DNA of 56,555 bases, counting the filler, from Dirinaria sp. TL-2023a (lineage: Eukaryota), in assembly GCA_051941275.1 (NCBI GenBank). It is 5 parts of 5 records of this genome, joined end to end, with 100 filler letters (N's around TTAATTAATTAA, not from the genome) between each part and the next. Parts side by side here need not be neighbours in the genome. Positions count along the whole stretch, not along the records: positions 22,695 to 33,930 come from JAVEBF010000861.1; 4 more parts are not named here. One strand, written 5' to 3'. The position numbers were made by a program, and so were the translations under genes. Each line of letters begins with the position of its first letter. Position 1 is the stretch's first letter. Shown here piece by piece: positions 1-56,555 of the stretch. Below the pieces are notes generated by a model that was not told where the DNA came from, made no database searches, and worked only from the letters and a program-made list of their open reading frames with translations.

Positions 1-967
1 TGTATGTATGCATGCATTGAGCATTGAGCGTGGTGAGGATTCATGAGATTGATGAGCGATTGAGCCCCCACCCCTTTTTTGCTTTTTTCCTCCGGCTGAG
101 AGGTTCTGTTATTTAACACCCACTATATACTTCACATGAAGTATGCTGCTAAGCTCGACCCCTTCCCCCTTCTCTGAAACCTCAAGTTTCACTGATGAGT
201 CTGAGTCGTGCATCATAATTTCCTTCCGGGACCCTTGAGTGTTCGGCCAGAGACGAATGAGTCTTTTTTTGGTTTGTTTTCTTTGAAAGACGCAGAGATT
301 TCATAAAATCCATCGTAACCGAGAACTACACAGCTGTTTGTTTACTGTTGTTCTCTAAAAAGTCGTGGCCAGGTTTCTTTCGATACACCAACTTCTATAA
401 TGTACCTAGGTCTCGTGAGGAAGATTGAGGAAGAGGACCTGATCTGGCGGAAAATGTTCCCCCCGAGGCTTGTGATAAAGCCTGTGGCTTGGCTTCGCTT
501 CCACCTTTCCTGTTTTTCCTGGATTATGGCTGCCTTCTGCTGCTTCTGCCACTGCTCATGCCTTATTAGAGCTTTTTTTCTGGTCTTTGAGAGGGGGTTT
601 TGTTTGATGTTTTGGAGAAAGAGTGCGGGGTTTCCTAGATTCTTGTGGTTTGGGATTGGAGGATATGATGAGGGTGGTTGTAGGTGTGCAAGTTGTGGGG
701 TTGGATATGATAGTAGAATATTCGGTGAGAGGCTGGATCGATTGCTCTCTCTCAGAGTGAAAAACTTCAGTCAGAGCGCTCAGAGCGGATGGTGCTTGAT
801 TCACTGCCGTCTGTCGTTTTTGGATCTTTATGATGTGTGTTCTTTGAGGCAGCGAGAGGCTTATATTGCCTCACATGTGCACTGTTTGCGACATTCGACA
901 GATTTTACTTTGTGATTCCGAACAATAAACGTACAGTTGATAGGTTAGACCTTCTGTCCATATCTTT

Positions 968-1951
968 TCACATCTGACTCGCCAATTCATTCTTCGCCTT
1001 CTGGAACAGCCGTCCCAGCTCATCATCCGGCTGTGGAGGAGGCGGTTTTTGTGGCGGTTGCGTCTGTTTCGGGATCCGAGGCGCCGAGAGAAAAAATTGC
1101 GTGTCCGCGCTGGTTTGGAAGAGGGGAGTTGGGTTCTGTGACAGCGGTGGCGGCGGGGCAGGTGGGTTTGGTTTTACATCCAATACCGATTTTGTGCTGG
1201 TGGGTGGACTTACTGTTTGAGGTTGAGGATGATGCTGGGGTGGCTGAGGGTTTTGATATGCTTGACGATGAATTTCGTGCTGCTTCTGCAGCTGCCGTAG
1301 TTCTCGGCTCGCTTGGTCGAAGTCTTGCTCGAGCGTCCCATACTGCGGCCCCATCTGCGTCTTCATATCTGGCTCCGGCGCCTTGCGCGAGTTAGTACTA
1401 GTAGCCCCAGCTCGGGCCGCGCATTCGGTGATCAGATCCGCTGTTATCTCCCGTATTCCCTTTGTGGAGCCTGTCTCCTCCTCGAATATCCACAGCCCAT
1501 ATACCTTTTGCCTTCCGTCTCCACGGGCGTCTTCTTTCTGTAGGATCACGTACTCGCTCGTCTTTTCTACTTCTTCGCCATTCAACAGTTCCAGCCAAAA
1601 ATTCTCCAGCCCCCGACGGTTTAAGATCGTGACTGCGTACCGTTCTTGGCCCGTATTGGTTGATGGTGGGAGGGATAGTGAGCACACGAATAGCGTGCCT
1701 TCGATACCGCTTTTCTCCCACGCTGAGTTTGTAGGGTTGAAGATGTAGAGGACTGCATAGGGTGCGAGGGCGAGGAGTGAGGATGTGGATGGGAAGTGAC
1801 GTTGTAAGACTGAGAGGTTCAGTTCTAAGTTCGAGCGTTGCGGTGGAGGAGCCGGTGGAGGAGGCTCCGAGTCTGAGGCTGAAGGGTGATGACCATGTTG
1901 AGGTTGGGGTTTGGGTGGCAGGGGATGAAATTGCGGCTTTTGAGAGCTCAT
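968..1951 (-). CDS. DCP1: mRNA-decapping enzyme subunit 1 (Dcp1, EVH1 domain) with Pro/Gln-rich tails
   Basis: Intronless 327-aa ORF with Dcp1 signature LNLSVLQRH...APYAVLYIF...WEKSGIEGTLFVC...ILNRRGLENF...YVILQ...GLWIF. Confidence 0.92.
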   Translation of the reverse strand: MSSQKPQFHPLPPKPQPQHGHHPSASDSEPPPPAPPPQRSNLELNLSVLQRHFPSTSSLLALAPYAVLYIFNPTNSAWEKSGIEGTLFVCSLSLPPSTNTGQERYAVTILNRRGLENFWLELLNGEEVEKTSEYVILQKEDARGDGRQKVYGLWIFEEETGSTKGIREITADLITECAARAGATSTNSRKAPEPDMKTQMGPQYGTLEQDFDQASRELRQLQKQHEIHRQAYQNPQPPQHHPQPQTVSPPTSTKSVLDVKPNPPAPPPPLSQNPTPLFQTSADTQFFLSAPRIPKQTQPPQKPPPPQPDDELGRLFQKAKNELASQM

Positions 1952-2199
1952 GGCTTTTTGGGCATGATCAAGAAGGTAAAGGAGATTTTGATGTGCGAAG
2001 AGGTAGTGTGTGAGCTAATAACATCATTTGGCGAATATAAACAAGGGCGGAATTTCGGCCTTATCTCCGCTAAAAGCGCGCTTGGCGCTTGATCGAGGAC
2101 TGCAGTCCTCAATTTAAGACCTTCCTTTCACTCATGTAGCGCCAGACATAATGCATCTACTAAATGCTTTGGGTGTCCACGCTACTTGACTTTCGTCCT

Positions 2200-4270
2200 C
2201 TGATCAACTGATCCAGCCGATGGCTCAAGAATCGGCTATGCGGATGAGTACGACTCTAGACCCTAGGACTGGTAAGATATCTGCCTTGAGTGATTTGGCT
2301 CTCTGCCCGTCCCTTTCCTTTTTTTTTTTTTTTTTCTCTACCTACTCCTCGTCAAAGATACCATGATCCTCGAATCTGGTTCTGACGTTGAGATGTTCGC
2401 ATCAATAGCGCTCTCATTAAAACCTTTCCGTTACGAGGTATTTGCATCCACCATATACTTATCTCCTTAGATTTATCGTTATAGGCCACGGATCATTTCG
2501 ACTCCCTCTGTAGCTAGCTCCCTCTGATGGTATATAAGTAGGTTTTCATTATAGCCATTGCTTCTATCATCGCACGAACGATAGCTATCGCTAGGGGCCT
2601 TAAAGAACTTCCCCATATCTGAGAGCTGCACGCCAGACTTGTCATATACTATCGACATCCTAAATTCTCAAATGTTTTGAAACGGGCCTGTATTCGCATG
2701 CGAGCAGGTGGGTTCAAGGTCTCCAAATCATGTGTTGGCACTCTCTTGAGGGGCTTCACGAAACGCTGTCACCATTGGCTAACCCTAATAGACGCTGGCT
2801 GAATAGGGGGAAAACAATGCTCTTTGTTCTCGGAAATATTAGCTGAATTTTGGCTCTCCATATTTAGCCTGCTCCTCGTCGTTCCAGTTACCATTCACGG
2901 TGTTGGGATTATCATTAATAGAGTATCAAACCCTCTCATAACATTATTTTCTGATCAAAAAGAGCTCAGTATGGACTTGTCGCACCATTGACAAAGAAGG
3001 TCTCGCCTTTTACACAGCGAGAGCAAGTGCGTCTTCCATGGTATTTCCGCTTTAGGCCATTTTAAATTAGAAAGGCCTCGTAACCGTGCCCTGTAAGGAC
3101 ATGCAGACTTTTTGGTATTAGTCGAATCAGCTAATCTGTTGGTCTCTTGACTGTCTGTTTAGTTGCGGACGCGAAAAAGGAGTCTCATCTAATCTCTTTC
3201 TTCAACTTCTGCCAGTTCAAACGGTCGATCACCATTAGTCCACTAACTAGGAACTCGATATCGTCTTGATCATGATCACTTGGACCAATGGGGATTCGAG
3301 CCGCGGCTGCTCATTAATGGCAGTCATCCTTCATGCGGAGCCTTCATACTAACGAGCAACGTAACGCACGCTTTGCTCAGCTCTTAAGTACTAAATTTTG
3401 ACTTCTCAAAATGGCGTCTATCGTTCAAGCGTCTATGACCTAAGGCAGGTATTTTGTAAGCTACCTGCCAGCCTCTCCCCATATTGGAGGCTGAAATACT
3501 AAACCGCCCCGCTCTTTGAGAGGTTTAAAACCGTGTCAGACCTCTGGTACCTTAAGATACGAAGTATCTCCTTCGAATAGCATCTTCATCGCTCGAGATC
3601 TAGGCCTTTGCGACCTATGGAGTGGTTGAAAAGCTGAGCCGGAGAAGGAAAAGCCTGTCGGACTGACGATGGAACGATGGATAAGACAGGTGTCCAGATT
3701 GCGAATGGGAAACGAGAACTTTGCATAATACATAATGGATGGACGATGATCGATACAGGCCATGAGGTGTAAACATCCGTAAATTCGCAATCCCTCCAAA
3801 ATCTCTAGTAGCCGACCTATCTTTGACAACCTTATGTGGTGGTGTGTCCTGCAGGTAAACTGTTATCACCGGCTCCTTGGATCATGCATGCGTTGCAATG
3901 TGTTGTGAAGCTCGTAACAGAGTCAAATTAAAGCTATGTGTTGGGGAGTACTGTGATGGACTAACTTTATCTCAAGCAATCAGCACTCGTAGCTTGTTAC
4001 GAGGCTTTATTTCCAAGAATATCCTTTCTTACTTCCGCACAAATCTGCATCTGCTCAAATCGTGCCACAGCCAGTATGGCAATTCTCAATACCAGCATCA
4101 TGTCATACAGCCAGTTTATTGTTATGTACGAATGGGGCACTCTAGCGTCCGTCATTGCAATCGCAGCATTGGAGATTGCCAATACTGGAGCCGTGGGAGA
4201 TATAGATGAGTTGGTGAGGATGATTGTATTCTACCAAGTATACTTGCTGGCCATATTGACTTGGGATTTC
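2200..4270 (+). ncRNA. TER: Candidate telomerase RNA (template + pseudoknot core; both ends approximate)
   Basis: Template CTAACCCTAA at 2779-2788. Colinear helices 2793-2807/3154-3167 and 2838-2860/3113-3135, U-rich loop 2861-2865, inserted stem 2869-3106, and crossing stem 3105-3113/3174-3185 form an H-type pseudoknot. Many further helices run to ~4270. No convincing ORF in 2100-4075. Confidence 0.7.
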
Positions 4271-5547
4271 GCCGTGGAGCCTTTCTACAATGCATTCCTT
4301 TCGCCTGTTTGCTCCGCATTCGTGGACCATCTAACATGCTTGGAAGAGCCCGTGGTCACTCTTCCAGCGATTCAAAAGTTCGCGGAGCGACATGGCCTTC
4401 ATGCGGCGCCAGGCTCAAGATCGCAGGACTCCCACGCAGAGGCATCTGAGGAACAACGCCATAAGAGTACTGGTCGTCAAGCTGGTGATAAGAGTATTAC
4501 ACTGGAGCGAAGGCTCCATCCTTCCCTGTTGTCGGATGACGTGGAGATCAATAAAGACATTGAGTTGAAGGAAGTCTCGCAGCCCTTTCCGGCTCACGAG
4601 CACAGCAAGGTAGAACGGGGCCCTAATTGCTGTCCAGAGTCTCTGAATTTACCAGTCACTGATCATGTATTCAGGAAGAATGTTGCCTTCTATTACGGAA
4701 GCTACCTCTAGAGGCCAGAAGGCTTGTGTATGCGGAGCTACTAATAGCTGGCATAATCGAGAACGCATTTTACCTCGTGTACGACAAAGTTAATACGCTC
4801 GTGTATTCAGAGAAGGATCAGCGCCTCCTCAAGTTCAAAATCGACTCCACAGTACTCAGAACATGCCGTCAGATATACGATGAGGCACTACCCATGCTCT
4901 ACCAGGACAACACTTTCGTATTCAGCGATTCTATCCAAATGTCAGGCTTCCGCGATAAAGGTTTGCCTGAGAAGCCAGGTAAGTCTTTCCTGAGACTGTC
5001 TATGTCCAACTAGCCAGCTTCACCGGGCTAATAAACCTCAGACCCATCCAATTACCTCCTACGAGTTCCTGCATTCAGATTCGCTCCCTGCTCCCAAGGC
5101 CGACTTTCGCTCATTCGAAAGCTGGTTCTCAATCTGACCAACGAAACCGCACAACGTAGCTATCGGCTCGTCTCCGGTCGCTGGGTTCCGACTCGAAGCG
5201 ATATCCAATCCATGTGGACCGAATTTTTCCAGGAAAACCTCTATGAGGATGACAGATACCGCCCGAGAATCCGGTTTCCCTCTCTCACAGACCTTCTGTT
5301 GAACTTCAGCGACTGGAATTTGACTGCTGATGACGCTCTCGTGGTATGTACCTCATGGATCGGATGAGGGTGTTAGTATACATAGCTTATACCCTGGCAG
5401 GTCCGCCCTTTTGTGCAGAGATTGGAGACGGCTGAGAAACTAAATAGGCTTGAGATTAGGGGCGTTTTACATCTCAAGTCGCTCGAGGAGCTGAGAAAGG
5501 GGTTGTTGAAGGAAAATGGCATATTTGTGGTCACTTGTGGACGGTAA
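4076..5547 (+). CDS. DUF7730/F-box-like protein, paralogue 1 (start codon uncertain)
   Basis: Exons 4076-4609, 4675-4978, 5042-5343, 5401-5547 with in-frame GT-AG introns. Motifs LLRKLPLEARRLVYAELL, IDSTVLRTCRQIYDEALPMLYQDNTF, QGRLSLIRKL, FPSLTDLLLNFSDW, RPFV. Confidence 0.75.
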
Positions 5548-6252
5548 TCTATCAGGGCAGGAATGTGGTTAGCTGAATAATGTCAACGCTATATAATGCT
5601 GAAATAGATCTGAAACAGCTTGCATCGCTATAGAAATCAATACAATATTTAGATGGGGTAGCAATAAAAATTCTCCAAGATAGTTCTCGCTAAGCCTTTG
5701 AACTTGGGAGAGAAAACACTCTATTGAATCGAAAGACAAATCAGTAAAGTTAGATCCAATACGATGACATCTATGACTGCTTAAAGTAATGCTGGTAATT
5801 GCTGTGCTCTGAAATCGATGTTTGTTTATAGAAACATCCAAAGATTATCTAAGCGAAGATCAACAGCATAATTTCAAAGAAACAGCATCGTAATCTGTGA
5901 ATCAGACGCGTCGATCTAGCATCAATTTTTCTCGCCACATCCACACATGAGTTTGTGCCACACTCGTCGATGTCAATCTGCGAGACGTTCTCTCTCGACA
6001 TGAGAAGAACAGCTTCTTTATAGAGTCTTTTCATCACTCTGCGATCGAGATTCTCACAGACAACGATTTCGCGTTAGCAGATCAATATCTCGTGTGCGGC
6101 GATTTCGTGTTAACAAGTCAGTATCTCATATCTCGCGACTTGATGTTGACATTACTCTGCAATATCTACACTCACACAGATGTTTGCAAAGCTTTTTGAA
6201 TATATTATGCTGACAGTGCAGCATCTTAGAAGAATCTCTTGAAGAGACGAGA

Positions 6253-8058
6253 ATGAATACGGACAAAAATTCCTCGAGCGGATCGAATCAGAAAGATTTT
6301 CGTCTCTCGAGTGACGATGCTCGACAAACATTCAACAATTCTTCGATAGCGCCGCTACAAGCAGAATCATCTCGCACAAAAATCTCCAATATCCTCAATT
6401 TCCAAATCGTCGAGAATCCCTCCGAAGAAGAAGACGATGATGCACTTGCAGCCAGAGCCGAATCACGACTTAACGAAGTCACGTCGGAAGCGATCAACTT
6501 TGCTCGAGGGATCATTACGAGTCAAGCGCAGATGCTTTCTCAGGAGAACACTTTCAGCGAACAAGCACAGCATACTGCGGTGTTGCCCACTGACTTCAAA
6601 TTCAGTTACGTTGGACCCAGTTACGGTACTACGTTCGAAGCGGAGGCAGGAAATTATGAGAGTTCTCTTGCTTCGCATCAATCTCAGAACGATGCTCCCA
6701 GTGAAGATACACAAGATGGGTCGATGCCTAAGTGTAGCTATATCGAGCGTTGTCCAGGCAAGAGGGCACGGACAGATGGGGAACAGGAACGAATGGAGAA
6801 GAGAGCTGACACCATCAGCAACTCTGAACGCTCAGAGACAGTACCGCAAAACTGTCTAGCTATGTCGGAGATATACGTCAACTACAACTCCACGCCTACA
6901 CAAGCATTAAAATTAGAACATACTTCACTCAAGAAAGGGCACAAGTCCGCATTCTTCGACCTTATAAAAAATAAGAAGCTAGAAGACGTTCCGTACGCCG
7001 AGCTAATTGCTGCGCTGGATGAGCTTAAGAACATCGAAATCAGCCCTTGCCCCTTGTCTAATAGGTCTGAGAGCATCAAAAGTGACGCGTGTCCCTTGAT
7101 CGATACTTCTGAGAATATCGAAAGCGACTCGTGTCCTTTGCCCAACAGGCCAAAGAGCATTGAAGGCGGCACGTCTTCCTCGATCGATAAGCCTAAGAGC
7201 TCGGAAAGTTGTCCGTGCCCCTTATTCGGAAAATGGCCTCTCGAGATCCGAGAACTGCTCTACAAACTGTTGCTGGTTGCCGGCCATATCACGCACCCAG
7301 GACAACTTGTAGAGAACGATGTCACTACCTTCGTCTACAAAGAGCATGAGAAACCATCGAATTGCCTGGGAATAGACTCGACCATTCTTCGTACATGCCG
7401 TCGAATCTACAATGAGGCGCTGCCCATCCTGTACGGCCACAACAATTTTGTGTTCGATAACCCAAGATCCATTGAGGCATTCCGCCAAGAAAGCCTAGTT
7501 GATATGCTCCGTAAGTCGTGTGATCGATATACTTGTTGTGTCGATCAGCAATACTGACAAACCACAACTCTAGACAACGATTTCGGGTTTTCCTTGTCCT
7601 TCGGATTTCAGCCTTGTCCTCATGGAAGGCTGACAATGATACGCAAGATGACCATATTCCTTACCGATGAGCAAGGTCTCAGCCTTCAGCGAGCGCACGT
7701 TCGACCAGTCATTCGTGAGTGGGTAATTCGTCTTTGGCAACACTTTTTGCAGCAAAGTCGATTTAGAAGAGGGGCATTTACTCAGCCCATCGCGGAGTTC
7801 CCAGCTTTAGAAGATCTGACTTTGGACTTTTCCGTGTGGCGGCTTGCTGCTGACGAAGTAGTGGTGGTACGTTGAGACAATCCAGATGCATCCAAATATG
7901 CTGATCTTAATTTACAGCATCGCCCGTTCGTTGAAAGATTCAGTACGCCGAATGGGTTAAGTCGACTCGAGATCAGGGGAATTCAACACCAGCAAACTCT
8001 CGACGCTCTCCGTCGAGGGCTTCTCAGAAACGGTGGAAGATTCGTCATAAGTTTGTAG
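6253..8058 (+). CDS. DUF7730/F-box-like protein, paralogue 2
   Basis: Exons 6253-7510, 7574-7866, 7918-8058. Motifs CPLFGKWPLEIRELLYKLLL, IDSTILRTCRRIYNEALPILYGHNNF, HGRLTMIRKM, FPALEDLTLDFSVW, RPFVERF. N-terminal 14-aa repeats of the type CPLxxRxESIxSD. Confidence 0.8.
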
Positions 8059-8686
8059 ACGAATGTGGTATGGAAAAGCCAGAAAGAAAAAGCCTTAAGG
8101 GATAAGGACTTCGAAAAGTTAGCGTCAAATTTCGTGAAAGATGGACTGCTAGATATCAAAATGCTCTGAGCCTCTAGATTGCATTACGCCGTCTGGACTC
8201 GATCGATTATTCGCTCTCATTAGATTCGAAAGTAGCAAAAGAGCGATTACGAAGGAAAGTTTCTACCCACGTTCTACCCGTTTGCTGAATCATCCAACGA
8301 CTGCTTGATTTTCCCAAGAGCTCCTGAGAACCCTGCAACCAGCAAGTGATAGAGAGAATTCTCCTCACAACCAATGTAAAACCCAAAAGTGAACGGGCAA
8401 AACCACATTCACCAGCCTTCAAGCCCAGCCAAGTGACACCTCTATGAGATCCAATAAGTCCATTAGCACTAATCAACACCTAAGCACTAGAAATGATAGC
8501 CAAGCCAGTGTGAAGTCATAAGTGTGGAAAATCGCAAGAGTTGAGACCATAACACTCTGAATCTGGGACCCAGGTCTAACACCTGCAGCACCGATTCTTC
8601 GGGTATATCAGGCTTTCCCCTTTCAATGAACTCCCTTCCACCTTTCCAAGCTCTGGCAAACTGATATACGGAAACTCTAAGTCGTC

Positions 8687-11231
8687 ATGGGGAACACTGC
8701 AACGCGCCCCATATCGGCCAAGGAGCCTCCTGCAGAGGCAGACAACAAAAATGAACAAGTACCAGCTCCAGAGCCGCCGCAGAACCTGTCAGAACGTGAC
8801 TTGAGAGTTACCGTGGCTGACGATGATGAGGATGATGCTGCTGCTTCTCCCCCTGAGCAGGTTATATCTTTCGATGAAGAGCTTTCCAGGGTATTAGACT
8901 CCTTATCTTTGAGCAAAGATATTTCGAGCGACAACCAAGAGATCCTCGACAATGCTGGTTTACGAAAACCCGAGCCCAGCAATCACAAGCCCATTCGAGC
9001 ATTCAAGCCCGTAACCCCTTCTGACACAAAAGAGAACCAGTCGCCGCATCGTATCCCCTTTCCGCGCCGCAACTGGTACACTCCTGGCACAACCGAGAAC
9101 CCCGAACGGCGCTACGTACTTCCTCGATTACAGCAGAATGCCGAGAAAGCGAAAGCTACTGCATCCCATCGCACCAAATGGCCAATGCCAGCTCCTGGCA
9201 GAGCTTACGGGGCCGATGAGGGAGACTCGAAGAAGACGAGAATGGATCTACCACCCCGACGCCCAGACGAGACCTGGGACCGATTCATAGCCAGAGTGAA
9301 AGAGGTTTACTTGCAAGATCCGCATCCGCGGTATACGAATGTTCCTATCCAACGTCCTGGCGAGACCACGCAGCAATGGATCGACCGGGTGGTTAAGCTA
9401 TACACGCAGGACCGAGACCATGGGAGCACAGGGACTGAAAAGCGTGTAGAGGTTCCAGTCAATGGGGCTAATCAAGCAAGCGGTACAGGCATTGATAAAA
9501 AGCGGGCTCAGACGCTCATCGACGAGGCTACCGAGCGATTCAAGTATTTGGACACGGCTTTTGGACAGCGCACGAGTACAACGCCAAAGACCGAGGTGAC
9601 TGCATCCATGGAGCGGTTAGTGGCAGGAACTCCTCCCATGAAGCGACCCCATCACCAGTTCGCATTCTGGGAGTCGTGCACGGCCGATAATGTGGATGCG
9701 AATCTGGCTGCTAGGCTCAAGGATCCTGCCCATATCAAGGTCGGCTTGATGGATCTTATGCAAGAAGAGCGGAACTCCGATACTAGCAATTCGAAGCGGG
9801 TGAAGTCGGGTCCTACTCCAAAACCGAGAAGAAAACCTGGTCCAGTGCGTGGTTTGGGTATTTTTGACCCGAAGACCAAGCTTGGTTTGACTGTCGCTAA
9901 TAGCCAGCCATTGTCTGCCCCTCGTGATCTAGGAGATGGTGGTAGAGAAGTCGCTGAGGAAACGAGTGAAGTCAAAGAAGTTACCGCTAACGAAAACAAA
10001 GCCAAAGGCGGTTCAACAGAGACCAAGGACGATAAAGCCAAGAAGAGCAAAACAAAGGAAGTCACAGCCGGGGAGGGTAAAACCAAGAACGACAAAGCCA
10101 GGAAGAGTAAGAAGAGCAAAGCCCAGGAAGGCACAGCCAAGCAAGCTGAAGTCAAAGGTGGTGCAACCGGAGACGGCAAACCCAAGGATGACTTAGCGAA
10201 GAAGAGCAAAGCCCAGGAAGATACCATCAAAACCAGTCTAGGGAAAGGAACTACGGACAAACTCGTACCTCATGAGCCCACTTCTTCCCAAAAGCAATTC
10301 CAATGCCCGCTGCTCGAATACCTCCCCGTCGAAATCCGACTTCTGATCTATAAGCATCTGCTCGTGGCCGATAAAGTGATTCGAGGCGGCGAACTGGTCC
10401 AAGACAAGCTGATCTCCCTCATCATCCCCGACCAGCGGCCTCCAATGTTAGATCTCGGTATCGATTCCACGATTCTTCGCACCTGTCGTCAGATTTATCG
10501 CGAAGCTCTACCGATACTGTACAAAGACAATACATTCGGGTTTTCTCAAGTTAAGATGATCAAAGCGTTCAAGAAAGAGGGTTTGGTGCCGGCGAGAAGT
10601 AAGTAGTATGCCCTCATCCTTCCAAATCCCTTCTCTTTCCCAAAAAAAAAAAAAAAAAGGGAGCAAAGTATTCTAACACCTCACCAGCAACCGACAACTG
10701 CAACTCAATAGAATGGATCATGAAGAGCATCTCGGAATTCAACTTTACACCCACACCCCAAGGGCGCCTAAGCCTGGTGCGCAAACTCCACCTCCGATTC
10801 ACGGGCCAACCGCGACCAGCCACAGGCCACGGCCAGAGTAGAAGCTACTACGAACCGAACCAGTGGGCAAAGTTCCTGCAGGAGAGCCGCTACGAGGAAA
10901 AAGCCAAGTACACCTACTTCCCCTCCCTAACGCACCTGACGCTCGATTTCTCGGAGTGGAAAATGACGAAGCATGAGGGTGTTGCTGTAAGTTTCCCCCT
11001 CCCCCCTTCCCACACTTTTCTTTTCCCTTTTTTTTTTTTTAACTAGTTGCTGATATGGAGAAATAGCTCCGTCCCTTCGTAGAGAAATTCAAAGTCCCCC
11101 ACGGCTTGCAGAGCTTGACACTTTTTGGGTTTTACCATATGGGATCGAGCGATGCGTTGAAGGAAGGCCTGGTGGCGAAGGATGGACAGATGAGGCTTTA
11201 TAGGAAGGATTGTCCTCTCCCGACGTTCTGA
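8687..11231 (+). CDS. DUF7730/F-box-like protein, paralogue 3, with long disordered Lys-rich N-terminus
   Basis: Exons 8687-10598, 10688-10986, 11067-11231. Motifs CPLLEYLPVEIRLLIYKHLL, IDSTILRTCRQIYREALPILYKDNTF, QGRLSLVRKL, FPSLTHLTLDFSEW, RPFVEKF. Confidence 0.85.
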
Positions 11232-11250
11232 GGGATAGGGGGAGTTGGGG

Positions 11251-11350
11251 NNNNNNNNNNNNNNNNNNNNNNNNNNNNNNNNNNNNNNNNNNNNTTAATT
11301 AATTAANNNNNNNNNNNNNNNNNNNNNNNNNNNNNNNNNNNNNNNNNNNN
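11251..11350. other. Artificial contig-joining linker
   Basis: N44-TTAATTAATTAA-N44, with stop codons in all six frames. Confidence 0.98.
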
Positions 11351-11532
11351 AAGTAAGATAGGGCTGAAAGAATTTTGGTGGGCGTAACCCTAACCCTCGC
11401 AACAAAGTAGGTGACGCAACAAAGTAGGTGAATACGAGTAAGTATCCCATCGTCGAAGCTAAAAAAGAAGAAGAAAAAACATTCGTCCTGTTTAGTCCGT
11501 GCTCGAGGCAAATTATAATCTTTTATCGGGGA

Positions 11533-12204
11533 TCAAGTTGAATTGTAGCCCACAGGCCACTTGAAGATATAAACTCTTGAAATTGACAACTTGAAATCGT
11601 ACGCCCATATCTCAAATTCGCCTTCCATCGCCCCGAAATGGCTGACGAGGTAGCAGAATTCTTTCATCGCAAAATAAGCAGTCTCTCTGTCCAAAGAATC
11701 TGCGTGCCGGTCTTGATGCGTGTTTAGCGGAACAAGATTCATGAAAATGCTATAGTCTGCAGCATATAGGTCGCCGAGCGATTGATGCTCCCAGTGCCGG
11801 TCGCTGATTATGGCGGCTGGAGCAAGCTGCTTCAACCATCTAAGCATTTGATCGCAGACAAGAACGGCGAGCTCCTTGGCGTCGTCACCGTAATCATTAC
11901 GGTCGTTGCTGGTTATCAGTAGGTACTGATTTCCTCTTCGCTTGGGGATGTTGGCCCTAAAAGGACAAGGAGGCCAGATGAAGGAACTGTAATGAAGAAT
12001 TACTCGCTGTGGGTGGTAGATTTAAGTTACAGTAAAAGCAACGAGCTTGACTTACGCCACATTGACCTCGCTGGCATCTGCTGGTTTAAGCGCACTCGAG
12101 GTCTCGGAGTAATTTAAAATGCTTGGTCGCAGTAAACTAGAAGCAAGACCGAAATCAAAGAAGAATAATGACAGAATAGCAAAGACGAGGCTGGACAGCT
12201 GCAT
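11533..12204 (-). CDS. Small secreted protein of unknown function (~200 aa)
   Basis: Exon 1 (12204-12056) encodes a signal peptide MQLSSLVFAILSLFFFDFGLASS. Intron 12055-11987 (GTAAGT...TACAG) joins in frame to exon 2, SFIWPPCPFRANI...KWPVGYNST*. The branch point is weak. Confidence 0.65.
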
Positions 12205-13671
12205 CGTCCGTCCATGCGAAAGAGTCTATTGAGAGTAAGAAAAAGGTTTCCACCATCTTGGAGTGATAAAGGGAGGTTAGATTGTTCCTGATCTTGATTT
12301 TGCTTTCCGGGCTAACTATATTGGTACGGATGGGCTACTGAAGCACCTTGGGTCGCCTGCTAGAGCGTTGCGATTGCCGCTAAATCTTGCATGCGACGAG
12401 TACGAGCGATTACCCCACACATCAAGAGAAGCCTTGCCTCGCTTCAAAGCTCCATATGTATGGTTTCTCTTCCTAGTCATGAGGTCGTTAATACACGATC
12501 ATGACGCGGCTTAGGCCAATTCTCTCACGTGATCACTGAGTGGTTGGGGTGACTAGGATTCGCTACGCGAATGAAGAAACTAAGGGAGTTGACGATTGGC
12601 AAACAGTAGAATTCTAGCATGGACAGTCGTGAAGTCTGAATCCCGCTTCAGAATATCCGAGGATTAGTCTTAGAGCATAACATCATCGTCCTTTGAGCGT
12701 ATTAAAGGCTAAATCCTAGGGCACCAAGTCTCGACTCCCTTTAGAAAATGTTCGTAATTCCGGTTACGCTTATCGCGCGGGTTATAACCTCAAACATTGA
12801 CGATTTCTGTAATTACATTTTAGCTTATGAAGTGACAGCCGCTAGACCTTGATTCGCACGCCGCAAGGGCTAGTTGTAAGGTTTGAGACAACTTTGTAGC
12901 CTTCTTCACCGTTGTTCTCGGTCCCTAAGGCTTACAAGAACGTGACTGCTGTTGTAGTTTACATCCAAGCCAACAGTTTACAGCATTGTACTTGGCTATC
13001 CACACTGGATAACGCCTCGTGCACAACGCTGGATTGCTAGTTTGAGAAAAGTAAGTGATCTTGGCGTGTAATCGAAATTTCAGGTTTTAGAGCGATCAAG
13101 TCGCCTTCGCAGGCGCACAATTCTGCTGTAAGCAGAAACCGGGAGAAAGATATACCATTATCGGCATCGCACAATTTTAGTGTCACAACCATCTTAAACA
13201 CCGATATCAACTGCGAGATTTGGTTTAGTGTGTCCTTAACAGACCAGAGCTTGATGTTGTCATGGCCACACTTCTAAGGCAGTTGAATTCCCCTCATCCC
13301 AAATGCCTCTGCCCAGTGAAACCTTCAAAGCTTACCATAGCGACCTATATCTCACAACGAGTGCTTAGGAGCACTGCTTCCTTTTCTTTTAGTTCCCGGC
13401 AATGAAGCGTCAAGTGGTCGAAAGCCAAATATAGAGTTAGATAGTTGCAGCGCTCCGATCCAAAGCAACGGTGATTTCTGGAATGTTAATCAATACGTAG
13501 TGCAATCGACAGACCCAAGAAGCACTCAGATGGACGAGCAATGCTCATCCAATTCTATATTCTAGATTTTAGTATCAAAGTAGCGTAGAGTTTTCGCTGT
13601 AAGAATGGTGAGAACTTCCAGTCTAGTACAACCATCCATGTATCTCACCATACAGTACAGCTGTAGCCGAT

Positions 13672-15878
13672 TTACTCGGATGTCACGTTTTTAACAGGTT
13701 CGTATGCATCCGCCTCTTCAATTTCGCTAACATCCGACGTCCGTGGGCCTGGACTTCGAGTCTTAGTAACGCCAAAACGCTCCTCCAAGAATACACGATC
13801 CATATCCTCCAGGCTTCTCCGCGCTGTCTCAGGGTAGAAAAGATACGTAATTGGTACAAAGCTAGCATTGAGCACGGCCCATATGATATATAACTGGTAA
13901 CCAAGATTATCGATCGCAGTCGGGGTGACGTAGACGACAACAAAATTGGACAGCCAGTGAGAGCCCACACCAAGTGCTACTCCCTTATTACGAGTCCGAA
14001 GCGGCATTATCTCGGACGCGTACATCCAGCTGACTGGCAAGATGCCCCAGGAGAATATATCGAAGAAGAGAAAGCAGAAGGCCACGAAAACCCATTGCGA
14101 CTGTAAAACTATCAGACGTGCCTTACTTTAAAAGCAGTGAATGAGAACTTACTGCGAGCGTATCAATCTTAAGCATGATTGATATCATTACCATGCAGAA
14201 TGAACAGCCAGCAGCACTTAGTATCATGACTTTTCGGCGGCCGGCTTTCTCGATGAAGAGGTACGGCCTGAGGCTCATTAGCCATAATACTACACATGTA
14301 GAGAAGCTAGGTCGCATACAGCCAGGAACACAGAAAATACTGCAAGCCAAGAACACCAGAGATGATCAGCGCCAGTTGAGTGGACAGGCCAATGTTACGT
14401 TCGAAAGTAATTGGAAGGAAATAGGCCAAAGAATTGATTCCAGACCATTGGTTGAACCTGGGTTGAATTGTAAGCTATAAATATTACCTGCAGTTCAAAG
14501 CACTCACATGTATGGTCCAGCACCGAGGAGGACCCGGCTCAGGTTACGATTCTTGCCTTCGGTAAAGACTTCAGCCCACGAAGCTTCGCCTAGTTCTCGC
14601 TCTTGCCGGACTGACGCAACAACGGCGTCTCGTTCACGGATGATCTGTTCGTCGTTGACAGTAGCCGTCTTACCCTCTAGTCGCGCAAAGACCTCGGTAG
14701 CCTCTTCAACCCGGTCATGTTGAACCAACCAACGCGGAGACTCTGGCAAGAGAGGAAGCATTCCGAGGATGATGACTAGGAAAAAGCCTTGAAAAGCGAT
14801 GGGCCATCTCCATGCAAATGAAGATGGGTCAGCCTGGCTACTGGCGAGGCCCATAAATGTGCTTAGGGGATGTCCAAATGCTATCAATGCGCTTTGGATG
14901 ATAAGCATGGCCTATATCATGTTAGTATGGTTTCAGGACTTATATCCCGATGGCACGTACACCACGATTATGGCTTTTGAAACTCTCAGCCTGCCAAATG
15001 GGCACATTCACAGTATTGATGCCGTTCCCAATACCAGTAACGATACGAGATAGAATCATCTGAATTTTTTCGGTAGCGGAGGTTTGGAGTATGGTGCCGA
15101 TAACCATGATCCAACTTCCCCACATGATACTCCCCTTGCGACCAAAGCGATCCGCGGTAAGAAACGCAACGATTGCACCGACGAAACATCCTATATCGTA
15201 TATAGCGGCAATAATACCCTCGAGGTTTCTGTTGGGATTATCAAATTCCTCTCGAAACGAAGGAAGGCCAATGACGGCCCCCAAGACCCCCTGATCGTAA
15301 CCGAAAAGCTATCCAATATTTTCAGTCGAAGGGACCCACAAAATGAAAGCAATAGACTCAGAGAGCTTCGGCATGAACATAAACTTCGTATAGTAGAATA
15401 ATAAGACCAAATCTTTGATAATGAAGGGAAAAATTAAATTGGCGGTACCAAATGAATCGCGCAGGAACTTACCAGAAATGCGACACCACACACGCCAGCA
15501 ATCGTACCCCTCAAGGCAGATCCGGTGAGATTCCCTCTGCACATTGTAACAAAAGCCGGTGAATTTCTTCAGAAATAGTTTAGTTAAAAGTCGGATGCAA
15601 GAATAAGTAGCAGTACGTCTGCGAGGGATGGGGTGCGGGACAGTGTGTTTATCATCTCAGAAACCGCAGCAGGCCAAGCCATACCTAGCATCCCCATCCA
15701 CACCATGAAGCAGAGGGGCTTCACTATCGTCATATTCGCCGAGGGAGTCATTGCCGCTGTGGTGCCCAGAAGCATGGCGGACTGGTCTAGCATCGTCGGC
15801 GCTAGTCGGAGCGAGGACTCGCAATGACCATTGGGACGGCAATAGGCGGCCAAGCTGCCAGCGCGCCAAGCGCGGCAT
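13672..15878 (-). CDS. MFS sugar porter (hexose/polyol transporter family)
   Basis: Motifs LFGYDQGV, ADRFGRK, RIVTGIGNG, PESPRWL, NQWSGIN, EKAGRRK, YPETARRSLEDMD. Introns at 15472-15309, 14960-14912, 14507-14458, 14319-14268, 14152-14101. Start is either ATG 15544 or an upstream exon 15878-15685. Confidence 0.9.
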
Positions 15879-18800
15879 CGAAGCGACTCTTTCACCAGCT
15901 AAGATTGAGCACTGTGTCGAAAGTGTATACAAATGCAGTCACGAGATGAAGAAGGAAAGAGGCAAAAGCCTTGTTCGACCGTAGGATTCTTGGCGCCAAG
16001 AGCGGCAAAGTATTTCCGCTCCGATCGAGGCGGACGCCAAGTGCACCGCCTTCGCTAACGAGGCGAAGATGTGACGTGTTGGTGGTGATTTGACTTTCAT
16101 GCAACCTCAAGATCTAATTACATTATTAGCTTTGACCTGTCTCTAATCTCTTGTATCAACTATGTAATGCTGAAGCAGTATGGCAAGCGTTGATGACATC
16201 AACGGGCCGAGGCTTTCAAAGCAGTAACACCGAGAAATTTTATTAGGGTTAGGGTTGTTGCAAAGAAGCTTCCCACCACCTCCCAAATACCTCCTCAAAA
16301 ATGCCTTCCATCACTGTCAACACAGATTAGTGATTGCTTTATCTCACTGGCTCATATACATCATTCAAAATCGTTTATAAAGATTTTGTATTGGGCAGTG
16401 ACCTGGTTTATACTCATCTAACTGTCGAGGAGATCTATATGTCTTATGTTACGAAACGACGTCGAGAATGCGACAATATGTGAACCAGTAATTGCAGCAG
16501 TGATCATGCACCAGGTGGACACTTTATTCAAAGAACATCATCATAATGTGTACATTCCCGGCGATTGTCGATGACGAGAATTTTTACAATCCGAACTGGC
16601 AACCCTGACTGCAAAACTCGGCATTGAGGGGATCTTGGCAGTCATCGGGTAGGTGACCTTGAGAGGAAGCTTAAGACCGCGCGATCCTTCAAGTCTCATT
16701 GTAGAGCAATGCGCAGAAGCCTGAATCTCTTGAAGTGTAGGCTTAAGGAGAATCGCTGAACTCTTTAGGGTAGCAACAACGGCGGCTACAGGTCAATCTC
16801 AAGTTCGGAAGAGGTTGAAAAAGAGATATTAGCCTCTCCGTTTGAGCCACAAGCTAGGTACCTAAAGAACGTGCTGCATGGCAACACCATCTGCACCTCT
16901 TTTCCGGCACCCTCAGAATTGACGATTATATCCTATCGCTTCCTCTGTCACAAAGGGCGTGCTAAGACATTTGCCTTTAATAGCCACTATCAGATATATT
17001 CTCGCTATTTGAGATATCAATTTGCCAAAGAAGCGAAGCTTAAAATCGCTATTTTGCTTTTTTCATAATTCGATACATCTGCTATTCGCGAAAAGGCACC
17101 TTAGGTCTTCATTGTTCCTCGATCGAGATGAAGATGCCGTGTGGTACCCAGATACGTTGCAAAGAAGATGGCTATCGATCTCTGCTTACCCAATGCCCAT
17201 GGAGCTTCGATGTTGAGAATTTTTCAGGAGCTGATATTGGTGCCACGATTTACGGTGTTTTTTCTCTTCTACGTCAAAGCCCGCCAGAGAAGCCTTTGTC
17301 AGCGGTTTATCGTGAAGTCGTCTCAGTGTTTGTTAGGTCCTTTCGGTTTCGTCATTCACGAACTAAATCATCAGCGGCTCCGATTTGGGACATGCTCCCA
17401 CGAGATCGGCGACCTGCAACTCTGCATTCGCCCTTTCTGGTCGAGCTGCCCTCTCTGTGCAGCTCTGAGCCTAGAGCATGTTTCAGGTTGCACATCGCAA
17501 TGCTTTTCAAAAGCATAACCCAATGCGGTGTCTTTCCCCACCAGGGGCGGTCATACATGGACGAGCATGTTGGCTTCTCATGCGGCACGTGTGTCGTTAC
17601 GGGCGACCTCTATTATCATTGTGTTCTCTCACAACCTGCTTTGTGATGCTGATGTGGCGGGAGTCAACTTTGTCTTGCTAGCGGGTTTTAGCAAGGTAAA
17701 TATGGATGGTACGATATCCATACCGCGCGGACAACCACTGCACTATGATTGCTGTTTTTCTCTTTCGGCAATATCGCATGGCGCGTCAGACCGCGAAAAG
17801 AGATCAAACTTGTTGACTGTCACCGAAGAGATCAGCCATCCTTCACCTATATTTAGTCAAGATATCGGTAGCATGCTTGAAGATACGCATTCTGGTGTGG
17901 AGCTACGATAGTTACCATGATCGCATAGTTTTGATTTACCCCGAAAGCATACATAGCTTATGGAAGTCAGTCGCAGCACTTTATGCAATTGACTGTGACT
18001 CGGGGATACTCGCGGTTCATTACTTTTGCAAAGCTTCAAACACGCGAGCTTAGTATCAGCATCACGAAGTTTTCTTATATTGGTCTCGCTGCGGTTTTTT
18101 TTTCTATTATCCTCGGCGGATGCCCATTCGCTGCGCTTTAGCGCTTTACAGTGCTTTCGAAAGAGGAATTAGGAAATTCGGAAATTCGAGGCTGCCAAAA
18201 GATACCCTCGAGCAGCGGATGCATTGTTCGAGTCTCATCAAGTAAAGAAGCGAGCAGCAGCATCAAAACCAACTACTGGCGGAACTTTTGCGCTGTTTGT
18301 CAATGGCGAGGCTGTGAATGCTGTATAATCCGGCTATGGCTTCGATCTCGGCCTCGGTGTCTTCCTTTTCGCTCTAGGACTCATGGCCGGGGATTATTTC
18401 ATGACAGGCAAGTATACGATTGGTGGAGCTGATTCGCGTCTCCCCAATACATTTCGCCTTGCTGAAGGTCTATGCAACACAGGGTGTTCGAGATCGATGG
18501 CAGCATCATCCGGAAGAATCAATTTCTGCAACACTGCCAATGCTCCCTCGCAAAGATGAAATGAGTACGTGAATAAGCCAAAGGCACAGGGCAGTCTATC
18601 CATTTTTCAAACGAACGCCTTAAACACCAGGTTCTGGGAGGATAAGTCCTTCAAAACCGAGCCAGACCTTTCTACTAGCGTATTCCGGTTTGCTGTATGC
18701 CACGCGGAACGGGCTTTTGTTTATACTGGCGTGGGGAATGGTACTATCAGTAAACTTGGTCGAAACGGCGCTGTTCCTTTTACTCTCGCGTGAGCTTTTC

Positions 18801-20255
18801 AACAGACACGCCAGACTTTCCTAACGAGCCCTCACTCTCTTGGTGGGTACCAGGGAGTGGGCAATTTCGTTTTGCTCAAATCTGGAACCGACTTGGTGAA
18901 GAAATCGCCAGCCCAGCTTGGTTGCTGTCTTCTGGAAAACTTACTTGATGTTACCCCCAATCAGCTATACCCTGTCATCAACAACAATTATAACCTATAC
19001 ACCAGAATTATTAAAGGCAAGCTGGATACAAAACCCTGATATTTCCTCTGTGACATGCGGTGCTGACGGCTATTTGCTCAAGCCGTCATAGCTCCATTCT
19101 TCATCAATGATGGTTATTCAATCGTCCAGCTGCTACCCTGTTCACAAAACCAGGCCAGAATTCTGCCCAATCAAAAGCAGGCGTAAGCGCCTCAGGCTCG
19201 CCGGTAGGTGTTACTTTCTCCGATGGCTTTAATGCTGTCACTGACGTAGATGCAGATTAATGGCGCATGCCCTGGAATTTGAGTCATTTGACCGAATTCT
19301 CAACAAATTTGCCTTGTGGCGGGTAGATCATGAAAGTTTTTTTTGGCACTGGCCGCTACCAACAAGCCCCGATACTAGAAACTGGAGCACTTCTAGTGTC
19401 CAGCATCTGTCTCGGCGATGCCTATATTTTCAGTCACCTTCTTTACTACACTGACTCTGGTTTAGGTTCAACACCAAGGCAGGTCTATAAATAAATTGAC
19501 GAACGAGTTACGTTTGTATTGTTGTCGGCATATGCTTTTGGTCGAATCTATAAAAATCGTCACAGCTTGTTGATAATTCCGTGTACCATACGGTGGTCGA
19601 AGATCACTGGCAGCACCGATGCGGTAGACCTTGCTCGGGTTGGTGTTATATTTCTGTAAAAGGTTCATATCTGTTCGTACCATATTGAGTGTTTTTCTTC
19701 ACGGTCGAGGATAACTCGGCATGTGACCCCCTGGTAAGGAGATTGCATCCTTTGAATCACTCAACTACTACGTTACTAGTATACCAATGTACTTCTCTTT
19801 CTTTCGCTTTTCGATTATTATTTCAATGATACACCACATGTTTTTGAAGGCAAGTCGTCTGTCTTTCTTTTTCATACAATGTAATACCCACAATACGGCA
19901 CATGGTGAGCGGGATATGCCTCGGTATGTCTCTGCGTGGCTTGGGAATATGAGCCAGTGGTGTGCTCTTCCATGGTAGAAGTCTTGCTATAACTTAAAGG
20001 GTCAATATTTCTACAGAAATGCGCGATTTACGGGACGTTGAGTAGATCCACTCTCACCGAAGGTGGGAACATATTTAAACTCCCTCTCGTGCCCCCTTAT
20101 CTTCTACTGGTATCAGCTACCAACTTCAACTCCGTCATACCCACTGCGCTATACTTTTTCTTTTCTCTCTAAGAACCATACTCCTTCGTAAGAAAATATC
20201 CCACATACTATATAAGAAATACACGGTACTATATAGAAATTACACATTTGTAAAG

Positions 20256-21310
20256 ATGGCGCACATCGAAATCATCTCCACTCAATTTGCTAAAATCATT
20301 GTTGAATCCTCAAAGCCTTCAAATCCGATCCAAAAAACTACTCAAGCCGTCGCAGCCCAACTCACCACTCTGACGCTGGGCTCATCGAAACCTTCAAAAC
20401 CGAAAAGGAAAGCATGCTTCGCACTAGACGCCGAAATCGACTCCTTGATCAACAAATTCATAACATCAATATCAGTCACCAACCGCTTCGCATGCTGCCA
20501 AACCCCACGAAAAATCGCCGGCATAAAAAGACGTCTCGAACAACCTACAATCGAAGCGCAAGAGTCAGCCCACAAAAGAAGAAGAACAGAGCAAGATCCA
20601 GCGACCCTAATAGCCTTCGAAGATGCGCAAAAAACCACCCTAGAAGTCTACGAAACCCGTCTCGACTACCCCTCCCCCTACAGCTATGCCTCTTGCCCCG
20701 TTGTAAAATCCGTAACCAAAACGATCCTCGAACAACAACAGGTCAAACACCTCTCTTCGCGGGCTCAAATCGAAGCATATTCCCATCTCCTCAAAACCGC
20801 CAGCCTGCCGTCTCTCCCTTACTACCTCGCCCTTTTCGGCCGCAGCATGCAATTAACTCGCTCTGCCATCGCGAGAGAGATCGCGGTCCACGACAGGCGC
20901 GAGCGGGAAATCAAAAAGACAGGCATTGAATTGCGAGTCTACAATTCTTTGAAGCAGAAGGCGAAGAGAGATGGGGATGCGAAGAAGAGTGGGTTTCGAC
21001 GGAAAGCGCGGTATTGTAGACGCCGGGCTCGGGATGAGCAGAGGGGTTTGGAGAGGGTTGGAAAGGAGATTCGGGGGTTGAGAGTTGTGGAGAGGGGGTA
21101 TCTCGCGCTGGTATGTATATCTATCGGAGTTAAATACTTTGGGGGGGTTTTTTTTTTTGGTGGGGTCGAGGGAGAGATGTGCTGATTTTGAAATTACAGA
21201 TTGAACAGTGCGAAAGGCGACTAGGTTGGAAACCGGATTTGGAGAAGCTATATGACGATTTGCAGAACCTGGATGGGGTTGGTAAGGAGGAGGAGGATAT
21301 GGGTTTCTGA
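20256..21310 (+). CDS. Hypothetical basic protein (321 aa)
   Basis: Exon 20256-21110, intron 21111-21199 (GTATGT..GCTGAT..CAG), exon 21200-21310. Arg/Lys-rich C-terminal half; TATA-like elements upstream. Confidence 0.65.
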
Positions 21311-22594
21311 GCTGGCCATTGGCTGAAAGCGGTTTTGGAATGGATTTTTTCTTCATGATGTTCGGAAGTGCAGAGGTAGCAAGATGTATAACGGCGCACG
21401 CAAATATTCATTAGCGGTTTTAACCTTTCATGTCGATAACTTGTGTAAGAATAATCAAAATCATTCAAATAAATGACTCGAGAAATGTAAGCTGCGTGGT
21501 ATGATGCGCATGAACAGGATCTATACCGCAAAGCAAGCACAAGTATTAATATCATCCACGTTTTCTACTACTAGGTTCCACATTTCCTAATCAACGCACC
21601 CGAATACCAGACCTTGATATCGCAATTCTCCATTTATCAATTACACGTAACATCATTCTTCAAGATCCATTCCAGCACTCACCCCCCACAACCCAAAGCC
21701 GCAATCCAACGCTCCTTCTGAAGGAGTATCTTACACGTAAAATCCCCTCCTCACCACTCTAGTACTAAACACCTTCCTCCTCATCTATACCCCAAAACGA
21801 CCACTTTAAATCAACTTCGATTCCACTACTCTCGAAATCCCCTACTGACTTGAGAAACAAAAGCAAAAGCAGATTGTAGCTCCACGCCAAAAGAGAGAGG
21901 CGTGTCAGCCCATCCAGGAGCATAGTTCATGGTCGCGATGGAACGTACGGAGATTTTTCTGTTTTTAGGATGCTGACTGAAATGATTGTGCTGTGGGAGG
22001 AATCAGTTCTGATGCTTGATCTTAAGTCGTATATGTGATGAGGCTCGGGCTTCGGGTTGTTTTCGACTTAGTAACGTCCTCGGGTTATTCTCCGAGGCGT
22101 GAGTGTTCTCATGTCGCTAGGGCAGGTGCTATGGATTAAGTTAGCGATACAACGAATTCATGTCCAAGAGAGATTCGGCCACGTTGAATTTCGAAACATG
22201 ACAGATTATTGCCCATGACAAGTCCAAGAGGAGAGCAAAGCTTTCCTCCAAGAAACAATTCCTCGCAAGTCCAATCGCAGGGTTGCTGATGTGGCGCATC
22301 CAACGTTTGTCGCGTACTCCCCTGCAGATTGGATTGCTCTCAAGAGAGCTTTTTCTTTTCACATAGATCCGACGTTCAGAGATCGGGTCGCTTATCTCAT
22401 GCATGAAATGTGCAACCCCCAATCTCAAATCACCGACATGGCGCGTGTGATACAAGCATACCATCCATCCCATCTCTACTTTTGAAAGGATTAAAAAAAA
22501 TAAAAAAAAAGGGAAAAACAACAACCAAAAGGGCAAACCTTCACTCTCGTTTTTCACTCCTACACTATGCTCTCTACCTCCTTCATCCCAATCC

Positions 22595-22694
22595 NNNNNN
22601 NNNNNNNNNNNNNNNNNNNNNNNNNNNNNNNNNNNNNNTTAATTAATTAANNNNNNNNNNNNNNNNNNNNNNNNNNNNNNNNNNNNNNNNNNNN
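22595..22694. other. Artificial contig-joining linker
   Basis: N44-TTAATTAATTAA-N44. Confidence 0.98.
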
Positions 22695-22739
22695 AAGAGT
22701 CCGTCGAGGAAGAGTCGAAAATGACACAGAGAAAGCGAA

Positions 22740-23845
22740 GTCAAAAGGTTCGAGTACCGTCGTGAACTGGTTTAGCAGGTGTTCCGACGTCGAATTTGAA
22801 TACCTTTCCTCCATTCTTCGTGTCCGACTTCAAAACCCACCATCCCTCTTCATCTGTACGCCATCGGCAGCATGATTAGGCAACGGCTCAAATTATAAGA
22901 AGGATATGCTGGGAAGAGTGGAGGACTGTTGTGATCTGGTACAGCAGGTGATCCGACTCAACCAAGAACCACTCCCACATTGACACATACACCATCGGCA
23001 ACATGAGCAGGTCACAGCTCAGCCATGAATAAGAAGAGCTAGAGGGAGTGAAGAACAATCGAGATCTGGCATCGCAGGTAATACGATTATAACTTAGACC
23101 CACTGTCACCTTGACATCCTCTGAAGCATCTTTCTTTTCGACACTACATTATCGACAAAACGAGCATCTCAAAGAAGAGACACGGACCCATTCTCGAATC
23201 TTATACTTCATCGATGAGCAAAGCAGTTCGAGCAGGTCACAGCTCCACCATCAAATCATAGATAAGAAGAAGAACGTATGCTGGGAACAGTGAAAGACAA
23301 TTATGATCTGGCATAACAGATGATTCGATTATAACTCAGAACCACTCCCACGTTAGCATTCTCTGGAGCATCTTCTTATTCGACATTGATTACCGACAAA
23401 ACGAGCACCCCAAAGGAGAGGCATGAACTCGTTCTCGAATCTTACATTCCACCAATGAGCAAATCACAGTTCGAGCAGATCACAGCTCAATTATGAAGAA
23501 GAGTGGATAAAAAGCATACATGCTGAAAGCAGTGAAGGACAGTCGTGATCTGACATAGCAAGTGATCCGACTATAACCCAGGACCACTCCCAGATGAACG
23601 TCCTATGAAGTAGTTTTCTACTGCATTTACGACTACACGAGCACCCCAAAGGAGTCATACTCGTCCTTGATACATTAAGAAGAAGGGTCAGAACGATTCG
23701 AAGTACTGTCGTGAACTAGCATCGTACATACAAATGATCCGACGTTGAACTTGAACGCATCTCCCTCATCACTATTCGATCAGAGGACTGCTTTGCACCT
23801 GTGCCGATCCATCATCTACAGCTAGAGCAGGTCACAGCTCAGCAA
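22740..23845. repeat. Degenerate tandem repeat array, units of ~225-245 bp with sub-repeats
   Basis: Anchor GAGCAG(G/A)TCACAGCTC at 23005, 23230, 23473 and 23825. Recurring blocks GATCTGGCAT..TGATCCGACT..ACCACTCCCA and ACGAGCACCCCAAAGGAG. Confidence 0.85.
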
Positions 23846-26135
23846 TCCATCACAGAAAAATATACTGGGGAGATAGGGGTACACTTGCATTGACAATAGT
23901 CCCACACGAATACTGAACCACAGCTCCTAAGTGCGTAGGATATTCTAAGAAGAACCTTTACATTTCAGCATTTAAGTGCAGACAAATCGAGCAACCCAAT
24001 GGAGGCAAAGCTTGAATATGATTGACGAAGTATGAACGCAATCGAGGCAATCGCGATGCTTCTCAGGGATATCATCGCAAGTGTTCCAAGCCTTGATCTG
24101 AGTTATGCCAGTGGAGTATTATCAGTCGAAGTCTCACCTTCTCGCACTAGATTCTCGACAATTTCAGGATCTCAAGAAGGTCAGTTCTCAATGACGAAAG
24201 ATCGAAGCGATCGAAAATATACTCCTCAGTCTTCATCAAATAGGATCCGATAACTGGCCTTAATCATGTCACTGAAGGATACTCAATCACGATCTTCCGT
24301 GCCTGCAATACATCATCGACAATATCAGCAACCTAAACAGCTTATGCTCAGACGGCTCCGATGAGGCTGTACGCGAAGAAGCTCACAACCGCATGCATTC
24401 CCGAACTTGCACAATCGCCGCCTCTAGAGATCCGGGAGAACCAGAGATGATTTCTGGTCTTGGAGCGTCTGTGGTCGATGTCCTTGGTCTCAGATTTTGA
24501 AGCTACACCGATATATAAGAATATTTGATCAAGGTGTTGAGTCCTAACCTTACATTATCGACAATAGTAGCACCTCAAGAGGCAAAGCTCTATTACCGTC
24601 GCAATTCTAAGAAATTGAAATTCAGATGCAGTCGCAATGTCGTGTGCGTTGCTAATTTAGACGATCGCAGTTGGTCGGCTAGGCTAGAGTACCATAATCA
24701 AGCCCCTTCTGCCTGTCACACCGAAGGGAGCAGATGCAACGCAACCCACAGAAGATCACAGGTGTAGTACCATCTCGGTACGCAGCCCAACTAGTAGCCC
24801 TTGTCCTGTATATCAACGGACGAAACCTAAGTTATTGAAAGGCCGACAGCGCCTGCTCTGCATCGACAGTTGCTGCGATGTACCACCAAACAAATCAGCC
24901 ATGTACCTGACGGCGCAGAGAATACAGGTTGCCTTACCGTAACTTTTATCTAACTGCTTGATGTGCTATATAGCATTGAAAGAATTTACAAAGGCCAACG
25001 AACACAAACGGCAATCGTACCGACGCTTGGCCAAGCCTGCTTAAGTTAAATCCGCCGCATCACTCGCCTTGATGAGCACTGGATCCTAGACGAGAGCGTG
25101 CTTAAATGGTAGATTAAAGTAGTTAGTATAGGGAACAGCACAAACAAAGAATCTTGCTGCTGCCCAACCTTGAAAGCAACAAATCTGTAATCAAACCACA
25201 ATAGAGAACGGTGAGTGAGAAGGCCTAGAAAACGAAGAAAGGATGATACTGAGAAGAACAGCAGAGCCAGCCCGAGTCAACAACCTAGATCTGTCGAACG
25301 ACCAACTTAAGCCTAGCGTTCAGATGTCACCTACAAGCCGCTCTCGCATAGCCGAAAAGGAGTAGGAAAGATAGACCGTCAGAAAGCACATCAAGCAATG
25401 AATACAATCAAAGAACGGCTCTCAAGGATGGGACAGGAGAGAGCACTGAGAGAACGATATTAGAACTTCCACATCAATGGTCCAGACATGAAATGCCAAA
25501 TGCCAAAGGGGAAAGGGTACGAGCAAGTTCGACCTGGAGCTTGCGAAGCTTCACTCCAAACTTTCCTAAGCGAAGTAAGAGGCAAGAAAAAATGGCACAA
25601 CCACCCACAAAGAAGAAAAAAAAAACATACAGAAGAAGAGAAAGGACTCATAAAAGCGCCAGACAACAAATAAGTGCGGGAGCGGAGGAGGACCAAATCT
25701 GGACTAAGAAAAAAAGTCTGTCACTGGAGACACGAGGGCACGAAAGCATTGGTTCAAGGCCCCGAGAATACTGGAGTTGATTTACACAACTCATACAAGG
25801 AGAACATCAACTCCATTTAATAAATCTCCGGCAAAGGAAAGATGCTCGCAATGATTAACCAAAAAGAAAAAAAAAAAAACCAACCAACCATAGAAAGAGA
25901 ACAACGGTATCTTTACTAGCGAACGAGGCCTATGCACACCAACCACGCCTTCAGACGTATAGTCCACTCATAGGAGGAAGTAAAGGGGAAAAGGACAAGG
26001 GCCCCAGGGTGTGCCGGGTCGGGAAGATAAAAATCCAGTAGCCGGAGCATGATACCGGGACCAGCTGCCAATATTCGGTAATTCAACTCTTCATTTCAAA
26101 GTCCTGAGCAAATCTTCGACAAGCTATGAGATAGG

Positions 26136-26184
26136 AGCAAAAGGGCGGCATCCGCATTGTGTATTGTGGATGCCGCCCTTTGCT
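26136..26184. repeat. Near-perfect inverted repeat (hairpin)
   Basis: AGCAAAAGGGCGGCATCC-N14-GGATGCCGCCCTTTGCT. Confidence 0.85.
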
Positions 26185-26862
26185 TCAGTGGGCTAGTTGT
26201 AGAGCGACTACGGATTGGTAAGTAGGCTGGTCCTTCTTCACGATTCTTGGCTGATGATGGCTAGGTTGTGAGATTTATTCATAGCGCAGCATGCCGTTTG
26301 CAAGGGTTTTTAGAAGACCAGTAGTAGAGAAGAGTGTGTACGGATCTGATGATAGTGGGTTTGGGGTTGCGATGGGTCAGAGGATGTGCATTGGTGCTGG
26401 TGTCCTATTCTGCTAGAGCTATGTCGTATGTCTTTTTGCGTGTCGTCGGCGTTCGAGGGAAGTTCTTATGGAGTTGATTAGTTGCGCATTCTTTGACTTG
26501 AATGAGATTTGCTCCGGAAGTTCAGGTACTTCTTGGCGGAGGCTTGGTGGGAAGGAAGCCTGTCCAGAGCAAGCGCGATCTTGTTAGAGAGGGAATGTAC
26601 CCTTTCATATAGAAGTACACTAGAATAAAAAATTTGAATTGCTACTTCACCAGATCGATTCACACAAAATCTGTAAGCAGCAAGACTTACTCTCCATCAC
26701 GTGATCGTGATCCCTGTAACGACGATCTGCAGCGATGACATCACTCTTGGCAACCCTACTTTAAGGTATTCAAGTTCTTCAACCTCTACGCATCAAAACC
26801 GCCAAACTCCTCCACTGCACTTTTATTCATAATCTACAGTCTATTGAAAGAAAACCCTCACT

Positions 26863-27815
26863 ATGGCCGCCGTCGACTACATAACAGGCTACATCACAGA
26901 CCAAGTGGATGGCTTTGTGCGGCCGTACGTCGCCCAAGGCGCCGCCATGGTCGGCGACTTCGCAGGCGGGATCATGTACAGCGTATACCTCCATCTCTTT
27001 CTAATCTTCCTCTCTAAACTACTTGACTCAAGCTGTATCATTATGTCCTGCATGTACTAAAAAATGCGATGCAGGTCGGCGACAAAATCTCCTCCACCGG
27101 CCGCGGCGTCGGGGAGACCATCAACGGATACTCTGCCGGCGTGGGGAACAGCGTGAGCGGTGTGGCTAGAAGTATTCCTGTAGGTTGAAAACCGACTTTC
27201 TGAGCTTGTGCTTTTTGGGAGGTTGGTGAGAGGCGGTTCATGATTTTTGGGATTATAGGGCGCTCCGCAAGCGAATGTGCCGAAGGCTCTGCCCAGCACG
27301 GCGCCAACGGCGGGGAACCCGCTGGGCTTGAGCGGGCAGGACAAGAAGCCGCAGAAGGCGATTGAGGGGCCGAAGGTACGCAGATGCTTTTCTTCTTTTT
27401 TTGCTTTTTTTCCTGAGGCGTGATTCTTCCATTTTCATCAGTGGCGTGACATGACACGTATCAACTGCTACGCGGACTGTGTGCTCCCTTGTGGCGCTTA
27501 TACTGATCCCCCCTTCAGAAATCGGCGACATCAACTGCTCCAAAGGCACTACCAAGCACCGCTCCTTCGACGGTCGCGAAACCGTCTGTCCCGTCTACTC
27601 AATCGAGACCGCCCATGCCGACTACAGCGGCGGGACGCAAGGCGGAGTTGGAGAGGCTTAAAGCAAAGGGCATCCAACGTGCTGCAGCCGGTAGGACGGG
27701 ATCCAAGCCGAAACCACCTGCGCCGGAATCCGTAGTGCCAGGCGATTCCGTAAGCGAAGCCGGAAGGCCTTCGAAGAGAACGGCGAAGAAAGGCAGGAGG
27801 GGAGAGAGGCCTTGA
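26863..27815 (+). CDS. Hypothetical Gly/Ala/Pro-rich fungal protein, 4 exons
   Basis: Three phase-0 GT-AG introns (starting near 26983, 27180 and 27376) join MAAVDYITGY..GGIMYS / VGDKISSTGRGVGETING..SIP / GAPQANVPKALPSTAP..GPK / KSATSTAPKALPSTAP..GERP* into one frame. PKALPSTAP occurs twice. Confidence 0.75.
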
Positions 27816-28199
27816 GGTGAGGCGATGAGATGTGATATATATCATTTTTGGGGGGGTATTGACATGCAGGATTGTGACTTTGTATTTGGAAGTACATAAC
27901 AGTAAATCGACATGTATTATGGAAGTGCTTGCTGCCGTCAAAAAAATCAGATGAGTGATTCTCGCCAGGAGAATAAATCTTAATATATTTGAATGCATGA
28001 GAAGCACAACCCATGCGCTCTCATCTACCAAGAATCTTACCTACTCATTGGTGACCTAGATTCTCGCACGCTTCGAAATGCTGAGTGGCTACTAATATAA
28101 AGGTCCCAAAAAAGGACACGGAAAGAAAAAAAAAGTTAAATAAAGCCAACGCCTGCGATTATTAATCCAAAAGAAGGAAAACAAAAAACAACAAAAGGC

Positions 28200-29306
28200 C
28201 TAAAAAGAAGGCGTAAGCGCGTCCCTCGTAACCTGCGCCAACAGATCATGCGCCGGATACGTAACATGCCGTCCATTCAACCAGAAATACTCATTGACCG
28301 GGTACTGGCACTCAGGACTCAGATACGTCATCGAAGGCAAGCGCATCCAGTTATTGGCGTAATACGCGCAGTTGGCGTCGAGCACTTTGTAGTTCTTGGT
28401 CTGGGCGAACTGGGCTTTGTTGTCGATGACGTCGTTGAAGAGCCGGTTCATGTCCACGTGCCAGAAGTTGGCGTTTTGATATTTGGCGTTCGTGGACAGG
28501 TACGTGATCATGGATTTCAGGCGGGCGTTGTAGTTGTCCACTTCTTGTTTCTTGGCGGCGCTCACGTAGCGGAATTCCGGGGCGCGGTCGAGAGGAGGGA
28601 CATTGTAGATGACGAAGTTGCGGGCGCCGGCGCCGTAGAGCTGTTCCATGTTAGTCTTCCTCGCTTTTTTTTCTAAAACTTGAGGACGAGGAAAAACTCA
28701 CAGCTTTAAGAGCATCGGAATACATAACGAAGATCCCATTGCGATACACCGGCAGAACCTTAGCTGTATTCCAATGATCGAGATCATTGATGCCGACGAA
28801 GATGGGGAAGATGGTCGTCGACGCATTCCAACCCGGGTATAACTTGCGGCCTGGGACGAAATTCGGCAGGAAATCGTCCAGAACCTGGTCCTTGACCCCC
28901 AGTGTCGGGGAACCGGCCCAGGCGAAATCGTACGTCTGAACCAGGCTCTGGTTGTATTTGCGGGTCATGTATTGGATGAAATTAGGACCGTTGCTCGCGG
29001 TGTGCCCTTGGTATGTGCTTGGGTTGCCAAGCGGGTTGTTGGGGCTGGGCTGGGTCCCTTTCCATTTGAAGCCGGTTGAAGTGTAGGATGCACCACTGAT
29101 AGAATTTGGTCAGCCGAAATGTCGGTGCAAAGATAAGGGGTCATGCGGTATTTTGCTACTTACAAGACGAACATCTTTTCGAGATGCGGCCAGCCGGGCC
29201 ATTGCCCATTTCCATATTTGGTGGTGTAGAGCGCTGCTGTGCCGACGGCGGATTGCAGCACCAAAAGGGTGAGTAATAAAATTCGTGTAAAGAGCGGATT
29301 ATACAT
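28200..29306 (-). CDS. Secreted SGNH/GDSL acetylesterase (carbohydrate esterase family 16-like)
   Basis: Signal peptide; VFGASYTSTG, NGPNF, YDFAWAGS, FVGIND, LYGAGARNF, NVPPLDRAP, YFWLNGRH. Introns 29163-29096 and 28701-28641. Confidence 0.88.
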
Positions 29307-30571
29307 CTTGAGTCAGATGCGGCGGTAACTAGCCCGCGCTGAGTATGTAATTTGACTCCGGGTGTACAGAAGTGGGTGAACGAATTCTCATAAGATGAAC
29401 GCTACAAAGGCAGAAATTGGCCGGCATTTAGAAGAGAAGAGCGAGGAAGAGAGAGGCCAGGCTTTGTCTTTGTTGGCAGTGTTGAAATTAGATGGCGCTT
29501 AGCCGACAAAGATGTCCACGATGTCCTCAAGACAAAGCCCGATGGAGGAATTATCAAAATAGACCAACGATAGAGCAGCTGGGTTTATCTGAAATAAGCA
29601 GGATGCAATTGCGGTATTTCTTCCAAGAAAATAATAAGATGTGCCTGCGTGGCCAACGTAGCTTGGGTTATGAAGGACATGATCTTAAAAATAGTAGGAA
29701 TTCAAGGGCGGGTTGGATTGCTATGAATGTTAATGAATCTGAAAAATCCCTCATGAATCCAATGGCAGCGCACTTGGAGCCTTTTCCTAGCTAGAGCGTT
29801 TCGCTCCCTAGACGCACATCCGAGAAAGTGCTTGTCAATCTCCGAAGACTGGTAATAGTACGATTAGCCATTTATTGTCAAGTACTGCCTTTGTCCATAT
29901 GTGCTAGGAATAACCGCTTTGTTGAGAATGCAGCTTACTGAACAAAGGAATAGAGTCTGAGTGACCTAGGCTTAAGAGGTAGGCCCTGACATGCTTAATC
30001 TATGACTGAATTGAGTACTTTTCAGTCAAAGTCGGCAGTTTGAGAAGATGTGAACGAACCGTGCCATCGTGAGTAACCAACTGCTTCAACATCGCATTGG
30101 CTATCGCATTTCGAAAGTATTGTTTGCTCACTCTTCCACAATAGATATCGGCTTCAAAGATCGAGGGTTAATTCAACACTCGAGACAGCATTTTAATGTG
30201 GACTTGGCTTGTGTTGCTCAGACATTCGTGACTGGGTCTACCTTATGTAGTTGCTTCTGCTTTCGAGGTCCCGCTCAATGGACAAGGCAGGCTCGGCAGG
30301 CAAGGGAATGGTTGAAAGGGCTAACCCTAGGTTATCGAAGGATCTTGTAAAGCGGAAAACCTCGGTTGGCACAAAATGGTTTGAAATCATCAAGATCCAG
30401 ACCTTGATAGACCTTGCTCAGAGTTTAGGCTGCAATATAATATAATAATATTGTAAGCAAAAAGTTCGTGTTAGACGACCCAAGAATAGCAGCCACGAAT
30501 ATAATATATAATTTAAAGGAACCTACAGCGCCGCAAAGGCCTTTTGCGAACTCTTCAACGTTGTCCTCAAG

Positions 30572-31258
30572 ATGTCTTCCCTTCCAACCCGCATTGTGGG
30601 CGGTATTTTAGTCCCAGATACGCCTTTGATTACCAAAGCTCTTGATTATGCTCGTGCCCACCTATCCGACATGGCATATAATCACGTCGTCCGCTCTTGG
30701 TTATTCGGTTTCGCTATCGCTTCCAAGGTCCCTTCTTTTGCCGATCGTGATCTCGAGGTTCACTCCATAGCGGCCATCCTGCACGACATGGGCTGGGATA
30801 GTACAGGCAGGCTTGTAAGCTCGGACAAGCGCTTCGAAGTTGACGGTGCCAACGTCGCCCGTGAATTTCTCATCAAAGAAGGTGTATCTGAGGAGTGGGA
30901 GAAGCATCGGTTGCAACTGGTATGGGATGCCATTGCACTACACACCACTCCTTCCATCGCCTCGCACAAAGAGGACGAAGTCCAGATGATAACTTACGGC
31001 ATCTTGACCGACTTCGGAGGGCCGGATGTGTCCTTTGAGAAGCTCCTGACCTGGGAGGAGTGGGAAGGGGTGGTGAAAGAGTATCCGAGATTGGGTTTGA
31101 AGGACGGCGTAAAGGATATCTTGTGCGGGCTCTGCAGAAGCAAACCCGAGACAACGTATGACAATTTCGTGGCAGGGTATGGGGAGAAATATGTGGAGGG
31201 ATATTCGCTGGAGGGAAAGAAGCAGGTTGATGCGATCGAGGCAATGACGCTGCCCTGA
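30572..31258 (+). CDS. HD-domain metal-dependent hydrolase (cyanamide hydratase-like family)
   Basis: Intronless 228 aa; NHVVRSWLF, AILHDMG, RFEVDGANVAREF, LVWDAIALHT, KPETTYDNF. Confidence 0.88.
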   Translation: MSSLPTRIVGGILVPDTPLITKALDYARAHLSDMAYNHVVRSWLFGFAIASKVPSFADRDLEVHSIAAILHDMGWDSTGRLVSSDKRFEVDGANVAREFLIKEGVSEEWEKHRLQLVWDAIALHTTPSIASHKEDEVQMITYGILTDFGGPDVSFEKLLTWEEWEGVVKEYPRLGLKDGVKDILCGLCRSKPETTYDNFVAGYGEKYVEGYSLEGKKQVDAIEAMTLP

Positions 31259-31545
31259 GCGGTATGGTTGCGTGTGGAAAGATATGCCCTAGCTCTCCGG
31301 GCCCTCCTCCAATTTTCTCATGATGGTGCTTTTCATTATTGTCGTAAGCTCTTCAAAACCTTCAATATGTAGACTCTCCAGTCCAGTGATGTTGTTCGTA
31401 GGTTGCAAGCTCCTTTGGCACCAAGCATGGACCGCGTTCGAGAGACGGTTGCAAAAGAGCGAAATCTTCTAAGGAAACCCGGAAATTCTCAGATTGAGGC
31501 GCCACTCTCCATGCGCACTTCTTCCTAATCCTGGACTTTGAATGC

Positions 31546-31926
31546 TCAGTAAATCTCTTCAACTGGTGGCAGCTTCCAAGGATCCTCCTCGTCGCTACTC
31601 CACAAAGGGCTCCAGTCAAAGGGCGCCGGCGCAATGTCTGACCCTGTCGTCGAGCTGGCCGCGGAATTCTGCCTTGTACTCTTTTTCTCCTGGTACTCAG
31701 TATACAAATCCTCTGTGTGCTTCCTGGCTCTTCTATACTCATATCGTTCATGTGCTCTGAGGATGACAGGACCGAACCAGGTGGCGGGACTCAACCTCAT
31801 GGCAGCATCGCCGAGAGCCTGCTTTCTGGACTTGCGCTGGTAGGGCGCTTTAGCCATGTAGCTCTGGCGACGCTCAAGTTTGCGAATGACCATCTCGGTG
31901 GGTTGAATGGGGAGCATGCAAGCCAT
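31546..31926 (-). CDS. Possible small hypothetical protein
   Basis: Open frame MACMLPIQPTEMVIRKLERRQSY...DPWKLPPVEEIY*; no recognisable domain. Confidence 0.3.
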   Translation of the reverse strand: MACMLPIQPTEMVIRKLERRQSYMAKAPYQRKSRKQALGDAAMRLSPATWFGPVILRAHERYEYRRARKHTEDLYTEYQEKKSTRQNSAASSTTGSDIAPAPFDWSPLWSSDEEDPWKLPPVEEIY

Positions 31927-33559
31927 CTCAGGCGCTTTCTTCAAAAGAAAGACGATGGAAGTCAGGACGGAGGTCTGGCAGTCGGAGAGATCAAGTGATG
32001 GCTCGGAGGGATCAACAGTGCCTCATGCATGATATGTATCACGACGTGCTACATTATTGTTTTCGTACATAGATGAAATGCAAGCCCCTCATTGAGGTAT
32101 GGATGTGTGCAGATAGAGATGGACTAAAATGCCTCGGAAGTTTTATTTGCGAGCCGGTTGGTTACGGGCCGCGCGTGCCGGTTCTTGGCATGTGCAGTTG
32201 GTGTCGAGGGTGTCCGAGAGTCAGGGTCGTTAATTCGTTATCGCCGAGTTTTCATTATTGATCCTTTGTTGACTTTTGGTAGGCAATAATATCTCTGTCC
32301 ACTTGGGACTCCATCATCATCCTCATCGAGTTCGCAACAACGGGTCATGTACAGTTATCATCCGTAACGTAGGGAAATGACAGTATCATGAAGCACCCAT
32401 GCCTCTAAATCCTAACAAGGTGTCATCGCCATGACTTGCAGTATCGATGCACAATGCACGGCCTCTGCAGTAGACAACCTGCGGTCCCCGCTTCCAATTT
32501 GATCCGACATTTGACAGCAACCACGATAACTCGGCGATTAGTGAGGCAACCTCGTAAGCGGAGCCCGTTGCCCACAGTACGGAGGACGTAGAAATACTAA
32601 CCTCCTCCATAGCTTGCCTTGGCGGCTTTGTAGGATTTCTGCAGGCGCCGAAGTTTGTCCAATACCGCATCCTTCGAGATTCTCACTCCGCTCCTCGAGG
32701 TTTGTTAGTTTCCTTATGGTTACCTTAGCCATCTCGTTATTCGGTTTTCCTCGGGCGTCGGGTGATCGGCTGCATCTCAATCAAGTTAGACCCAATGGTA
32801 GGCTTGGCATATCCGCCTAGTAAGCACGCAGCATTGTACAGTAATGTACAGGAATAAACAGAGACATAGCGTCGCGTTGATCACTTGTTGCGATGGAGCT
32901 CAATTGGGGATCCGTTACTCCTCCTCAGAAGGGCAAACTGTGAGTCGCCCAACGGTTTGGTAGCACTTTGCTCTCAACTGGATTTTGCCGCCAAGCTAGC
33001 CGTCATTACATGATGGTACAAGATGTCAGTTATCAGCAAGCCATAAAACCTAGCACACAGACTGCAAGGAAGGCGCATTTACAGCTGCTAGCCAAGAACG
33101 CTCGTCCATGAGAAGCACCTAAACCTGATATTCTTACAGCGATTGGCATTCTCCTCGGAGCAGCCCTCGTTCTCGCAATTTCCGCCAGTGTAAAGTGATC
33201 TTTTAATTAGTGGTAGAGAGAGGTCCTAGAGCTATGAGAGCAATGACCAATGCTACAACTTTCATCGTCCCAGAGCCAACCCGGAATTCCATGGGCTCGG
33301 TATCCATCGTCGTGTCTATTAAGAAGGGCAATAACCACCTACCTAATGTTGTTGGGGATGGTTTGACCAAGTAGGCTTAGCGCGGTTCACTAGAGGCTTG
33401 GCACCCACACACCGGGTACTTAGCACCTTTCCTTCTCACCTGCTTCATACTTTCTTCCAGTAGTCTCTACACAATATATACTATGCACCCTACCTTGCTA
33501 CTTGCACCTTATTCTAGATTGCACCCTCATAATCTTAACACGAATGAAGTTTTTGAACG

Positions 33560-33930
33560 AAGTGGTCTTTCAGACAGTCATAATAAAGAGAAATTGCAGA
33601 GAATCGAGCTGCGACGACTCTTTTATCGATTTTTTTCGCGAATTGAAGAATTGCTACGAGATATTGCAGTGCTGATCTTGACATATTTCTGCGCGATTCG
33701 TCTTCGTTTTTTACTTATTGATCTCTTGTATTCGTCGTTGAGCTATTTCGTCTTTTCTCTTTTTTTTCGATCTTCAACAACTTGCATCTCTTTGACAGCG
33801 TCTGTTCATATGCTGATTTCAAATAGTAAGTCGCTCGCGAGAGAGGCTGAAAGAGTGAATTTTCAGAACATCGATAAACAGACTCATTTACGAGATGTTA
33901 AATCTAGACTCTACGAAGTTCAGAAAACTC
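33560..33930. mobile_element. Heavily mutated repeat/TE remnant at contig end
   Basis: AT-rich tract almost devoid of CC and GG dinucleotides, rich in TCGA/GA/TC, running into the gap. Element family not identifiable. Confidence 0.45.
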
Positions 33931-34030
33931 NNNNNNNNNNNNNNNNNNNNNNNNNNNNNNNNNNNNNNNNNNNNTTAATTAATTAANNNNNNNNNNNNNN
34001 NNNNNNNNNNNNNNNNNNNNNNNNNNNNNN
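33931..34030. other. Artificial contig-joining linker
   Basis: N44-TTAATTAATTAA-N44. Confidence 0.98.
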
Positions 34031-34389
34031 CTATTTGGCTCCGAGCGCTCAAGTAGACTAACATTCGAGACCCTTGATCGACTGGCTCGACTGGCTCGAC
34101 GTGACTCCGATGTCTGACTCTCCTTCAGTAGTTCCTGAATCTGTTCCTTGCAATTGACAACCGAGGTCTCAATTGAATTTCGTTCCTCCACTTGAAAGGT
34201 GCGACTTGACATGGATCTTTCGAGAGATTGAGATGTTTCCATGAGGTCTTCAAGCCTCTCAGTGATACTACGGAGCTCAGAGTCCTGATGCGTGTATGAG
34301 TTGTAAATGTCAAACTGCGATTGTGTTGCTTGAATCTCTAGTGAGATCACGCCCGCCACGCTTCCCGCAATGAAGAGTGGATCTGCCAT
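34031..34389 (-). CDS. HeLo-like/fungal NLR (NACHT-type) N-terminal domain protein, 3'-partial, possibly degenerate
   Basis: MADPLFIAGSVAGVISLEIQATQS...ITERLEDL...IETSVVNCKEQIQEL is typical of fungal NACHT/ankyrin NLR N-termini; truncated at the contig end. Confidence 0.65.
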
Positions 34390-35251
34390 AGGAGATCTCG
34401 ACGCAAAACCATGTGACCGTGGTTGATATATCGGATGTACGGATCAAGATAGTCAAGGCAATGTTGATTATCTTGTCCGTAAGGCTCTCCACTGTTATGA
34501 TACTTCCTGCTCTTCTCCACCGTCAACTCTTCTAGTCACCGTCGAAGACGAAGAATGGTCTGATCAAAAAATTCTTGCCGTAGTATGGTTATTTTCTTTT
34601 CTTGATCCAGAAGAACGGCTCGGTCTTAGGTTGCTACTGCCACTGGAAAGATTTATTGGCATGATACAGAACTCAGCTCCTCTTAGGCTGACTGCGACTC
34701 AGACGGTATGTGGCTAGATTCGCAAAGGCCGGAAGTAACCCCATGACATGTCGCTTCATAGGGATGTCTCAATTTGAGTGATGGGTGTTACTCAGAAGCA
34801 CGCTCGCGTGCAGGGAGGATGGTGGCGGACTCCGGAATCTAGCAGTCGCAGTCAGATGTGCAGAGAGCGACAACGCGGTCTATCATATGCTGCTGGTGAT
34901 GAAATAGGCGTATGTAGACAATATGAATAGGCCGCCGCTAGGCGCACACCATCATGCAGATTTGCTTGTTCCAACTTCGCTTGCAGCTTGTTAGCAATAA
35001 GGTATGTTATTAAACAGCTTGCACAAGTCATGGGCCTTGGTATCTAGCCGTGCCCTGGGAAATTCATCGAATGCTCCATTGATTCTTATTCCACTAAAGC
35101 AAAGCAAAGCTACATGAGGGCGAGCCTCTGCAAAATCCAGTCCCGCCCATTGCAATGGCATCTGTAAAAACTGTCAGGATCTCGAGGTTGTATCTCGGAC
35201 CCTGAAATAATCCGTCGAGCATCTTTATCGTTAACGACATGAAGGCATCCC

Positions 35252-36337
35252 TCATCTGTTCGCCACGCATTTCTTCGTTGTCAACAACTTTCGAAACTCG
35301 ATCTCGAATTTCTCTTGCAGCTTTTTCTTTTCTATCTGCTTCCCCGCCTTTTCATAGATCTTTTTCAAATGCTCACACTGCGTGTCGCCAAGCTTGACGA
35401 TCTCAACGACCGCATCTGATTGTTTTTTCGCTCGACTCACAGCTTTAAGCAATTGATGTGCATCGTCGTAGAACTCCTGTGCAGCCTTCTCTGCAGTTGC
35501 ACCACAATAGAACTCGCAATCAAGGCGCACGCGATTCAGATTAACAGCGCTAGCAGCGACGACAGTCTTTGTACTCATGAAACGCCGATAATGGAGAAGA
35601 TTTTTCACATGTGACTCAAGACTTCATTCGATGATCGTCATTTGTTTGAGAGCAGCGCAGTTCTTGAGACCAATCGTAGCGCAAAATTCATACAGCGCTC
35701 TGATATCGAACATGACGAAGTTATTGCCGCCATAGAGAACTGCGGAGACTTCGAGATTGATCTGACGGTTTAAAACGAGGATTTTGGGGAATAGACGGAG
35801 CCGCCGACCCTTATCTATCTTTGACGATGGAGATGTGGGCGCAGTGAAAGGAATTGTATCCATGGTAGTGTTCCATCCCATATTTGAATTGAGTTGTCGA
35901 TGGTTTTGATGTGGTTTTATAAATATACTCATAACCCGAATCTTTAAGAGCTCGCATGGACTCGTGAACAAGCGGTATCTCGCCAGAGCTGGAGGTGAGA
36001 AGAAGGGTATAGATCTTATTCCTCAACTCTGCTGGAAGTTTCTCGAAAGGGAAAATCTCGTTTCGTGGACGTCGTCCATCTTGTCTGACTTTGGGTTTCT
36101 GAAAAAGATCGGTCAGATCCGTATATGAGACAATTCTATGGTTTGGCGGAGAAGCCAACTTACCTTAGATGCAGACGCCTCTTGAACTTTTGAAATAACC
36201 TTGTAGTCATCGGAATCCGGTTTGGATTTGTAGTCAATATTCTGGATCTTGTCGCCATCGGAATCCTTCTTAGAGTGAGAGATTTCTGTACATTTGCGTT
36301 TAGGATTTGTGCGTCTATTCGCTGTGATTTGGGCCAT
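35252..36337 (-). pseudogene. F-box-like/DUF7730-related pseudogene
   Basis: Exon 1 36337-36164, intron 36163-36099. Motifs FPFEKLPAELRNKIY and ILVLNRQINLEVSAVLYGGNNF. Frameshift from a 4-bp duplication at 35812-35819 and an in-frame TGA at 35624-35626. Confidence 0.8.
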
Positions 36338-36910
36338 TCTGAGATGCTTGACGCCGAAATCGTGTTTGTGCGAAAGCGTGCATAAAAAAAAGTGCAACGA
36401 GTTGTGCGAGCTTCGATGATAACAAACAGTCGCGTTTATCGTGTGTGTGATCGCGTCTCCTTTAGTGTTGAACGAACATATCAGTGTCAAACAGTGCATA
36501 CGAACTTTGTTCTTTTCACCCAAATCAGCATACAGTGGTATTGTGCTTGTTATTCTTCACATTCAGATATCTACACATCAAGCTCAGCTCACCTAAGAAA
36601 TAGTTGTACAAAGGCATTGTTGATCGTCACATCACGAACTCAGATATCACAATCAATAACAACAGAATGCTGTTGATATCACAACAAGATCTTTCTGCCT
36701 GCCTCAAAAATACTATAAGAAAGACTCACTTCTCAATGTCGTTTCCGTATTCATTTCATAATCAAGCCCTGCCAGAACGATCCAACATTCAACTGAATGC
36801 AAAACCATCGAAATCAACGCCAAATTCGCCTATCAGCGATCAGATACACCTTCTCAGAAACCTACGTCTCATCCATCGAATCCTTAATAAACCGGAAACT
36901 GACTCTGGCC

Positions 36911-37879
36911 ATGGCTGCTCCCTCAAGTTCCTCGGCGCAAGCCACCGCAGGGGCCAACGAGCCAGCTTTGTCTGAGCATGAAGCAGCACTGGCTTTACTT
37001 GATTTACACAGACAAGCCATGAGAGCGCAACAGGAAAAAGAACATCAAGAGCAACTGGAGAAAGAACTTCAAGAGGCTTTCCACACGAGCACGGGAGGCA
37101 ATGACGACGAAGATGTTGCAATGAGCACCGATGACGACCTTACCTATATCGAGAGCGAGACATCGAGCGCAACCACCGATAGCGAATTCGCTAGAATCCT
37201 CGCAGCCTCTTCCAAGCCTAGCTCACCGGCCTATAAAATGCTTGACACGACTGCCTCACGGACCTCACCAACCGTTTTTCAAACAGCGTTCAGCCAAGAG
37301 AACCTTGACGCGAGCACGGGTGCTGACGGCGACGACGATGTTGCAATGACCACTGATGATGATCTCACTTCCATCGCTAGCGAAACATCGAGCGCAACGA
37401 CTGATAGCGACATGGCTAGGATCATCGCACCTTATCTCCCACCCGCCTCACCAGCCGTTTCTGAGGGAGGTTCCAGCCAGGACAGCGAGTTGACGGAAAT
37501 CATCGACACGGGACTCACACCACCTACTTCACCGTTCTCGAAAGACGGCCAGTCCGTAATACCAGCTATACCCTCCGAGCAGCGTAGGCGCCTCGGGCTG
37601 CTAGCACGCGGCGAGGAAGGCTATGATAACGCTGAACCCATGGAACAGTGGGAGTGGCTTTCACTGGCGAAGATAGCGGATGAGGCTCGAGAGCGCGCTC
37701 GAGAGCAGGAAGAGCAGTATCGGCAGCATGAGGATGAGTGGGAAGAAGAATGGGCGTTGAGGTTTCCAATTGATGGTTTGAACGACGGAGAAGATAGTGA
37801 GTACGAAGAAAAAGGGAACGGAAAGCGAAATGGAGGCGGCAAGAAGCGCGAGCAAAAAAAGGTCAAGGTTGAAAGCTGA
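36911..37879 (+). CDS. Hypothetical acidic disordered protein with an internal 39-aa duplication and basic C-terminal NLS-like tail
   Basis: Intronless ORF (could start at 36797). STGGNDDEDVAMSTDDDLTYIESETSSATTDSEFARILA vs STGADGDDDVAMTTDDDLTSIASETSSATTDSDMARIIA. Confidence 0.7.
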   Translation: MAAPSSSSAQATAGANEPALSEHEAALALLDLHRQAMRAQQEKEHQEQLEKELQEAFHTSTGGNDDEDVAMSTDDDLTYIESETSSATTDSEFARILAASSKPSSPAYKMLDTTASRTSPTVFQTAFSQENLDASTGADGDDDVAMTTDDDLTSIASETSSATTDSDMARIIAPYLPPASPAVSEGGSSQDSELTEIIDTGLTPPTSPFSKDGQSVIPAIPSEQRRRLGLLARGEEGYDNAEPMEQWEWLSLAKIADEARERAREQEEQYRQHEDEWEEEWALRFPIDGLNDGEDSEYEEKGNGKRNGGGKKREQKKVKVES

Positions 37880-40396
37880 GCTTCCGATGAACGCTCGAAA
37901 AATTGAGTAGCGTGTTGAGAGTTGTAGTGACGAAGAGAAGGGCGGAGAGTAATTAATATTGGGCGGCATTGGGAAAGGAGAGAGGCGATGGATATCATGA
38001 GGGGCAGGGTTCCTGAGAAAAGTAATGTCTAATAACAGTGTGGGTCCAAAAAAAGAGAAGCCCAAAAACGTATGCTTGCGAACCTGAGATCATATCTGAC
38101 TTTCCACAATCTCCTCTTCGTCACTTGCTCTCATTCTTCACTTGATTTCTGTCTTATTCGTCCTTGGTTGTAGAATTGATTGGTGAACTGAAGGCAGCCG
38201 TACTCCTTCATAGCTAATGAAGTGGTTGTGGGTAGTGAATTGGCGTCAGGAGTTCTGATAAATTCTGACACAGTGGACAATCTTGCAGTGAGGAAGGATT
38301 CGATTGCTATCCTCCAAGCCCATCCTCACTTGCGAATGTCGACATTATCCCCTCGGTGTGTTTAGATGGGTGTTTTTACGCCCCTCATCGACATGCCATA
38401 ATCAGCCTTCATCAGGTAGGTATCCATTGTTTGATCATCCGGATTGCGATTCCTCATACCATGACATAGACCAAATAAATCGGATCGCGCCGAAAGAATC
38501 TCACTGCATATAAGGTAGTACTCGTATAGATTGTTTCAAGATACGAGGATTGTGCGAGCTGTATCTGCCGCTCTGTGACGGAAGGTCGCGGTATTCGCCA
38601 TGAAACGTCTCGAATCCTCTGACCTGAAGCTACATAACCGTCGATCCTGGGGAGGTAGGGTAAAACACAGTAGTCCCGATGCATTGTAGGAGCTTTGCAA
38701 TACATGAGGGGTCTCATAACTGTTAAAGCCTTGAAAGTCGATACAAACGTGAGCAGTGACAAATGCCAGGCTCTGTGCGCCAGGTCAATGATCAAGTCAA
38801 AAGGGGAGTGGCAATATTAACGACAGTGTATCCGTTGGCATGCAGTCGCAATGATACGTAGACCAGGTCATTCGACGAACGTCCGACGCTGGTAAGAGAG
38901 GATTTCCCATTAGCGATTCTGTGAAAGCCGGCTCAAGCAAGGCAGACACCACGCATAGAGAAGTACATCAAGCGATGCTTATACTCTGCATCAAGGTCTG
39001 ACACCTCGGTATGTATATAAGATCAGAAAGCGGCGATGATTTGCGTGGAATGATGATACAAGAGCCGTGTTTGGAATTGCAGGTGAATTGCACACGGGGA
39101 ACCGTATGACATTGCGAAGACGCTCGAGAATAGAGACTTTTGGATAATGCATAGAGATGCGTGAAAGGCTGATGAAAGCCATAGATAATCAGAGACAGCG
39201 AACCCCAGTGCAACGTTCCAAAGTTGAGTGCGATAGACTTGTATCGGGAAATCGCAAAGATCTTCTCTGATAAGACGGTAATAACAGTGGGCAGGATGTG
39301 CCCAAGTTATCGGAAATGGACTGGTGTCCGCTTTTTTCGCTGTTTTCGAGGGTCAACGCACAAAGGATGACTCAAGCGGCTCGGACTAGCAGGATGCAAT
39401 GCCTTATCGTTCATCAAAACGCGAAAATCATGGTGCAACACGTAGCGCCAGCAAGGCATAGCAATTGCTGGCAGCCAAGTCCTGCAACGCCCAGAAGGTG
39501 GGGACGGAAACGGGTCTTGGAGGGCGATGGGTTTCTATGAGTGGATGATCAGATGCAGAGCGATAACAGGGGTTCTAAGGATACGATATGCGTACCACAA
39601 AATTGGCAACTATTATGTTCGCCAACCACCCGCTTTTTTCGCTTAATTGGACCCCCTTTCAAGGCCTTCACTTACTCCGTACATTGTTCTTGTGACGCTA
39701 TCCGTAATTGCAGAAGCACGCCAGTAATCTGTCTTGATGGCCTTGTTATAAAATAAACGAAATTTATCAAAGTCGTTTTGCTTCTTGCTTGAGTTCGCAA
39801 CGAGCTCGATCAAATGAAAAGCAGAAGATGATGTAAAGAGTCGCAAGCTTGAGATGAGAAACTGCCTTGTGCACATGCAAATATCTGAAGTTCCTACGCA
39901 TCCCCCTATCGAGGAAAGGTTAACGAATAAAATGAGGCTGAGCGAAGGCGCGAGACAGCGAAAGGGCGACGTAGCAGCTTCTGTAATTTGTGAGGGAGAT
40001 GACGCATAAACCTGTATCAGGTTAGTTGCCTGGCCGGAAGCAGCCAGGCATTTAAGCTGCAGGCACTGCCATAGGTGCTGGATTTTTTTCGTAGGCAGAG
40101 GTAGATCACTCGTATTCACCCGGAGACTGCTGATCCTTGCAGTCATTTTGGACATGTGAAAATCGGCGCAACTCCTGCGTAGTGAGCCAGATCATCTCAC
40201 GCTTGACGCACGAGCCGCCAGGGTACTGCATCCCATTTGACAGAAACGAAAAGCATGCCAAGTGTGTCGCGCTGACCTTCACTATCAAATCGGATCGGTA
40301 AAGAGTGATCTCCCAACAGAGGACACCTTGCTACCCCAATCCAGAAAATCCCACCTTCTATAGACGTACAATTATAGATCGGGCACCCATTCCTGC

Positions 40397-41790
40397 TCAG
40401 CTTTTCGTCTCCTGTGTCCGCATTGGGTATGATGCGGAATAATTTTCGAGCTCGAAATCGCTATTGGTAAAGTGTATGTTCTGGCTCACATGAATGCTGT
40501 CAAGAGGTACGAAAGGGGCTCGGTTGCTAGAATTGCTAGGATCCTCTCGTCTGTGACGCGAGAAGTACCATCTTGAGTGGCCTCTTGATTCTGTTCTTGA
40601 GGATTTGACAAAGGTGCTCTTGATAATAAGACCTAAAGCCCAGAAAAAAGCGTAAAGTCTACTAGGTGCAGTACCTTGTCTCCCTCTGCCAGGTTGATTT
40701 CCGCTGCGGCTCGTGATGAAAAGTTGACGAAATGATGCAAGGCAGGCAATGATGATTGCTTGTTTTGAGGCATAACAGTCAACAATCAGCTTTCGGCTGG
40801 GACATTAGAAGCACATACAAGTTGTCATCTCAATACTGCTCCAAAGGTAGAGCCAAGAAGTTGATGGGTTTCTGGTGGGCGAATTCACCACGGCCACTCG
40901 AACGATCGAGACAACGATGACAACGACAGTCAACGAGAAGACTGCTATTAACACAAGCTTCTTGCGCAACGGTATTTTCACGCGCCAGACGATCATAAAG
41001 GGAAGCGAAAGGACTGCTTGATAGTCAACAAGTAATTTAGAATAGGATGTTAATATCGACATACTGAGGCAGTCCGTGACCACGTCCACCACGCAATTGG
41101 CAACCAGAGTATGGAATTGAAAAAGCACCGATTGTGCATTTTTGCAGTGGGCTTCAAAGCATTAAACACATCATCGTGTGGAAATGAGTCATGGGAAGAC
41201 TTACAAGTAACATAGATCCAATAGTACGAGCCCAAAGAACATTTCCAAGGTATGTCTCCAATACAAGCAGCCCAAGCAAGCACGGTAATGCCAAAAATGC
41301 TCCACCACCATATACGTTGACCTCTGACGTTAGACCGCAGTCTCCGGAAAAATAGCAGTAGCGATATTTTGACAGCCCACAGGCAGGAGTAAAAAAGAAT
41401 AGTGAACGGGACAATGGAGCGCAGCAACTCGATGTCTCTGTTGATGAATTCAGGGGTGAAAGGCGCAACCCCTGACTGGACGGCGTATTGTAAATACAAT
41501 GTGGGCGCTTCTATTTGCCATAAGATTGCAAAAGCAAGCAGCATTATCCATGCGGCGACAACAAGGTAGTCATCGGAGTACAACCGTCGGAAAGATCTCA
41601 GCTTGACGTACAAGCGGAATACCAAGAAGCACGACGACGCCGCTACTCCGCTCCATAGAAGACCCTAAGAGATTTAGTATGGAGGCTTAAAAGCTGTTGA
41701 CGGTCTTTGCAAACTTACGAGAAAAGTCGATTCGGTGACAACAGCATATTCGGCTATCGGCTTATTGACGCCTGGGGTAGTATTCGACAT
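40397..41790 (-). CDS. PTH11-like (rhodopsin-domain) integral membrane protein, no CFEM domain
   Basis: FRLYVKL..RRLYSDDY, WAVKISLLLFFRRL, DVVTDCL.LSLPF, SIVRV, WSSIEM, IIACLASFRQLF. Introns 41718-41665, 41204-41152, 41064-41014, 40818-~40759. Confidence 0.88.
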
Positions 41791-42819
41791 GATTTCAAGC
41801 TCGAATGTATGTATAACAGGGTACGAATGTATATCATAGATGAGGAGATATGGCGCACGAGCATACCTTATAGTCGTGCCAGATATGCAATTCGTGCATC
41901 AACTGGAGCGGGTCAAACCAAGTGGCAAAGTGACGGTAGTACCAAGATTGAGGTGTCACTGCATCACAGTCGCTATGAGTGGCATCGTCATCGGCATACA
42001 GTCTGCATACCTGATTTTCGGGTCGCCTATTGAGCCTCAAGCCCCTCACTAAGTACTATATTTGTGCTAGGATTAATTTCGGGAGGGGCGTCAGCAGTGA
42101 TCGCCGCTCTGCAGACACCTTGATGCCTGCAGACATATTGGAATATCGAGCTGCCATTTCATATTTTGGAAAAGCCATACGTGTGATTGTGTAGGAAAAA
42201 TCGCTTAAAGGCAGCGCGAGGGTGGAATAGTATCGAGGCTTTCTCTACCAGTCCGGCTTCTTTGGGGTCTCAAATAGAAAATTCCTTGCGTATGATTTTC
42301 CTAGACCTTAGGATCCTAGCCTTTACACGACTAGTATCATTCATCGACTAATTGCTGTATCTCGTCTCGGGTGCAAAACAGCCAAGAGTATTGGAAAGGT
42401 CACCGCTTGCTTGATTATTGGCGGTTCCATTGATAAGTTCGACTTCTGCAGGCGGCGCAGATGACACCGTTTCAGCTTCAGAATCACCGAGAGATTAGTC
42501 TTGAGTATCATTAGCATTAATTGGCGTTTCGCCCTCTGAGCGCCACTTAATGCAGCGAGGCATCTCCTATTGTTAATTACGGTTGCTGCAACATAGAGTG
42601 CTCATTACCCATTCTGCCTGTCGTGATAGCCTTGCTATCCTGTGGCAGTGTGGCTAAGTCTCCCCAACTGCTGCGAGGGACTACTCTTATTTCATCCTAG
42701 GTATGGATAGGTCATCTGCTGTACGTTAGTCACCAGCTGGGTCCAAGTGTTTACTTGATCTTGATGTGTCAGGATAACAAGTGAGATTATGGAGGTACAA
42801 GACAGGGAGTCGGCTAATT

Positions 42820-43325
42820 GTGCTAACTCGATCTGGGTATTTGTTAGATCTCTGTCGTGTGCAGTTAGCCAAACCTGACTTCCGGCAAAAAACCAAAAAC
42901 TTGAAATTGGAAAATGATTTTCGCAAATACATGATAATACAAGTTATCAAATGCTGTGTCGCCGTGGCTTCGTCTATCTTACTGCCTAGTATACTGCCTG
43001 CCATACTCGTTTTCACCCCTTAATTTGAAATAAAAGGTTGGGTATCTTAGGGTTGTACGAATTTTGTGTTGTACCCTAATTCTTTCAAGTTGAGAGTCCA
43101 ACGCAGACAGTATGACAAGCACTATGACATGCAATATAATAGACAGTATGGCAAGCGATATGATAGATAAAATCGCTGCGGCAAAGCGTTTGAAGACTCG
43201 TATTACGATTTTTGCAATGTGAAAACCATTTGCCAATCTTGAATCGTTGATTTTTTGCCGGAAGTCAGGTTTGTTCAACTGCACACGACAGAGATTTCAC
43301 AAGAACCTAGATTCAGCTAGCGCAA
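42820..43325. repeat. Foldback element: ~190-bp imperfect inverted arms around a ~130-bp core (MITE-like)
   Basis: Left arm ATCTCTGTCGTGTGCAGTTAGCCAAACCTGACTTCCGGCAAAAAA matches the reverse complement of the right arm (..TTTTTTGCCGGAAGTCAGGTTTGTTCAACTGCACACGACAGAGAT). Similarity continues to ~43007 and ~43141. Confidence 0.85.
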
Positions 43326-44213
43326 AATTCTGTATTTGCAGTGATTGGTTTCTACTCTCTCTTATATTTCCTGTGCATAATTCACCGTTTATGCAACACA
43401 GCAACGCCGCCGATTGATAAGACCGTACGGGACCAGTATGTATATCATTGTCCGAAGAAATAATTCGCGAAAATTACACAGCGACAATTATTTTTGAATA
43501 CGGTTCCATGCGGATCACTCTCCCTGTAGGATTGTCTGAAATTGGCGTTAAATAATGACGTGCTCGCTTCAATATCTACGTAAGATGTTTTGGAGATACC
43601 TTAAGCATTTGCTGTTATCACTGGAGGACCCTTTATTGTGGGAAGAGGGGAACCCCTCTAGTCAACCAGAGACTGGCATCGAACGGATTATGAGGGCGCC
43701 CCTGAGCATGCTGAAGGAGTTTCATTTGAAGTGCCCCAAGAGTAATTCTCCCCTAAGTACAATAAGTGCTATTTTTCCAAAGATAAATAGATCAGCTGTC
43801 CGTTGGCGGCCGCGATGACAAATTTCGCAATGCTCTTAAAGCCCGCGAAAGCCGTTCAGTCCAACCCAAGGTCTTCCCTGCTATGCAGGCTTCTTGTAAG
43901 CCTTCCTATATCTTTGTCAAGACTCAATGTCTGCATTGTTAAGTGACAGGGTTTTGAAAGGTGTTGCCATGACAGCAACACAACACGCTAGGAACAAGCG
44001 AGGTATTCAATAGGTCGGCTTTCAAGATATCAACTATTGAAAAAGCCATGAGAAAATAATAGTGAGGCCGTCGACCAACTCGGATATCTGTAAGCATCTG
44101 CCAAAGCAAGGACTGAAAGGTGGCGCGTCGCTTGACTCAGCTTCGTAATCTTACAATTTCTTCAACACATTTCCGTCTTGCACAAACCGACATTCTATGA
44201 CGCAACGGTCACC

Positions 44214-45245
44214 ATGAGGGACTCATGTGATTCAAAAGAAGAGCCGGCAGCCGTGACTGACGAGATGGCTATCAAATCTCTCGAGTTTGAAAAGCTCACA
44301 AACGAAACGTCTGCTAGTAAAGAAAGTGTTAACGAGGAGACTGACAGCAGAGCGCAAATTGACAAGACAGTCGAAGAAGAGAAATCAGTTAATGCGTCTT
44401 CGGAGGGTAAGCACCACCAAACCATGCTGCACAGTGCTCTGTTGGATTGCATGAATTGGACTGGCGCCGCCTTACAGAATGGTGCGACCATGATCTGGAA
44501 ATTTGCAAAGAATGCTTGTCCCAGTACTTGGCTACTCAAGTTATGCAAACGCCCATAGACCGAATCCAATGTCCAACCTGTGAACAGCGTCTTGACGCCG
44601 CTGTTATGAAGGATTTCGCGGACACAACGACATTCGATAAGTAAGATCTGGTTGTCAATCATTCTACCCTCGTAGCTGACGCCGATCAAAGATATGACAG
44701 AATCCTACTGAATCAGTACCTGAATCATATGCTGAGCCTGGCAGAAAAATACCAGGAATGTCGCAATCCTGACTGTGAGTCCGTTCAAATTTGCCATCCG
44801 GAAAAGGACAGCTATATCGTGTGCAGAGACTGTGAGACTAAGACATGCATTGGGTGTGATACCTTATGGCATGCTGCACAATCTTGCGAAGATCATCAAG
44901 CTACTGGTAAAGACGAGCAAGCTTTGAGAAAGGCGGAAACCGAGAAAGGGCAAGCCTTCATCGACAGCAAGTGTAAGCGCTGCCCCAAATGTGATTTCGC
45001 TGAGATCAAGGATGGAGGATGCGATCATGTTGTTTGTAAGTATGCTCCTGTTTTACCCCTTTCATTTGTTTTTTCGCTTTCTTTTACTCATAGAAACGGC
45101 AGGCTCAAACCCCAAATGCCGCTATGAGTATTGTTGGGGCTGTCTCGCCGATTATCAGGAAATATTGCGAGAAAGTAATGGTGCACACCGCATAGAATGC
45201 CCTCATCATTCGGAGAACCTCCCTAATCCACCCGAGCATTTGGGT
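44214..45245 (+). CDS. RBR (RING-IBR-RING, Ariadne-like) E3 ubiquitin ligase, 3'-partial; 5' frame break near 44400-44435
   Basis: CDHDLEICKECLSQY..CPTC (RING1), CRNPDC..CRDCETKTCIGCDTLWHAAQSC (IBR), CPKC..KDGGCDHVVC..CRYEYCWGC (RING2). Introns 44641-44691 and 45036-45102. Confidence 0.8.
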
Positions 45246-45345
45246 NNNNNNNNNNNNNNNNNNNNNNNNNNNNNNNNNNNNNNNNNNNNTTAATTAATTA
45301 ANNNNNNNNNNNNNNNNNNNNNNNNNNNNNNNNNNNNNNNNNNNN
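45246..45345. other. Artificial contig-joining linker
   Basis: N44-TTAATTAATTAA-N44. Confidence 0.98.
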
Positions 45346-45821
45346 TTGCTGAAATACGAGGTTTCGGACAGGGTGAGGGTCTTGAGGTCGGTCAGGAGGC
45401 TGTGATCGAGCCAGTGGCCTAGAGAATATATATCCGCACACAAGGCTCGTTGTGAGACACGATGGATGAAAAAATGATACAAAACAACAGCTAGCCACAC
45501 ACTCTGCGTCGCACTGCAACGGCACTCCCCCCATCGAGCATAAATCAAATCAAATCAATCAATTGATACGGTAAATAAAAAAAGCTTACCATCCATGAAA
45601 TCAGGCGAATACACCCTCCACCCCCCTCTCTTCGCATAGCTATCGGCCAAAACCCGGTTGTTGGGCAGCTCCCACCCGAACGCGTCGGGCACGATCACGA
45701 TGATTCCCCTCGGCTCTTCTTGCGGTTCCGCTATGTATGTGGGCAGGCCGTGGATTGTTTCCACGCGGCCCGTGGGAGTCCCCTCGTGCAGCGTCCCGCT
45801 GAAACAGGATCTGCATGCCAT
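45346..45821 (-). CDS. Dienelactone hydrolase family protein, 3'-partial
   Basis: MACRSCFSGTLHEGTPTG..HGLPTY..PDAFGW..NNRVLADSYA..VYSPDFMDG; intron 45589-45419. Confidence 0.88.
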
Positions 45822-46172
45822 GGCGTGCTATGGGGGGAATGAATGATGATGGGGATGATGATGAGGATAGAGATTTAATGAAAGGGTCGTTGGAAATGGA
45901 GGGGCGGGGGATGCATGGTGATGATGGAGCAGGAGGGAAGGCGATTGGGTGTCTGCAGAGCGTATGTGGGTTGATGCATGACAATGATGCTTGCTGTCGT
46001 CAGTATGTAAGGCTACGCGCACTATTACTACCTTATCTTATCTTCTATAGTGTAACCCTAATCAAAAGCCCTAAGATAGGGTAGGTGTATGTTTCTCACA
46101 GAATGGCGTGCGAATATACCATATGTACCTTACACAAGAAACCCCCGTATACATCCCTATTCTGCAACCAAA

Positions 46173-47624
46173 ATGGTAGGTCTGTCCCCTTTGAAAAATC
46201 TTTGATCTAAAGAGATATTAACAAACTCTCCCTAATCCACAGCCTCACGCCGCATCCACGCACTCCTTCCTCGACGGCACTTCGAAAGAAGAAACATACG
46301 CGATCTTGCTGAAAGAAGCCCAGGCGCTGTTTGAAGGCCAACGGAACTGGGTAAACCTCATAACCATTCTTTTCTTTTTTCTCTCTTTCTCTCATATCTT
46401 TGGGGAGAAATAATGTGTATAAAATGGGCTATAACTTGGCCCAGGTCTGGTAAGCAGGGGGGATTTTTCTTCAAATACGCTTCCTTATATGTCTAGCTTG
46501 TTTTTTTATTTTATGTTTTTGTGTCAAACTCATACACCCGCACTTCAGCGATTCTACTACCATTTGAGAGATATTAGACAACCGAAAAAAAAAATTTCTT
46601 GCAGTGGTTTACTTATCTCTGCTACATGTCACTATTCCACTTGTGTTCCCCCTTTTCCCCCCTCCCCCCGGGGGAAATGTACAGCCTGATTCTAATTCTG
46701 GGAAAACTTCAACTACTTAGCAACCTCGCCAACACCAGCTCTCTGCTCTGGTACGCATACCAATCTCTCCCTGCTCCATCAAATCAAGTGAACTGGGCTG
46801 GTAAATGCTCCCCTGTTGCCATCCAAAAAACCATCGCTCCCTTCCCCCTCCAAAAAAAAAAAAGCTGATATCCCCCCCCCGCGCCAGGATTCTATTTCAA
46901 ATCAACAACCTCACAAGTCCCACCTCCGGCGCATTCACAACAACAAAAACAGCACCACCACCACCACCACCAAGAAGAAGAGAAAGAAACACACCTGATC
47001 CTCGGCCCCTTCGCGGGGCGAGTCGCATGTCAAACGATCGCATTGGGACGGGGCGTGTGTGGTAGTGCAGCTGCTCGTACGTATATTCACATCCCCTCCT
47101 CTCCCTCCCCCACCAAATTAGCATTTCGATCGTGCAAATTCTATAATGAGGGGTTTCATGTAACTAACTGGATTCCAAAAAAAAACTTTTTTGATTGTAG
47201 AAAAGCGCACGATCCGCGTGACCAACGTGGAAGAGTTCGCGGGGCACATCGCGTGCGACGCGGAAACGAGGAGCGAGATCGTCGTGCCGATCCTGGTGCA
47301 GGGGGAGGTGAGTTTTTTCCTTTCTTTCTTTCCTTTTCATCCCTTTTCTTCTCTTTCTCTCCCCAAGTACATGCTCCCCGTTCCGTCGTCCTATCTACAC
47401 GGGCCTTTTGCTAGGTAGATATATCGAGACTCTGCTTTGAAAGCCAATCAGCAAGTTATGAGGAGAGCATACATGGCTGACAGATTTTTTCCTGGGTGGG
47501 ATTTTTAAAGGTGGTAGCGATTATTGATATCGATTGCAAAGTCCTGGCGGGACTCGACGAGGTGGATGAGAAGGGATTGGAGGCTTTGGCGCGTCTATTG
47601 GCGAGATCTTGCGATTGGAGGTGA
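46173..47624 (+). CDS. fRMsr: GAF-domain free methionine-R-sulfoxide reductase (yeast YKL069W-like), 7 exons
   Basis: Exons 46173-46175 (ATG), 46243-46350, 46445-46449, 46721-46800, 46888-47076, 47201-47307, 47511-47624. Motifs NWVCNLAN, VNWAGFY, LGPFAGRVAC, GRGVCG, GHIACDAETRSEIVVP, IIDIDC. Confidence 0.92.
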
Positions 47625-47981
47625 GAAAGAGGAACGGATGTAGTATAAGAGTTAAAGTCACAAAATCAATCTAAGCGGGCTGGATACTGAGTTCTTTCTT
47701 TCTTGTTTTTTTTTTTTTTTTTGGCTAAAGAGATTATTCGTGTGGGATGAAGCAGAGTTTGTTTTCTGCTGCTGCCTGCCTAATGTACAGTATGCAATAT
47801 TCTCTCCATCTACGGCTTTGCAGGGATTAACAGCCTAGCAGCAAAAGATTGCTTTTCTGAAAAAGCTTAACAACAATTGGTATCATTAATTGAAAGTGAG
47901 CAGGGCAAAAAAGAAGAAAAAATAACCGTGGTGAAAGTGGGGAATCTGTAGTTAAGAAATACTGGCCCAAGATTTGTTGCA

Positions 47982-50900
47982 CTAGTCCGAACTCGAAGAA
48001 GACTCGGATTGCCAAGCTGTGTCGACTGTTGTAGGCGTGGTGGTTGAGAAGATGTTCTCCTTTTCTTCTATACTTGGTATGTCGTTTTCACCAGAATTCT
48101 TATCGTGCGATCCTGGCACATTCATCGTAGAATTCGCTGGTTGGAACTCGGATCCTGGTGTTCCTGGGGAAGGTGATGCAGGCTCAGGTTTCACATGCGG
48201 ATCCCGCGTGGTTGCTCTGTCGTTCGTATTTGGAAGCCCCATCAGCTCATCGTCACTGGAGTCCTCGCTGCCACCTCGAGACTGGTCCTTCCGTGCAAGT
48301 GCTGTGTCAACGTCATCGTCCCCTTCCTGAAAAGTACCCGATGCTATCTTGCTAAAGAGGGTTTCGACATCTCCGATGATGCGCAGAACCTCTTTGCGCA
48401 AGAGTCGCTGCGCTTTGGGGAGAAGTTGTCCATGTGACACGTCACCATCACCGAGGACGGAGCGGTAATCGCGCCGGATGAGAATGAAGACTTCATCTGC
48501 CTTCTCGTTCATGGTGTGCTCGACCTCCTGGCCCAACCTTGTAAGGCTCTGCCCTACTTCGTCGACGCTTCGCTGGAACATGGTGTGGCGCTCGTTACTG
48601 ACGTGACCACTCATGGCGGACTTCATTCGCCTGTAGCTGCCAGGACCTGGATTGCACACGTTAGCTGAGCCGCTCCGCACGTGCTCATACAATCATACCG
48701 CATTCCGCAACACACGCATCGTAAGCTGGCACCATTGCCTCCTGGATGACGGGCACGAACGCGCGATTGATCTCTTTCTGGTTGCTGTTGATCATTTCTT
48801 TGGCCGTGTTGGAGAGGTCCTTCAGTATATTTTCATACACTTCCAACTGTTGTTTCAGGCCATGAAGGCCGGCAATACCCAGCCCGACCTTGCGAGCTCG
48901 CGATTCGACGTCTCGGTGAAAAGATTTCAGCAACTGGGAAGCTTCTCGTGTAAAGCCCGCCATTACCATTGGTAGTCGACGAGAAAACGTCTTTTCCCAC
49001 CCAGAAGCAATTACTTTCATCATTGGCTCGGCACTAGCAGTTTCTACATTAGTTTGAAGGCCGCTTAATAATCGTAGGTTGCCCTTACAGCTGCTGGTTC
49101 CACTCCTAATGAAGGTCGAGCGTTAGCATTCACCAGATCTTCCAAGGACACGCAACCTACATGTGGACCGTGCGCGTTTGAATACATGCCCATGCGTCGA
49201 GTTATTGCCTTATAGGTAGACCAACAGTACCCTCCAGCTGCGCGGTTCTCTCGGTTGACTGGCGAACCCCAAAGTTCTGCAATTCTGCTTGCTTCGTAGG
49301 TCGCATTATGGACGGCGGCCCCTGTCAAAGTGTTAGAAACCGGTATGCCTCGAATGATAAAGACGGAGTTTTACCATATTTGTCGAATATGTTGTCCTGG
49401 AATTCCGACGAGAGCTCTTTGCATGTTGATACAACGATTTTGTCAAGTCCCTAAGTGCTGACAATCAGCCTTCAGCCAGACGTTAATCGGCAATGACCCT
49501 GCCGGCATAGCACCGGAAAGAATGCGACGCTGGGACACCATATAGGGCAGGTGCTTTTCAGCGCTTCCAATCCTTCAGGCCGTGACCAATCCAAGCTCTC
49601 AAGGGACAGCATACTGTGAACCGGGATTGACCATACTTACATCCTCAAGCCGCTTCAATTGGCCGCTCAATAATTTGGCTTCTCGCTCTCTCTGTTCAGC
49701 TGTCAGGTGCTCGCCTGTGCCGTCGCTAGAAGCCCAGAGAGCCAATGAATTGAGAAGCTGGTTCAGGTTGTTGATGAACCGTCTACAACTCGCTGATCTT
49801 CCAGCTTTGGTGAGCTCTTTACAATGCGCCTGCAACTGGGGTATTTCAGTCTCTTCGGCAGAGTTGAAGCCGGGGACGGTGGGTTCCTTCCGAAGGCGGC
49901 CCTGTATTTTCTGGTACCCACGACTGCTGACACAGTACACAGGTAATGACCGAGCAACCTCCTCATAGTCCCGTGACTCCACTTCAGGGTTGAAATGTTC
50001 TTCGTCTTCTTCAGCAGCAACTTCGTGATCCAGTTCCTTGATCCCTGCCGCGAAATCGTTCTGGATTGCTCCCTTGGAATAAGCATTCCTGCCGGCTATA
50101 CAGCGAGTGGCAATTCTAGCTTCGATCCTCTTTTCTGACGCCCTAGCAACTTTGATCTCGCGCTTCAGTTCGTCAATCTTGGTATCCAGTTCCACTTTCT
50201 GCTGCCGCGCATTCTTCTTATTTGATCGGATCTCAGAGATCTTTGTCGACACGTCGTCTTCATTGAGCTCTTGCCGCTCTGACTGAGACGAACCCGCTTC
50301 AGACCCTTCGTCTGGGTCATCTTCGGAATCTGCATCGTCATAGTCTTCACTCTCGCTTGAGACGTCGCGACGACCCCTCTTCCGTGGCTTGCGCTTTACA
50401 ACAGCTTTTCGCTTTTTCGTGGACGGTTTGGCAGGGGCGTAGACTGTCTTTCCCTTCTCAAGATTTTCCTTTAGACCATCCCAGACCTCAAGCTCGTCGT
50501 CTGCATCGTTCATGATTTCCGCATAGACGGTTTTGGATTCCTTGGCCTCGTCAAGTTGCTTGTTTAGAGCTTTGATCTGTTTGCCTAGTTTTTCCACTTC
50601 AGCCCAGGCTGGCCCAAGCTCTTCTTCAATACCAAGAGAGTCTTGCGCTTCCGATAAGCTGATATCGTCGGTTTTGCTGCAAATGAACGTGACACTGCCA
50701 GTGTTAACATTATGAGCACCTTGAGAACCGAGGGTATGACTCACGCGTTGAACCCACCGTCCATCTTCAGCTGTCTTTTGAAAGACTCTCCGAGCAGCGT
50801 TTTAGCTGCTTTGTCGTCCACAGCACGAGTGATCGGGGCCACGATCCATAAGCCAGTACATTGCTTCACTTGAGGGTCGCAGAATCAGCAGAATTTTCCT

Positions 50901-52958
50901 TGTATTACCATAATGTTGGAAAACGAGGTCCACCAGTACAGCTTGCAAGACGAGTCCGAAAGCTCTTTGTAACCACTGAAGAAAACAACCAGAAGAGGGA
51001 AATCACGACTCACTGTATCCCTCTGCTACCGCGGCACGAGCAGCGTTTGAATCGTGCACGCCTGGCAAATCTACAACCACAGCACCTGTGGATAACGGTG
51101 GAGATTTGACTAAAGTCATTCTCTACGTTAGCACAGGCTCCCCAAGGTAGAGGTTCTCATTCGGGCAGGCAATCCTCCGGCTTGTGTTCTCCGCGAGTGC
51201 CTCTTACCATATAATCTTACAACGCGGATCAAAGGCCAAAATTCCATCTCCTTGCGCTCCTTTTTCTTATCCTTGCTTTTTTCGCCCGTAGTCTTCTCCT
51301 TGCTGTCTACAAAGTGTTGTAAGCGTTTGTAGAAGCGTAAAGAGTCGTGCTCTTCGATTTTCTTGCTGGAGCCTAAGACGTGCGAAACCTCGCGCAACAT
51401 AGAGTCGATGGTGCTCTTCGCAATGTCCTCCTTTGTCTTCTGTGGATAGACAGCCTTGATTTTGGCGTACGCGATTCCAGCTTCGGTGTCTTCATTTGAG
51501 CATTCACGAGAAACTTTTCCATCGGAGTCGAGCAAATCAGAAAACATCGTTTCAAGCTCCTTGCGCCAGTCGGCGACACTTATGAATTCAATCTCGGCGC
51601 GATAAGGCGCTTGCTCATAATTGTAAGAGATCTCTGTAACAACCGCAGTGCAGGCTCTCATGCAATTAGTAGGGACAAGTCGCTCTTCTTCGAGCAGTGC
51701 ATTGATGACAGACGACTTGCCCGCACCAGTGTTACCCACGACGCCGATGATGGTTTTGGTCCTTACCGCTTGCTTCTGCAGATTCTCTGGGAGAAAGTTA
51801 GTTATTCCAGCCATGCAGAGGTTCATCCGGCCTACCGATCTGCTGTATCCACTGCACAGCGTCCGGACTGTCTTGAGCTTTACTTTGGAGTGGTTCTTTA
51901 AGCTTTTCGAGCAGTTTTACGCCTTGCGTGACGCTTGTCTCCAAGACCTCTGGCTCGGCGTCTTGCAATACTCTCTGAAGTTGGAAGCTTCGTTGTCCGC
52001 CTTCACCAGCAGAGGTGTTAGAAACGGATCTCTGTCGACCTGTAGGTACATAGGGGAACTCATCCAGCTTCGACGGGGTTCTGATCATGGTGTTTTCAGG
52101 TCCTCGATGGAGTGGGACGCTGGGCCCCAATGTTTCGGATATGGGTGGCTCCAACTTGGGCAGCTTGTCGAGATGCTGGTCTGATGCTAACGGGCTCGGT
52201 CGAAAAGGACCAGCTGCATGTTGATGAGAGTCCTGTGCTGATGGTGGCGGAGCATTGAGAGACTGGTCAAGATTCTTACTGCCATGTATTGTATCAGTAC
52301 GTGGTGTCGGTCCTCGAGGACTCTGGTTTCTTGAGGGCGTTATAGGAAGCGAGAGCGGAGGGTCAGGGGAGAGTATGGGGGTCGATCCTGGCCGCGGCGG
52401 ACGGTTCTCGTCTGCGGGGCTCAAGGCTGGTTTCCATCGCAGCAGTAGGGGCTCTGTGCTGTGCCTTAATTGGTGGTTGGCCGGCTGGAGGGGTTGGCGC
52501 TCAGACTGCTGAGGCAGCAGCAAGTCGGAATGCTTGACCGCTTCAAGTGTGATAAGCTGATCGTTGAAGGTGTGAAGATCACTCATCGTAGTCTGTGGAG
52601 CGAGGACTCCTGGACCGAATTTGAGGTAGAATGGACTTTGATCTTCGGATGACCTTTTTGCCCAGCAGCCCTCATGCACCTGCTGTACAGTCCTTTTCTA
52701 CGGTTCATTAGCTGTCAAGGCTTGAGGTCCGGATCGTGATGAATGTTTTACAGCTGTGCACTTCACCCAGATGAAATCATCTTCGGACTTGGGACCTTCG
52801 TTGCTCCGTCCGAGCTTCAAAACAGCGACCAAGATGGTTGTGGGCTTCAGTGGAATGTCCGGCTTGCAAGCTTTGGCTCTCTCATGAAGGGAGCTATTGG
52901 GGTTAGTATGAGGTAAGGTGAAGCTAGCACGGTTGGGATAATACCGTGTGTCGGCCAT
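47982..52958 (-). CDS. Dynamin-like GTPase, SLIP-GC/NUGGC family, multi-exon
   Basis: G1 GNTGAGKS, PTNCMRACT, G3 DLPG, G4 SKTD, WIVAPITRAVDD, ETEIPQL, GPGSYRRMK. Introns include 52944-52894, 52766-52698, 51835-51787, 51207-51110 and 49640-49451. Confidence 0.88.
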
Positions 52959-53884
52959 GCCGAGCACGTATCAAGGACTGTGCGTGCGCTAATGATCATG
53001 CAGATGGCTGGTGATTCGGGGTTTGGGGGGGATTTATGTGAGAAAAAGAATATCAAAACATTATTACTTAGGATTTGTGGACGCGTCAATCGCGTTGCTT
53101 TCACACTTAAACTTAAGTACGGGTGCTACGACATTCGGCGTTGAAAGATGCGCTTAGAGCGGGAAATCACAGGGTCAGGCTTGGCAACTGTTCGTCTGAG
53201 CGGACGAGGGTCCTTAGGGTGCACCTGGCTCCCTAAGGTACATAGGTTAAGAATATTATTTTGTGCTTCTTGCTAGCCATCATTATTACAAGCGCTGGCT
53301 AGCAGACGAACTGGAATTAAAGAATGGTTGAAGTACTGCAGATGAAGATATCGGAGAGCACATCTTCAAACCAGACATCATGGATAGTAAAGGAGACTAA
53401 AAAAGTACAGTACATAGCCAATCTCGAACATCCTACTGTAAGGTACTGTAGCTATGAGCATTGAGCATTGATCTTTGCCACGATGCATTGATCCGAAACC
53501 TTCACGCGGACCTGTAGGTTCTGCCTATCATTCAGGAGTCCCGGTTGCCTGAGTGTACATCAAGTCGCTGCATGTACTGATGCTCTTCTCATTTTGATGA
53601 GGTAAACGCCCACGCTTTTTCCTTTGCAGCTTCCGGGTGCGATAAGTTTCGATTCGAAGATTTTCTTGGATACCTCAGTGAAGCAGTGAGTGAGTAGTGG
53701 GTAGTGACTGAGTGAGTGAGTGGTTGATCGACGTGAAGAATCATCGTGGCATCTGAAAGTGCTTTTTTCGAGGTGCCATGACTACTGTATGGTGCGATGA
53801 TAAGGTAAGGCATGATCTCAGGAGAATAATGGGTTGATTATTTCATGTGACGCCAATCCTTGCCCGAAATCAACTAACGGCTAA

Positions 53885-53955
53885 AGGGGGGGCAACTGGA
53901 ACCCCCTTAGAGCGCCTCCTCCTTATTATCGCCCCCCTGTAACCTGTTGCCCCCT
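53885..53955. promoter_or_regulatory. Cluster of STRE-like (AGGGG/CCCCT) motifs upstream of the GH72 gene
   Basis: Four AGGGG/CCCCT motifs within ~70 bp, flanked by a GGGGGCAAC...GTTGCCCCC inverted pair. Confidence 0.3.
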
Positions 53956-54380
53956 ATTTACCCTAATCTGCTCCGCAACAACCGACACCCCGCCGAGAAA
54001 TAATTTTGGCAACACACCCGAGACACCCAAAAAAACACTGACGACTCCTTAAACTAAAATACCCAATCTACATTTTTTCTCACATTCCTCTTGCTTTTCC
54101 CTTTCTTGCCCTTCTTCATTCTTACTTGACTCTCGTTCACCATTTCCACCCACCTATCCCTCCACTTTCCAATCTCAGCCATCACTCGTTTCCAGGCTGC
54201 TTTACTCGACCCTTTTCTCTTGTGCCAGATTATTGAACCCTGTTTCTTGTCACTCTTTGAGGTCTCAACGGATCCGGCTACTTAGAAGAGACATTACTCC
54301 TTATTAATTCCCTTCCCATTTGTGCCCCTCGAACCCATCTATATCTCTTTGATACTATTATCAAGATCACAAAACACATA

Positions 54381-55979
54381 ATGAAGGGTCTCGACACCGT
54401 CGCACCTCTTACCCTTGCTCTCGGAGCAACGGCGGCCTGGGCTGGTGCCATTGCCCCAAGGGCATCGACCTTGCCAGCAATCACCGTCAAGGGAAATGGT
54501 ATAGACGCCAACCTCGTATCAAGTATAGCATAGCTGAAATATTCTACCAGCATTTTTCGCCGGCAACGATCGATTTTATATTCGTGGCGTCGATTATCAG
54601 CCAGGAGGCTCATCCGATCCTGTTGACCCACTGGCCGATGCCGACAGTTGCACGCGAGATATCACGGAGTGCGTTCTACAGTGGAATTAATACTTTGCAC
54701 CGGCTAATCCTCTGGATCTTAGGTTTACCAAATTGGGCATAAACACCCTGCGTGTATACACAATCGATAACAGCAAGAACCACGACGCGTGCATGAAGGC
54801 TCTTGCATCGGCTGGAATCTACCTCGCCCTGGACGTCAACACGCCCAAGTACTCGATTAGACAGGACAAGCCTGCCCAGTCGTACAACCACGTTTATTTG
54901 CAAAACATTTTCGCCACCATTGACATGTTCCACAATTACACGAATTTGCTCATGTTCTTCTCCGGTAACGAAGTTATCAACAGTGTCCCCACCAGCGAAG
55001 CTGCACCATTTGTTAAGGCCGTTACGCGTGATATGAAGCAGTACATAGGCAACCGACAGTACCGAAAAATCCCCGTTGGCTACTCCGCGGCCGATATTGG
55101 TAAGGAATAGTATGACTTCCCTCCAGGAACAAATGCTTACTGCGTTTCCTAGACGACAATCGAGTTGAGACTGCCGAATACATGAATTGCGGTACTGATG
55201 ATCAGCGTGTCGATTTCTTCGCCTTCAACGATTATAGTTGGTGCGATCCCTCCACCTACACGACCTCGACCTGGTCACAAAAGGTCGCTGCGTTCAGCAA
55301 CTACTCCCAACCGATCTTGTAAGCCTCGAAGTTGAAGCTTTTGCCAAAGTTCTATACTGACGCAGTTGCCAGTTTGTCTGAATACGGTTGCACCACTACT
55401 GCCCGCAAATTCGAAGAAGTCGGGACTTTGTACGGTAATCAGATGACACCGGTATACTCTGGAGGCCTAGTATATGAGTACACGGTCGAGGGCGACGCAA
55501 AACAGCAGAAATTTGGTCTCGTGGATATCCAAAATGGAAAAGCCGTTGAGCAACCCGATTTCTCCACCCTGCAGAGCGCTTTCAAGAACACGCCGCTCCC
55601 CACCGGTGACGGAGGCTACAAGCCATCTGGTGATGCGAGCGTCTGCCCACCGGCCTCTAAAAGCTGGCTCGTCGGCAACGATAGCTTGCCTGCCATGCCC
55701 CCTCAAGCCAGCCAATACTTCAAGAACGGCGCGGGAAAAGGCGCCGGTCTGTCAGGTTCCGGCTCCCAGGATTCCGGCGCGGAGAGCACGGGCACGGCAA
55801 CTGCTGGCTCGGGCCAACCGACGACCACCGGAACCGCCAACGCGGGCGGCAGCGGTGGCTCCAGCACAACCTCCAAAGCCGCCGCCAACGCCGTCCGTGT
55901 CCCCGAGTTCTCCGCCGCGCCGTACGCTTGCGGTCTGGTCGTAATGCTATCTACACTTCTTGGCGCGACTCTTCTGTGA
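54381..55979 (+). CDS. GEL1: GPI-anchored 1,3-beta-glucanosyltransferase, GH72 without X8/CBM43 domain (Gel1-type)
   Basis: Signal peptide; RFYIRGVDYQPGG, LGINTLRVY, FSGNEVIN, FLSEYGC, SGGLVYEY; Ser/Thr/Gly-rich stalk and hydrophobic GPI tail. Introns 54499-54550, 54669-54722, 55100-55152, 55319-55372. Confidence 0.93.
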
Positions 55980-56555
55980 AGAGGTTCCTGCGTAGCTTTT
56001 CAGCGAGCAAACAGCCAATTTTTAATTAGAACAATTGTTTTTTAACGTGGGGGTCGGGAAAATGTTTTAATCTCGCCATGTAGCGACTTGTCGTTCATTA
56101 TTAAGATGGCGGGGGTTCTCAACCGGTGTAACATTTTCCGGGTAGTTTTTTTTTTTTTTTTTTGCTAGCGACATGAGATTTTGTAGAAGATAGCAAAGCA
56201 GCACATTTTGTGGTCCGTTGATAAGGTACCTTGTTTCGTAAAAAACCTTGGGATTGCATTGTGAATCGGTCACGCGCGACTTTGTTGAGGATTGTACCTG
56301 AAATGGGGCTGTCATATTGCTGGCTGACAGGTCCAGAAAGACCAGCTAGCTCATGCTATCTCTCCCGACTGACGCTCAAATGCCAAGGTAGACTCTCCTT
56401 TATAACCTCTGAAGCACAGCCCGTTCCCCCCCCTTCTCTCTCCCCCTCTCTTTCAAACCCGTTCCAGGCTCCTCATGACGCCCTCGAACGCAACAAGCGC
56501 CACAGCATTGGCCGGGAACGCCCTCAAAAAACACGGGACAAACCCGCGCCAATAC

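Follow-up and report, generated by a model that had tools for sequence, protein, structure and literature searches.

The window analysed here (the whole stretch of DNA, 56,555 nt in length) contains bounded islands that display an excess of C>T and G>A changes on both strands. The mutation rate in these islands depends on the 3′ neighbour of the cytosine, and CC becomes TC, i.e. the first C is mutated. It is probable (roughly 0.6) that this pattern reflects a variant of fungal repeat-induced point mutation (RIP) with a changed target, CpC. The original prediction had proposed a CpC-specific, repeat-targeted cytosine mutator. A local CpC>TpC mutator is well supported in the window, where its context, its polarity, the involvement of both strands, its patchiness and one broken gene were observed, whereas repeat targeting was seen only in a second fungus, together with spared ends of the targeted transposon, local spread and variation among alleles.

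The window consists of five linker-joined contigs arranged by length (11,250, 11,244, 11,236, 11,215 and 11,210 bases), and features on either side of a linker are unrelated (Table 1). Two proteins of the window are assigned in the protein database to contigs of 11,236 and 11,250 bases. The gene content (Dcp1, GH72, a sugar transporter, three DUF7730 paralogues, and HD, IBR and dynamin-like genes) is of the filamentous ascomycete type. The best named relatives of the encoded proteins share 58–67% identity with them and represent several classes, with many lichen-forming fungi among these relatives; those of Dcp1 are 58–60% identical and of mixed classes. An Rfam search of the whole window gave no matches.

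Depletion was expressed as CC/(CC+TC), with GG counted on the other strand, and zones were assigned using a three-state model (background, partly depleted, near-saturated). The background is not depleted in CC (observed/expected ratio of 0.93 for the whole window), and most of the intergenic DNA retains this dinucleotide, with a value of 0.46 compared with 0.04–0.14 in the islands. Low outliers for CC/(CC+TC) were found in 13 of 547 subwindows of 300 nt, and for CA/(CA+TA) in none of the 547. In the case of CG/(CG+TG), six 300-nt subwindows were low outliers (at 401–800, 8301–8700, 16101–16400 and 36501–36800).

Table 1. Coordinates of the features described in the text (window positions, or positions within the metagenome loci L024 and L006).
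Feature	Position	Strand	Remarks
Linkers	11251-11350, 22595-22694, 33931-34030, 45246-45345		each 44 N + 12-base stop linker + 44 N
Three tandem DUF7730 paralogues	4663-11046	+	N-terminal parts unrelated; I1 lies between the first two
Island I1, near-saturated	5708..6383	.	11 CC/GG per 141 sites; between two DUF7730 paralogues, into 5′ part of the second
Tail of I1, partly depleted	to 7134		
Decayed tandem array	22705..24015	+	full 242-bp units ~22996-23234, 23235-23477, 23478-23700
Half units of the array	22723-22865 and 22866-22995		fainter pieces 23700-23781, 23816-24015
Partly CC/GG-depleted zone	22982..24640	.	array + 900 nt beyond; CC/(CC+TC) 0.29 (118/406) vs background 0.46
Island I2, near-saturated	33533..33930	.	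contig end; contains 281-nt CC/GG-free gap 33564-33845
Partly depleted zone with PigL_N (fungal N-terminal helical domain) gene fragment	34041..34622	-	contig start; Pfam E=6.5e-07
Broken gene, fungal family, weak 2EXR-like motif	35252..36556	-	142 other homologues, best ~36% identical
Island I3	35365-35727		within the broken gene
Island I4, near-saturated	36360..36698	.	7/52 sites; 5′ side of the broken gene
pogo-type transposon	L024:2622-4525		Pfam DDE_1 E=5.8e-12; 1.9 kb, 80-bp identical terminal inverted repeats
CC/GG-free stretch, 564 nt	L006:8778-9342		CpA kept; common to six alleles 96-99.9% identical

Four islands were distinguished. Pooled and compared with the background, they show a strong reduction of CC+GG (0.18x) and an increase of TC (1.28x) with CT unchanged (0.98x), while CA (1.08x) and CG (1.16x) are retained and TA is slightly lowered (0.84x); their GC content drops only to 0.34–0.40. 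The strand-wise counts are in agreement (CC 5/TC 56 and GG 3/GA 48 in I1; CC/TC 0/37 and GG/GA 2/36 in I2), and the DNA between I3 and I4 is partly depleted. The longest interval free of CC and GG was measured at 281 nt; when the window was simulated with a third-order Markov model (60 runs), the maximum was 117 nt. These results bear out several earlier statements, namely that the same bias occurs at 5850–6250, 33570–33840, 35250–35720 and 36340–36720 (where it is much stronger than in the tandem array flagged initially), that one of these stretches lacks CC and GG over about 270 nt, and that CpA and CpG sites are largely kept.

The context of the changes was analysed by applying 14 different mutation rules to the background sequence and comparing trinucleotide likelihoods. 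The best rule was C>T with a 3′ C (a gain of 208 log units, with a fitted rate of 0.8), followed by a 5′ C (123), context-free change (34) and a 5′ C or T (27), while a 5′ T (−0.8) and CpA (−5) gave no gain. As the islands had been selected for low CC, only the comparison of the 3′ C and 5′ C rules is unaffected by selection, and the 3′ C rule was superior in each of the four islands.

A second copy of any island was absent from the 56-kb window, and it is their position (at a contig end, in the gap between paralogues, in a dead gene) which suggests that the islands may be repeats or repeat flanks. Six-frame scans of I1 and I2 gave no Pfam match. On the + strand of I2 one frame is open for 122 codons and contains a single Gly codon and neither Pro nor Trp (the best Atlas score for the open + frame, 0.80, was uninformative). 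On the same strand, 183 codons without a stop (33381–33930) lead through the CC/GG-free island and reach the end of the contig. As an open frame across this island arose in 22 of 5000 simulations, this may be the old coding frame, for which no family was found. An assembly artefact is unlikely, given that the pattern affects both strands, has definite boundaries and is found again in six independent records from the second fungus.

Two of the islands are associated with a broken gene, whose family was assembled by a HMMER search (143 matches); a word-based homologue search with this gene scored none of 776 candidates. Among the 190 codons tested there is one in-frame stop, a TGA, at a column where 83% of the family members have Trp. 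Of 12 positions with a conserved Gly, Pro or Trp, only 2 have kept it, whereas the other residues have been retained in 53 of 89 cases (p=0.011). The intact HD gene, used as a control, shows no such selective loss (27/32 vs 131/160). A tally of codon contexts failed to separate the two genes (CpC in 7/16 cases for the broken gene and 7/13 for the control, in which 4 of the 7 fall in three codons common to close relatives). Since CC>TC creates stop codons only from Trp, genes wrecked in this manner retain extended reading frames and find their way into protein databases, as has happened with the broken gene, which is listed as the predicted protein P0121. Within the HD gene, three adjoining residues (154–156, at 31034–31042) depart from the Pro-Gly-Gly of the family, mostly by CpC-type changes. 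Recent leakage of the mutator into this gene was considered and dropped, as the changed residues are common to relatives at 78–89% identity, and any such event must be old.

The stretch that had first drawn attention is a tandem array that has, at 23047–23610, a period of 242, 2.3 copies and 75% matches, with no match in Pfam (six-frame scan) or Rfam. All 13 sequence strings quoted from it were located (22917–23585). Identity between the copies, in an array spanning >800 bp, is now 73–79% and was formerly higher. The best pair, u2/u3, was compared over the portion that aligns best, where we counted 143 identical columns, 29 transitions (13 CpC, 4 CpA, 6 CpG and 6 CpT) and 9 transversions. Considering sites with an unchanged 3′ neighbour, CpC differed in 14 of 16 cases and other C in 15 of 70 (p=1.3e-6); with shared T counted, the values are 14/37 and 15/119 (p=0.0013). 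The excess of CpC changes was significant in two of the six copy pairs (u2/u3 and u2/u4) and not significant in the other four (p=0.07 for u3/u4; p>=0.39 for the three u1 pairs). The claim that the copies differ mainly by CpC>TpC thus needs to be narrowed: such changes are enriched, not dominant, making up 13 of the 38 differences even in u2/u3.

For the array taken alone, the pattern might be attributed to plain decay of an old tandem repeat, the quoted examples having been selected among many kinds of difference. This would fit the four non-significant pairs, the 79 transversions (against 100 transitions, a ratio of 1.27, in all copies) and the lack of net direction when polarity was assigned by majority rule over all copies (49 C>T+G>A vs 51 T>C+A>G), a test that is conservative because sites changed in several copies are undercounted. 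However, the u2/u3 excess persists with shared T counted; relative to the column majority, the share of letters with a C>T/G>A change is 15/61 at CpC and 33/313 in other contexts (2.3x, p=0.006); the entire 1.66-kb zone is poor in CC; and decay is silent on the islands. We regard it as highly improbable. The array may rather be an old short repeat that received a partial dose of the mutator in addition to decaying in the usual way. No clear CpC excess was seen in four short duplicates of a different nature within the window, the counts being small (37070/37295, 42818/43218 and three DUF7730 pairs were compared, with too few sites).

As controls we used 37 loci from metagenomes, each surrounding a relative of the HD gene of the window; 11 of these loci were removed as near-duplicates before window counting, among them L024 (JAABUS010000079.1), which was analysed afterwards. 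Of the 3063 windows in the remaining loci, 281 were poor in CpA and 8 in CC, so that classical RIP is common among the control loci whereas CpC islands are seldom encountered. L006 (JAABUZ0100000199.1) accounts for five of the eight CC-poor windows; low-CC windows of L026 and L019 were set aside, as the DNA is very AT-rich and TA-rich. The HD protein of the second fungus is 57% identical to that of the window and falls in a separate clade of the HD tree, which makes it a different organism from that of the window.

In L024, the mutator has struck a complete pogo-type transposon that is missing from the four other alleles covering the site (all that L007 contains is a short remnant whose ends are the same). 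The body of the element is saturated and its flanks are normal. The number of CC+GG per 100 nt is 0–1 across positions 2901–4200 and 6–15 at the ends, which are spared over 150–250 nt each. Context fitting gave gains of 335 for a 3′ C, 250 for a 5′ C and 19 for CpA. The 13 internal stops are 11 TGA and 2 TAA, and codons 96–500 (405 codons) contain no Gly, Pro or Trp together with 20 CAA/CAG. In the second fungus, the evidence that repeated DNA is targeted comes from this transposon.

The CC/GG-free stretch of L006 provided information on more recent activity. Within 300 nt of this island, the six alleles vary at 22 of 77 CpC sites and 5 of 191 other C (p=2.5e-9, a value that overstates independence, as the alleles form three haplotype classes and some columns lie beside indels); elsewhere in these alleles the corresponding values are 90/2225 (4.0%) and 226/6975 (3.2%; p=0.07). 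The excess is approximately eightfold within 200 nt of the island (21/63 vs 4/126) and near background farther out (17/440 vs 22/1385 at 300–2000 nt). No CpC excess was detected in four other allele sets (p=0.28–0.56). Inside the island, the remaining allele variation is enriched at CpG (12/40 sites), a possible second signature of methylation. These data show that in the second fungus the CpC mutator strikes a transposon, spares its ends, leaks over a short distance and has been active since the alleles diverged. Spread into adjoining single-copy DNA was observed in the flanks of the second fungus, and the window has partly depleted tails beside I1 and between I3 and I4.

In the mechanism we favour, a C5 cytosine-methyltransferase-like enzyme, putatively of the RID or DIM-2 type, would be directed to repeated DNA, probably by homology sensing and at a premeiotic stage, and would change the leading C of CpC into T. 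Successive rounds acting on both strands would deprive the repeat body of its CC and GG, largely sparing CpA, and mutation would spread approximately 200 nt into flanking single-copy DNA. In coding sequences Trp would become TGA, Pro would become Ser and Gly would become Asp or Glu, with Gln codons left, so that reading frames would be destroyed while the TAA/TAG stops and the low GC that mark classical RIP would not appear. The strongest evidence of repeat targeting comes from the second fungus, an organism distinct from that of the window.

A different course of events can be envisaged, in which DIM-2 or another methyltransferase methylates heterochromatic CpC, and the methylated base decays to T during vegetative growth, without repeat pairing or a sexual cycle. 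Such a mitotic mutator has a precedent in Dim2 of Zymoseptoria, where, in the available text, CC is the second most methylated CHH context (PMC8016269); it would account for the graded edges and for a struck gene and flanks with no visible second copy, and the CpG variation inside the L006 island hints at 5-methylcytosine. On the other hand, over 98% of the mutations in Zymoseptoria are reported at CA (PMC8016269), and the spared ends of the L024 element would suit homology-dependent action equally well or better. We consider this reading, the main rival of the one we favour, unlikely. Still less credit can be given to a genome-wide CpC>TpC bias that becomes visible only under relaxed selection, without repeat targeting. 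The old CpC-type amino acid changes of the intact HD gene and the slight CpC surplus in L006 alleles far from the island (4.0% vs 3.2%, as well as the counts at 300–2000 nt) are in its favour, but the retention of CC in most intergenic DNA of the window, the confinement of the eightfold allele excess to 200 nt, the four allele sets lacking any excess, and a transposon saturated throughout between normal flanks make it very unlikely.

APOBEC3G-type cytidine deaminases and UV damage at dipyrimidines both attack CC, the target being set by the 5′ neighbour, which results in CC>CT or TC>TT. The loss of CC and GG is common to these agents and the islands, and the 5′ C model also gains likelihood, through the removal of CC. 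However, they change the second C, whereas in the islands it is the first; CT is flat and TC is increased, each of the four islands favours the 3′ C model, and the loss of Pro, Trp and Gly with TGA stops matches CC>TC. An origin of this kind is largely refuted by polarity and exceedingly improbable, with a deaminase of a new 3′-C preference being conceivable. The reading we prefer is the CpC-directed variant of RIP, which can be compared with the systems described so far.

Like RIP of Neurospora and other Pezizomycotina, the process described here involves C>T changes on both strands at a rate governed by the 3′ neighbour, saturated cores, spread into flanks and inactivation of transposons in place; it differs in that CpC is the target, CpA is kept, TpA/ApT is low and the CpA preference is absent. 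In N. crassa the preference is CpA>CpT>CpG>CpC, with CpC least favoured, according to the text available (PMC5496416). RID is described as acting on repeats and DIM-2 on adjoining single-copy DNA (10.1101/344036), and Neurospora RIP is stated to need a repeat of more than ~400 bp and 80% identity (PMC2621366); set against these limits, the array has a unit of 242 bp, 73–79% identity and a total length of >800 bp, and the L024 element is 1.9 kb. The Dim2 mutator of Zymoseptoria tritici is alike in being a methyltransferase-linked source of C>T changes in repeats with one favoured dinucleotide, and unlike in that its target, in the sections available, is CA rather than CC; according to that paper, data on the enzyme activity of RID did not exist at the time (PMC8016269).

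RIP-like signatures other than CpA likewise show that the 3′ context differs among fungi: CpT has been noted in Magnaporthe, Botrytis and Sclerotinia, and CpG in Tuber, Microbotryum and Aspergillus, in a survey in which CpA, CpT and CpG signatures appear and the term CpC is absent from the main text as available (PMC4352252). The CpC>TpT double changes of Monilinia are presented as a by-product of CpA RIP, not as CpC-first mutation (PMC8959702, available parts). In a survey of 1,239 fungal genomes, the repeat-enriched k-mers are all AT-rich and the term CpC is unused in the accessible text (PMC12543289). CpC as the leading target is unreported in the available portions of PMC8016269, 10.1101/344036, PMC8959702, PMC5381539, PMC5737583, PMC5555474, PMC4943192, PMC11412873 and PMC5602860, and a full-text literature search, whose coverage mostly leaves out subscription papers, e.g. 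Clutterbuck 2011, found no CpC-dominant RIP. Judged by its sequence traces, the mutator appears to work like RIP while failing to show the CpA preference that marks the canonical form, and would be a CpC-dominant variant new to the literature we found.

These features have consequences for detection. In the four islands TpA/ApT is 0.36–0.62 and (CpA+TpG)/(ApC+GpT) 1.16–1.52, and a second calculation gave 0.47–0.60 and 1.2–2.2, respectively; both indices read negative for RIP, as anticipated in the original prediction. Its broader statement that standard indices miss the pattern requires a reservation, since RIPCAL lists CpC>TpC among four possible changes and defines a CpC index, in the text available (PMC2621366), and alignment-based tools of this kind would therefore detect it. 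The transition/transversion ratio of the array falls under the threshold of 2 given for Amselem 2015 in the accessible part of that paper (PMC4352252). Two studies of lichen genomes, in their available text, rely on GC content or on large RIP-affected regions for scoring RIP (PMC12542154, 10.1101/2025.11.25.690456), and surveys that use TpA/ApT, the substrate index or low GC, those of lichens included, would score such regions as untouched.

The control loci also include probable relatives of the CpC fungus with RIP of the CpA type. The HD gene of L005 (JAABUY010000051.1) and L019 (JAABUM010000007.1) shows 86% DNA identity with its L006 counterpart, to which it is sister in the HD tree; their flanks are non-syntenic with those of L006, and the relation is one of HD similarity and tree only. 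Kilobases of classical CpA RIP, with CC untouched, are present in both (L005:4800–9600 and L019:1–9000), and the context fit applied to the L005 island, by the same method as for the CpC islands, returned CpA. At L020:9250–9635 there is a small element bounded by terminal inverted repeats, the AT-rich core of which has a CpA-type profile; the L020 and L024 records carry the same prefix.

As the CpC preference is the reverse of that of Neurospora, the CpA relatives and the allele-variable public contigs make the determinant of specificity testable. We tentatively suggest, as a possibility short of an even chance, that the target specificity of RIP is switchable, with at least two fungal lineages running a CpC-first mutator, one of them close to pure-CpA-RIP fungi; CpA and CpC systems may then act on different elements in one genome. 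If this is true, a comparison of RID and DIM-2 between relatives would map the specificity of RIP, and some share of the fungi scored RIP-negative by the usual indices would be defended by the CpC variant.

Several minor features of the window were also recorded. Short patches free of or poor in CC/GG occur at 39759–39858 (0/20 sites) and at 44272–44400 (1/26 sites), the latter in the 5′ part of the IBR-domain gene, and the dynamin-like, DUF7605 gene shows partial depletion at 50109–50374 and 51286–51707. A 162-nt internal duplication (37070–37231/37295–37456, 73%) lies in an acidic ORF of 360 codons, rich in Ser and Thr, for which Pfam gave no match. Finally, a 108-nt inverted repeat (42818–42925/43218–43325, 80% complementary, with a spacing of 292 nt) is overlapped by a partly CC-poor segment at 43142–43369.
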